From contig DF237443.1 of NCBI GenBank assembly GCA_000708835.1, positions 7,196-71,195 on the forward strand: DNA of 64,000 nt, given 5' to 3'. Below the pieces are notes generated by a model. That model made no database searches. It saw only the letters and a program-made list of their open reading frames with translations, and was not told the origin of the DNA. Below, piece by piece: positions 1 to 64,000 of this stretch. The stretch is from Klebsormidium nitens. Lineage: Eukaryota; Plantae; Klebsormidiophyceae. How positions within the stretch are numbered: the first letter of the stretch is position 1; the number at the start of each line of letters is the position of its first letter. A program made the position numbers and the translations under genes.

Positions 1-299
1 CTTCGTCTAGCTCATCATCCCCAATGTCACATGTGCAACGCTGAGAATGTTAAGACTGGTCAAAGTAAGTAGCAAATCCATACAGCTTCGCTTTGCTTCC
101 GCTACGATATCCAGCGGCGCTATTCCAAAGGCCAAGTCCACCAAGCAGATCCGGAGCCGTTAGCGTTGCCACAGTTTCTGTTGAAACCCATGGTGGCCGA
201 GGGTCGTAGTGTAGTTGAGCTACTCATCATCGGGTCTGATCGTGTTGCCCGGCACCTGCTCATCTCTCATTGATGGCAGCCATGCATCCTAAGAGGAAC

Positions 300-386
300 T
301 GTTGAGATACGGGCATTTAGGGACCCGATCTTTGGGTGATTCTAGGGTTTTAGGATCATGACGTCGACGGTTATTCGACGGTAACN
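300..386 (+). mobile_element. Start of a Copia 5' LTR (truncated by N-gap)
   Basis: Begins TGTTGAGATACGGGCATTT, 18/19 identical to the start (read on the minus strand, from 6599) of the LTR at 6008-6599. A Copia gag fragment follows in the same orientation after the gap. Confidence 0.7.
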
Positions 387-1080
387 NNNNNNNNNNNNNN
401 NNNNNNNNNNNNNNNNNNNNNNNNNNNNNNNNNNNNNNNNNNNNNNNNNNNNNNNNNNNNNNNNNNNNNNNNNNNNNNNNNNNNNNNNNNNNNNNNNNNN
501 NNNNNNNNNNNNNNNNNNNNNNNNNNNNNNNNNNNNNNNNNNNNNNNNNNNNNNNNNNNNNNNNNNNNNNNNNNNNNNNNNNNNNNNNNNNNNNNNNNNN
601 NNNNNNNNNNNNNNNNNNNNNNNNNNNNNNNNNNNNNNNNNNNNNNNNNNNNNNNNNNNNNNNNNNNNNNNNNNNNNNNNNNNNNNNNNNNNNNNNNNNN
701 NNNNNNNNNNNNNNNNNNNNNNNNNNNNNNNNNNNNNNNNNNNNNNNNNNNNNNNNNNNNNNNNNNNNNNNNNNNNNNNNNNNNNNNNNNNNNNNNNNNN
801 NNNNNNNNNNNNNNNNNNNNNNNNNNNNNNNNNNNNNNNNNNNNNNNNNNNNNNNNNNNNNNNNNNNNNNNNNNNNNNNNNNNNNNNNNNNNNNNNNNNN
901 NNNNNNNNNNNNNNNNNNNNNNNNNNNNNNNNNNNNNNNNNNNNNNNNNNNNNNNNNNNNNNNNNNNNNNNNNNNNNNNNNNNNNNNNNNNNNNNNNNNN
1001 NNNNNNNNNNNNNNNNNNNNNNNNNNNNNNNNNNNNNNNNNNNNNNNNNNNNNNNNNNNNNNNNNNNNNNNNNNNNNNNN

Positions 1081-1320
1081 TCGGGTGAGCCCGTGACCAT
1101 GTACGTGGCTCGGGCAAAGGATTTGTTTGGGAACTTGAGAGCTACCAGTCTCGAGTTGAAGCCGGATGAGCTGGCTTGGAGCGTGCTGGCGGGATTGCCG
1201 AGCTCGTTCAGTACCCTGAGAACAGTGTTAATGGCTTTGGAGGGCAACATGAGCTTGGTGGATGCGATCTTGCCGAAGTTCTTGGTGCATGAGCAAGGAT
1301 TTCAGCTGCCCAAGGATGAC
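1081..1320 (+). pseudogene. Copia gag (UBN2/Retrotran_gag_2-like) fragment
   Basis: MYVARAKDLFGNL...ELAWSVLAGLPSSFSTLRTVL...DAILPKFLVHEQG closely parallels the gag at 10205-10654 (MYVGLAKDL...LAWSLLAGLPKTFSTL...DAILPKLLVHEQG). Similarity is lost after about 1320. Confidence 0.8.
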
Positions 1321-2849
1321 AGAGGATGTCCAATTGGCCTTAAAAGGAGAGCTAGAACAAACGAACTTATTGCAGGTCCTGTTCGAGGTCGTGCTGGGTG
1401 TGTATATGTGCGGGCCACTTCCCTGCCACGCCTCGCAAAGAGAATGTTATCACCAGTCTCACGTCTAATAAAAACCGCTTACAAAGCTAATACGAGGACA
1501 GCGAGTCGTTTTGAGTCTCTTCTCTAGCGGGCTGTCTAAAACACAACTCTTCTCACTTTTTTGAAAGGAATAAACGTGTTATTTATTCAGTCGAGCTCAT
1601 TAAGCCTGCTGGCAAGCATCCTGGCGCGACTGGAGTCGCATGAACATGCGGAAGATTCAATGTAGAAGCTCCAGCACGTGCCACAGCCGCAAGAGGGGAG
1701 GGGAAGACGGCGGAGGGCACTCCGGCCGGTCAGGATCGGCCTGTTTAAAATACACAATTCCAGCAACCATTAGCCGGCTTGTTTAAGGGAGGACATTTAC
1801 AGATTGTTTCACATACCCTTCAAGAAAAGAACGCAGAAGCTCTACTACGGATGCCTCCAAACGTTGCTTCCATAAAGCGAGAGAGTTGTCGGCTCCACTC
1901 TAATGTCCAGGCCGGTAGCTTTGGCGATCGGCGTGCTACTGGCACGACTCGGAAAGAAATGGCACGCTAGCATGAAAGAAACAAACACTTGTGGGCAGTT
2001 GTTTTACGCTCGTTGTGCAGCTTGTTGTTGTGGCAAGCATTCCAACTCAAGCAAAGAGTCGGGCACCGAATCTGCCACAAGTGCACCCGCGGACAGCGGG
2101 GCGTTTGTCTCGCAGCATCAAGATTCTGTTGAAGAAGAGGCCTGCGAGGGAAACCTTGGTCGGTCAGCGTCGGCCTGTCAAAGACACCGAATGCTGTCAC
2201 TGGCCACGTGTCGGCGTTTGGAACCAGATGGCCTTCAAAGGCAATTTGGAAGTGGAATGACTTCCCCTCAACCAACATTGGGTTTGCCAAGAAACTACAT
2301 TTCATGAATTTGCGAGCTCCATCACAATATGGGCCAAAACCCGATTTGAGTACCCTCTGCTAAGGGAACCTTTGAGCAGGTTTTGCAACCTTACTCGTGC
2401 AAATGGATCGTGCGGCACGCTTCCTACCCTCGTTGTGGCCCCTTGCACAGGTGGGGGACTGGGTGCAGGAGGGGCGCTTGTTGGCGCACGTGTGTGCGCA
2501 ATGTGGGGAAGGGGAGACGAAACCGGCAGAAGAGGCTCCGGCGGGTTTGATTCCATGTGTCCAAAAAAAAGCACAAAAAGCAATTACGAGCCATCATCTT
2601 GTAAGACTCTTTAAACAGACCCAACGACCATAGAGTAGCACAACGGAATATGCCTAACTCCGTCCTCAAGCAAAAGATAGTTTTAGAGTGTAAAAGATGT
2701 CCATGCGAATGTAAAAGGTGGTCTGCGATTAATGTGTAAGAGTTCATATTTACACTTTTAAATACTAGGAGAGACAACAAGCACGTGTTGAAAGAGATAA
2801 TAGGAATAGGCTGTTGAGAGTGAGTACAGAACAAGCTGTTCGAAGTCAC

Positions 2850-5330
2850 CTTTGCAAGCACATGCAAAGAACGAAGAGCAAAACCAGTGGCACATGCGCC
2901 CAATGAAGATAGCGCACTAGCGGGCGGTGTATAAGAAGGAAGGGAAAAGCTCGTGAAGAAGTCTCTAACCGGTCTACCTGGGCCTGTCAAGAATACGGAA
3001 AGGATCGCCCGACTTAGCACTATTGAGGCGAACCGTCTCATCGGCCGTTTAACAAAGAGAAGCACCCCAAGCTGCCACCAAAATCGCAAAGCCGGCCGAT
3101 GAGTATCCATTCGTGTCGCGTGCCTTCTGGAAACCCAATTCTCAAAGATATTGAAACAACTTACTTCGGAACTGACGAGGAACATGTGCATGTAGCCCGC
3201 TTGCCCCCACGAGGTTACTTAGTACCTGTTAGGCAAAGATTCTAAGACTGCTGTATGTTTGGTGAATAGTTGGAGCCCCCTTAGATAAGAGCGATGTCGA
3301 GGGCGTTTCCACGGCTAAATAGAAGTGGAATCTGAGAAGAATCGGATACCAGAATCCGTCAAACACCGAGCCCATACAGAGACAAAACGCATAGAAGCAT
3401 GTGTTTCGAAGGAGGACGCTGTTGTGACGCTTGTACGCAGTTGTGAAAACTTCACGAAAGCGTATGCACGCCTGGAAAGTCGGACAATGCTCGAGAGGCA
3501 GGCGTCTAATAATGCAAGCTATGCTGCCAAGACCCCGGCTTGAAACTCGCCGTGTTTGCAATCTGGGTTTGAACCAAGGTGGGAACCAACGTAGCAAATT
3601 GCTAGAGCGCCTATGGGTCTAGGGATTGCAGACAGTCAGGCACCGAAGCGAGGAGGAGTGCAGCCTGCTTGAGGTCTCCCATGGCTAACATGGCCCCGCG
3701 TCTTCTCACGAGCTTTTGCAGCATTGCGTCCTAGCCATGGTAGAGTGGGATGCCCGTGAAAGAGAGTCTCAAACCACACCCTCAGAAAAAGTCCCCCTTG
3801 GTGCAGCCTCCACCCCAATCTCGTTGGCCAAGTAAAGCGTGTGTACAGCGTGTTCTTGCAAAAACAGGTTGTCTTGTGTTGGGGGCTTGTTGCAAATTAA
3901 ATTCAAGTCGGCAACAAAACCTTGGACCAACACCCACATGAAGCAAAGCCTGGCAACCTTCGTCGCTTTCTTTAGTCGAGCTACCTCAACGTAGATGATC
4001 GAGCGGTCGAAAACGTTCTTGTCCAGCAAGTTGTCCTCCTTCACGCAGTCCACACACACAAGTTCTAGAACTGCGCGGGATGGAGGCTTGGGCTCTTCTG
4101 CTTTGAGCACGAACTGCTAGGCATAGATCAGCACCACACTTTTTACACGAGTAACCCTCCAAAGTTTTTCGGTTTTTGAATTCCCCTATGCGGGGAGGGG
4201 GGTAGCGCCGCTTTCCTTCTCTGACATTCTGCTTATGATCAGGACTGCGTCTTTCAACCCTCTGCACAGCGTCCTTGCCAGCGATCTAGACCCTCTCAAT
4301 CAGCCCTTTAAACCACGCCATTGCGTACCCGCACACCTGCCCCTGCCGCTCCCCCTCCTCCAAAAACTACGGGGCCACCAGGACCACTAGAAACATCATC
4401 ACCTCTTCAAATAGATTAGGATTGGAGTCGATTTCAGAACCTCCTTCACATACTGCCACTCAGCCCACGCGCCCAGCAGATATCGGAACAGAGAGATTAC
4501 GAGCGCCACATTGACAGCGAAGGCCTCTTAGTACCCGCTGTTCCGCACATGAATCACGAGATCAACGGTGTAAACATGATGTATTCTGCTCGAGCTGCTC
4601 TGTCTGAAATGCACAAGCGCACCTCGTCAGCCAATTTCAGGAATTGAACCATTTTGGCACCGTACATGCGAAAAACCGAACTTATTTGGTAGTGAGCAGA
4701 GTGTAGAGATTGATTTCGCAAAACCTACGGCCATGTTGACAACAATCAAGCCTGTTCTTGTGGAGGCCGACCGTCAGCACGGACTACCCCGCTTTCTGAG
4801 TCACCGTATAGTACGGGATCTTCCACAGTTCTAAGAGCGCTGTCGGAAGGACGATCTCCTTCCGAACAAAGGCCCTTTCGAAGAACCCCCCTAGTTTTGC
4901 CCCCAACTTCTTTTGCAGCGTCCTTTGCAAGGCTGGGGGGATGCTTATCCACTGCTTCTCTCTGTTCCCGTTAGGTCCGCATTTATACCCTCGAACAACG
5001 ATTTCTCCTTGTGCACGGCAGTGGTAGTACCTCTCGTATATGGGGCAGATGCTAAAATAATTGCTCTGATGGTCCTCGCGAATCCACACTCTATACGAAG
5101 GCTAAAAAAACGACTCTGGCCAAGGTGCGACCCATTCTTGGCTCTGTATTTGTCAACGCCAACGGAGTTTGATGCGTACTCCTTAGCGCCGCATTTGGAC
5201 TGGGGGGGAATTTCGAGGGAAATAGTGCTTCCGTCGAAAGTCTGCCAGGGCTTGGATCTTAGTCGATCCTTTTTTCAGCTCCCGCACGGAACGCTACTCC
5301 AAATGGCTATCGAGAAGCTGCGGAGAGAGA
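2850..5330 (-). mobile_element. Heavily decayed DNA-transposase-like remnant, family unresolved (KDZ/Zisupton-like or piggyBac-like)
   Basis: Fragmentary motifs across frames: YSCKKCGADLCL (Cys cluster, about 4120-4160), FCLC...GF...FH.YLAVETP, GYMHMFL, RLNSA. Many stops and frameshifts; by-eye recognition only. Confidence 0.25.
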
Positions 5331-5779
5331 TTTGAACGGGTGCAAGCGGATGAGTTGAGAAGTGACCTCCAGCGTTGTGTACTTTGCGCGGCTCTCTTGC
5401 TTGGGCAAGCCCTCTATGTCCAAAGTATCTTTCTTTCGTAGGCACGCCCCTGCACTTCGAGCGTGGGAGACGAGCTTGCTCATGAAAGCTTCTGTCCCGC
5501 CAGCCCTTCTGACAGCATCTTTTTTAAATAGAAAAGCAGGACCTTCACCCTAGCAGGACGACATCGCTGCGCCTTCACATGCAAGCTTTTTGAGCCCCAC
5601 TACTTGCACAACTAGGGATGCTCAAAATGGCTCGAAATGCCAAAAGCCAGGCGCCAACCACCACCAAACGGATGCTAATGCTTCACCTCTGTGCACTGTG
5701 CTCACGGAAGAGCCTTCTCCAAGTCTGTAGAGCAATTATGGATCTGACACTATTGTAAAACATCAATCTAAAAGAAGTT

Positions 5780-6007
5780 TGTGGAGAGTCGAAGGAAGCC
5801 GCTCGTGAGGCTCTTCTTTAGGATGCATAGTTGCCATCAATGAATGATGAGCATGAGTGCCGGAAAACACGATAAAACCCAATGACGAGTACCTCAACTT
5901 CACCAAGAGTCCCTAACCATGAGTTTCAATAGAAGGAAGCCGCTTGTGAGATGCTTCGTAAGTTCATCTTTGATCTCATGACTGCCATTAATGAGTGATG
6001 GCGGTCA
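5780..6007 (+). repeat. Uncharacterised dispersed repeat with an internal ~150-bp tandem unit
   Basis: GAAGGAAGCCGCT(C/T)GTGAG...TGCCAT(C/T)AATGA occurs twice. Homologous sequence lies at about 175-295 (minus strand) and 11491-11540 (plus strand). Confidence 0.6.
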
Positions 6008-6599
6008 TGTTGAAACATGGCGTCGTTGGGAATGAATGAACGAATGGTCAAATTCACACAATATATATCGAGTGTTCGGAGTCTAGCGGCGCTAAAGCTA
6101 TGCAGTCCGTGTGCAATGCTAGACTCATCCAAGTAGAGTCACACTCCTTCAGCCTAGGTCTAAACTGATANNNNNNNNNNNNNNNNNNNNNNNNNNNNNN
6201 NNNNNNNNNNNNNNNNNNNNNNNNNNNNNNNNNNNNNNNNNNNNNNNNNNNNNNNNGTCAAATTCACACAATATATATCGAGTGTTCGGAGTCTAGCGGC
6301 GCTAAAGCTATGCAGTCCGTGTGCAATGCTAGACTCATCCAAGTAGAGTCACACTCCTTCAGCCTAGGTCTAAACTGATAGCCTAGTAGGCTGAGTTGAC
6401 CGCGGATAAGCAAGTCCAAAAGGTTTGCGCAAATCTGACTATTCAAGGCCAATTATCGAACCTTTTCATTACGGAGGTTGTCTCAATAAGTCATTTGGGT
6501 GTGACGCTGTAACCCACGTGCATTTAACCGCCAAGCGCTGACTACCGGTTATTGACGTCTCCCACGAGATTGCGCACACAAAATGCCCGGATCTCAACA
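6008..6599 (-). repeat. 3' LTR of the Copia element (true length about 380 bp; inflated by a gap overlap)
   Basis: TGTTGAAACA...TCTCAACA termini; colinear with 11104-11490. The purine-rich GTGGAGGAT immediately upstream on the minus strand is PPT-like. Confidence 0.85.
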
Positions 6600-9500
6600 A
6601 TCCTCCACATACTAATGACTTTTGCAGTTCCTATCTCGCGCTTGAACTTCTTAAACTTCCCCGGTGCTAAAGCCTTGGTCATGATGTCCGCCTTCATGTT
6701 CTCCGTCCTGCAGTGCAAACGCGACCTTCTTGGGTGCAAAGTGATGAATCACGTCAATCTCCTTCGACCGCTGTGAAGGCGATTGGGTGCTTTAGGAGCC
6801 GTATCGCCCCTTGGTTGTTGAGTGGGACTACACCGTTCCAAGGTCCAACTCAAGATCTCCCCCGAGCTTGCGGGATCACAGCGCCTCCTTCACCGCTTGT
6901 GCTGCGCTCATAAGTTCCGCCTCTACCGTCGAAGCCGCCACCGTTGGCTTCAGCCTGCTCGACCAGCTCACCGCCTCCCCGTACACGAGAAGACGTATCC
7001 CGTTGTGGACCGTTCTGTGTTCACGTCACCCGCGCACTCCGCGTCACAATAAGCGATGAGAGTCTTTCCGCTCCCCCAAAGGTCACCCCGTCCTCTGCCG
7101 TATCCGCAAGGTAGCGCACAACTCCAAGCGCCGCCCGCAACTCCGTGCTCCTGCATCGGCCATATAGCGCGCAAGCGCGCCCATTGCCTATGCAATATCG
7201 GGCCTAGTGCACGTGGGTGCTGCATGTAGATCTCCTCCTCTAGCTCCTTATTGAGGAACGCCGTCTTGACGTGCAGCTGATGCAGTTTCAAGTCGCACTA
7301 TGCGACCACCGCCAATAGCGCATGCAAGTCGTGTGCTTGCTCCCTACTGGGCGTCCCGCTTTATCTTGTGAATCCACTTAATGGGAACCGGCTTCACCCC
7401 TTCCGGTTTACAACGAGCTCCCAATTCCCGTTCTGCAACAAAGACCGCATTTCCTCGTCCATTGACTTCCGCCATAGTTCACTCTCTTCTTCCCCCCCGG
7501 CTTTCTGAAAGGTATGCGGTTCTCGGTGCTCCCCGTCCCTTTGGGGTGCTCCCCCNNNNNNNNNNNNNNNNNNNNNNNNNNNNNNNNNNNNNNNNNNNNN
7601 NNNNNNNNNNNNNNNNNNNNNNNNNNNNNNNNNNNNNNNNNNNNNNNNNNNNNNNNNNNNNNNNNNNNNNNNNNNNNNNNNNNNNNNNNNNNNNNNNNNN
7701 NNNNNNNNNNNNNNNNNNNNNNNNNNNNNNNNNNNNNNNNNNNNNNNNNNNNNNNNNNNNNNNNNNNNNNNNNNNNNNNNNNNNNNNNNNNNNNNNNNNN
7801 NNNNNNNNNNNNNNNNNNNNNNNNNNNNNNNNNNNNNNNNNNNNNNNNNNNNNNNNNNNNNNNNNNNNNNNNNNNNNNNNNNNNNNNNNNNNNNNNNNNN
7901 NNNNNNNNNNNNNNNNNNNNNNNNNNNNNNNNNNNNNNNNNNNNNNNNNNNNNNNNNNNNNNNNNNNNNNNNNNNNNNNNNNNNNNNNNNNNNNNNNNNN
8001 NNNNNNNNNNNNNNNNNNNNNNNNNNNNNNNNNNNNNNNNNNNNNNNNNNNNNNNNNNNNNNNNNNNNNNNNNNNNNNNNNNNNNNNNNNNNNNNNNNNN
8101 NNNNNNNNNNNNNNNNNNNNNNNNNNNNNNNNNNNNNNNNNNNNNNNNNNNNNNNNNNNNNNNNNNNNNNNNNNNNNNNNNNNNNNNNNNNNNNNNNNNN
8201 NNNNNNNNNNNNNNNNNNNNNNNNNNNNNNNNNNNNNNNNNNNNNNNNNNNNNNNNNNNNNNNNNNNNNNNNNNNNNNNNNNNNNNNNNNNNNNNNNNNN
8301 NNNNNNNNNNNNNNNNNNNNNNNNNNNNNNNNNNNNNNNNNNNNNNNNNNNNNNNNNNNNNNNNNNNNNNNNNNNNNNNNNNNNNNNNNNNNNNNNNNNN
8401 NNNNNNNNNNNNNNNNNNNNNNNNNNNNNNNNNNNNNNNNNNNNNNNNNNNNNNNNNNNNNNNNNNNNNNNNNNNNNNNNNNNNNNNNNNNNNNNNNNNN
8501 NNNCCCCCGCTTTCGGTTCCGCCGCTAAGTGAGCACGGTACCACTCCTCAGGTGCGCATCTTTCAGACGCGGGATACATCCCGGTCTCCTCCTCAATCTC
8601 TTCCGGCTCTGCGCCCTGTCTTCGCGCACAATTTCAAACTTGCCCTCATTTTGGCCTTTGTGGAAGCGAGCGCGGCGCGGATCGTCGGGCGCGCGCGCGG
8701 CCAGGTCGCCCCGGCGCAGAGATTCAACTTTCAACTTTGGTCCCCCCGTAAACCCCCGTGTGAACCTTTGCGCCGTGACCCTCCGCCTTCTAGAACCGTC
8801 CGTGGGGTCGGAGCCAAGTTCGACAATCCCATTCCCCCCGATGCCCCTCGTCAAAGATAACGTCTCGAAAGATGCTTCACTTCCCGTTACGGTTCCGGAG
8901 CAACCTATACGCCTTCGAGTCCGGCTCGTACCCCACGAACACACATCGCTCGCTCACCGTATCTTCTGTAGCTTACGCCTCCGCTGCTTGAGGACGTGGC
9001 GGAACGCTCTGGCCCCAAAAAACTTCATACGCCGGACATTCGGCTTCTCACCAAAGAACGCCTCTCAGGGGGTCTTCCCATGTGCGCTCACGGGCGTCCG
9101 GTTCCGGGTGTAGTTGGCCGTCACCACGGCTTCCGCCCACGATTCTTTGGGCACCCCCGAGTCCTCGAGCATCGCCCGAGTCTTGTCCTTATCCCGCTTG
9201 AGCCGTTCCGCCGACACATTTTGCTCGGTATTGTAGGGGGCGGTTTTCTGGTGAACCGTCCCCTTGCTCCCAAAAACGTCTTCAAGGGCCTTATTGACGA
9301 GGCTCCTTGCCCTGATCTGTTCGCACCGACTTGAGCTTCTTCCTCGACTGCAACTCCAACCGGTTTATTGTCCGCTCTGTCACTTTGGCCACCTCACTCT
9401 TTTGCTTCATTCTTGTAGTCGTCCAAGAACGTGGCAAAGTACGGCTTACCCCTACCGAGGCTACCGGCATTGGTCCGCAGACGTCCATGTGGACTAGCTC

Positions 9501-11091
9501 AAAAGGCTCTGTGCTCACGAGTCGGATTCCGGGAAGGGAGCCTAATTTGCTTCCCCATAATGCAGGCTCACACACCAAGGCTTTAAGGCCCTGAACGCAC
9601 TCGGTTTCAACCCTCCCTTCCACGAGGTCGCCCTGCATACCACCGAGTTGTGCATAGTATCAAGAAATATTTGAGGATAAATTTCCATCCGGCGTCTCCC
9701 GACCGTCGGTGCCACAACTCGCCGATTTCCGGCTTTTTCACAGGGAAGCACGTGTCCTTCTCCGCCCCGTTGACCACGTAGATCCCCTTCACTTTCCGAG
9801 CAAGAAGGACTACCTCCCTGTCAACCTCAAGCTCGCAGTTGCCGTTCTCCTTTAACAACACCGATGCGACTTCGGTTGCCTTGCTAACCAAGATTTAATT
9901 CGCCCCAACCCCCAAGACATACTGTACGTTTTGCAAAGTGACAAGACTTTCTCCGATTGGTGTCGCACAGCGCAGCTCTACCGAGCCGCTCCCCTCTGCC
10001 CATAGGGTTCCCTTGGCGCTGAACGTGAATTCTCGGCCACTCCCTTCAAACATTGCGAGGGTCTCAAATAGGCTCTTGTCCTAGTTAGGATTCCCCCCCT
10101 TCTTCTGCTCCGGCTTGTGCTCCCGCTTGTCCGGCTTGCTACACATCCGGGCAATGTGACCAAACTCCCCGAAATTATAGCACTTGGGACCTTTGCCCCG
10201 ACTTTCATCCTTGCCGTGGCCCTTCTCCTTGCTCCTTTCCGCCCGGGGCCACATAGGCCATAGCGGAGTCCGAACCACCGCCGCCCTTATCCTTAAGCGA
10301 CTCCTCAAACCCCTGCTCATGCACCAAGAGCTTTGGCAGAATCGCATCCACCGAGCTTCTGGCGCTCTTCAAAGCCTCTAGAATTGTTTCCAGGGTACTA
10401 AACGTCTTGGGCAATCCCGCAAGCAAGCTCCACGCCAACATATCCGGCTTCATCTCAAAACCGGTAGCGACCGAGGCCCTGTACAAATCCTTCGCCAGAC
10501 CCACATACATGGTCACAGGCCCACCCGACTTCATCTTTAGAGAATGCAACTGCTGCCTAAGCTGCATTTTCCTTGCATTGGCTTTACTCTTGTAGGTCTT
10601 CTCAAGGAGATCCCACGCCTCCTTTGCGGTTTTGCACGACTCAATCGACCTCAACGTTCAGCCCGATGATGGTCAACGCTTTTTTGGTTGAGCTGGGTGC
10701 GCTGCGGGATCTTCAACCTCATCCCATAGATCTTTGGAAATCAGTAGAAACTCAAGCTCCGAACTCCACGTTCTATAGTTTCCAAGTCCAACTTATCAAT
10801 GTGGATCTTGTATCCGTCGGCCATTTCAGGGATTGCGTTCCCCTTAATTTAATATCCTTTTCCTCACGACCAAAGGTGGAAGATTTCCTTTTTAGCTTTC
10901 CCTGCCACTTGATCCCCCTTAAGGGCTTTCAATGTGGCTTTGCTCAAAAACAAAGCAGACCGCCCCCACCGGTGCCTTCATTGACCAACGGCCGACCTTG
11001 GCGCACAGATTGAATATTCACCTCCTGGAGGCTTACTATTGAATGCTTGCGCCCTCATTCCCTAGGCGCGTGGTGCGTCGTTGTGCGCCGT

Positions 11092-11103
11092 AGGCCCTTA
11101 ACC
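11092..11103 (-). promoter_or_regulatory. Primer binding site, half-tRNAiMet type
   Basis: Minus strand reads LTR end ...CCAACA directly followed by GGTTAAGGGCCT, resembling the GGTTATGGGCCC PBS of Drosophila copia. Confidence 0.65.
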
Positions 11104-11490
11104 TGTTGGAACACGGCGCTGTTGGGAATGAATATCGAATGATCAATTCTCACATGATAAATATCGAGTGTTTAGCGGCGCTAAAGCTCTGTAGTCCGTG
11201 TGCTATGCTAGACTCACTCAAGTAGAGTCACACTCCCAGTCTAGGTCTACACTGATAGCCCAGTAGACTCAGTTGACCGCGGATAAGCAAATCCAAAACT
11301 TTCGCGCAAATCTGAATATCTACGGCTATTATCGAACCTTTTCGTTACGGCGGTTGTCTCAATAAGTCATCCAAGTGTAACGCTGTAACCCGCACGCATT
11401 TAACCGCCAACCGCTGACTACCGTTTATCGTCGAACTCCTCGTCGACGTCACCCAAGAGACCGCGCACACTAACTGCCCGAATCTTGATA
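11104..11490 (-). repeat. 5' LTR of the Copia element (387 bp)
   Basis: TGTTGGAACA start on the plus strand. Shares long blocks with 6008-6599 (AGCGGCGCTAAAGCT, CAAGTAGAGTCACACTCC, GTTGACCGCGGATAAGCAA, TTATCGAACCTTTTC). The outer end has decayed to CTTGATA. Confidence 0.85.
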
Positions 11491-13199
11491 GAGCATGAGT
11501 GCGGGGCACTATGCCGTAAGACCCGATGACGAATGACCACGACACAATCTGGCCCCATCTCAACGGTACTCACAAATTCCATTATTAACGAGGTTCTGTC
11601 AGTGGTCTTTCGTTATTTAGTCAGCATGGAGTCAAGTGTGTGGTTCATTCCGTCCGTACTTATGGACAAGAGCTGGTACTTTCGGTTGGAAGTAGAAGAC
11701 AAATCCTGCTTCTAGATTCGTAGTATCGAGAATTGGATCTCAAGCAGCAACGGGACACTTACCTAAAAGGTAAACGACATTCAAAACGGCTCACGATAAA
11801 GCTTTGTATACCATTTTTGAAGGGGTGGGGAACGGCAGTTCGTAAAAAAGCAAAAACTTTGAGGAAGTAGGGATACGGTTTGACGAAGTGGGGATAAGGA
11901 TGACAATTGTGGGGGTGGGGGATCACATACACGGCAAGGATAGCGAAACCGAAGCAAGATTCATTCCCACGCAATCACAGAGGATTGAAGAAACGTAGGT
12001 TTAATATCGAAGTGGTCGAAGGGGGACTAGTCGAAGTGGAAGACACACTAGCATACGTTTACCCGTAGCAACTGACACATGTGGAGCTGCTTTTCAAGAA
12101 AGATAAAGTGAACGAAGCAAAATTGGAACAGAAATCACAAGCGACTACACAATGATGGTTGGCCGACAAAAAGGAAAAGCGTGTAAGCTTGTGACGATAT
12201 TGAGGATCGATTAGTAGCTCTAAGGAAAATGGGCAACAGTTGTAGCAACGAAATTCGACGTAGCATGGAAATAGGACGTTCGTTAAGCTTCCAAACAATA
12301 TGCACATCAGCCTATACTAGAGTGTAACTTTGATCATCCTATAGCTGGTTTGCAAGTTCAATAGTTAAGGGTATTGATATATTATATGCGATGTCGTCAC
12401 CTTCGCGTACATGCTACCGTATACAACTTCATGGGTGATAAGTGCATGCCAATGGTACGACGATCTAACAGACAACAATCTATCTCAAAAAGGCCGTGTG
12501 CTAACCTGCTCGATGTGCACGATTCAAATATCAAAGACCCGAGATTAAGCAGCGAAAACGTAGACCATTGATCAAGAAACATGTCCATAAGGTGGGGCTG
12601 CATTCGTTTGTGTTTGCTTCAAATAAGGTGAATTGATTCATAAGCACAGATTCAATAAAGTCCAGTGAATGAGGATTATTGAACTTGTAAGGTCATTTAA
12701 TTCCTATAACTTGGGCGGAATGCAAATCTCCCACTTCATTGAAACAATCGAGACATTTTTGAAAGAACCGATTGGCGCGTAAACATCTCGAGTTTAATTG
12801 GTTTTCGGCATACTTTACATGTATGTTGTGGATCTCAGTGTACGGCGTGTTGCGCAATCGTCAGGAACAAGGACCGGTGGAATTGAGATTTGTGCGGTTG
12901 GCTGAAGGCCAGCCGCCACTTATGTAAGGCAGAATTTAGACCGTACTACCCTAAAGACCGCATAAACTAGTCTTTCTACTGGGTAGGTAGGATCAACCCT
13001 CGGAGCAGCCCCAACAATCTGTAACGCAACACGTTTGAGTAAATGCTCCCTTGCGGGGCCAATTAATACTCAGCAATATGACTACAGTGAGATAAACACA
13101 TTGTTCTAATGACTTACCATGTTTATCTGCTGCTTTTCATCTCATACCGTAGTCTTGCAACCTTTTCCTGTCCAGATCTAGAACTTATACTCTCCGCTG

Positions 13200-13450
13200 A
13201 GTACTCCGAACTTCTCATAGACGATTCGGAGTCGTTTAAAACCGCATGCTCGGTGTGACTTTGCGATTTTCTGCCATTCTACGGGTAGGTTTGATATCTC
13301 CAAGAAAGTCGCGCAAGGTCTCACTTCTACGTACAATTTAGAATTGTGCGGACCAGCCGCACACTTCCGCACACTCGTGTGTGGCGCTTTTGAGCACAGA
13401 TGCCTACTTTTGTGCGCCAAGATATTCGGGGTTGTTGAACACTAGTTGTG
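13200..13450 (-). pseudogene. Possible Copia RNase H remnant
   Basis: HKSRHL...H..VRKCAAG....LYV resembles the H.RSKHI...H.VRE.V..G...L.YV motif of Copia RNase H. Confidence 0.3.
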
Positions 13451-13619
13451 ACGTTTATGAAGCCAGGTATCTTTTTAGTGGTGACAACATCATCAAGACC
13501 ATGACAAAGCTCATTGTGACTGTGGCCGGGCACATGCACAGGTATAGGACCGTTGATCGAAGCCATAACATGTGAATGATTGATGACTAGATATAGATTG
13601 TAATTGTAATTTGGTTAAA

Positions 13620-14700
13620 CGTCGGTTCGGAGTGGTGACCGCCTAAGTCGACGAGTGTTCTAAGATGTTAGCTCGCTTCTCTAATGCTAGGTGCAAGTAT
13701 CTACCAACTGCAGATTTATCCTGCATATTGAGGAAAGCTTTTAAATCTCTATCGTCCCTATCCTTCGGCTACGTGATAGAAAGCCAAGCGGAGATCACTA
13801 TAGGCAGGGCGTTCAAACACGAAATGTCCTGCTGATTCTACCGCCCCGGTGTTGCAAACGTGGCAGATCCGCTCGCTACGCTCTTCGGTTTTGCCAACTC
13901 CCTGTTTCTATGGCCAGTCTATGGGCTCCTACTCTGAATTTGGCTAGTGTGGCGAAGTACTCAGACACACCAATCTGATCTAGATAGCATTCAAATAGAT
14001 ATCCCTCTTTGACAGACTCAAAATACGTGCAGTACTTTCGACCGTATCCCTCCCTTAGATCCTGCATGTATGCCATTTCAGACCTTTCTTGACGGTAGAA
14101 CAGGATTCAGGACACCTGTCCTCTCCTCGATCGACACAACTTTCGCAGGCTTTTCTTACGACCTCTGCATACCACCCGCCTTTGTTTGGTGCCCAGATTT
14201 CTTTCGACTCTTCGAACGCTAAACGGGCTAGTCAGTCTAAGGGAAGGCTGGCCGTCCGGTTTACAGATTTGAAAGTCTGGGCCCATCGCTTAACGACCAA
14301 GGGAAACCGACCGAACTCTCCTAAAACGGCCTTTGACAGCGTTGATTTCCGAACCCTAAGCAAACCTCGTAAGAACGCCCGATGAACCCTCTCTGGGCCG
14401 TCCCCCTCGCCACTCCAACCCCACACCGGACCGTAGCCAGGACCCTAGACTTCCGCGCCGTACGCAAGGATTGGACTGACCAGATGATCAAACAAACCCA
14501 CTCTCGTGCTTGTCTTCCGCAACCCCAACTCGCCACACCTTCGGTCCATTGCAAAATTGCTGCCTTCCGCCCCGCTTCCGCTAGATGCTGAACTGCTTGC
14601 TTAAACCTTCCGTTGCAACAGACCTGGACTCCTAGATATCGATAGCTCTGGACGATTTCCATGCCCTCTCCACCATAGCTAAAGGTGTGCTTCCTTCGCT
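13620..14700 (-). mobile_element. 5'-truncated non-LTR retrotransposon (LINE): RT C-terminus plus Cys/His knuckle
   Basis: EIVQSYRYLGV, RAFLRGLLRVRKST...AVLGEFGRFP, LAKFRVGAHRLAIETGSW and ERICHVCNTGAVESAGHFVFE are typical of LINE ORF2 C-termini. Broken by stops and frameshifts. Confidence 0.8.
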
Positions 14701-15856
14701 GGCTGCTAAATTGGCCCCCAAAGACGACGACTCTACGTCTTTTGCAGGTTTCCCAAAAGACCGCTCTCTTCTGAAAACTTCTCTAATAGCGCCAAATTAC
14801 GTTGCAAGCCCTCCGAATTTGTCGAACGAATAGAATTCACGTGATTCCCATAGGAGTGCTAGTTCTGTAGACGTTGCACATAGTAGATGCCAGCATACTA
14901 TAGCCGATATTGCTTTCGCAGCGCTACTAGATGGCATGACGTTACAGGGCCGTTCCAGACCTTACCAGGTGTACTTTCGAAGCCGCTGTTGTCCAAGAAC
15001 GAACATGAATACCTACAATAGACTTCATTAAATGAATAGTTACATTGAAGTAGTAGACTCAACTAGTAGTTTAGTCCATGTTGTTTCCCATCATAAACGT
15101 AGAAGCAGCTGACTGCATTCGTCACGGAAATTAGATAGTATCAAACTTATAAAGTGAAGCTAGTATCAAACTTATGAAGTGAATCTTGATCTGTATTAAG
15201 GCCGCTAGATTCGAGATTTCTCCTCATAACCTAACTTGGATCAAGGTTATCAAGAACGGCCGTTTGGCCAATTGGCCGAACATTCTCAAGTGGTATCTTG
15301 TGGTGTATGGTTGAGCGGGGACCCTCTTAGTATTCAAAATCGCATAGCCTCCAAGCTTACGGAAAGCGTGGTTACCAACATATTGATCCAACCCTTGGCA
15401 ATTTACAAGCGGGCCCGGAAGGCTTTAAAGAGGGCGTCGTGGGACATGTCCCACCTCCGGCGACAGAAAGGCCCGTACATAGCTGTTTTGATCGCTCAAT
15501 GCCCATGACAACATACTTTTGGTTGCGACACCGCAGGTGGTGCCCATGCCATGCATGAAGTCGCCGCGCAGCCACGTGACGTGGGGTATACCTAGTCTGA
15601 CGCCCTCTTTAACGCGATGATGTGAGTTTTTGGGAAACATCACCATCCACGCACAGCCGGGCTAATGCCACCCAGTTAACTTTTAACTCTTGAGAAGGTG
15701 ACGGTGACGGTGGCGGTTGATAGGAAGAGCAGTGACTTCAAAGAGCAAAGGTGCACCTTGAATGCAGAGGTACGCAACTCAAAGGTGAAATCGGTGGGCA
15801 GCACAAGGGTACTACAAGCCGGTCAGCACTGGACCGAAACGCAATCCCGCATCCCG

Positions 15857-18635
15857 TCACTTCGTGGTCGCTTTCTTCTTGGCGGGCCCCACTTGGCCGA
15901 ACTGCACCTTGACCCCCGCGAAGCCTGGCCGGAAGAGGTCCTTGGAGAAGTCGTAGACCATGGCCTCGTGCAGCGTCACCCCGATGCCCTGCCACGTCCA
16001 CACCCGGATCTTGGCCTCGCCCGTGAGGCCCACCCCGACCCACCCCACCCCCGACAGCGCCACGTCCAGGCTGCTGCGCTCCCACGAGTCCCCCGCCACG
16101 TCGATCGTGCGCGGCTGCCACTTGCCCAGCGCTGCCACGCGCTCCCAGTCGCCCTCCGGCGGCACGAGCGTGCTGCCGCAGTGCTTCTCCAGCGTGGCCT
16201 GCGCCGTCGCCGTCTTGCCCAGGTGCGTCACCACGTCCGCCGAGGCCCACACCGTGAGGTAGATGGTGGCGCCCGGCGCGGCCAGCACGTCGATGCGCGC
16301 CAGGCCCCCCACGTGCACCGACTGCCCGACGGCGGTGCGGTACGTGCGTGGGGTGAGCGGCTTGCGCGGCAGCACGAGGCGCAGCTCGTCGGGCGTGAGG
16401 CGCGTGGTGGCCTGGTGCGGGTGCAGCAGGCCGGGCGTGTCGAAGAGGCGCACCTTGTTGGGCAGCACCCCGTCCAGCGGCACCACCCCGACCGTCGTCC
16501 CCGGCACGCCCGCCTCCGTCAGCGCGGGCCGCCGCGTCTCGTTCACCTTGCCCAGCGCGTTGATCAGGCTGGACTTGCCCGCGTTCTGCGCCCCAATGAC
16601 CCACACGTCCCCGCGCGGGCCGGCCAGCGTGCACAGCGTGTGCGACAGGTCGCGGATGCCGTACACCTTGAGGCTGCTCACGATGCTCACCGCCGCCAGA
16701 GGGGGGGCACCCGCTGCGCGCGCGCGCCGCCGCACCCACTGCTCCAGGCGGACGTGGCCCACCACCTTGGGCAGCAGGTCCACCTGCGCGCAGAGGAGGG
16801 GCGGGAAGCAGGGTCAGGGGGTGGCAGGTACGAGGACACGAGGACGGGATGGAGGGAATAGGAGGACAAAGTTATGAGCACGTGCGCGGATGACTTCTCG
16901 ACTAGTGTGCCTGCTGCGGGAGTTCGATGTGCGATGGTTACCTTATTGACGACGAGCACAAGCCGCGGCGAAGCGGTGGGGTTGTCTGCCTCCACTTGGA
17001 GCAGCACATCGGCGGCGCGGCGCGGGAACGAGCCGTCGAAGTCCGCTGCGTCCACCACCATGGCCACCACGGGGCGAGGCCGGCCGGGCGCAGTCTTGCG
17101 CAGGCGACCACCAATGACGCGCTCAAAGTCGAAGTCGGGCAGCAGGTTCTCGAGGGCCCGGTCCTTGACCTTCCTGCACACACATACAGGAGACCCGTCA
17201 TACCCCGGCCAGGCCCCTGTATGCTGTGCATCGTTTGGGGAGGTCGCACCAGGCTCAGTGGCAAGGTTCAACATCTTCGCCGCTGTTGCCGGGGCCCAGT
17301 CCGACCTGCTGGGCAGCATGGCTGCCGCTCTGACCAGGCGAGCAGATCGGCGGCGGCCCTCACCCGGTGTGGCGCAGGGCATGGCAGCGCGTGCACACCA
17401 CAGCCTTCTCCCGCTCCACCTCCTGCTCCACGCGCGGTGCGCGCCGGCGCCGCTCCTGGGCTGGGCCCCCGGCCTCGTCGGCATCGTCCTCGTCGTCCAG
17501 GAAGCCGTCCAGCTGCGCTGCGCTGGCCAGCAGGCCCGCGTCCAGCCCCGGCGGGAGCGCCACGGTGCGCAGGCCGGCCAGCGCCTCGTCCACGCTGCTG
17601 TAGCCAATGGCGGCCAGGTCCTCCGCGGAGATGTCCTGCTCCTCCTCCTCCAGCAGCGCGTCCCACTCCGCAGCAGGGTCCACGCGCCGGGGCGGGGCCG
17701 CCTCCTCCACCACCAGGCCCTGCGCCTTGAGCGCCTCCGCCTCCTCGTCTGACAGCACCTGCGCAGGCCAACAGAGCAGCGGGGCATATGAGAACACGCA
17801 TGAAATCCGCGAGCGGCCAAGGACGGGGGAGCATGCTGCCAATCACACAGTGCCCAGGCTGCACCCAAGTTCACAGATTTGACAAAGACACAACATGTAA
17901 GCTCTGCCCCCAGTGCGGCTCGCCCTGATGGGCGCTCCTGCCGCGGCTCACCCTGGCGGCCAGCCGGTCCTGGTCGCCGCGGGGCTCCTCCTTGGGCCGC
18001 CGGTAGTAGCCCGGCAGCGCGGGCTGCTTGTCCTGCATCTGCACGCCGCACCCCGGGCAGATGGGTGGGCCCCGCATACGCGACGTCAGCTGCACCCCCA
18101 CCCCCCCACGCACCTCCCCCTCACTGGGGCCAGGCACCCCTGTCTCGTGCACAGCAGCCTGGAGCCGCTGCAGCGTCCGCTCCCGGCGCTCCGTGGGGGT
18201 CAGCTTGCGCGGCGCAATGGCCGGTACCCCCGACCCCTGCTCCCCCCGCTGGCTGTGTGCAGCGCTGGAGTGTTCGCGCGCGGCCGCCGGCGACCTGAGC
18301 GCCCCGCTGGTCACAGGGCCACCAGGGGAGGATGCCAGGCCTAGGGGCGCATGGTGCCCCAGCCCAGCCTGTGGGGGTTGGACTGTTCCTCCAAGTGCAA
18401 ATGGCGCCCCTCCCCCCCAGTTGGCCGCAGCCCAGCCTGGCAGTGGTGAGGTCAGCGGAGCATGCTGGAGGGCCGTGAGGGTGTGATGGCCGGGGTGGTG
18501 GCACGTGGCAGGGCCAGCGCTGGAGGCCAGGCGCAGCGCAGCGCCCTGGGGCAGCGGCTGCGCAGCCCGGGCCAAGCCTGCAGCGAGCGGCATCAGGGGG
18601 AAGCGAAACACACGCACAGCTGAGCTGCACTGCAT
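15857..18635 (-). CDS. BPG2: YqeH-type circularly permuted GTPase, plastid BPG2-like; 4 exons (18635-17952, 17758-17364, 17173-16942, 16783-15857), 745 aa
   Basis: Transit-peptide-like N-terminus; CPGCG..Q...PGYY and VVCTRCHALRH zinc motifs; VVDAADFDGSFP; NKVD (G4) before GAQNAGKSSLIN (G1), GTT (G2) and DTPG (G3). All GT-AG junctions are in phase. Confidence 0.9.
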
Positions 18636-19325
18636 TCAAGACACGGCGAATGGCTGGCGCGGAGACACAGGGCGAAAAACTTCACATGGCGCGCCGCTGT
18701 TAAACGTCAATCAAGAGATACCTGACCAGCACTGCAGCTATCAGAAATGCCTCTCCATCCCGTTTCGGAATTGCGCGGCGCTTCGCCACCATTTTGGTGG
18801 TCCTCCTTGGATGCTTGGACCAATTCGTTAACAATTATGCACGCGGTCTGACGCCAGTTCTGAAGCCCTCTTTGTCGACGGTTCTTCTTCATTTAATATG
18901 TAACAGTACTCCCTGCAATTCGAGTCTGCGTCACACCGCGCCACGTCGGGCAGCCACCGTTACCGCTATGTAAGATCTTACCCATTGGAATTTTGCAGAC
19001 CTACAAATTCAATCGAACGGCCTTCAAATCTGCCGAAGATCCTGAGCACTCCCTTTGGGTGCTCGAGTCAGACTCATACTAGAACCTATCATGTACTATT
19101 AATATTAGTCTATGTATAGGTCCCAGGTCCAGGCCTCTGATCAATCTGTTCACACTGCAGGATACTTAGGCGGGTGATCAAGCTGCTGAGCCTGAGCCTG
19201 AGGCCTGCACAATTGTCTTCATACCAGATCAGATTGCCCCATTCAGAGTGACACGAGGCCTTCAGGGTTTTGCGGGGCTCAGGAAGCTCTAAGTGGCGGT
19301 GCGGTGTGCTGGAGCAGCAGTGCGC

Positions 19326-22300
19326 ATGGCCTTGCAAGTGAGCTGCACTGCAAGCTGGCAGTGGCCCAATTGACGATCTACTTTTGGCACCTGCAGATCT
19401 TCTTCAGCTGTGAACCATCATCCATAATCAGCCACATGTTTGCACACAACTTTGTTGCATCCTAGATTGGTAGTAGGTTACGTCTCTTGCGCTTCCTCAC
19501 TTTTCGCCCTCTCACAGGCATACAGGGCGGCGCTCTTCCTTGGGTCTGGAGCTTTGAACTTCACGCGGAATGCTTATCTGTAGGTGACCTGTCCCACTGC
19601 GCAAACCTTGTGCTGCTGGTGAACTGCAAGATGATTCCTCTGACCTGGTTGTTTTCCCATCACATGGCGAGAAGTTTTGATATCTCAGCTCAGCACCGTG
19701 ATCCTGCGGTAGTTCACAGACATGAACCCTTGTGTGGCTCAGCCTGTCCTCAAACTCCTCTACAAGCTGTGTTGCTTCAGGATGTGTTGCACATTTCTTC
19801 ATACCGGCAGTAAAAGAAGGAAAGATGAAAGGTGGCAGGAACTTGGGCGTGCTTCTGCGTGCCGGCTTGGCCGTGTTCCTGACGGTGTGCTCTCTCTGGT
19901 GGTGCGCGTGCAGGAAGCATGCCCAGTCCTTCAGCGAGGCGGACCTCGACGTGGACCTCACCGGCCAGTACGCCATCATCTCGGGTGAGCCCGGCAGCCG
20001 CCTCCTGTGTGCCGTTACGGCCGCTGGCCGTTGTATCTGCCATCTCTGGCCTGCTGGAGGCCTGGCTCCTGTGGACGGGGACTGCAGCCGCCTCTCCTTT
20101 CACAGCCCCCGGCGTGTCTGCAAGCATCTGCACCCTGACCAGCGTGCGACGTCTTCCCAGGGGGGAGCGCTGGCATTGGGCGCGCGCTGGCAGAGGGCTT
20201 AGCCACACGGTGAGGGGCGGCAGGGCAGCCCTCGCAGTCCCTTGCGCCGTGCCGCAGCAGCCTGGGTAGCACCCCTGCCCTTGCAGGACAAGACTCTTCT
20301 GGCCCAGACGAATTCCACGGGGTTGCTTGCGCTGAGGCTGCTTGGTGCACTAGTCTGCACCGGGGTTCTGTCTGGCCCCCTGCTTCTCCTGGTGACCATC
20401 ACTANNNNNNNNNNNNNNNNNNNNNNNNNNNNNNNNNNNNNNNNNNNNNNNNNNNNNNNNNNNNNNNNNNNNNNNNNNNNNNNNNNNNNNNNNNNNNNNN
20501 NNNNNNNNNNNNNNNNNNNNNNNNNNNNNNNNNNNNNNNNNNNNNNNNNNNNNNNNNNNNNNNNNNNNNNNNNNNNNNNNNNNNNNNNNNNNNNNNNNNN
20601 NNNNNNNNNNNNNNNNNNNNNNNNNNNNNNNNNNNNNNNNNNNNNNNNNNNNNNNNNNNNNNNNNNNNNNNNNNNNNNNNNNNNNNNNNNNNNNNNNNNN
20701 NNNNNNNNNNNNNNNNNNNNNNNNNNNNNNNNNNNNNNNNNNNNNNNNNNNNNNNNNNNNNNNNNNNNNNNNNNNNNNNNNNNNNNNNNNNNNNNNNNNN
20801 NNNNNNNNNNNNNNNNNNNNNNNNNNNNNNNNNNNNNNNNNNNNNNNNNNNNNNNNNNNNNNNNNNNNNNNNNNNNNNNNNNNNNNNNNNNNNNNNNNNN
20901 NNNNNNNNNNNNNNNNNNNNNNNNNNNNNNNNNNNNNNNNNNNNNNNNNNNNNNNNNNNNNNNNNNNNNNNNNNNNNNNNNNNNNNNNNNNNNNGCAAGA
21001 TCTTGCAGGGGGGCTTCAGTGTGCATCCTGTGCCGGAGCCAGGCCAAAGGAGAGGCGGCGGTGCGCGAAATCGCCGCCAGTACCGGCAACCAGCGGCTGT
21101 CCTGCGAGGTGCCGCCCCGTCCGCCCTTTTCTCCACACAGGCAAAATGCCCCTGCCTGACCCCCCCTCAATTCTGAACTCTTGTGCCCTTGTTTGCAGAA
21201 GCGGTGCACTTGGCCATGGAGCTTGCGGCCCCCCCTGCTTGTACAGCTTGGCCGCCCAGGTGCCGAGGGGCCTCTTGAGCGCGCCACCACTGGCAGCGCG
21301 TCCTCTGCGTTGGCCCACCCGTGCTGCCCCTTGTGTGGCAGGCATGTGACGTGTCCAGCCTGGCTGCCGTGCGCGCGTTTGCTGCGGCGTACGTTGCGCG
21401 GGGCGTGCCGCTGCACCTGCTCGTGCACAACGCGGGGGTGATGCTCCACGAGCGGCAGGTCACGCCCGAGGGCGTGGAGGCCAACTTCGCGACCAACACG
21501 CTGGGGCCGTACGCCCTGACGGAGCTGCTGCTGCCGCTGCTGGTACAGAGTGCGCCAGCTAAGGTGGGCCGCCCCGCCCCGCCTGGGGACCCACTCGTGC
21601 CGCAGCTACAGCGCAGCCATGGCCAGCGTGAGGGTGACCGGGGGAAGAGGCACGGGCATGCCCTCCCAGGCAGAGGCAGGGATGCGGACAGCTGCTTGAC
21701 AGGGTATGCGCCACAAAGTGTCTCGTATCATCCACGTGTGTTGCCTAGAGGCTCCTCCAACGGGCCTTTGCCAATGCGACAGGCACGTGTCCACTCTCTC
21801 TGCCGCCGAGGCCGTCCGTCCAATGACCCCGTCGTTGTGCGGTGGCCATGCATGCAGGTGGTGATGGTTTCTACGGGGGGCGTGCTGAGTGAGCCACTGG
21901 AGGTGGACGACGTCGAGTGGGCGCGCAGCGGCCGCTTCAACGGCACGCGCCAGTACGCGCGCAACAAGCGGCAGCAGCTCGCGCTCGTGGAGCACTGGAT
22001 GGAGGTGAGCGCGGGCAGAGCGGGAGTACCTGCGACTCTTCCGTGGCTCGCACTGAGGGAAGGCTTCTCTGCTTGTACGGATCTTTTGTCGCTATCACTG
22101 CGCCATGCAGCCGGAGAGTCCTTTCGGGCGGACTTGCATCCTCGGTGTGCTGCTGCGTGTGCAGGTGGCCCGCACCCCGGGCGTGGCCTTCTTGAGCATG
22201 CACCCCGGGTGGGTGGACACCGCCACGCTGCGCCACGCCATGCCCGCCTTCTACACCAGGTGCGCACCGCGTGGGATCGGAGGCGCGTTGCTGCGATCGG

Positions 22301-22776
22301 CGTTTGGTGGTAAACCAATGTCTTTCTTGCTGCCAGCCTGCCAAGGCACACTGCCAGGTTGCAGCAGCGTGAATGATTGTATTAAGAGGTTTGCCCGCCC
22401 GTCGGGCGGCCCCTGATTGTTCAGCCCCGTGAAGCAGGCTGCGTACTACTTGTCATTAGGGGCCTGCTTGCGAACCCAGCGGATATGTCAGGGACGCTGT
22501 GGCTGAGGTGGATTATTTGCTGCCGTTGGCAGGTTCCGCAGCCGACTGCGAACAGCGGAGCAAGGTGCGGACACGATCTTGTGGCTGGCGTGCGTTGCCA
22601 AGGCGATGCTGGTGTCGGGGGAGTTTTACTTCGACCGCAACATTGCGGCCAAGCACTTAACCGGAGCTGGCACCCAGTATACACCAAAGCAGAGAGAGAA
22701 GCTGTTCGAGAAAGTCACGAGCATTTACGAGCGGACCTTGACAGGCCTGACTGCGAAAGTTGCCGAAGCTACGTGA
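19326..22776 (+). CDS. Short-chain dehydrogenase/reductase, DHRS12-like; exons 19326-19337, 19518-19579, 19914-19984, one or more in the N-gap, about 21009-21108, 21342-21563, 21858-22004, 22165-22259, 22533-22776
   Basis: LLVHNAGVM, FATNTLGPY, YARNK (YxxxK), SMHPGWVDT, RTAEQGADTILWL and GEFYFDR. The glycine-rich TGxxxGxG exon is lost in the gap at 20405-20994. Confidence 0.88.
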
Positions 22777-24110
22777 GAATCTAAAAGGGCCGTTCGTGTA
22801 TGGTTATAGTCTGGTGGCTTGTTGATGCAACTTGCCCTGGATTACGTGCGTGCCACAAACATCCAGGTGCTGCATGTTTTTTGCCAGTATGTGGTATACG
22901 AAATCCTATTTAAAAACTTATGCAAGTTGTATACGCAGCCTCTTCGTTCTATACCTTCGGCTAATCAAGCACTGACCGTGATCGTGCACACGAGCCAATA
23001 TTTTGCAAGACATACTGATGGGCACGGTTCTATACGGCTTAAAATGCTGATTATGCCGACATGCCGGTATGATGGACAGCATGTGTGATCGCATACGATT
23101 AACCGTCAGAGGGCATGTCTGCGTGCTCAGTGATAATCATGGTTGGCTAAGGGATCGACGGCGTTCAATATCCAAATGCTTAACGAAGCCTATATTGCAC
23201 TTTAAACTGTTGGTATGGTGTATAGCGATGTCTAACTATTATTTAGCCGACCGTCAACATGCATAATCATGTTAGGCCGATTAATCATCATCAAGGCGGC
23301 GCCATATGCATAAGGCCCATGTGTCTCTCGCGAGCAAAGCCTAGCGGCGCAGACCGCGGACATGGTTGAGTTGAGTACACGATGACCACGCTTCTACATA
23401 TCCAGTTTAATCCAATTCATCTTTACATCCTAGCATGTGGACGTAGCGACCATCATGCACAGCTGCTGGTTCTCAGGTCGCCTACTTGCTTCCGAAGCGG
23501 CTGTAACATTTAGAAAGACAGTACAGCGGTCCATCTGACAATTGGTGATCATGGATCCCCAATCAATTCATTCGGTTCTGAAAAGTTGGTCCAACACCAG
23601 CCCGTAGAATCGAGCAAATGCATTGCAAACTGATGATGGTTGATACATGAATACTACAGTAACAGGTCTTGACGCCACCTCCTGGCCTGGCTAGGTGACT
23701 CTGACCTCAACTCCTAATGTCTCTATGCATGTATGTGTCCGTCACCCGCTTTCAGATCCTTTTGACTTACGCAAGCATCGTTATTGTTAGGCAAGCCAGG
23801 CGATCATTGCTAGCATCGACAAAAGGTTGGCTTGCAACTACTTTCGGTCAAAGATAGAAAGCCGCACGTGCCTACGTATGATGGCAGTCAAGATCATCTT
23901 ACCCTAGTGATCACGATCGAGTCCTTTCAAGCGTGTAGTTTTTCAACTGTCCCTTTGCTAGTTCGCGTGATCGTTCTACAACTCGGAATGTTGCGTGCAG
24001 GGCTTCAGAACGTCCTTCCTTTGCATGCGGAAATTGCTGCGTATTACTGATTGCGGATGCAACCTACTCCTCAAACGGAGTAGCGGACGCCAGTCCATGG
24101 CTTTCAGTAT

Positions 24111-27100
24111 CTAGCTGGTGTGCCAGTGCTGCAACACCTGGCCCAACTTCTGCTTGTCCAACGGCTTTGCTGCACACGAAAGAATGATAACAGCGTGAAC
24201 CGGTGCCATGCCAGGCTACTTTCTGTCCTGGAGCAGACCTTGGGGCGTTGGCGTCGATCGGGTTATATCGAGCCTCGCTCTTTCACGCACCACGTTGGGA
24301 CACGTGCTTGGAACAAGTTAAAATAAAGAATATTACATGACCTGGGAAACGAAGCATCTTTAGCAGGCAAAGCCTCGGCTCAGCCGTTGCAAAGTACTCG
24401 ACAACGAAGCTGGATCTCGATACGGACAAGGAGCCGATGAAACTTCAACTCGGGTGCGCAACAAGTTGTTGGTAACCTGCTGCTGTCCAGCTATTTGAGG
24501 ACGACAAGTGCTGCAGAAGATCTTCGGGTCCGCCCAAAGAAAATCCATGTTCCACATCGCAGCAAGGTGCTGTAGCACACAACTATGACCATTGCCAGAG
24601 ACAACAATCGAGGACGGAGAAACTGCAGCAAGCCTGCTGTGATCGGCGATGCAGGGGGCCCGACATGGGCGGGGGTGGGCGCTTACCCAGGTAGTCGTCC
24701 ATGCCGGCGGCCATGCACTTCTCGCGCGTGCCCTTCATAACGTCTGCACGCACCAGGGACGAGCGACAGAGTCAGTTCGAGGCCACACGCCGACTATGGC
24801 TGCCCGGCTCAGCTGGGGGCCGCGCGCACCGGGGAGCTTGAGATGATGCCCGCTGCTTTGTCTCCCTTCCATGACCACCGAGCAAGCCAAGCCGGAAGAA
24901 CCTACACGGCCCCGTGGGTGGGAAGCTGCTCACCGGCTGTGAGGGCGATGATGGGCATCCGCGGCAGCTCCAGCGGGGCGAGACCGAGGCCCGAGGCACC
25001 GCCTGCCGCTGCAGTGGCGACCTTGTTGGCCAGCCGCGTCTTCCATTGCAGCAGCACCCCGCGTGGGCCCCCCGGCGCGCTCCTGCCGCTGGTTTCACAG
25101 GTGGAGGCCTCGGGCGCGGCGAGCTCCGCCAGGCAGCGGGCCTCCACCTCGCGGATGCGCGACGTGGCAGTGTACCTGCAGCAGCGAGGAGACAGCCGCT
25201 CACACGCACGGCAGGAGAAAGTCGGGCCAAGTACTGGGACTGGCACGGCCGCCTGGAGCGCATCCGGCCGAGCGAAAGAACATCGGTCCATGCAAGCGTT
25301 TGGCCGTGCAGAGGGTTCAAGACTTCGGGCCGGTTTGCAGTATGGACCTTTGAGCCAGCTGCAACCATCGTGGGCACCATGGTGCGCCTTGGGCCGCTTG
25401 AGCCCCATGCGCGCGCTCACCCGTCCATGCCGGGCATCTGCACGTCCATCAGGATGGCGTCGAAGGGCGGCCCCTCCCCCGCGAGGTGCCGCTGGAACGC
25501 GTCGATGGCGGCCTGCCCGCTATCGGCGCACACGGCGGTGGCGCGCATGCTCTCGAGCATGCGGGAGGCCACCTTGCGGTTGATGGGGCTGTCGTCCACC
25601 ACCAGCACGGCCAGCCCCTCCAGCGCGCGCCCCGGCATGCCCGCGTCCAGTGGCGTGCGCGGCGACGCCCCCTCCGCGCTGCTCGCAGGGGCCCCGCGCA
25701 GGCTGGGCTGCGGGGTGGGGTCCCCCGGGGGTGTCACAGGGCCCGGCTCTGCCGCGTCCGCCCCCTGCACGATCCTGAGCAGCGCCAGCCGGAGGGCCTG
25801 CTCCCGCAGCGGCCCTTCCATGACGGCCGCCCACCCCAGGCGCTCCGCTGCGGCGCCGTCCGCGGGCTGCCCCACCACGGCCACCAGTGCGGGCTCCCGC
25901 CCCCTTCCTAGGCCCCGCAACTGGGTGGTCAACACAGGGAGCACATCCAGATCGGGGCCCTCCAGGTGCGCCACCACCACGCTGGGGGGGCCCGGCGGCT
26001 CCTCCGTGTGCTGCAGCCCCGCAAGGGGACCGTCCAAGGTACGCGGAGCGAGCTTCAACAACTCGCCCGACAATCCCCTCCGCACACTGCCCAGGCTGGG
26101 ACTGCCGTCGCTGAAGCTGCTACCGGAGCCGCCTGACGTGGAAGCCTCGGAGGAGGATGAGCCGCTGAGAGAGAGGGAGGCGGGGTGGCTGGTGCGTGGG
26201 GAAACTCGGAGCTGGCGCAGGTAGCTGGCTGCGACCTCAGCACGTACCGGATTGCGGTCGACGACCAGGGCGCGCAGGCCGGCAAATGCTGCCAACAGAG
26301 GAGCAGAGCGGGGTGAAGTGCGGCAGGGGGTGCAGGGCCAGACAGCGACGGCATGAGGGGAAGAAGCGAGAGGCACCGAAGCAGTTGAGCCAGGCGGGTC
26401 AGTCGGCAGGAGACATGCAAACAGCAGGGCGCTAAAGACTTGTCGTGCAGCGGCAGCGAGGCTAGGCCACAACTCACGCGACGGCTTGTCAGGGATTGGC
26501 AGCGGCTCTGCGACGGGGCTGCCCGCTTTGGGCGACGTTGGGGGGTCGAGGCGGACGTGGAACTGGAAGAGGCTGCCCCGCTCCACCTGGCTGGCCACTG
26601 CCATGCCACCGTGCATCAACTTGGCCAACCGGTGCGAGATGTTCAGCCCGATGCCCGTCCCGCCGAAGTTCCTGCACGCACCACAACACCGGCATGTCAC
26701 CCGCCAGCATTATTGTGCGGCTCGACACCAGTCGGTTCGTGCACCCGCCGTGCAAGATGAATGTTGGAAAGAACGGGCAAGAAGTGCTGTAAGGGCGGTT
26801 GTGAGCTGATAAGCAGCTTGTGACGCCCGAATCACACTTGCATCCAGCCAGAGACGGCCAGGATTCCGGGTGCAGTATGCGTGCAGGACGAGGGGCCTGG
26901 CGCGGTGGTCACCTGCTGGTGCTGCTGTCCACCTGGCAGAAGGGGCGGAAGAGGCGGTCCCGGGCGTCCGCCGGCATGCCGATGCCCGTGTCCTGCAACA
27001 AAGGGATGTCAACAACTTGTGTGCAAGGTCAGGGCGGCACAAGGCCAGCCCGTCCAGAAAGAAGCAACGATACATTAGCTTCCGTCAGTCAACGATTGGG

Positions 27101-30100
27101 TACGTCTTCATCCACGTCGGCCGCGATGAAGCAAGGCTGGACGAACTTCTCTTCAAAGTACAGGTAGGCCCCGAGTAGGGAACATTGCAACACATCGATG
27201 TTGTAGGCCCCAGCCACCGGGCGACCTCTACTCAGGAAGGTGACTGGTCAGGATACAGCGGGAGGCGTGCTCACCTCCACTGTGAACGCGATGTGCATCT
27301 CCCCGGTCTCGGCTGCGAGGTCTCGTGCGCGCCAGCCGGCGTGCTGGAAGCGGGCCACCTGGTGCACGGAGCAGGCGGGGCTGGCGGGGGCCAGGCTCAG
27401 GTGCACCGTGCCCGCCACCTCCAGCTGCTCCAGCGCAGCGTCCTGCCGCACCGTAGCAGAGCACATTCAGGGGGCGGAGCAAGCACCGGGGAAGATTACT
27501 CAATAGAGGCGGGGCCAGCGGGAAAGAGTGCTGGAAAAGCGGCAATCCATGGAGGCGGCAGCTCCAAGGGAAATGCAGCCCGACCGGGATCTTCTTGCAG
27601 GAAAGTGGACACCAAAAGTGCGGCAGAGCAGGTACATCCCAGCAGCGTCCACCGAGCCTCGCCTTCCCAGTCGCGCTGGCCCAGATCACCACAGCCTCTT
27701 CTGGTGGCCCCCATCCGGTGCTCTCACCTCGAGCCAGACGACCTCGGTGGGCGCCACCTTGACGAAGCCGTCCTCCATGGCCGGGCGCCGTGCCACCTCC
27801 TCCGGCTCCACATGCAGCGGCCCTCCGTTGGGCGCCAGCCGTCGGCGCCGCTTGAGCACCCGTAGGAGGCCGGCAGGGGGGGCCCCCTGCTCGCGGGCGC
27901 TGCGCGGGGGGCTCTCGCGGCCGTCCATGTCGATGGCAACTTGGCCGGAGGGCTTGCCGGTCAGGGGCCGCGGATTGCGGATCTGGACCGTGATCATGAC
28001 GTGGCCGCTCTTGGTGAACTGCAAACAAGAGCCTCTTGTCAGTCGCCAAACCAGTAGGGAACAAAGAAGGGACTCGTACCAATGAAAGTACCCTTGATAG
28101 ATTTGAAGGGGCAAGGGACCCCGTTATTCCCCATCGTCGTACCTACGAGGTGAACTTTGACTAGTGGGACGTACGATGTGAATCTCATCTGAAACCATTC
28201 GCAATCTCAACGTTCCTGCACAACAGGGTACCAGCACATCCGACAGCAGGATGCTGCGGGGGGCGCAGGCAGGCATGGGCGGGGGTGCACCTTGAGCGCG
28301 TTGCTGACGAGGTTGATCAGGATCTGGCGCACGCGCACGGGGTCACCGACGAGCGTGGCGGGCACGGCGTCCTGCACGAGCGCCGCCAGCTGGAGGCCCT
28401 TGTCGCGCGCCTTGTCCACGAACAGGTTCACCACCGTCTCCACCAGCGGGCGCACCGCAAACGCAATGTGCTCGATCTCCATGTGGCCCGCCTCGATCTT
28501 GCTCAGGTCTGCACAGCACAGCGGCAGCACACACGAGTCAGGAAAAGGAGCCGGACGGAAGCAAGCGGCATGACTACTCCAGTAGGATGTAACTAGGGGA
28601 GAGAGTAAGCAGGCAAGCTGCACAAGAGCAGACCGAGCAAACGTGTGGCAAATTTGGCGACCAGCAGTTAAGCATAAAACTAGGCGCGCAGAGCGATGCC
28701 GAGCACGCTGTGGTATAAGGAGACGTGCAGGGTTGAGGCTGACCCAGGACGTCGTTAATGAGGGCGACCAGCGCGTCCCCGCTGGTTCTGGCGGTGCGCA
28801 CGTACTCCTTCTGCTGCATGTCCTGCACGATGCGCACCACACGGAATTGCTCAGCGACAACACGACCAGCACGGCCAGGCTGGACCGAGGGGGCCACCAA
28901 CAAGGGGGCCGGCAGACGTGTGTGAAGTGCAGACTGGGGAAATGGCGGGCAGACGACTACTGAACGACCTTCTACTTCGCGGTGCCTGGCCGGCCCTAAG
29001 TCGTGCCGGCCGGACGCAGGGCTGTGGTGGCGTGGTGTGCGCACCAGGTCAGTCTCGGCCATGAGGCCAATCATGCCGAGGATGCCGTTCATGGGCGTGC
29101 GGATCTCGTGCGACACCGTCGCGATGAAGCTCGACTTGGCCGCATCCGCCGCCTCCGCTGCCTCCTTGGCGGCCGCCATGTTCACGTTCAGCTCCGCCAG
29201 CTGCACGAAGCACGCCGGGGCAGGGTCAGGCAGGCCGCCCAGAGAGCGGCAGAGACGAGGCGGGGCACGTTAAGGGCAGCCAGGCTGGACAGTGAGCAGA
29301 CAAGGCAGGGAGCAAAACAAACCTTGTCCAAGGGCATCAACTCGTCCTTGGGATGTGGCGCTCCTATGCAGACTGTGGCGGGATACTAAAACTCGTAGCC
29401 AGAGCAAAAGAGTGGTAGATTTGCACAACTTCGTCGTGAGCTGGGACCTCAAAAGGTGGCGAAAAATACGGAATCGATTGGACTGGATCGGGAAGCATCA
29501 GAGGTAGCCTGGGCCTGCACGTCCTTGCCCCATCCACAGCCATGATCAAACCCGGTTTGTGAGGCTGTCCCCGTCTGGTGGCGGGGTGGGCGGGTGCGGC
29601 TCACCTGGTCGCGCTCCTTCTTGAAGCCCTTCATGGCCAGCAGGAGCAGGCCCGCGATGACCACCAGCAAGATGGCCACCAGCGAGAACAGCAGCCAGCT
29701 CCAGCCTGCGACCAGCCACCCACGCCACGTCACTAAGAGGGAGCATTCCCGTCAACATGCCAGGACCTCGGAAGTACCGACACGAAACATTGTGCAGAGC
29801 TTAAAAGAGGTCTCAACATCATTGCCGCATAGCATATCCGCCTTGAGAGACGTTCACATACAGCAAATACTCGGACGCCCAGTGCGGTGTGGCTCAATGG
29901 CGGTCCCAGGCTCACCTGCTCTGAGGCCGTGGATGTAGGGCATGGCCGGCTTGCGGCAGCGGATCTGGAACTGGCGCTGCCCGAAGCTAAAGGGGATCTC
30001 CGCGTCGGAGCGCCAGTGGTCCGTGAGAATGGTGCTGTTGGGGGGGAGGGGGCTTACGTCGAAGCTCTGAGAGACAGACAGCGTAAGGTCATGAACTCGT

Positions 30101-33024
30101 CAAAAATGAAGCCAAGTAGACCACGGGTGACAGCAAGAAGAAGGGACTGCACTGGACAGAATGAGGATTCCGCAGCAACTTTAAAAACCACGTTCGAGAA
30201 ATATAAGGAAGAGCAAGTGGCAGAGCGTTGAAAGGGCCTTGCCCCAGAAGCGCAGGTGCACGACCAGGCAGACGGATGATGCGAGCTCCTTTTTGTGGGA
30301 AGACAAGACCGACAATCTGGTCGGACTCGGTCACACACTCTGCAGTAGCGGGAACAAAGGCAGCCGTGGGAGCCCCTCAAGCTGACTGGGACTGCTCGCT
30401 GCTGCGACACCAAGAAACCCGGTGTCATGCTCACCGAGTCGCAGAGCACGCGCTGGGGGGGCCCCCTTGTAGCTGTGTACTTGACGAGCAGCGGGTCGAC
30501 GGTGGCGTCGTAGAGGCGCAGGTCGAGGCTGTTGTCGGGGAACTGGGAGGCAGCGTCCTGGCAGATGTAGCTCACGTTGAAGTAGGCCATCAGGTAGCCG
30601 TACAAGTTGGCCTGGCGGACCTGCCAGAAGGGGAAGAGATCACCACCAGTCAGTCGAGCCTGGGTGACATGGGGTGGGAAGGAGCAGACACCCTCTGGCT
30701 TGTCAGCTGGGACCGTGGCGTTTCAGGGACTAGGTGGGGCCCATACAAAACAGAGCTCAATGCGGCAGTCAGGGGAAGTGGGCCCCATACAAAACAGAGC
30801 TCAATGCGGCAGTCAGGGGAAGGAGAAGCCATGATAGCAGTTCATACGCAATTGCTATCAGTCTTATCTGCCAACCACTTCAAGAACCAGTATTTCCAAA
30901 ATCCGGGTTCAAATCGTCTCCACGCTTTTGTGGGCTCAATCTACATATGGTCAACCACATCTTTGCGACCACTACCAGAAACTAGAACGACTCTCCAACG
31001 TAAAGCTGCCAGTGAGTGTCGTTCACAAGTTGAACCCCGCCAAAACATCAAGCAAGGCAGTGCTGAAAAGCTAAGAGGCCTAGGAGAGCCGCAAAAGGCA
31101 ACGCTCTAGGCCGTAGTTCACGAGCTCAGCGCTGAGAAAGTGCCCTACTAGAAGGTAACCAAATGTATGAGGCGCATCCGACCACAGCTACTACAAGACC
31201 GACTTGTAACGGGATAGTACCTCAACAGAACCTTGTGTGAGACAATATCTAGGCTGTGAACTGGATTCAAGCTGCCTGCTCTTAAGAGTCCCGAATGCAC
31301 TGGTGGTTTTGGTGTGCCAGCAATGGTGAAATCAGATGTATAACCTCTGCTCTCTTGAGCAGGCAACGTCCAGCACTTTGTGTGCCCTGCTTGCCGGCCA
31401 GCCTGCGCGCTCGCTGCGCCTGCTGTGTGTGTAGCATGGCACTGACCTGCAGTGAGGCGAGCTGGGCCTGCTCCTCGTCAAGGTCGGAGTAGACGGGGTA
31501 ATAGAGCATGAAGCCCAGGGCGCCAAAGTAGTTGGAGCTGGCAGACGCCTGGGGCAGGCCGCTGTCGCGAGCGAGGAGAGCGTACGAAGCCAGCACGCCC
31601 GAATACACGTCGTACCTACAACGACAGGCCAGCACGAGGCGGTGGTTCGCAAGGGAGCCAGCACAGGCAGCCAACATATCTTTGACAGGAAAAGCACCCG
31701 CAATTGATATCAGAATTGGTTTGCAACTCAGCAAATTTGCCAAGTAGGTACCACTTGACTTGTGGACACGACCGGGCGCATGCTGACCTCCAGTGCCACT
31801 TCAGTACAACATGAGACATGCTCCCTGCTTGACCAGGCAGTGAAATACTGCCGTCAAGAGCTATTCTTCAAGGGTTGTAGAGGAGTCAATGCAATACTCA
31901 AGGCATGAGGCACTGAGGTGCATCTAGTCGCCTGATGCTGCAGGCCGCCCGGTGCAGGGTGCCCTTCCCATAGCAGGGCACAATTTCAAACATCGTTGAC
32001 ATTGTTCTGTCTGGAGAGGGCATAGCAGTGCATGGCTACCCGGTGAACTCGGGAAGGGGGGGGTGGCGCAGAGGGCCTGCTGGTACTCACCCATACCAGC
32101 CGGCATTGGTTAGGCTGGGATGTGGATCTGCAGCGGCAAAGAACTCCACTGGCGCATAATCTGCCTTCGGACCGGACACTTGCACGCTCCCGTTCGGTAA
32201 GGTCTCCATGATGGGGAAGCCATGTGCTGCTTCGAATGCAGCCCTGTCTGGGCCTAATACGTGCAACACCGCGTAAATGGTGGGGCTGCAGCAGAAAGAG
32301 CGGGTCAGCATCTGCCAGCCTGGCCGCGCTTTTGCAAGTCCCCATCCTGCTTGCTGTGATCCAGGTTGTCTCGGAGGTCAGCTTTGCACAAAAGGCAAGA
32401 TGAGACCATCGTGTACCAGTTACTTGATTGAACATCTCACCTGTAACGGCGAGTCCAGGATGTAACATTTGCAAAGGACGTGAATTGAAGTCGCTCCGGT
32501 TTTACAGTTTGCATGAAGCCCGCGAAGACCCCGGTCGAGAATTAGCTGCTGTTGAAGAGGCCTTCAATGACCTGCAGGAAAGTGAGGGCCACATTGAAGC
32601 TGCTCTTCTCAAGCCTCTTCTAGATTCACATGGATCGGTGCCGGAGCTGCTCCGGCAAACTCCTTTCCAATGACCAGACTCCAAGCCCAGAACTATCTCC
32701 CGCAGCAAAGCGGATGCCAATATCGGACGGCAGAGGGCGTCTCAAAGACATGAGGATCTTTCTAAGACGCTGAGACAGTGGCATTGTGACCATCCCTTGG
32801 TGGTGGAGGGCAAGCAAACCTTTGATAAGGATGTTACAAGGTGAAGCATCCCAGCAACAGTGCCAGCGACTTACCTGAGCCCTGCTCTCGCAATTGAGCT
32901 CAAACTGTTTGTCCCAGTCATTTTGAGCTGTCAGGTAGAGAATACCACTGACCAGACCCGCAACAGCAACGGCCAGAAACAAAAGGCCGAAGACCGCACA
33001 GCACTTTGTTCGGCAACCCATCAT
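24111..33024 (-). CDS. CHK: CHASE-domain hybrid histidine kinase (cytokinin-receptor-like): TM-CHASE-TM-HisKA-HATPase-receiver-like-receiver; 18 exons, 1173 codons, one in-frame TAA at 32542-32544
   Basis: Exons 33024-32875, 32571-32441, 32285-32091, 31615-31447, 30620-30435, 30066-29916, 29732-29605, 29200-29045, 28822-28744, 28508-28291, 28018-27728, 27442-27275, 26992-26913, 26671-26478, 26288-25421, 25175-24934, 24743-24687 and 24169-24111 all join in phase. Motifs: [65 protein letters not shown]. Confidence 0.9.
30734..30821. repeat. Two 44-bp tandem copies in a CHK intron
   Basis: GTGG(G/C)..CCATACAAAACAGAGCTCAATGCGGCAGTCAGGGGAA occurs twice in direct tandem. Confidence 0.9.
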
Positions 33025-34090
33025 CTTTCACTGCTGTAAGTGCCCCAGTTTAGGCCCCTATTGCCCCATGTTGTCGTGCTTGCTCAGGAGGGTGCTTGGT
33101 GCGCACAAGGGGTGGGCATCCGCCGCTAATGATGCCAATGGGGTCCAGCCTCCTTTCAACCAGCAGAAACTGACTATATCATGAAGAATAGTGCTCTAGC
33201 GATGCAAACACGCGCCAGTCCAGCAGTGACTACTTGAAAAGGTTTTCACTGGTCTCTAAGCCCATCTTCAAGGTCCGAGTCCAGGTCTTCAGTCTTCGGG
33301 CACGGGCAGCTCATAGAAAAGAGCCCCTCTGCGGCTCTTGTTGACGCAGAGCTCACTCTATCATTGGAATTTAGCCTCAAAAGTGCACGTCTCAAAACTC
33401 ACAAAACATACATACATACATACTTCTCTTACAAGGCCGTTCACCAACAGAGTCTCTGGCTGGCAGGTCCAAATGCCCAATCAGCGCCCCTTGCGGACGT
33501 CACGAGCAAGATGGAGCTACCTAACCTTTCCTCCCTAGGCCCCTAGCTGACTCCCAAGTCCCGAAGCCTGCATGAGCGGTTCCCAGAGGCAGAGCACCAT
33601 GCGCAGATTGAGCAGGGGGAGGCCCACAAAGATCTCCATCATGCGAAAATGATCTCCCCCGAGTTCAACTCTCATTGCACGCCGCACCGCCGCCCGGGAC
33701 GCGTGGCGCTCGCTCAACACTGGTCAAATCTGTGTGAACGGCGATATGCGGCCTGGATGCCCTTCATTGGAAGCCCACCAAATCTGAGCGTATCAACGTG
33801 ACGTCGGTTCTTGTACCGTAGTATAGTCACGGTACCGTTCACAGCGCGGCCGCAGGAGCTGGCAGCAACTAGATATCGGAGTACCTAGGCTAAGTAGTAG
33901 ATAACGGTGTTATCTATCTCAACACTGAATGCCATTACCGCACAACTTCAAGAAGACTGACCCGGATTGCCACCGACTGCAGATGGGGCTTTTTGGGGGC
34001 CTTCTCTCTCTGTCAGTGTCGGGTCCGACACTGTCAGGCTTTGACTCTGCAGAACGGCGCTGATTCTCGAAGAAGTTGCAGCTGAGCATC

Positions 34091-36078
34091 ATGCCCATGG
34101 CTGCCTCCGCCAGCTCTACGAAAGTTCTGGGTCTGCCGCAATGTGGACAGGTTGGGGATCGAGTGGAGCAGACGGACAGGATAGAGACTGGGGGCCGTTC
34201 CATCTTTACGCAGGCTCAGCAGAAGTCTCTCAGGTTCCGTCCGGTCTGCATACGTGTTGGTGAGCTCCCACTTCTTGTCCGTCATGCCATATAGTGCCCG
34301 CCTCATACTGTGCTGGAGGTCAGATGTGGTTCAGGCTGATTGAGGACAATTCATGCACTGGCAGGTTGGTTGGTAGGACAACTTACACTCAGTCTGGACT
34401 TTAATATCATTTGGGCAACAGTGGTACTTGTCCTGAGCTTGAGCAAACACAATGAGGTGTGTGTGGCCCGTCTTATGGGGTGCTTGGCTAGTCTCCTTCT
34501 TACATGGTTCGGAGAATTGCCAATGCCACTAACGGTGACATTGGGATCAAGCACACTTGGTGCTGGATTGCGTAGGGTTGTGGGCAGAGGAAGAAGCTGC
34601 CCCATAGCGTCGCTTAGCTTTGCTCTTGACAAGAAGCGGTAGCCTGGTGACTTTGCCCAGTAATGCGTGGTCCTTCGCTGACCCATCCGCTGCACACACA
34701 GGCTCGCGCGCTTTTACCAGTCGTGGACGACAAGTTGAGGGAGGTCCTCAGATAAGGTGCCAGGTGGGTGCTTCTGCGCAGTCCCACCTTGAAGAGCAGC
34801 CGCTCCAATCGAGCATGTCGCTTGCATCTAACTCCCAAATGTTTTCTCCGACTTGGAGTTACAAAGCCAGGTTTAAAACAGGGCTCCATTATGACCACTT
34901 TTAGGGCTGCAGCTGTGCACAATGATGGGAGGAGTTTGCAATCCTCTGATTCGTCACCGGCCAGCATAGTCCCGGCCCAGCATAGTCCCCGCCCGTTGAG
35001 TTGTCCTGCGCCAAATTGTCATACAATGCATTACATGCCGTGCAGGCTGCTCAATCGGAGGGCTCTTCTTCGCCCTCTGAAACCACCACCCCAAACCGTT
35101 CGTTGCTTTGCCAAAATTGTGATGGGAATGGTGAGTCGGTCCGCTTTTCCCCCCCTTCCCTTCATGCAATGCATGCTCTGCATGATCACCAGGTTTGTTG
35201 CCTGGGCTGGGGCTTGGACACCATCCATGGAGCTCATTGTCCGGTAGCTCATGGCATTCATCACAGATTAATACCCAATTGGATGAAAGGTTGAAGCTGT
35301 GGTTGAAAGTGGTTAAGGAACACTAGGTGAAGTCCTGTTTCGCAGGCCTTCAGCGGACGGGGCCGCAATCATTGCACCGGCAGCCCCTCCTGTGTGCTTT
35401 TCTGCCCCAGCACTTGCTCTTCTACACAGGCGTGCTTCCCTGTATGGGGCTACCGGATGCTTCCAGGTGGCCAGCCTGCTGCACTCTGGTTCTTCCTCAT
35501 GCCGTGTATGGCTGCTGAGTGACGTGGTTGCCTGTAGGAGCGGTGCCGTGTGGCCAATGCAAGGGCACCGGCGTGAACCAGGAGGACAAGTTTGACGGGC
35601 GATTCAAGGCCGGCCAGACGTGCTGGTTGTGCAGGTGAGCCCGGGCCAGCGTCACCAGCAGCGACAGCTCCATGGACGAAGGCGTTGGGCAGGCTTGCCA
35701 GAGCATTGTTATTGTCGCCAGTTGCTTCTTTTCTGATCCTCCCCCAACATTGCAGCACGCCAAACATTAAGGACCATGTTAGAATGTTGGGGTGTGCGAA
35801 CCCGGCCTTAGCGGACGTTGCACTCTTAACAGGGCATTTATGACAAACTGCAAAACAGTAAGGGCAGGCTAATCAAAACTTATGTCATCAAATGAGCTTC
35901 TCGTTTGGTGGTATTATTTTGCTCATGGTCTGCTTGACAAGGGATGGGCAGTAACCTTGGATATGCAATACTCAGATTGTGGTTTCTGTGCTTCTGCAGG
36001 GGAAAGAGGCAGATGCTGTGTGGAGAGTGCAATGGAGCAGGCTTCGTTGGGGGTTTCATGAGCACGCAAAGCGACTGA
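34091..36078 (+). CDS. BSD2: BSD2 plastid DnaJ-like zinc-finger Rubisco chaperone; exons 34091-34259, 34702-34763, 35046-35130, 35538-35634, 36000-36078, about 163 aa
   Basis: Spliced C-terminus LCQNCDGNGAVPCGQCKGTGVNQEDKFDGRFKAGQTCWLCRGKRQMLCGECNGAGFVGGFMST matches the BSD2 pattern. The two transit-peptide exons are less certain. Confidence 0.88.
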
Positions 36079-36647
36079 CCGGGGCGGGGCTCGCACCTGT
36101 TATAGAAGTGGTGTTGCTTTTACAATATCTGCTTGTAAATAACTTGGTGATTTGTTTGGTCGTTTTTGGCGCACATATTCCTGTGCTCAAGTATCAATTT
36201 AGTTGCGTGCAGGCTTTATCTAATGCAAATGGAAGTGGGTATGCTCATGGCCATTCAAACAAACGGGGTTTTTGACTTCTTCAAACTTGTTGATGTACAG
36301 AACGTTGGTGCATGAAACCTTCTCATGCACCTGTTCTCTTGATCGCGATATCAAGTGTTCTGCATCACGTGATGCATGCGATCATACGTTAAATGCACAC
36401 AAGCATGCAACAGATAGAAGTGCGGCCGCACAGCCATGTTGAAGCGCACATGAGCACATGCATTGATGTTATAGAGGCCAGACTTTCCATCTTAGCCGGC
36501 TTCCAAGAGCTCACATCGCAGTTGCCAGAATCTCACGAGACAGACTCGTCGGAAAGCGCTGGTGCAAACTTGCCGTCAAAAGATGTCGACCCCTCACCCT
36601 GCGAGCCAGTGGCACACTGGACAGAGTGTCTGCAAGAAGGTTTTGTA

Positions 36648-39600
36648 TCAGAGGTCCGCCGGCATTCGGCTGAGCACCTTCGCCACGAGTTTGCTGTTGA
36701 TCTCGAAGACAAGCCGCAGGCCGCCTATTTCTAAAAGGCACTTGTTCTCGAGCTTTTCTCGGCTGCCTGCTTCCACAGGCCGATTATTCACCTAGCAAGA
36801 CAATCAGAAGGAGGGAGATCAGCGCACGGCCATTTGAATCAGGAGAATCCGGATACTCTCGGAGTAGGAAAGTCCGTAAGTAAGGTGCAGCGGTGTTCTG
36901 ACAGCCACCTTTCTTGCAAGCAGCCAGGGCGGCAGAAATCGAACTCCTTTATGGGGGTCACAGCCCGTAGTTTCTCTCTCCTGCTGGCAGTCAGAGATGG
37001 ATTGCCAATCCGTAAAGAACTTTCCAATCGCAAGCAAGCCGTTCAAATCTGCTGGATCCTTTGCCAACTTTCCATACCGGACATTTGACCAGAGCTGTGG
37101 ACGACCATGCTGTTTGGCCGATCGCAGCTGCCCAGTCCGCCAGCTTTTGCCCCGGGCTTAGAGCACGGTACCCAGTAAAAAGAAGAAACTGAAATTTGCC
37201 ACACTTGACTGCCACCCTGAACTCAACAGGACCCTAAGACGTTCTACCCAAGCCCGCCCGAAACCCCGCCAAAACCCCACCAAACTTTCTCGGTTCCCCT
37301 CTGCCTTTCAGCCACTGTACGAATCGTGCCGACGGTTACATGCCTTGCTTGAAGTAAGTATGAGACTCCGGATAATTGTGCTGCTTGTCACGGACAACCA
37401 GCACTAACTGTCTGCAAATCCGGCTCTGAATTCCGCCGCCACATTCGCAGCCCCTCTGTTAGTGGCGCGCGTGCGCGTTTACCTGGAACTCCCGCTTGCC
37501 CAGGTTCTTGATGTACCAGTTGCCGTCCTTCTTGAGCTTGATGCTGGCCTGCTTGCGCGACACCTTGGTGGCGGCACCCTCCACCGCCAGGTCCACATCC
37601 ACCGCCGCCTCCACCGTCGACCGCCCCACCAAGATCTGCACACGCGCGCCCAGCGTAACCGCATCAGGAACCGGTGGCGCAAGGGATCTCCACTCCGCTG
37701 ACAAGCAGCGATTGTAGGAAATGCTGCGATAGGAAGCCTGGGCTGCACAAAGCGGGAGGGCAGCCAGCACGGCGGGCGGGCTACCAGAAGACACGCAGTC
37801 TCCAACACAGAAGTAAAGAGGCCGTGCCAAATCCCACCACCCTCCGTAATCCGTCCCCTGCTTCCGATCTTGGCGTAGACACTGGCCTGGCGGCACAATG
37901 CATGCATGCTCACCTCAGAATCTCGGATGAGGTAGCGCAGGCGGCGGCCATAGAGCACTGCGAGAGCGCGCTCGCGGGTGAGCTGGCGGCAGGTGGCGGA
38001 GTCCGCCAGCTGCTCGAGGCGCAGCATGGCCTTGCGGTGCTTGCCCTGCAGCCGCCGCGCATGCCGCCGCGCTGCGTCGCCCGTCTCGTCGTCCGGCTCC
38101 AGGTCGCAGTCGAGCACCAGCGCCTCCACGTCCGAGAAGTACAGCTGCAACCACGACCGCCAAAACGAATGTCAATAACCTCGACCGTTTCGAGAAAGAT
38201 TGGGCGATCACGATAGAGAGAGGCAGCCCCTCTTCGCCCCTTGTTGCTCGTTGGTTCCGCCCTCGCACAGCGGCACTCCCTTGACAAAAGGAACCTCAGA
38301 GGGCGAGTGTCGGGGGCTTTCAAGATCACCACTCTGGAACAGTACGAAACGCCTGAGCATCCATTCTGATGCTGGCGTGCTCCTCGTCACTGCCTGGCCC
38401 TTCATCGGCAAAAACGCAACAGATCAGCCCGAGGTCCCAGCACCACCTGTGTGGCGGCGTGAAAAGATTCTCCGGGCAAGCGTGCTCCGCTTACCGGCTC
38501 CTCCTCGCTGTTCCACGCGTCGTCTTCCGACCCCGCCTTCCCTGCCGCCTCCCGCCCCGCCTCCTCGCCGGGGGCCCGTCCGTCCTCTCCAGTGTCCGCA
38601 GGCTGCCTCCCCCCGGGCCCGGGCCCTAGCGGCCTTTCTGCATCGACGCTAGCGGTGCGCGCCAGCTGCCGGTCCCTGAAGCGCGCGATGTCCCCGGGTT
38701 CGCTGCGCGTGTCCTCCTCCATCAGCTGCAGCTGCTGCGCCAGGGGTGGCAGCGCCGTGCGTGCGTGGGGGGCCAGGGCGGGGCTGCTGCTCGGCCGGGC
38801 GGCCTCCCCGAGCGCCACCAGGTGCCGGCTGGCGGAAGTCCCCGGGGGTGCCAGCAGCGCAGCCGAGGGCAAGGGCAGGAAATCGAGCTCCTCGGTAGCG
38901 TCAGCTCCCGGGAGCGGGGTGAAGGTGGGGGAGGGCCCCGTGCCGCGCCCAAAGTTGAAGAGAGGCGACGGTGCAGGGCGCTTCTTCTCGTTGGGACTCC
39001 AGGGGACGAGCGCGTCGAGGTCCGGCAGCAGGTCCGGGCCAGGGGGCGCCGCCTGAGGGCCCAGCCGCGGGGTGCTCCAGGGGGACGACTTGCGGGGCGG
39101 GGCCAGCCGGAAGTCGCCGGGAGGGGCAGTACCGTCCGCGGAGTGGCCGGCTCTTTCAGAAACCTGCGCACCCGCTGCATCCTGGTCCTCCTGTGGGGGT
39201 CCTGCTTCCGATGGCGCGACTTGTTCCCGACCATGGCCCTCTTCCACCTCCTCACTCAACTCAGCAACCTTCCCCTCCTTCCGCCTAGTCTTCATGTCCT
39301 CCCCGTCCTGCCCTCTGGAGCTGGCGTCCCCTGCTTCTGTCGACGGCGCCTGTGCCCTGTCTGCGGTGCTGGCATGGGCGGCCCCCTCCCTCTCGTGCGC
39401 TGCGCTGTCGCTCAGCCCGAATGAGAGCTCCGGCCCCGACCGCTCTCCCCCTGATGACGGCACCTCTAGCAGGCCGTCCTGCAGCTTCCGCCCGTCACCT
39501 CCTCGCCCCTGCGCCCCTGTGCCCCCTTCCCCTTCCCTCGCGTCCTGCTCAGCAGCCTCCATCCCTGCCCCGTCAGCAGCTGCCGCGGGGCTCGCCTTCC

Positions 39601-41671
39601 CCCCCTCCTGCCGACGGCGCTCCTCCGTAGCTGCGCCCCCCCCTGCGCCTGAGCTGCCCGCTGCCTCCCAGGGCTGCTCCGCCCCGCTGTCGTGCGCTGC
39701 GGCGGTATCAAGGGTGTCCTCATCACACATGTCACCTGAGGAAGGAGGCAGCAACGCAGTGTCAGAGGGTGAACCTGCAGCAGCTTGTCCGCAACTACAC
39801 CAAACCAGCTTGGCAACATATTACGGACGGTGCTGCTTATCAACGGTTCACATTTTTACTTCAGACACCCGTTCAACGATCTGAGACCTTAAAACTAGGA
39901 GCATTTACGCCAGCACGTTTTTGGGCTTCTTGCGCGCTTTTACTCGGCTTCTTTGCGCGTGGCGGCGCTTGCCTGTGAGCACGCTGAACATCTCTTGGAG
40001 CATGTCCCGCTCGATGCCCGCTCCGCCCTGCTCCCCCGCCCCCAGGCTCAGCCCGTTCCCCAGCATGGCCCCCGCCTCGCCCCACGCTGGCACGCCCAGG
40101 CCATCGCCCAGGCACCCTGCGCCCGTCACCAGCTCCTTCCCGGCTCCTGCAAACCCATTGCTCCTCCCCACCACTGCTTGTTGGCCCCCAGCCAAGCTCG
40201 GCCCGCTCCCCCAGACGCTGCCCCCCTCCGCGTCCTGCCCCTCCCCCTCCCCTTCATGATGCACCACCAGCAGATCGTACGCCGGCGCTGCCGGTGCCCC
40301 CTGTCCCGTTCCCCCCTTCCCCCGCTCCCGCCCTTGCCCGCTCCTGCTGGGCGCCTCCTTGCCCGGTTGTTTGCCGCGGCCGTGCTGTGCCTGGTGGTAT
40401 CCCAGCAGTTCCTTCCTCTTGCGCATGCGCGTCGCCTGCTCGTCCTCAATCTCGGCCTCCCAGCTGCGGCTGCCCCCCAGCCGGCTGCGCCCGCCCCCCC
40501 GGATGCGCTCCTCAAACGCCTCCAGGTTGGCCAGCAGCGGCTCCTCCAGGCCGTTGAGGCTGTTCATGTCCTGCGGCGTGGGCATCCCCGGGTCCGCCAG
40601 GCCCACGCTCATGTCGTCGTCGTCCGCGTACAGGTCCCCAAACGTGGGGTCTAGCAGCAACCGCCGCCGGCGCTCAGCCGCATCCTTCCGGGCTCGCTTG
40701 CGAGCGCGTCCATACTGCAATCGCAGGCCGCCCTGCGCTGGGGAGCCGTCTGAGCGCTGCACCTCCGCAGACGGAAAGGACGGGACGCTGCTCTGCAGAA
40801 GCGAGGGGGGCAGCAGCAAGGTTTCCAATCAGCATTTACGAAGCTCGTGTGTCACAATGACTTTGGACGGAATAGCTTTTGAACGGAAGCTATTCCTTGG
40901 GGGACGGGCCGGTGGCACGTGCTTCATAGACTGCACACGGTCTCTGGCACTTTGGGGCGTCAATTGAAGCCTACCGCCAGCTCGGCTCGCCCCGGTTTAT
41001 TCTCTTCAGGTATTGCTTGTCGGGAGACGCAGACACGTGCCCTTAATTGAAGCAATTCCGCAGCCAACAATCTGACCAGCGCTTGCACTCTCCACTAGAT
41101 GCAGGAGGCAGTCTGGTCCATGGCGTGCGGGGGGGGCCCCTCTCCGGGCTGGCTCACCAGAGTCCCCAAGACAGCTGCCTGGCCGCAGGCTGCCAGCATC
41201 CTGCGCGAGGCGTCCAGTGCCAGCCCTGGGTCCGTGAGCAGGGTCCGCCAGCGCTCCTCCAGCTCGGGCAGGCTGAAACGCCGACTCAGGTCCATGGCCC
41301 CCCGCGCCAGGGCCTCCAGGGCATAACCAGCCTGCCCAATGAAGAAAGCAGCGACATGAGGGGTGGGCCATCAACGCTTCGTCCTCCATTCGCCTCATGA
41401 CATGAACCAGGCACAGCTGCGTATGTCCACTTAGAAGTGGCATATATGTCCCTATCGGAGGCTGACTTTGGAAAGTGCGAACTCCCAGAGATGACATGAG
41501 AATGGGCCCCAGCGTCTACCGTTGAACATTCGCAGATTGGCTTCAACGGGGCAGCGCAGATAGCTGTCCTTGAGATCCAATCTTTATAATTCAAAGGCAA
41601 AATGGGCCCACCTCCATCGACTTCATGAGAATGAGGTCGTCTCGTGCTGTCCATTCTGTATGACCAGACAT
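36648..41671 (-). CDS. MCRS1: Microspherule protein 1-like (MCRS N-terminal domain plus C-terminal FHA); exons 41671-41612, 41331-41158, 40792-39973, 39735-38495, 38144-37914, 37635-37483, 36791-36648, about 940 aa
   Basis: WTARDDLILMKSMEAGYALEALARGAMDLSRRFSL.ELEERW..LL.DP (plant MCRS_N); YFSDVEALVLD.DL; RLEQ; ALAVLYGR; ILVGRST...VDVDL...KVSRKQA.IKL...G.W.IKNLGK...VN...LLEIGGLRLVFEIN (FHA). Confidence 0.85.
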
Positions 41672-42933
41672 GCCTAGCTGTTTCTGAGAAGGGCTGCCCT
41701 TGAGTGCCTGCTTCATGGGGGGCAGGAAGCCTGCAAAATGAAGTGTCGTCGACTCATTTAGCAGAGGTTACTTAAAGGTGCTCTCCGAAAGGCCGTTCAA
41801 ATTACTAGCCATGTAACTTCTGAATTTCAAAAATGCCGTGTTCCTGGACCACCGCACGAATCCTGCTGACACAGTCAATGAGCTGATCAAAGTTACAGCA
41901 CGAGCACAGGTGCCAGAATGACAGATTGCCCCTTAATTAGAAGCAAGGGGTGATTCAGCCCTTAACCGATCAAAGAGGACTGTCTGAAGGCGAAAAGCTC
42001 TCTAAGAACAGTCTGGGTAGCCTGATCTGAGCTGCACTCACAATGCCAATCAGAGAACAAGTCTTACAGCGCCAACCTCAGGATATTGCAAATTGCATTG
42101 AGGCAGGGATGTAGACAGGACGCAGAAGCCAGGCCTTACCCAAAGGCTGGCTACTGTCTGGTGTCAGCTAATCGGGTTCAACCAACCAGCGACTGTATGC
42201 CAACCAAGCACCCCGTCAGACCTGAAACTCAAATGCTTGAAGCTACGGCAGACAGGTCTGTTGCCCTTCCAGCAAACTTCAAATGCCACTTTCTGCACAG
42301 CTTGGTGTAACACATCCAGAAGCACACGGCTCAGCTCCTGAAATGGCCTTTAAAATCTCAAGTCTAGCTCCTCCTACGAGGACAAGTTGCAACTAGGTAT
42401 GCTAGCCTGCGGGGGCATGAGATGGCCTTGCAATGACACGGCCCTTGCCGCAAGTTGCCGGCCCTGCGAAAGAGTTGATTGAGAAACAGGGGCGCAAACA
42501 GGGGCGCAACACTGCAACAAATGCAATGCAGCGGGCCTGGCTGTGCAGCTGCTGCTACCTAGGTCTTTTTCAATGCAGGACGTGCTCACTTCAAGTTGGA
42601 GTCTAACCATGGTAAACCTTTTATACATTTTAACCGTTCAAGAATATGATCTGCGATTCTGCAGGTTGCCGATGGGCCATGTGTAGGCATGGAGCATTCG
42701 GGTCAAGATTCGGGGTTTGGGGGTGAACCCTGTTTCTGGGAACAGCAGCTCGCGAGGTGGATTCGAAGGTGTCCAGAGCTTTGTCGTTGACACAGACAGT
42801 GAAGGCGGCCCAGGGCCATAGCACCCCATCTCCTGCTCATGCAAGCTCAATCAAATCAACTCCAATCCTCGAGACTTAGAGGTTAGCACAGCGTTTTACT
42901 TGACGCTTCTGCTGTGCTGCGGCTTGTCTGGCC

Positions 42934-44796
42934 ATGAGTGGTGCGGGTGCAGAGGTGGTCCGCCTTTTTGAGAAGGCCAGCACCGCAGCAAATGCTGCTG
43001 GAGCTGGGGACAGCCTGGTTGCAAGCGAAGAGAGCAGGGCGGCAGATGCCCTGCAGCAGCTGCAGAAGGTGGGTGACAGCCCAGTGGATGCGAGACTCTA
43101 GCTGCATATCCCTTAAAGGACACTTCAATGTTGACTGGTTGTCGTTAAGGAGTACTGTTCCTCGTGGCAAGCTTAATATTCTTTCTTGGAAGAGTGAATT
43201 GCTCTCTTTTCGTGGAAAAAAGCAAGGACATCATGTCGAATTCGTGCGCGGAGAGGGTGGGTGACGTTGTTCCTGACGGGATTCCTGAAGATCTTGGCTT
43301 CCGGAGTGTACTGTTATATCACACAGGTTATCATAAAGTGGTTGGCTTCAAACGACTTGCTAACAAAGCCTTGTTGGCCACAAAAGACTCGCTAACAAAG
43401 CTTCGTTGCCCCACATTCCTTTTTACTCTTCTTAAGGTGGAGTATTCCCAGTTTATGTGTGCGATGCGTGCTGTGGCCCTTTCCAGCTAGATCCCTCAAT
43501 TGACTGCATCGATCAAAGAGAGCCCGGATCCAGTGATCGCTCATGAAGGTTCCAACATGTAGAAAGAATTGAGCACTGGCTGAACACACTTAATGATGTA
43601 GAGTCACTTTGCTTGAGGGTGCTGTTCTTCAAGTTTAAACAGTATCTCGCAGCTCATTAAGTGGACCCCCTCATCAGGACTGGTTGCCCCTTTGTGCCAG
43701 GTGTCCATCAGCACTGCTGTCCTGGTGGAGACACAGGTGGCCAAGAAGGTGCGCCGCCTGATCAAGCACCCCAGCCGCAAGATCAGCGCCGCGGCGCAGG
43801 CCCTGTTAGACACCTGGAAAAAGGCAGTGGTCGCAGAGGGACCTGCCAAGTCAGCCGCCACTCCGCAGGTACCAAATGATGCTCCTGACAGGGCGCAGCC
43901 AAATACAAACGAGGGCAATTCGGTTGGGAAGCCCATGGGGTCAGCCACCGACGCAGGAGCCCTCCCTGAGGGGGAGTTGGCGGAACCCCCCTCTCCTTCT
44001 GGAGCAGCCGCGGAGACGCCAATGAGTCGAGCCGTGTCACGGGAGGAGGTGGAGGCAGCACTGGCCGGCGTAGAGGTGATCGGGGTTGAGCTGCGGGACA
44101 AACTGCGCGGCAACATTGTGGAGGCGCTCATGATGGCGCAGGTGGATGCCAGGACGTGCGCGTGCAACGCAGTGGCGGTGGGCACGGCGGTGGAGGCGGA
44201 GCTCTACAAGCAGTTTGTGAAAGACGCGCGCGACATGAGCCTCTACAAGGCCAAGTACCGCTCCATCCATTTCAACCTCAAGGACAAGAATAACCCGGAT
44301 CTCCGGAATAGGTCAGTTACGCTGCAGGGCCCTCGGGGCACAACTCCAGTGGTTATCTGAGCTCTTTGGTCTGCCCACGTCTCTACGATGAGAAACGACC
44401 TGAAGAGCGTATTACTTTAATATCGTCCTCAAGTGATTGGCTCAAAGAATCTGACCTTCCTTTGCATGGGCGGTTGAATCCGGTTGATTGACATAACATT
44501 TGGTATGTGTGCGCAGAGTTTTGACCGGCGGTGTGAGTCCAGCCCGTCTGATGACCATGACGGCAGAGGAGATGGCGAGCGACGAGAAGAAATACCAGAT
44601 CAAGCTGATTCGAGACAAGGCCATGTTTGAGGCGGACCGGTCCATGAAGAACGTGGCCAGCACCGACCAATTCAAGTGCGGCAGGTGCAAGCAGCGCAAG
44701 TGTACCTACTTCCAGATGCAGACGCGGAGTGCGGATGAACCCATGACAACGTTTGTAACATGTACAGTATGTCAAAAACGGTGGAAGTTCTGTTGA
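42934..44796 (+). CDS. TFIIS: Transcription elongation factor TFIIS; exons 42934-43068, 43701-44311, 44517-44796, 341 aa
   Basis: N-terminal LW domain (LLDTWKK), central domain (YKAKYRSIHFNLKD..NPDLR) and zinc ribbon (FKCGRCKQRKCTYFQMQTRSADEPMTTFVTCTVCQKRWKFC) with the acidic DE hairpin intact. Confidence 0.95.
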
Positions 44797-45606
44797 GTAG
44801 GTATGGGGCAATGAGGACTTCTGCTCGTCTGGCAGCCGTAACGGGACATGACAATCATTCCTTGTTGAAGACAGAACACGATCCTGATTGTTGATCACCC
44901 ATACGCAAAGCGTACAATACATTCATTGGTTCCTTCTGGCCCCTTTGGTCGGACATGACGCGTTTGAACCTTGCGTTGACTCCATATACAGCAGCGTAGT
45001 GAGTTGTAAGTTGTAACACCCACAGATCTCTAGAGATATTAGTTACCTTTGACAGGTCATATACATGCATGGTCGTGATCACATTGATCCAAGCTTGCTC
45101 TCTGTCATAGCATGCACGTTTAACTTAATGAATAACCGGATGGCCTTCTAAATGGTATAATCCATATCAACAAATGTATATTTATGATGTATTTCGGCAA
45201 ACATTCTCGAACCAGCTCCTACGCAGTGATGCTGGTCGATCGTGCACACTGTATGTATTTAGAGCCTGCTCGAGCACCAAATCTATTTGGCAAGCACTTG
45301 CCAAGTAGGCCCGCTCATGAACCTAAGAGTCAAAGCAAGCCTGCAGCGCCCGGTGCATCCCTAAAAAAAATTGGCTAGAGAACCGACAGCTAGGATGAGT
45401 GAACTGTGGCTGCCACCAACGATGGGTAGTGGCCATGGCCATGAAGCCTGAAGAACCATGGAACACTGCGGACTGCCACAAGTACTTGAACAGAGGCTAT
45501 TGCGTTTGGGCCATGACATGACACCAAGACGTTCGCATGTGTGTCAGCACCATGTCATCCCAGGTTTCAATTGTGCCCCTCTGCTCTCTCCGATCTGCAC
45601 TCGCGT

Positions 45607-46692
45607 TTACGAATCTTCCATCGTTGATTGCAATCGTCGCTCTTTCACGAGTTCTAAAACCTCCTCTTTTGCCTCCTGTTTCGATTGCATCTTTTTTGGC
45701 ACCCGGTAAAAGAATTCCCCTTCGGTCGAAACAGTAGTCTTTTTGTCTGGTGAAAACACACACAGGCATTCAATCTGTTTCCTTTCTTTCAACCACTTCA
45801 GTGCCTTTTTCATCTGGCTTCTGCTTTGTAGGCCAGCTTCCTGGACGCACAGAAAGAGCACCGCTGTCAAGATGGACTCGTTCACTGTTGCAGTCGGAGG
45901 GCCTCATATCCGGTGGTAGTGCTTGCTTCTGAAGTACCCTCCCCTCCTCACCGCAATCAGAACTTTGAGTTTTCAACAGCCTCAAACCAAACCTCTGCAC
46001 TCCAGCTCATTCTGTTGCAGATTTGTGAGCACATATACTGGGCAGCCAAATTGCATGAGAACCTGACCAGCTGATGCAATCAGACGGCACTCCAAGGTTG
46101 AGGAGCCACGCAAATCGGAAGGACGCAGGAGACTGTATGCCATCTCCTTCAAACTGAGATTGCTTAAAGTAGTGGAAGAGTGAGCCCTGCTGAAATCTGA
46201 AAGGGGCATACATGAACGTTGGATATCCAACCCCCCGCTTGCAGAAACTAGGGAATTGCAGGGACACAACGCCAGAATGCCCGTCCCTCCCGTTGCTTCT
46301 TTGAGAGAAAAAAAGTAAAGAAAAAGAATCAGTCCTACCCAGATATGTAGTTGAAGCCCACAAGCACACCATCAACAACAAGCTTAATTGAAGAAACATT
46401 CTTCTGACCAATGGGCGCTTACTTGTGCATACTTCCAGGTTTCCTTAGTTGTAAGCGGGCCATGCGCTTGCACGATTGACCTCAAAACGCTGGCAGGGCC
46501 TGTCTGCGCTCGTTCATATCTTGGAGGGGCGCCCTCCTCCGCAGCATTGCCCTCCGGCACCCTGCTTTGTGGACTGTTTGCTAGGAACCGTGTTGAAACG
46601 AATAACGGCGGCCACAGGTGACTTTGCGATTGCTCCTGACTGCAGACCAAAAAGAACCTTCCGGGCAGAAGCAGGCGGACGTGTCGAAACAT
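45607..46692 (-). CDS. Small organelle-targeted protein resembling plant mitoribosomal mL80; exons 46692-46423 and 45840-45607, 167 aa
   Basis: Presequence-like N-terminus, then LRSIVQAHGPLTTKETWKYAQEAGLQSRSQMKKALKWLKERKQIECLC, like the HGPLT..W...GL.SK.HMK..L.W pattern of a plant winged-helix mitoribosomal protein. Phase-0 GT-AG join. Confidence 0.55.
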
Positions 46693-47871
46693 AACGGGCA
46701 GCCTGGCCTCTGGCCCTCAAGCCTTGTGCATACGCTCTTGGAATTGTGAAACTTTGATGAGGACTACCTCAGTCTGTGCGCTGCGCTTGAAAAGTTTGAA
46801 ATCAGAAACCGAGGCCCATGGCCGGCCAATATTGGCATGGGGTGCCCACTGCCCACTGCCGCCTCTTCAACTTCAAGTTGCATTTCGAGCTTTCCCGCAG
46901 CCGGAGTCCACCAGTACTGGCACCACACGAAGGTGGATTCATGAGCAAGCTTGCTAGATACCGTAGCAGCATTGTCGCAGCATTGCCGCAGCCGGCATGC
47001 CAAGGCCCCGGCGGCCGCCTAGCGATCAGGCTGGCGATCGAAGCGGCCGCGGCCTGCGGGCGGCCTGCACAACGGCCTGCAAGTTGGATGCCACCGTTAC
47101 CGCCTTTCCAAGCCTGCCGGACGGTGACGTCCAAGGCTGGTATTGCCGCGCCCGTTCAAAAAAAGGTACCTAGATAGGTATTACAGCTTTACTGAACCGC
47201 CAGGCGGTGTCCCTAAAACGCGGACCAGCAAACCGCGGAAAGCTGAAACCGCGGACCGTAACGATGCTCAACACTGAATTTACCGCTTCGGGGGGGTCGA
47301 ATATATTCCCTTTTCTTAGGATATTAGGATTATTTTGAAAGCGGTTTGGGTGTCCGCGGCCGCCACTGCGCAACAGCCGCGGCCCGCGCCGCGCCGATCG
47401 ACTAGGGCGCTGGGCGGCGCGCAGGCCCGGCCGGGTGGCGCTTGAATGGCACCGTCTGACTCGGACTGATTGGCCCGGCAGTGCTAGGCGCGCGGCCGGC
47501 CGACCGGCGGCCAGGGCTGCATAGGTCTGCGAGCTGGTCGGATCAAGGCTGGTCAACCTCCTTTCCATATCTTCCACTTCCACCAATGTTCACATAAAGC
47601 TCAGAAATTGTTTCAGTGATGGCAACAGCATTGCAGAGCTAAGGCGACAGATTCTTGTATGCTGCGGCGCCGCTTCTGTGGGCTTCTGTGTTAACATCAG
47701 AAGGGGATCAGAAGCTTCTCTGCTTTTTGTGTAGTTAGATAGAGCTGTGAATGCTGACTGTATGCTGGGAGGATTTTGAACTCCAAAGTCTGCAGAAGAT
47801 GCAAGGAGTATCATTTGCCAAAGCTGCTCACAGCCGCTCATATTTGACTTAGCATACCAGACCGCTGCGCA

Positions 47872-50800
47872 ATGGGGTCATCGGCAGCAAAGAATGTGTT
47901 CAAGCCGGTGGCAATAGATAAATCCTTTTTCGAGATGCAAGTGGGCACTGCAGAGCAGCAGAGGGACTGTTTGAACGCGGACTTGGAGAGCCCAATAGAG
48001 TATTTCTTGAGGTGCATTGACGAGCCATGGTCAACAATGGAAGGGTAAGCCAACAAAGTCCATCTGGCAGACCACTTCTGTTTGACGCGGTTGCGAACCT
48101 CGGGTTTTATCTTGCTTTCACGAGGGCTGTAGCCTGCATTGACTGGATCAAATGTGGGGATGTTTTGCATATGCTTGAGAAAAGGTTGATCAGATTGGGT
48201 GCCATTTGAGAAGGTTTGTTCGTTGTAGCAAGCTGGCTTGGGCGCACGGCCCCCGCTTGTATTTTTCAAACGCCCACAGCATATTCAATCTCAAACAATC
48301 CTCGGATCACCCATGCATTTTTGGCAATTTCTGGGACCTTAGCAGCCGCTTAGAATGCAAACACACTTGTAGCAGCGCCAAGCATGCAGAGCGTTGGGTT
48401 TGTTTGCGGTCTTAACATGTGCTAGCTCCTACTTGTCACGTGCGCTGCAAGCTAGTTTTGGCCATTACGTCCACGTCTATACAGGCTTTACGTCTTTGCT
48501 TCAAGCAGCTCAGCACATCTCATCTCCTCTCGTTGCAAAAACCTACGTAACTTTTATTTTAGGTGAAGTTATGGTTTCTCAATCTGCTTCGGTACGGGAT
48601 CTGTGATTTGAACTTGGTAATACATCTCTCACCATTCGTGTTTCAACCCCTCTAGGAATTTTAACGTGCGGCTGCAACGATTCAACACCTTCATGGGGGG
48701 CAGGTATGGAGCCTCTAGCCTTCCACGCAGTGATGAGGACATCTTGAAGCTTAAGGTACGCACCGTCAAGCAATACAGGTATGCAGGAAGCCCGTCTAGA
48801 TAAGCTGAATGTGGGGCACTGATGCGGGCTTTCTTCTTCGTAGACAGTACTGTTGTGGACTCTTTTTCCTTTCATGTTTGCTCGGGTGTTTGTTTCTTGC
48901 CCTTGTTTTAAGCACATGCAATTTACCATGACACTCGTGTTTGCCATTAAGTTGTCCTGTACTGTGCCTCCCGATGCCAAATGCACTCTGACGCAAGCTT
49001 CAATTTTTGCCCACTGATCTCAACTGACATATGATGTTGCTTTTGATATGCATGCTAGCTTTTTCATGAACCTAGTTAATAACAACAACTCCTGTGTGTT
49101 CTTCCTCCAGGAACAATACCCCGATCTCGTCACTCTTGCGCAACACGTCTCTGCATCTGATCTCAACTCCGCGGACTTCAAGAGCAGGCTCTGCGATCCC
49201 GCCCCCAATGAGCACTTCTTCATAGTGAAGGGGGCTCTCAGCAAGGCCCAGCAAGCGGGGGCTTTGAGAGCGTTAGTGCCAGAACTGCTTCCCATGACGT
49301 ACAAGGAGAGAAAGTCGAAGGGTTATCGGGACCCAATGGAGCCAAGAAACGGAATCAAGTCCCGCTGCGAAGGAGTTCAAGGGGGGCAGTTTGTTTTGTA
49401 CGATCTGCCAGAGGAAGCGACGGACTTAGGCGGGTTGGGGGCTCGGGAGCAGCACGACCGGCCAAAGTCGGGAGACACGTTTTTAGAAGTCTTTTCGGAG
49501 ACCACTGACGGAAAAAGAGTGGGGGCGATTGACATCGATGTGGCAGATCCGTTCGATGACCCCAAAACGTCGTTCTGCACGACTGTCGAGCGCATCAAGC
49601 GAGAGCTAGGTACGTGGCAAATTTTTAAGCCTGTTCATACATAGCTTGCACCTGTCTTCGTTGCTATCTCCCTCCGGTTGGCAGTTCAAGTTGACAAGTG
49701 CAGTTCGTTATCCTCAGACGCTTCAAGCCTCTGTTCTCTGACCGACCATTTTCGTGACAAGACGGGCTTACTGTCGGGGGTGCTCGATCTAAACAACGTC
49801 CTTCGGGTAGGGCATCATCAGTGGACCTGCAAGGGTGCAACTAGATTCAAAGCCTTTTCGTACCTTCAAGTGTTGGGCAGCCGTCCCCATCTTCTCCTTC
49901 AAGGAGGCTTTTCACCAGCTTTCCTTGGCCACAGTCTGATGCAAGACACTGTGGCAAGACGCACCTTCCGCTGGCCAACGTCGTCCATTTCACAGGTCTT
50001 CGCTCAGACTTGGAGACCCTTTTCAAATCATCCGACTCAAGGGCTCAAGTTCACGAAAGGCAGATGTGCTCTGTCTTTGCTCAAACAACTGCACTTCTGC
50101 TCTGCAGGGATTGATTGGCCCCTTTCAGATGACTACCTCTCGCATCCGGATATGCCGGCTGGTGTGTCGCCTCGCAAGCCTACCGCCTTTGCAAAGAAGA
50201 ATCACATTACGTGGGGGCACTTCGAGATGAACGGGTGGCCGGCAGTCAACATCATGTGTGCGGCAAGTTCGGCGCCGCTCGGTCGACTTGCGCAGCTCGC
50301 CAGGCTCAACGCCGCCGCCGACAACGTCGAGGTGCCCTAAAATTCCTGGTCGTTGTTTGATGCGTATCCTTTTCGCCCCCAGCGTTGTTCTCGCACTGTG
50401 TTCAAGATGATTTGTTTGCTCGAAGCTCAAGCCGTTCTCGCCTCGGACACTGAAAGTCTCATCTTACCTCGAATCTACCCACATAAAGTTTTACGACGAA
50501 GTGCTAAAATGGATCAGGTCATCAGCACTTTTTGGCTTCGAGAATGCCTGTCTTCCCCAACTATAGGTAGTCAAACCCCGGCGAGTGTTTTCTCCACAAG
50601 TAGACAAACCCCGGCGTGTGTTTTCTCAACAACCTCGTGGTTTTAGATCGTCTTCCCTTCGGCCAAAAACGGCGTCAACTTGGCCGAGTAGGTACGGAGT
50701 ACGCAGCTGTCTCGTATGATCATACTTTTTTGACTTTCATGTTCATCCCTTTTGCAGCTGAGTCAAATCCTCGACATGGAGGACCGCCGGGTTGCGGAGC

Positions 50801-52203
50801 AGCAGTCGGGTGAAGACGCCTCTAACGGGGCTCAGCTTGCAAGCGGGTCCCGGAGAAGCCTGGCTCGTTGTGGGTCGGATTAGACATCAGCCCGGACAAC
50901 ATGCAACGTGCTGAAGTACTATTCGCCCGCGCCTTCGGGGAGTACTTCGAAGAGTGCTCGTCTCCCCAACTTCTTGGGGAGACCGTTCCCCCAGTTGTAC
51001 GGGCAGAGATGGACGCCTACTCCCCCATGCAGCGCTTTCTCTACCTCAAGGACGGCTATTGGGCCCTCTCTCCGCAACTTCTATTGGACCACGGGATCAA
51101 AATCCATCTGATGTAAGCCTCCTTCTCGTTGCTGTTTTTCTCTCGCACCCTTCTCGTTCGAGCTCAATGATAGCGTTACCGTGATGATCAATAGGTGACC
51201 ATCAAAGTTCGTCTTATAGCTTTACCAACCAAGGGTATAGGCACACATCTTTCGGCTACAGAAGCTCCAAAAAGTACTCCGCCATGACTCAAGAACGTGC
51301 AACATTTGATTAGCCTTCAACTACTCTTGTCCAACTTGTCGGCGCTAGACGGTGATCCCAAAGTGATGGCATCACTGCTTCTGTGCTCAAGAATCCAGTG
51401 TTAGGTCGCGGAATTGCATTGAATTTGCCCTGGCCTACATGCCACCGGCTATCTATGCACTTTCCCGCTGTTACGCAGGTGGCAGGAGGCAGGGGACATC
51501 GCCCTGAACGGAGCGCACAAGAATCACTACGTGGTTTCGCCTGGAAAGACGCTGGCAGTGGCTTTCAACGTGGGACATGGAGAAGGTGTTGCGACCTGCA
51601 CACCTCCCCACAACCCCGTCGAGCGGACAACCCGGTTCTTCGCCAAGAAAAGTCTGGGCCACTCCTGGACTGAGTACTCGTGGCTACAAGGCTGGAACCC
51701 GTGGACGTTCCTAGAAGCGGTGAGGCGTCCTAAACACGTGTGCATTGATCCTCAGGAAAGTATGCAAGTAGTCTGCGGGGTTTCAGAAGAAGAATTGTTT
51801 CCTTTGAAAAGTCTGGATCGTCTGGTGGAATTTCAAGCGTTCATGTCAATCTCGAACATTTGTCCACAAGTGCCATCGCAAGGGGCAACTGAATCGATGT
51901 ACGATACTTCGAAACAAATGCACATCGGCTGCTTTGCGCGTGGAACTCTGCTGGAAAAGAAACGCACACACAGCTTTTTTGCGGCAGGCAAAGAGAGCTA
52001 AGGTGTGCCTCACTAGTCCTCATGGTGTTGCCGCCCCGTCGACCTCAAAAGTCAAACCCTGAAAGCGGTCATGGGGACTTGACTGCGCAGGTGTTCAACA
52101 ACAGCTTCACCGACAATCTGTCCAGCCCCGCAGTGGCGGCCACCTACCACCACGGGTTGCTGCAGTACGCACGGGGGGAGATCGGCCTAGCGGATCAGCC
52201 TTG
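47872..52203 (+). CDS. Divergent JmjC (KDM4/KDM5-like fold) coding exons: 47872-48044, 48656-48755, 49111-49609, 50108-50331, 50758 or 50844 to 51112, 51479-51719, 52091-52203
   Basis: MPAGVSP..PTAF...ITWGHFEMNGWPAVNIM...SLWVG...LSPQLLLDHGIKIHLMWQEAGDIAL...H..H.V..G..LAVAFN aligns by eye with KDM4 (GVNTPYLYFG...FAWHTED...SINY...KSWY...ISP.MLKKYGIPF..VTQEAGEF...YH.GFN.G...AE..N). Splice phases are consistent except at one acceptor. The start codon is tentative. Confidence 0.72.
50572..50631. repeat. Two ~33-bp tandem copies in an intron
   Basis: CAAACCCCGGCG(A/T)GTGTTTTCTC(C/A)ACAA occurs twice. Confidence 0.8.
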
Positions 52204-52301
52204 GTAAACGCTTCTACTCGTTTTTCTGACTTCAGCCGAACCCAGGCCATGTGCAGAAAGGCGAGCAATACGATCAAAGCCTTAACAATTCGTTTGCTTT
52301 T

Positions 52302-52475
52302 GGGCGGGTCAAACGGATCAAGGGACTGTGCAGAATCTGATTCGCGGTCGGGTCGAACGGATCAAGGGACTGTGCAGAAATCGAGTGGCGGGCGGTCAAA
52401 CGGATCTAGGGACTGTGCAGAAATTGACTTGCGGGTGGGTCGAACGGAGTAAAGGCCAGCAGAAACTGACTCGCG
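52302..52475. repeat. Four-copy ~44-bp tandem array containing the GGATCAAGG motif
   Basis: GGTC(A/G)AACGGATC(A/T)AGGGACTGTGCAGAA cores at 52315, 52359 and 52402, and a degenerate fourth at 52446. Lies in the intron 52204-52682. Confidence 0.85.
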
Positions 52476-52682
52476 TGAAGCATTAGCTGTGCTTTCCGTT
52501 TGTCCTCCTGGCTTGGTGAAGATTGATTTACGCATACTTGATGAGGACGTGGCATACCCTCGCCAAAACCAAACACGGACGGCGACAGTTTTCTGGAATC
52601 TACTACTTCACTTCTATCTACTTGAAATGAATCTCTCTGAACACCCCTGCTATCGTACCTGAATACCCCGTTCATTCGCTAG

Positions 52683-55600
52683 GTTTATCGACATTCTAAA
52701 GCGCTTGGAAAAGCGTTCAGAAGTCGCTGCTTCCAAGGAGGTGACGGTTGTGGCTTCCGGATCCGTTGCTTCTCCAGGAACCGAGTTGCCTTCCACCAGG
52801 TAATCCATCACGGTCTATACAAGTTTGGGACAGAGTTTCTGAGTTTAACCATCTCTACATTTGGTGCCCTTGATCTCTAAGGATGTCTCAAGGATTGACG
52901 TTGCACGACCCACGTTATATTGGTCAATCACGTGTGCGTCGCGGTACGCTATGCGGCAACTAGACACAAGTGCTTCGCACAGATTTGGTTGCTTTAATAG
53001 CAAGCGTCACAGGCTGTTACCAACCAGAAGCGCCTGGTTGAAATAGGGAGCTCTTAAAAAGGGCTTGCTAAAAGCCCCCCGGCCTGTCGCCTACTACTGC
53101 TTGAGTCACCTTGCCCTAACGCCCGCCTTTGGGGCATATCCCCGGAGCTTCGGAAAAAAGGCTTAAAACAGGCGCCGTTCACTAGCACTGGAGCCGTTTG
53201 CGCCCTGCCAAAACGGGCGCTGGCAGCGGGGGACAGCTCGGAGCATCGGATTAAGAGGCTCGACAAAGCCCCTGCACGATAGCTCATACGTCCGGTTGCC
53301 CGATCTTTTTGGTAAGGACACAAAGCTTTAACTTGCTTTCGTTTTTACTGCAGTGAAACGAACAACTGCGTGCGCGGCGCTTCGGAAGGAATGCTGCAGA
53401 TGGACAAGTCCGGGCCAGCCGTCGACGAACCTGCCGCCGCGCAGACCACCGCCAAGTAAGTCCGGATTCATTTACAAGCAGTCACAACTATATCAACGGG
53501 AAAGTCGACAGAGGCTGTGCACAAACTGATTGATAGCGCTCGCATCTTAGAGTTCATGCAGACAGGTTAAACCCGATCGCTTGGTATCACGGCCTGTTCG
53601 TCATCATACGCGCTCCCTGAATCTGGTCGCCATGAGAAGCATCGTTTCATTTGTTGCTGGAGATTATTTAACGTCGCCGTCCAATAGAGAAGAGCCGCGG
53701 CCATGTACATGTATAACGACAAATTGCCTTTGCAGACCCCCCCCACAAGCATCCGGACCCGCGACAGCAACACGCCGCGGCAACATCATGCCGCTCGTGG
53801 ACGAACGGCCGGCCAACACGTGAGTAAACCGGACAACTTCCCTGAAGATAAACTGTTCTGAAGGTCAATGAAGGGTGACCTTACAAATCGTTTCGAACCT
53901 CGTTTTCTGCTCCATCAAGATGCAATCTGGGTGTGATCGACCGGGTTGCGCCCGCTTCCTTCAGAACAATGCTGAGTATTGAGTAAGTTCCAACCACCTT
54001 CGGGTCTTTATTTCTTACATATGGAGGGCGGTGACGATGGAGTATTTGTTCAAATATGCGGTGCAATCCATCTGAAGTTCTCCCGCCTTGGAACAGTGCT
54101 CAGCAAGGACTATGCCTTAATTGATTGAGAGGAAGCTGTTTTCGAACCGTTTGCAAAGCTTCGCGGTCATAGATTACTAAACAACAGTTTTCTTATGCAG
54201 TTCCCTCCTCAAACCAGCCTGCTTGGCGTCGCGTTCACGCCCGGGCAGCACTAAGCTTCTCGTCGATGTACGGGCGGCCAACAGGTTCGTTACCTAGCAA
54301 CAAAGTTGCATTGTGCAACGAAAAATGACCTTTCAAATCCTGCCACGCCCTCCTGTCCGCTCGAAATGGTGGCGGCAGCCAGTTGGAGATCGATAACTGC
54401 ACTTTAAGGGTTTTAGAGTTTGCATACGTTTAATTGTGCCCTAGCTTCCGGTGTGACATGAATTTCGTCGGGAATTTTGACTGAGGGGAAAGCGGAGCTC
54501 GTTTTGTCACCCGTCTCAGGCTCAAGTGGGCACCGTGCGGAAAAGCTCGTCCGGATAACCGGAACGGTCACTTGAGCGAATGACAACCAAGCAATTCGGA
54601 AGCAGGCACAAAGCTCAAGTTGCCATCTCGTTCTTGGTGCAGTGGAACAAACAACTTGATGGTGGGCGCTGCAGAAGGAACGTTGCAAGCAAACACGTCC
54701 GGGACAGCCGTCAACCAACCTGCTGCTGCGCATACAACGGCCAAGTGAGTATGATTCATTCACAAGCACACGTAGCTCATGCAAACAATTACTGCCCAGG
54801 GCGGCTTGCGGTGCGCCGTCACAATAGGGCCCCCTTTCGAACATCGTTGACCAGTCAAAGCGCTCTGGATCTATGTACGCCTCCCCAAAGCGCCTGGCCC
54901 ATGAGGTTGCTAATTGAAGAGTAGACGATAGAGTAGACGATAACGCTCGCTTTTTCGAGATCAAGGCTGGGCATGCATTCAATGTCAGCTACCTTAGGGC
55001 CAAATATTCAGTATCCGTCTTTCACATGGGAAGACCTGATCGGTCTTTTTTCGTGAGCATACGCTCCTGTAACTCTTTCTAGCAAGTCGCACTATTTCGC
55101 CTAGAAAGCAGTATTCCATTCTTCTGCTGAAAAGGTACCATCTTCGTCTCGAAACTAAAGCGTCAAGGTGGGACACAAGTACGACGGTTGTTCTGTGCAG
55201 TGACCTTTTGGAAGCAGCCGGCCCGTTGACACGAGCACGGCGCCGCAACAACCCCATGCCGCTGGTGAATGAGCCGCCGACCGACAGGTTTGTGAACTCC
55301 CCTTCCCAACACAGTTGGACAGCTACGAAAGTTTGACATGGACGTCATCAAAGGGTGACTTTTGTTAATCTTGCAGGCGGTTTCCTTCAGTCGGGTGGCG
55401 GCCTGTGTGAGACCGATAGCGCCATCTTCGTTAAGATCGAATAAACTTGATTCAATGAGAAATTTCAACACATGAAGTGACCTGAATACGGCTTCCTATT
55501 TTCCACTTACGACCAAGTTGCCAGGTTTGGAAGGCGATCTTTCTCGGTCTCTTCCGTTCTCTAAGAAGGCAACTGACTTTCGTCTGTTTCGCTTACAGTG

Positions 55601-58600
55601 CTACGGTTGTTCTGGCGGGAGAAGGGGCACGGGAGGACGCATCCGGGCCTGCTGTCGACCTTGCCGCCAAGAAGCCGTCCGTTGCGAAAGCGGCTACTAA
55701 GTGAGCTTGCTCCGAAGCACTGCAGTGCAAGCTAGCGGGACTCAAACCGCATAACGCAAGGTCGATTCTTGAAACGGCTCCCTCGAACTTCCCATGCAGC
55801 TTAGATGCTTAGACTTTTTCTGTCATGCCCATTATGCAGATCTGAAACAAGGCAGCCCACGCACATCCGGTTCGACATGGACTCGGAGGATGAACGAGCA
55901 GAGGAGACCGGGTACGCCGCTCGTCAACGCTCTTTGCCTCGTTGGGCCTCGTTGGCATCCCTTTTTGTGTCCTAAAAGCTTTGTAACTTGCGGTACGTTC
56001 ACAATATCTTGCTTGTAGTGTTGTTCGTCTCGCTTTTTAACGAGTCGGAACGCTTGACCGCCTTCTCATGGGCCGCGTGTTGAAAGGGCAATGAGAAAAA
56101 GTCCTGGGAGCCCATCTGCCTTGAGAGCCCTGCAATTCGGGCGCGCTGAAAGTTCTTGACAGCTCGGCCCTCCAAAAAAACGGAGCCGGACGAACGAGCA
56201 CCACGGACTGTCGGCTGCCTGCCCCGGCTTGTTAAAATGGCGCGCCCATTGCGGGCGTTGTTGCTTTGTTCTGGATCACCGTCTTCCGCAATATGTCCAT
56301 CAATTCATATCTAAGGAAGCAACACATTTGCTCGTCCATTTGTTTTTGCTTCAGTGGCACGTATGATTTGGCGGCCAGAGCAACGGAAGTAGTAGTGCGG
56401 GAGGACACCTCGGGGCCCAGCGTTGATCCCGCTGCCAACCAGCCAGCCGCTGCCAAATCGACCTCCACGTGAGCTCGCGTTTGTTTCGGAATCGCTGCAG
56501 CGCAACTCCAGCACGACGATTTTGAGGCTCCTTTTAAGGCTCTATCTTAGTGCTTGGGTTCTACTGTCATGCTCTTTTTGCAATGACGACCAAGGTACCA
56601 TCTGCATGTCCGTTTTACCACGGGAATCCGAAGATGAAGCAACAGAGGATACACTGTACGCCGCCGATTGGCAGGCAGCCCTTACACGACTTCATGGAGA
56701 ATAGGTCTTGACAAAGCTAATGCTGCAAATGGAGGACCATAGGTCATTACAAAGCAGCTGCTGTTGTTGGGTGGAAGCTGGTCTTAGCACAACTCACTGA
56801 GCCGTTCTTCTCTGACAGTGACCTAACGGACGGGGTTGTAGAACCGAGCGAAGGCCCTGCAGGGGCATCCAAGCGGATGCTAGGAGAGGACGACCCTACG
56901 ACCTCTCATCGACCGTCTCAAGTGCCAGTCATTCGGTAAGTGAACCACACTAACAACTCGGATGAAACTGTTTTAATACCTTGATGAATTAACAAGGCGG
57001 CACTAGACCCGCTTTCTTTACCGTTCACTGAACCCTCTCTCAAACCCGCTCTGTCTCGGCCTTCCACCCGTTCACCTGCCTATCATGGAGCATGCAGCTT
57101 GGCCACACGTGTACGAAGTCTCTATCAAAACGCCCTTTGAATCCAAGCCTTCTGCTTCTCCGTCGAAGCCTAGGTTCTTGAAGTTTCTCGGCTCTCTGCT
57201 TCGTGGGCTTTAAATATCGGCCCATAGGACGTGAAAGATTGATGCGGAGTGGGGTTCTTTGTGCTCAGTAGCCCGTTGCTCAACATTCACGAAAGGTGAG
57301 GGCGCCTGATTGGCAGGTCAAACGGCACTTCCGATTTACTGCCAATCTGCCCTTGCTACAGTGAAATATCCATCATGCCGGGAGGAGCGGTCAGGGGAGC
57401 ATCGCCAAACGGCACGTCCGAGGCAACCGTTGATCCACCGGCGAGAGCGCAAATGCCTGCCGGGTGAGTTGCCTGTCAAACATAAGGATTGCAGCTCGAA
57501 CAAGCTGAAACTCAGCACCTCGTGGTGGAGGTAGAAAGCACGGCGCTTTCAAAACCCTCCACGACAAAGTAGAAAGAGAAACATCATGAACCCAATCTGT
57601 CACCTTGCCATAATGGCCGCACTCGAGGCGGGTCACAACTCGCCGTGTCGGATCAAGGCTCGTAAAGGCACCTCGGGCTCAGACACGTCCCAAGAGCCTT
57701 GTCTTATTGTCCGCCCTCGGAGCGATTACAAGCCCGGGGCTCTGGCAAATAAGCTTAGGGGTAGCTCTTTTGGCTTGTTCCACGCCTTTACAACCCTGCC
57801 GAACTTACGAGAACTTTAGAGCTCATACTAGAGGCACTTTACCTCGCATTAACAGTCGCACACGTTTACATGCAGTAGCACCGAAAAGGCGGCCGTTTTG
57901 GAAAAGGGAGCGCCAAGGAGAAGCACCATCAACGTCGAGTTTACGCCGAGGGAGTGGCCGTCAAATATGTAAGCCTCTCGTACTCCTAGCAATCACTTTT
58001 ATTCCATTGCGAAGTAGCTCTTGTCACCGTAACGAGTCTGCCGACTGGCGAACGGTTTTGAGGAGTCTAAGAAGCATCAGTGCTCTCTATGCAGCGACAG
58101 GTTGTCCAGACTTTGCTGCAAAGGCCGAATGCTCCGAGTGGCAAGCGGGCATTGGGTTTAATAGCAACGCAACCCATTCTTCGTCACTGCTATGGCGACT
58201 CTTGACAAGAATGGAGCGAGGTTGTTGTGAGTCGGTTGATCTCTTCGCTGATTCTCGCATGTACTGTTTGAACGCAACAGGATGATATGCATGGACATGA
58301 ACTGCAAACGCCGTCATGTGGGCACAACAAGACTTCACATGAAAGAACCGACCCCCATCGTCGCCGAGGGCGGGATCCAGGGCTTGGGCAAGCAGCTGCT
58401 AGGTACGCACGTTTCGTGACGCTTTAAGACGGTTGCATCACTTCCAGGCTCCAATGTGCACACAAATCTGCTTGGAGTTTGTGCTCATAACAACGCTACA
58501 TCTCTGGCTTACTATGATTGCGAACAATCGTTGCCCAAAGAGTGTGGGACGTACATAGATATTGCAGTCGGATCAATCCATTAAGCGATCTTTGAATTGA

Positions 58601-59373
58601 TACTATTTCGAGCTTTGAAGATGCTTCAGCTCGCGGTTGCTGCCTGGATGCCTAGGGTCAAAGTATTTGTATTCTGCCGAAAATAAACCAAGAATTATAG
58701 GTGGGAGTAATCATAGACACTGCTTTCCTTCATCCCTCGAGTACAGTGGCCAACAAGAAGAGGTCGGTCCTGCGAGCTCTCGCGGCAGCGGGGGATATGG
58801 CCTCGCTGATTGAGAAAGAGCGGCTGTCTCTAAGGAGGCGTAAAGAAGCTAGGTATGTAAAGTCGCCACCCAACAACCTCGAGTTTGAACTTGCTCCTGT
58901 GAAATGTGCGCAATTGAACAAGATGTCGGCGCAATTTTCAGTGAAGGTCGTTTACACCGACCGTTTCATATTCAATCCAGCTACCGGGGCTGGGATGAAG
59001 GCTCGTAGTTTCGAGGTTGTTGTTACGTTGACTCAGCACGATCTGATGTTGTGCTAAGTGACCTGTGACGTCAATTGCTAACTTGCTACTGAGGCCCGCC
59101 GTTGTTGTTACGTGAGGTCAATTACCCATGCTAGGTTTGTGTGAGCAGCTTGTTCATGAGCATCTTGAAAAGCTCCTCGAGCCACTAGCTTCCTCTTCGA
59201 GATCAATACGAACGACTCTGATGCTGTTCGAAGGCAGTTTTTACACTTTCTTTTGCCAGCGTCCCAAGGGAAGAGACTTATCGGGCCACCGAAGAGGCAC
59301 GCGTACCAGAGCCAACTCGGAAACAGGACCCCCCGGCCGTCGAGCCAGAAGCTGCAGACAGGGAGTTGGCCAG
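52683..59373 (+). CDS. Low-complexity linker encoded by 15 short exons, 13 of them phase 2-2
   Basis: Stop-free exons with GT-AG ends: 52683-52799, 53354-53455, 53736-53819, 54201-54284, 54643-54744, 55201-55287, 55599-55700, 55840-55911, 56355-56468, 56819-56935, 57362-57463, 57876-57968, 58281-58402 (2-1), 58747-58852 (1-2), 59260-59373. They continue the frame of the JmjC exons. Confidence 0.7.
56580..56655 (+). pseudogene. Decayed duplicate (pseudo-exon) of exon 55840-55911
   Basis: HVRF...SEDEATEDT versus HIRFDMDSEDERAEET, with the same GTACGC donor. The acceptor reads TGCAA instead of TGCAG and there is a 1-nt insertion. Confidence 0.55.
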
Positions 59374-59988
59374 GTGACAGATCCGCACCACAAGAGCTTC
59401 GTTTGCACGTTTTACTGCACCATGATCGTCATTGTCAATGCTTCTTTGCAACTTTTCGACCTGCAACTCGCGCGAGTTGTGCCCTGCACTTGATTCCGAC
59501 AAAAGTCGGATCAAAGCTTGCATCAAATTCAATGTTCATAAAAGGGAATGCGACAATTTTCAGGAGCCTTGGTACAAAAGGCCAATTGTTCGCGCATAAA
59601 TCTTTGTACGGAAGAGCCTGGTTCCAAGCAACCCTCAGCAGATCTACGTGAAGATCTGCCAACAGTGCCTCTGAAATTTTAACCATCAGGCCGTTTAAGC
59701 TTTGTTGATTCCGTACATTCTAGCGAAAAGGCAGATGTAGGAGCCTTGATCCGTCTGTTCGATTACTCGGTGGTACATGTTTCCATGTACGATTCTGAAA
59801 AGGGACGCGTCCCGGCAATTCTCAGCAAAGCAAACGTGAAGAGGTCACAGGCGCTTCCACAAATGCTTACGCCCCAAATACTTTGCTGATCCTTCTGTTT
59901 GCCACAAAATCTTAAACTTTTAAGCCCGGTGCACGAGCCTTGATCCGTTTGATCGTCCATGCTTTGTGCGCTGATCGGTTTAAGACAG

Positions 59989-61777
59989 TGAACCACCTAG
60001 ATCGTTTTCCAACTGATTGGATGCATCCAAATACTAATGCTTGGACGCATTTTGTGGCGTGCGCAGCGGAGGAACCCTTCCTGAAGCGCTATGACATTCC
60101 TAAGGATGGCCTTTGCATCTTCAAGGCAGTATTTGTGGGCATGTTGGCACAAGGGAAGCTCTATCAGGGAGGTTTACGCGGCTTGATGGACAACACCTGG
60201 AAACAAGCTCGGGCCCATACCGGTCGCTATTCCATTGATGGCGATCTCGAGCTGGAGTTGGAGGTTTTGATTGAGCAGTACGAGGAACGGGGCTTCAACC
60301 ATATTTTAGGGGACAGAGTGATTCGGGTGAGCGGTTGGTATGTACAAGTCATCAATGAGGGAGCTTTGAAGGGTAGGCGTCCTTCGTTGGTCTTCGTAGC
60401 ACGCCATGGTCGACGGATGTTAGTGACGTACCGAAGTCTCACGGAAGCAACACTTGAATTTGAAACTCTTACGCGTTTTCCTTGCTGAATGTCTGCCAAT
60501 GGCAGCGTCATACCCGTTCAAAACCATTGCTTCTTTTGGCTGTAGAGAGTGTACCAGAGTAGTAATTTCAGAATGCTTGGTGCATGTTTACCATTGCTTC
60601 ACTCTTTATTTCCGCCCATGCCGTTTGTGCCACGTACGATGCTACTGTATTTGAAAGGCTTCTATTCGATCAAGCACCGGGGCTGCTGCTTCTTGTGGGT
60701 ACGCTTAATACGAGTGAAGCCTTACATATTCCAACTTTGACCAGTTTCGACCAGTTGGCTATCAACTAAGTTTTATGGTTTGCTTTGTACAGATTTTGTC
60801 CGACGTTGTGGGCGTGGAAATCTTGGTCTATGCTCCCTTCCTTGCCGTCAAGCACGCCCAACGGTTCACGCCCGAGCAAGCAGCTGGTGGGACGCTTCGC
60901 CCGCTACACCTGCGCTTCAACGGGGTCAACCACTACGACGCCTATATACCAGAGGATGATATCGGGCCGTTGTACCAGAAAGAGACGTCAGCGGTAACGC
61001 TGGACAGGACCGCCACCCAAATCTTGAAACAGTTGGCGGAGGGGAAGGAGGATGCGGCAAAGGACACTTGGAGGGATTGTGCCCCTGGACGTCCTTGGAA
61101 TGACCGGGCTCCGCTCGCGCAAGTGTTGGAGCTAGCCGAACGGGCGTTGAAAAAATGGCCGCTTCTAGGGCACGCTCACTATGTGCGAGCCTTGGCTTTC
61201 CAACATAGCAAGGAGCGCGGAGCATGCGAAGGCGCGCTGGTTGCAGCTAAAGAAGCTCTGCTTCTCGGGGTGGAGGAGCGGCTTCAGGCAAGGTTGTATC
61301 GCACAATCGCAAAGGCGTGCTTTGATGCGGAGGACTGGGGCGGGGCTTTCCAGTGGTACTCGAAGTGTGCGAAAGAAGGTTGTCTGCGAGCTGAAGACTC
61401 CGTGTTTTTGGATGTGAGCCAAACCCGGTTGAGCGCTCAGGGGAGCGCAAAGGCGGAGGAAGTTGCTGAGAAGGTCTTCGACTTGTTGTCTGACCCACCG
61501 GCGGAGGCTCTTTTGGCGAAGTTCGATGCAGTCGTGGAGGGTTTGGCTGCTGGTGGCGGGGGGGGCGGGAGCGGATCGGAGATAGACTCCGAATCAGAGT
61601 CCGAGGAAGATTCAGACCATGATGAGCCTCCTTTCCAAAACGTGCCGGATGGCGCCGGCCCACCCGGAGGAGCGGGGCAGGCTTCGGCCAACGAGCAGTC
61701 CGGCGCGGCGGCACGTGGTGGTTCGTCAGGAGTGCGACCGGACTTCGTTAATCTCGAATCCTCAGACGAGGAGGATG
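59989..61777 (+). CDS. OTU-family deubiquitinase domain plus TPR-like helical region and acidic tail; exons 59989-60326 and 60793-61777
   Basis: YDIPKDGLCIFKAV (OTU Cys box: D at 60105, C at 60114). A phase-0 join gives GDRVIR|ILSDVVGVEILVY. LHLRFNGVNHYD is the His box (H at 60931). Then A..ALKKWP....AHYVRALA and LYRTIAKACFDAEDW..AFQWYSK resemble TPR helices. Confidence 0.78.
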
Positions 61778-62544
61778 GTAAGAATGCAACCAAGCTAGGC
61801 CTGGTGAGAAATAGAGGCTTGCTTCAGTGAGTATAAGTTTGGCGACGTAGGTCATAAGCGAGCTTTTCAGCGGATCAAGGCTGGTGGCCGCTAATTGTTT
61901 CTTCACACATTTCCATACACTAATATCTAGAAAGCGAATCATGTTGTCCTTGTCCAACAAAGTTCTTGGAGTTTCTAGCTTCAAGATTCTTGCACCCATC
62001 ATCACACTTATGACACTGTACACAAGCTGCTGTTCAATTGAGAAGTTTTGAGTTCACGTTGTACTGAACAAACTAGCCGCCTTCGTATTCAACCTTTTGC
62101 ATCCTGGCAGAGGCCGCATGAGGACGAGGCGCCGGCAGACCTGTAGATCGCCAACTTCATTGATGCATCACCTGAACTCGAAGCTCTCAATCAGAATCAT
62201 GCAAGCAAGTTGGTCATTGTTAGAGTCAGTCCCGGTTGCTTCGTTCCAGCTACCATATCAGAGGGCGGCTGCCAAACAAAATCCATTGGCCAACGTCAAG
62301 TCGTCCCGCTTTGTGACCCATGTAAAGCAGATCAACTTTGGGCGATCCGTAGTCCCCTAGTGATCATAGCACAAGCTTTCAATGTAGACAAAGGGTCACC
62401 TTTCAGGCCGTGCAACTTTACAAAAAAAGAGAAGCACTAAGCTTTCAGATTTCGGTCATGTTTACCAGCCTTGATCTCGATTTCCTGGCTGACCAAGTGG
62501 AAATGTGTGAACAGGGACAAATTGAAGGGTTTCCATTTGTGCAG

Positions 62545-63459
62545 GCCCAACTGGCAAGAGAGCTCGCCCGAGCGTTGGAGGATTGGATCCTGGGAGCGCT
62601 TACGGCTATGGCTGCGTACTTTACGAGCGCCGAGCGGACTGGTTAAGCTTGGAGGAGGTCGACAAGCTTGTCGACGGTATGAATGTTACGCCAAGTTTGG
62701 TCAGCAAGCGGCCACCGTACGCTCCACGTGGCGGAACGGTCTTTGTTGTAGACCGTTCCCAGATGGAGCATCAAGAGGATGCTCTATATGCTTCCGGTGG
62801 AAGGTGGTTCAACAACGGGGCCAAACCCGTCCACGGCGGAAAGCTCCGGAGCAGATATTGGAAGCACAGCTCGTCTTGCAACCATGACGAGTATTGCAGC
62901 GCCGTCGGAGAAGACGACTGCAAAGGCAAATGCTTTCAGCACCGTTCTGGGGCCTCCGGTGAGCCGCTGCACAAAGATCGGAAGTTTGAGAGACGGGTGT
63001 GGGTAGGCGTGGATCCACAGGGGAACGAAGGTGGCAAGTACGTGGTCATACAGTTTGTCGGCGACGAGACAACAGTCAGGGCAGATCCGCACGGAAACCG
63101 CGTCCACAACCTCGACTTAACCTTTGAGAAGATCTTCCGGTCGACCCGGGAGGAGATGAAGCGACGTGCTTCAGTGGGAGAGTCAGCTAATAAGATCCGG
63201 AGGCAGATGCAGGCCAAAGCCAGGCACCCCGGAGAGGCGCCAAAAAGCTACAAGCAAGCCGAAAACGCAAAGGGGAGTGTGGACGCGGAAAAGCGGGGGG
63301 GGGGGCGAAGAAGTCGTGGGACGACCTTAACGCCATCCTGACTCAGAGGATGGAGCAGGAGATTGCGGACGAAGACGCCAAGGTTCCAGGGGCGCATCGG
63401 TTTATCCAGGACGTCAACTACAATGGACGCGATCTGATGGTCGTTTGCTTCTTCAGAAG
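62545..63459 (+). mobile_element. PHGN-type (CG-1/GCM-like) N-terminal domain of a Mutator-like transposase; frameshift at a G11 run (63295-63305); catalytic domain not in window
   Basis: VSKRPPYAPRGGTVFVVD......D......RWFNNG...IQFVGDE......PHGN....F.K..RST...MK...PKSYKQAEN, and after the shift WDDLNAIL...RFIQDV, follow the pattern I recall for MULE-associated transposase N-termini. The exon has a good acceptor (TTTCCATTTGTGCAG at 62544) and a donor after 63459. Confidence 0.55.
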
Positions 63460-64000
63460 GTTGGTATTTGTACAATGATACACCTTGGAAAGAAGGCTTT
63501 GAAGGAGTCGAGCCTCTTGAATCTATCCTTTGACCGCTCAGAGACCACTCATCAGTTAGTACTTGTGCGCTTGAAGCTCTGTTTATCGCTCTCTTTGAGC
63601 GGGTCGTCTATGCGCTTAGCAAAATCGCAAGCTGCACTTGCAGATAATGCTACTCACCGTAGGGCCGCTATTTGGGTTGTTCATGGAGCCGCTGTCACAG
63701 TTTATTAGCATAAGGTGTCTACAAAGATATTTCCTGGACTATTCTTACGAGTTTCCGTTGCCTACCTCTAGTGTACCCCTTGATTGGGGCTTGATTGGGT
63801 CTTGATCTGTGCTACATGTACGTTTTAGCTGGCCGTCAGTGGTGAGAGGTTTGATTTAGGATTGTTGAGCCTACAACTGATGCTTTGTCAACGTTTGAAT
63901 CACAATCTGTTCAAGTACCCATCCTTTTCCGCCTTCTGAAATGTATTGGATTGACTCCTGCACGTCCCTTGATCCATTGAACTTGGATGTGACGGTTGGA

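What the first reader, a model, noticed from the sequence alone, without database searches (positions are those of the whole stretch)
47872..63459. Putative single giant gene JmjC - repeat linker - OTU - TPR - Mutator-like transposase N-terminus: a DNA transposon carrying its own chromatin erasers
Seen: about 25 plus-strand exons with canonical splice sites join in phase over 15.6 kb and total roughly 1,800 codons. The OTU-TPR exon ends in phase 1 (GAG GAT G|GTAAGA, 61777). The transposase-like exon starts in phase 1 (CAG|GC CCA, 62545), giving ...SSDEED|GPTGKRARP... Established: MULEs often carry Ulp1 or OTU proteases, and Arabidopsis VANDAL elements encode sequence-specific anti-silencing VANC proteins. 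Inference: a histone-demethylase-like domain and a deubiquitinase fused upstream of a transposase could counter host silencing at the element's own loci. I know of no described element with this architecture. Three weak points remain: the acceptor near 50758-50844, the 59373-to-59989 link, and a G11 frameshift.
Basis: partly seen in the sequence, partly recalled or inferred. Interest (0 to 1): 0.92.

Follow-up and report, generated by a model that had tools for sequence, protein, structure and literature searches.

The report
JmjC gene spliced onto Mutator-derived deubiquitinase
One busy, intron-rich transcription unit in a charophyte alga joins a JmjC-like gene to an OTU protease-TPR-DNA-binding gene that descends from the front part of a Mutator transposase, but the main mRNA holds two reading frames and no transposase core, so it looks like a transposon-derived gene rather than a proven jumping element.

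Summary
Partly right. One 6,219-nt contig reaches 3,160 nt further upstream, matching my 19-exon model from ATG 47872. So it is one transcription unit, but not one ORF in the main mRNA. The acceptor is 60067, not 59989. The upstream frame stops at TGA 60092-60094, and OTU is in another frame. The G11 frameshift is a genome/RNA difference: RNA has G12, and the ORF ends at 63475.

Domain calls: OTU is supported (motifs, language-model hits), TPR is confirmed by fold, and JmjC stays at motif level. The last exon is a CG-1/WRKY/FAR1-type DNA-binding module. Its few homologues include a protein passing Pfam thresholds for CG-1 plus MULE. In a relative's contig the same OTU-TPR-DBD exons are followed by a Mutator DDE-like ORF and a SWIM-like motif. 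Here the ORF ends about 30 residues before the DDE would begin, with no splice in the main mRNA, no TIRs and no second copy in the window.

Both halves are under purifying selection (dN/dS 0.11-0.17). An 11-copy motif is confined to the locus. Best reading: a Mutator-derived DNA-binding deubiquitinase gene co-transcribed with a JmjC gene. Mobility is unproven. The scan's other notes on this stretch are first-reader notes only.

The parts
47435..47871 (+). Inferred 5'UTR and transcript start region
   Evidence: Contigs reach 3,133-3,160 nt upstream of 58281, and the modelled CDS to 57968 is 2,723 nt. The k-mer share of 0.36 implies about 360 nt of UTR. Inferred, not mapped.
47872..48044 (+). 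ORF1 exon 1 (ATG; protein begins MGSSAAKN)
   Evidence: Exon-chain model; donor GTAAGC seen in the sequence.
48656..48755 (+). ORF1 exon 2
   Evidence: Model. The exon end and donor are conserved at the start of relative contig L003.
49111..49609 (+). ORF1 exon 3: N-terminal region running into the start of the JmjC-like barrel
   Evidence: 70% identical homologue P0006 on L003. Nucleotide similarity stops at the exon edges, 49108-49619. dN/dS 0.12.
50108..50331 (+). ORF1 exon 4 with a candidate Fe(II) H-x-E motif (..TWGHFEMNGW..)
   Evidence: Model. The motif is read from the sequence. No Pfam or PDB hit at exon level.
50758..50809 (+). ORF1 exon 5 (weakest exon of the model)
50884..51112 (+). 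ORF1 exon 6 (JmjC-like middle)
   Evidence: Model; no Pfam or PDB hit.
51479..51719 (+). ORF1 exon 7 with a candidate distal His (..GAHKNHYV..AFNVG..)
   Evidence: Model. Motif-level only; no PDB or Atlas hit.
52091..55911 (+). ORF1 low-complexity linker exons (model): 52091-52203, 52683-52799, 53354-53455, 53736-53819, 54643-54744, 55201-55287, 55599-55700, 55840-55911
   Evidence: Exon-chain model. There is weak old duplication between cassettes. No direct RNA mapping.
56355..57968 (+). ORF1 exons 56355-56468, 56819-56935, 57362-57463 and 57876-57968
   Evidence: They sum to 426 nt, matching the contig break points at 427 and 456 nt upstream of 58281. The loose-end 30-mer maps to 57939-57968.
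58281..58402 (+). RNA-confirmed exon (ORF1 frame)
58747..58852 (+). RNA-confirmed 106-nt exon; skipping it would put ORF1 in phase with the OTU frame
59260..59373 (+). RNA-confirmed exon, open in both the ORF1 frame and the OTU frame
   Evidence: Codon score is +0.39 in the ORF1 frame and +0.18 in the OTU frame.
60021..60023 (+). ATG in the OTU frame, intronic in the dominant mRNA; possible start of a separate 741-aa OTU-TPR-DBD protein
   Evidence: Unspliced contigs across 59576-60093 have about 3.5% of the main depth.
60067..60326 (+). RNA-confirmed exon: the end of ORF1 (9 codons) and the OTU N-terminal half
   Evidence: The Atlas gives 76 of 100 top hits in OTU clusters. dN/dS 0.107 against L001.
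60092..60094 (+). TGA stop of ORF1 (context CTA TGA C), five codons before DIPKDGLC
60114..60116 (+). Codon of the putative catalytic Cys of OTU (DGLC)
   Evidence: Read from the sequence; conserved in L001 and L002.
60793..60969 (+). OTU C-terminal half with the His box (NHYD; His codon 60931-60933)
   Evidence: H47-Y48-D49 are invariant in the three-species alignment A2. RNA-confirmed exon.
60970..61437 (+). TPR module
   Evidence: AlphaFold2 pLDDT 80-95. Foldseek hits to consensus TPR, CHIP, SGT and OGT at probability 1.0. Atlas gives TPR clusters.
61444..61777 (+). Disordered acidic/Gly-Ser linker, ending in phase 1
   Evidence: pLDDT below 50; junction confirmed.
62545..63116 (+). CG-1/WRKY/FAR1-type DNA-binding module, including the ..VIQFVGDE..PHGN.. 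motif
   Evidence: Pfam CG-1 E 0.027-0.034. Homologues P0002-P0005. Fold hits CAMTA, WRKY and FRS.
63117..63475 (+). Helical tail conserved with pre-DDE transposase sequence; read with the RNA's extra G
   Evidence: Alignments A1 and A3. L002 stays in one frame across it.
63284..63294 (+). G11 run; RNA has G12 in three of four runs
63476..63478 (+). TGA stop of ORF2 (G12 reading)
63479..64000 (+). 3'UTR; it continues 15 nt past the window
   Evidence: Unspliced at full depth in four runs.
47540..63975 (.). Eleven copies of RGATCAAGGS (extended to about RGATCAAGGCTSGT) on both strands, all non-coding: 47540, 52315, 52359, 52867, 54958, 57650, 59743, 59937, 61872, 62468, 63966
   Evidence: 11 observed against 0.57 expected, with 0 of 100 shuffles reaching 11. 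None lies outside the locus. Three copies occur in the homologous intron of L001.

Best explanation
The locus is one strongly expressed, intron-rich transcription unit, from about 47.4 kb to at least 64.0 kb, probably in Klebsormidium nitens. Its dominant mRNA of about 6.2 kb strings together two coding parts in different reading frames.

ORF1 is about 1,030 aa. It has a KDM6-like JmjC region, recognised only at motif level, followed by a low-complexity tail. It ends nine codons after splicing into exon 60067.

ORF2 is about 725-741 aa. It consists of an OTU cysteine protease, a TPR module, an acidic linker, a CG-1/WRKY/FAR1-type DNA-binding module and a helical tail. This is the front part of an OTU-bearing Mutator-superfamily transposase. 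A fuller version, with a DDE-like core and a SWIM-like motif, survives in a relative.

In this genome the expressed ORF stops about 30 residues before the catalytic core would start. The product is therefore a transposase-derived, sequence-targeted deubiquitinase, not a transposase: a domesticated or decaying Mutator derivative that has become transcriptionally coupled to a JmjC gene.

Shown: the exon structure of the 3' half, the frame break, the domain folds (TPR and DBD class), the Mutator linkage in relatives, and purifying selection.

Inferred: that the DBD binds DNA, possibly the locus-restricted RGATCAAGGCTSGT motif, and brings the OTU activity to chromatin; that ORF2 is translated from a minor mRNA using ATG 60021; and the exact upstream exon chain.
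For: RNA joints and contig lengths. Splice sites and frames. The exon model and its three independent length checks. The last exon has only four homologues, one with Pfam CG-1 plus MULE above gathering score. Shared motifs in alignments A1 and A3. Fold hits to CAMTA CG-1, WRKY, FRS5/FRS11 and NAC. Collinear OTU, OTU-TPR and DBD exons in L002, followed by a MULE/ISL3/Transposase_mut-like ORF and CYCTSGAKCSH. The L002 DBD exon ends at a GTAAGG donor, whereas the window reads through to a stop and RNA is unspliced there. OTU. TPR. dN/dS 0.107-0.167 for the OTU exons and 0.12 for the JmjC-side exon, with similarity ending at exon edges. No inverted repeats and no paralogue in the window. Ordinary host genes lie upstream. 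OTU fused to MULE transposases is already described in Medicago (PMC1702500). Recurrent domestication of Mutator transposases by loss of catalysis is described in 10.64898/2026.08.24.746577.
Against: Nothing past 64,000 can be read, so DDE exons may lie just beyond; in L002 the DDE starts about 420 nt after the DBD exon. All RNA contigs stop at 64015, and the window may end at a scaffold end, so a repeat boundary is as possible as a poly(A) site. Minor spliced isoforms would be invisible in assembled contigs. The route by which ORF2 is translated is unknown, yet ORF2 is clearly under selection. The JmjC identity rests on motifs only. Copy number in the genome was not measurable.
Confidence: 0.55

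Rival explanations
1. One reading: the whole block is an autonomous, or recently autonomous, giant Mutator-like transposon. Its transposase gene carries JmjC and OTU 'chromatin erasers'. The DDE and SWIM exons lie just beyond the window and are joined by a minor or conditional splice.
For: The relative L002 has a DDE-like ORF and a SWIM-like motif right after the orthologous DBD exon. The window ends only 525 nt after the stop. Plausible donors exist at 63459/63464. The locus-confined motif with a tandem array resembles target motifs of transposon-encoded VANC proteins (PMC5735166). Other unverified scan notes describe Mutator-like elements with protease or ubiquitin cassettes in this genome.
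Against: The dominant mRNA in four studies is unspliced past the stop at full depth. The ORFs are out of frame. No TIRs were found in 44-64 kb and no second copy in the window. A 6.2-kb contig assembles without repeat-induced breaks. There are about 24 introns and strong purifying selection. No JmjC-like sequence lies in the 7 kb upstream of OTU in L002/L004.
Confidence: 0.15
2. The functional product is the single fused giant protein of about 1,712 aa (JmjC, linker, OTU, TPR, DBD). It would be made from a regulated minor isoform that skips the 106-nt exon 58747-58852, or by a +1 ribosomal frameshift at the ORF1 stop (CUA UGA C). Under this view the dominant mRNA is the 'off' form.
For: Skipping the 106-nt exon restores one open frame from ORF1 into DIPKDGLC. 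Exon 59260-59373 is open in both frames. The ORF1 stop lies five codons before the OTU Cys box. ORF2 lacks its own AUG in the dominant mRNA yet has dN/dS 0.11-0.17. No rise in depth downstream of 60067 points to an internal promoter.
Against: No contig shows the skipped form in any of four runs. Codon usage in 59260-59373 favours the ORF1 frame (+0.39 against +0.18). There is no evidence for frameshifting. The relative L002 has a 95-codon in-frame extension with a Met upstream of its Cys box, so ORF2 can stand alone.
Confidence: 0.15
3. These are two ordinary neighbouring genes, a JmjC gene and an OTU-TPR-DBD gene with its own promoter near 59.9-60.0 kb. The joined contigs would reflect read-through 'conjoined' transcripts or assembly across shared k-mers, with no functional coupling.
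For: The frame break lies exactly at the 59373/60067 junction. There is an in-frame ATG at 60021 and low-level unspliced RNA over 59500-60093. No JmjC was found upstream in L002/L004.
Against: The spliced junction carries about 96% of the depth, with equal depth on both sides in four studies. The same rare motif occurs in the non-coding parts of both halves and nowhere else in the window.
Confidence: 0.1

Closest known systems
MULE transposases fused to an OTU-superfamily protease (Medicago truncatula; Babu et al. 2006, PMC1702500)
   Same: An OTU papain-like protease sits in one polypeptide with a Mutator-type N-terminal DNA-binding domain. In the relative L002 there is also a MULE DDE-like core.
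   Different: There the OTU is C-terminal to the transposase; here it is N-terminal and followed by TPRs. The DNA-binding module here scores as CG-1-like rather than as a classical WRKY-GCM1 zinc finger. The expressed ORF in this window has no DDE core.
Domesticated Mutator transposases FAR1/FHY3, FRS and MUSTANG
   Same: They are transposase-derived, under purifying selection and expressed as host-like genes. Their N-terminal DNA-binding fold is of the same class: FRS5 and FRS11 are among the fold hits.
   Different: FAR1 and MUSTANG keep the (inactive) transposase core and the SWIM finger. Here only the pre-core part is kept, and it is joined to OTU and TPR.
SETMAR (a primate SET histone methyltransferase gene spliced onto an Hsmar1 mariner transposase; from my own knowledge, with the name recurring papers)
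   Same: A chromatin-modifier gene whose transcript splices into a downstream transposase-derived coding exon. The transposase DNA-binding part is the conserved piece.
   Different: SETMAR is an in-frame fusion. Here the dominant junction is out of frame, so the JmjC ORF stops nine codons after the join.
VANDAL21 VANC anti-silencing system (Hosaka et al. 2017, PMC5735166)
   Same: The locus has such a confined motif with a 44-bp tandem array.
   Different: There is no sequence relationship to VANC. Binding of the motif by this protein is untested. The effector domains here would be enzymatic (OTU, perhaps JmjC).
CAMTA CG-1 DNA-binding domain
   Same: These are the best fold matches (probability about 1.0), with a weak Pfam CG-1 hit. 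The homologues P0003 and P0004 pass the CG-1 gathering score.
   Different: The window's own score (14.3-14.6 bits) is below the gathering score (23.5). TM is only about 0.35. There are no TIG, ankyrin or IQ domains.
KDM6 (UTX/JMJD3) JmjC demethylases
   Same: The motif pattern around the H-x-E and the distal His resembles KDM6. This rests on my reading and on two other first-reader notes.
   Different: No profile, structure-sequence or language-model search supported it at exon level. The spliced domain could not be submitted.

Membership tests
Autonomous Mutator-like transposon (MULE) | DDE transposase core (Pfam MULE / Transposase_mut) in the encoded protein | tested here: not met
   The ORF stops at 63476-63478, about 30 residues before the position of the first catalytic motif in P0003. 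No MULE hit on any window ORF. Sequence beyond 64,000 is not readable.
Autonomous Mutator-like transposon (MULE) | Terminal inverted repeats | tested here: inconclusive
   No inverted repeat of 25 nt or more in 44-64 kb, but any right end would lie outside the window.
Autonomous Mutator-like transposon (MULE) | 8-11-bp target-site duplication and multiple copies | not testable with these tools
   Only 64 kb of the genome is available. There is no paralogue within it. The scan index was blank by sequence, which means nothing.
Autonomous Mutator-like transposon (MULE) | N-terminal WRKY-GCM1/FAR1-class DNA-binding domain homologous to that of MULE transposases | tested here: met
   Homologue P0003 has CG-1 plus MULE above gathering score. 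Shared motifs. Fold hits to CAMTA, WRKY and FRS. The orthologous exon in L002 precedes a DDE-like ORF.
Domesticated transposase-derived gene | Purifying selection on the transposase-derived or linked coding sequence | tested here: met
   dN/dS 0.167 and 0.107 for the OTU exons against L001. The DBD exon against L002 has dN 0.42 with dS saturated.
Domesticated transposase-derived gene | Loss of the catalytic core in the expressed product | tested here: met
   Dominant mRNA in four studies. Minor isoforms are not excluded.
Domesticated transposase-derived gene | Single-copy, syntenic orthologues without termini | tested here: inconclusive
   Orthologous exons occur on three short or medium contigs (L001, L002, L003), but flanking synteny and copy number are unknown.
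OTU deubiquitinase/cysteine protease | Cys box (D-G-x-C) and His box (H-Y-D) in the right order | tested here: met
   DGLC at 60105-60116 and NHYD at 60928-60939. The His box is invariant in A2. The Cys box is conserved in L001 and L002.
OTU deubiquitinase/cysteine protease | Significant match to the Pfam OTU profile (PF02338) | tested here: inconclusive
   No hit on either half-domain exon. The domain is split by an intron, and the spliced sequence could not be submitted. The Atlas gives 76 of 100 top hits in OTU clusters at 0.88, which is a lead.
TPR repeat proteins | Stacked helix-turn-helix repeats matching solved TPR domains | tested here: met
   Model pLDDT 80-95 over residues 60-215. 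Foldseek probability 1.0, with TM by target up to 0.81, to consensus TPR, CHIP, SGT and OGT.
CG-1 domain (CAMTA type) | Pfam PF03859 at or above the gathering score | tested here: not met
   14.3-14.6 bits against a cutoff of 23.5. The resemblance is at fold class and through homologues only.
JmjC / KDM6 demethylase | Profile- or structure-level match to a JmjC domain | tested here: inconclusive
   No Pfam, PDB-sequence or Atlas hit for any single exon. The domain is spread over at least four exons and could not be submitted spliced.
JmjC / KDM6 demethylase | Fe(II) triad H-x-D/E ... H | tested here: inconclusive
   Candidate HFE lies in exon 50108-50331 and a candidate His in exon 51479-51719, both read from the model translation. 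The assignment rests on remembered KDM6 patterns.

The most novel reading that the evidence does not exclude
The block is a self-targeting chromatin-eraser module of Mutator origin. The transposase-derived DNA-binding domain would recognise the RGATCAAGGCTSGT motifs that are confined to the locus's own non-coding DNA, are conserved in a relative, and are replaced by a different amplified motif in a more distant one. It would bring an OTU deubiquitinase to its own chromatin. Through exon skipping or a +1 frameshift at CUA-UGA-C it would also bring a JmjC demethylase. That would be an enzymatic counterpart of VANC anti-silencing, carried by or inherited from a transposon.
Probability: 0.12. Interest if true: 0.9.

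Novelty: new variant of a known kind. Interest (0 to 1): 0.55.

Why it matters
Transposase domestication is a main route to new DNA-binding regulators. Mutator elements with accessory proteases are known, but their function is not. Three things make this locus useful.

1. It provides an expressed, selected, catalytic-core-less derivative (OTU-TPR-DBD) alongside a fuller relative that still has a DDE-like core. Together they form a natural before-and-after pair in an early-diverging streptophyte lineage.

2. It shows a chromatin-enzyme gene spliced onto transposase-derived exons, like SETMAR but caught out of frame. That raises a concrete question about how the second ORF is translated.

3. It has a rare motif confined to the locus, which gives a directly testable target for the DNA-binding domain.

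The CG-1 plus MULE architecture seen in an animal homologue also hints that the DNA-binding domain of CAMTA transcription factors may share ancestry with Mutator transposase domains. I found no paper describing this link.

Tried and rejected
**Searches that gave nothing**
- Pfam on single exons of the JmjC and OTU regions, apart from a weak CG-1 hit on the last exon.
- PDB sequence searches on five exons.
- The Atlas on JmjC exon 51480-51719.
- Two JGI metagenome scans with the OTU-TPR exon and with alignment A2.
- A homology search with L002's DDE ORF, which found only itself.
- tblastx of 7 kb upstream of OTU in L002/L004 against the window's JmjC and linker exons.
- A search for TIRs or paralogues in the window.
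- A poly(A) signal search at the 3' end, which was uninformative.

**My own errors**
-, and protein 4, used wrong codon registers. Searches corrected this.
- The first loose exon-chaining run over-called tiny exons and was replaced.

**Ideas I retracted or dropped**
- I first thought the window had lost the first catalytic Asp at ..VVCFFRR.. Alignment with P0003 shows that segment lies about 30 residues before the first catalytic motif.
- Exon models ending 57968 in the other two phases were rejected, because their exon sums (457 and 614) do not fit the contig break points. One gives a stop at the junction and the other a stop in exon 58747.

- Spliced proteins could not be handed to Pfam, structure or fold tools without typing long sequences, so those steps were omitted.
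- The organism's own proteins and transcripts were not retrievable from the protein collections.

Full report
**What is there (3' half, measured).** I laid assembled RNA contigs from four runs of four different studies on 58001-64000. They give the same exon chain each time...57968 | 58281-58402 | 58747-58852 | 59260-59373 | 60067-60326 | 60793-61777 | 62545-64000 and beyond. All introns are GT..AG. The last exon is unspliced at full depth to 15 nt past the window end in all four runs. Three of the four assemblies carry one extra G after 63294.

One contig is 6,219 nt long, with 3,160 nt lying upstream of 58281. Another run's contig reaches 3,133 nt upstream. The 30 nt preceding 58281 in the RNA map to 57939-57968. 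The plateau RNA k-mer share for 58000-63900 is 0.47-0.48. That equals the exonic k-mer fraction of this six-exon structure, so no further introns are hidden there.

**Upstream half (modelled, with three independent checks).** I chained GT..AG exons under an open-frame constraint, with codon scores trained on the confirmed exons. The first, loose run over-called small exons. A stricter run gives a best chain of 19 exons and 2,723 nt from ATG 47872 to 57968. It ends in the phase that stays open through the RNA-confirmed exons 58281-59373.

- Contig lengths leave 410-437 nt for a 5'UTR.
- The RNA share of 47400-52300 plateaus at 0.36 in more than ten runs. That equals the modelled exons plus about 360 nt of UTR.
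- The contigs of two runs break 427 and 456 nt upstream of 58281. The last four modelled exons sum to 426 nt, so both breaks sit at the acceptor of exon 56355 (junction +1, and junction +30, which is k-1). The two rival exon sets predict 457 or 614 and do not fit.
- Exon 48656-48755's end and donor, and exon 49111-49609, are conserved in a relative's contig. Similarity stops at the exon edges.

I therefore accept one transcription unit from about 47.4 kb to at least 64.0 kb. Direct read-level proof of the upstream junctions was not possible.

**One unit, but not one reading frame.** In the dominant mRNA the frame open through exons 57876-59373 has the best codon scores (+0.10 to +0.39 per codon, no stops). 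It runs into TGA at 60092-60094, nine codons after the 59373/60067 junction. In exon 60067-60326 only another frame is open, the one encoding ..DIPKDGLC.. That frame has stops in exons 58281-58402 and 58747-58852 and no ATG before the catalytic Cys.

So the main mRNA carries two ORFs. ORF1 is about 1,030 aa. ORF2 covers OTU-TPR-DBD and is open from 58843 to 63475 in the G12 form. The spliced junction carries about 96% of the depth (152 against 5.3 in run X6). Depth does not rise downstream, so there is no sign of a strong internal promoter.

ORF2 is nonetheless under purifying selection. dN/dS is 0.167 (OTU-C/TPR exon) and 0.107 (OTU-N exon) against L001. The JmjC-side exon against L003 gives 0.12, with the same dN. 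How ORF2 is translated is unresolved. There are three candidates:

- ATG 60021 in the roughly 3.5% of RNA that is unspliced or starts in the intron. This would give 741 aa.
- Skipping of the 106-nt exon 58747-58852, which I verified restores one frame. This would give 1,712 aa.
- A +1 shift at CUA-UGA-C, five codons before the Cys box.

None of these is tested.

**The G11 'frameshift'.** RNA has G12 in three of four runs. In the relative L002 the homologous coding sequence stays in one frame across this point. P0002's tail aligns with the window's post-shift frame. With G12 the ORF ends at 63475 (stop 63476-63478), followed by at least 540 nt of 3'UTR.

**Domain identities.**
- *OTU.* The Cys box DGLC and the His box NHYD are in the right order, and the His box is invariant in three species. 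The language-model atlas puts 76 of its top 100 hits in OTU clusters, with a score of 0.88 and recognition above threshold. Pfam does not score either half-domain alone.
- *TPR.* AlphaFold2 on the three-species alignment gives pLDDT 80-95 for residues 60-215. Foldseek returns consensus TPR, CHIP/STUB1, SGT and OGT TPR domains at probability 1.0, with TM by target up to 0.81. The atlas agrees.
- *JmjC.* No tool supported it at exon level. The call rests on H-x-E and distal-His motifs in the model translation, and on my memory of KDM6 patterns. I rate it likely but unverified.

**The 'transposase-like' last exon.** An exhaustive HMMER search of 1.84 billion representatives found only four relatives.
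- P0002 is the orthologous exon in a relative, at 51% identity.
- P0003 is 611 aa and lies on a 611-kb contig. It passes the Pfam gathering scores for both CG-1 (28.5 bits) and the MULE transposase domain (30.7 bits).
- P0004 is Capitella teleta R7TPW2, with five CG-1 domains (E 4e-40).
- P0005 has no Pfam hit.

All share ..(V/I)IQ(Y/F)(L/V)GDE..PHGN.. and downstream motifs with the window. An AlphaFold2 model (pTM 0.62) matches CAMTA CG-1 domains best (probability about 1.0). WRKY factors, FAR1-related FRS5 and FRS11, and NAC domains follow. TM is only about 0.35, so this assigns a fold class and not family membership. Foldseek on PDB gave nothing significant.

Babu et al. 2006 established WRKY-GCM1-type DNA-binding domains at the N-termini of MULE transposases. 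They also noted Medicago MULE transposases fused to an OTU protease (PMC1702500).

P0002 lies on a 14.4-kb ENA metagenome contig (L002/L004). tblastx shows the OTU-N, OTU-C/TPR and DBD exons in the same order and on the same strand. Downstream, ORF 11046-11774 matches Pfam MULE over the whole profile (2-99 of 99, E 1e-3). It also matches DDE_Tnp_ISL3 (2.8e-3) and Transposase_mut (0.03). All three are below gathering score but belong to one superfamily. ORF 12261-12971 contains CYCTSGAKCSH, a CxCxnCxH pattern like SWIM.

L002's DBD exon ends at a GTAAGG donor. At the homologous place the window reads ..VVCFFRRLVFVQ-stop, and RNA is unspliced there. Aligned with P0003, the window protein ends about 30 residues before the first catalytic motif.

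There are caveats. L002's OTU-N exon needs two frame changes, from low coverage or from decay. Its DDE ORF has no other homologue in the word-indexed database. Its 7 kb upstream shows no similarity to the window's JmjC or linker exons.

**Is it a transposon here?** No inverted repeats of 25 nt or more occur in 44-64 kb. Nothing else in the window resembles the locus at DNA or protein level. Upstream neighbours are ordinary genes: a short-chain dehydrogenase and a hybrid histidine kinase. A 6.2-kb transcript assembles without repeat breaks. The gene has about 24 introns.

These points favour a resident, transposase-derived gene. However, the right side is unreadable. The neighbouring scan window is offset by only 7,195 nt, so my window may end at a scaffold end. 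All RNA contigs stop at 64015, which could be a repeat boundary rather than a poly(A) site. Mobility is therefore unproven, not excluded.

**A feature that ties the two halves together.** RGATCAAGGS, extended to about RGATCAAGGCTSGT, occurs 11 times on both strands. All copies lie in UTRs or introns between 47540 and 63966. Six are in the JmjC half and five in the OTU half, and none lies elsewhere in the window. The expectation is 0.57, and 0 of 100 shuffles reached 11. Three copies form the 44-bp tandem array at 52307-52455.

The closer relative L001 has three copies in its homologous OTU intron. The more distant L002 lacks the motif. Instead it has 20 copies of AAAAGAACCC, all on one strand, in its introns. 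This resembles the way VANC targets accumulate and diverge in VANDAL elements (PMC5735166).

**Verdict.** The best reading is a Mutator-derived OTU-TPR-DNA-binding gene lacking the catalytic core, co-transcribed with and spliced out of frame onto a JmjC-like gene. The organism is probably Klebsormidium nitens; that name comes from an earlier follow-up note and I did not verify it independently.

This is a new variant of known kinds: OTU-bearing MULEs, domesticated Mutator transposases and SETMAR-like captures. It is not yet a demonstrated 'transposon carrying its own chromatin erasers'.

Noticed in passing
P0003 and P0004 (homologues found): P0003 passes the Pfam gathering scores for both CG-1 and the MULE transposase domain. 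Capitella teleta R7TPW2 has five CG-1 domains followed by the same YLGDE..PHGN tail. This suggests the CAMTA DNA-binding domain and a class of Mutator transposase DNA-binding domains are related. I found no paper in the library stating this.
   Followed up: partly
L002 2233-12155 (same as L004 +1155): There are twenty copies of AAAAGAACCC, all on the minus strand, so GGGTTCTTTT in the transcript. They sit in the introns of the OTU-MULE gene and include a tandem array of about 175-bp period at 2800-3440. This parallels the window's own locus-confined motif, but with a different sequence.
   Followed up: partly
window 63284-63294: The genome and one RNA run (X6) have G11, while three RNA runs have G12. 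This could be a homopolymer assembly error, a strain polymorphism or transcriptional slippage. Only G12 keeps the conserved tail in frame.
   Followed up: partly
window 64000, with RNA contigs ending at 64015: All four RNA assemblies end 15 nt past the window, and the window may itself end a scaffold, since the neighbouring scan window is offset by only 7,195 nt. That points to a repeat boundary or graph branch rather than, or in addition to, a poly(A) site. There is no AG in 63970-64000.
   Followed up: partly
window 60964: Run X5 has a contig whose sequence enters the OTU-C/TPR exon at 60964 from 30 or more nt that are absent from the window, with no acceptor AG before that point. It may be a chimeric contig or a diverged second copy in that strain.
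   Followed up: partly
window 56355: RNA contigs of two runs break exactly at the acceptor of exon 56355. This indicates alternative splicing or intron retention at the start of the last repeat cassette.
   Followed up: partly
window 57614-58282 and 59169-59648: Two unusually long open frames (223 and 160 codons) run through introns in non-ORF1 frames. They may be chance or relics of older exon structure.
   Followed up: no
window 50567-50632: A 33-bp tandem duplication (91% identity) lies inside the intron between the JmjC-like exons.
   Followed up: no
window 47872-47895: ORF1 begins MGSSAAKN, a Gly-2 context compatible with N-myristoylation. That would be unusual for a nuclear demethylase.
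   Followed up: no
window 21321-22313 (+) and 25417-26700 (-): Upstream neighbours include a short-chain dehydrogenase exon and a hybrid histidine kinase with a CRE1-type receiver (Pfam). These are ordinary host genes.
   Followed up: no
It shows no detectable similarity to the 47.9-51.7 kb JmjC-like exons.
   Followed up: partly
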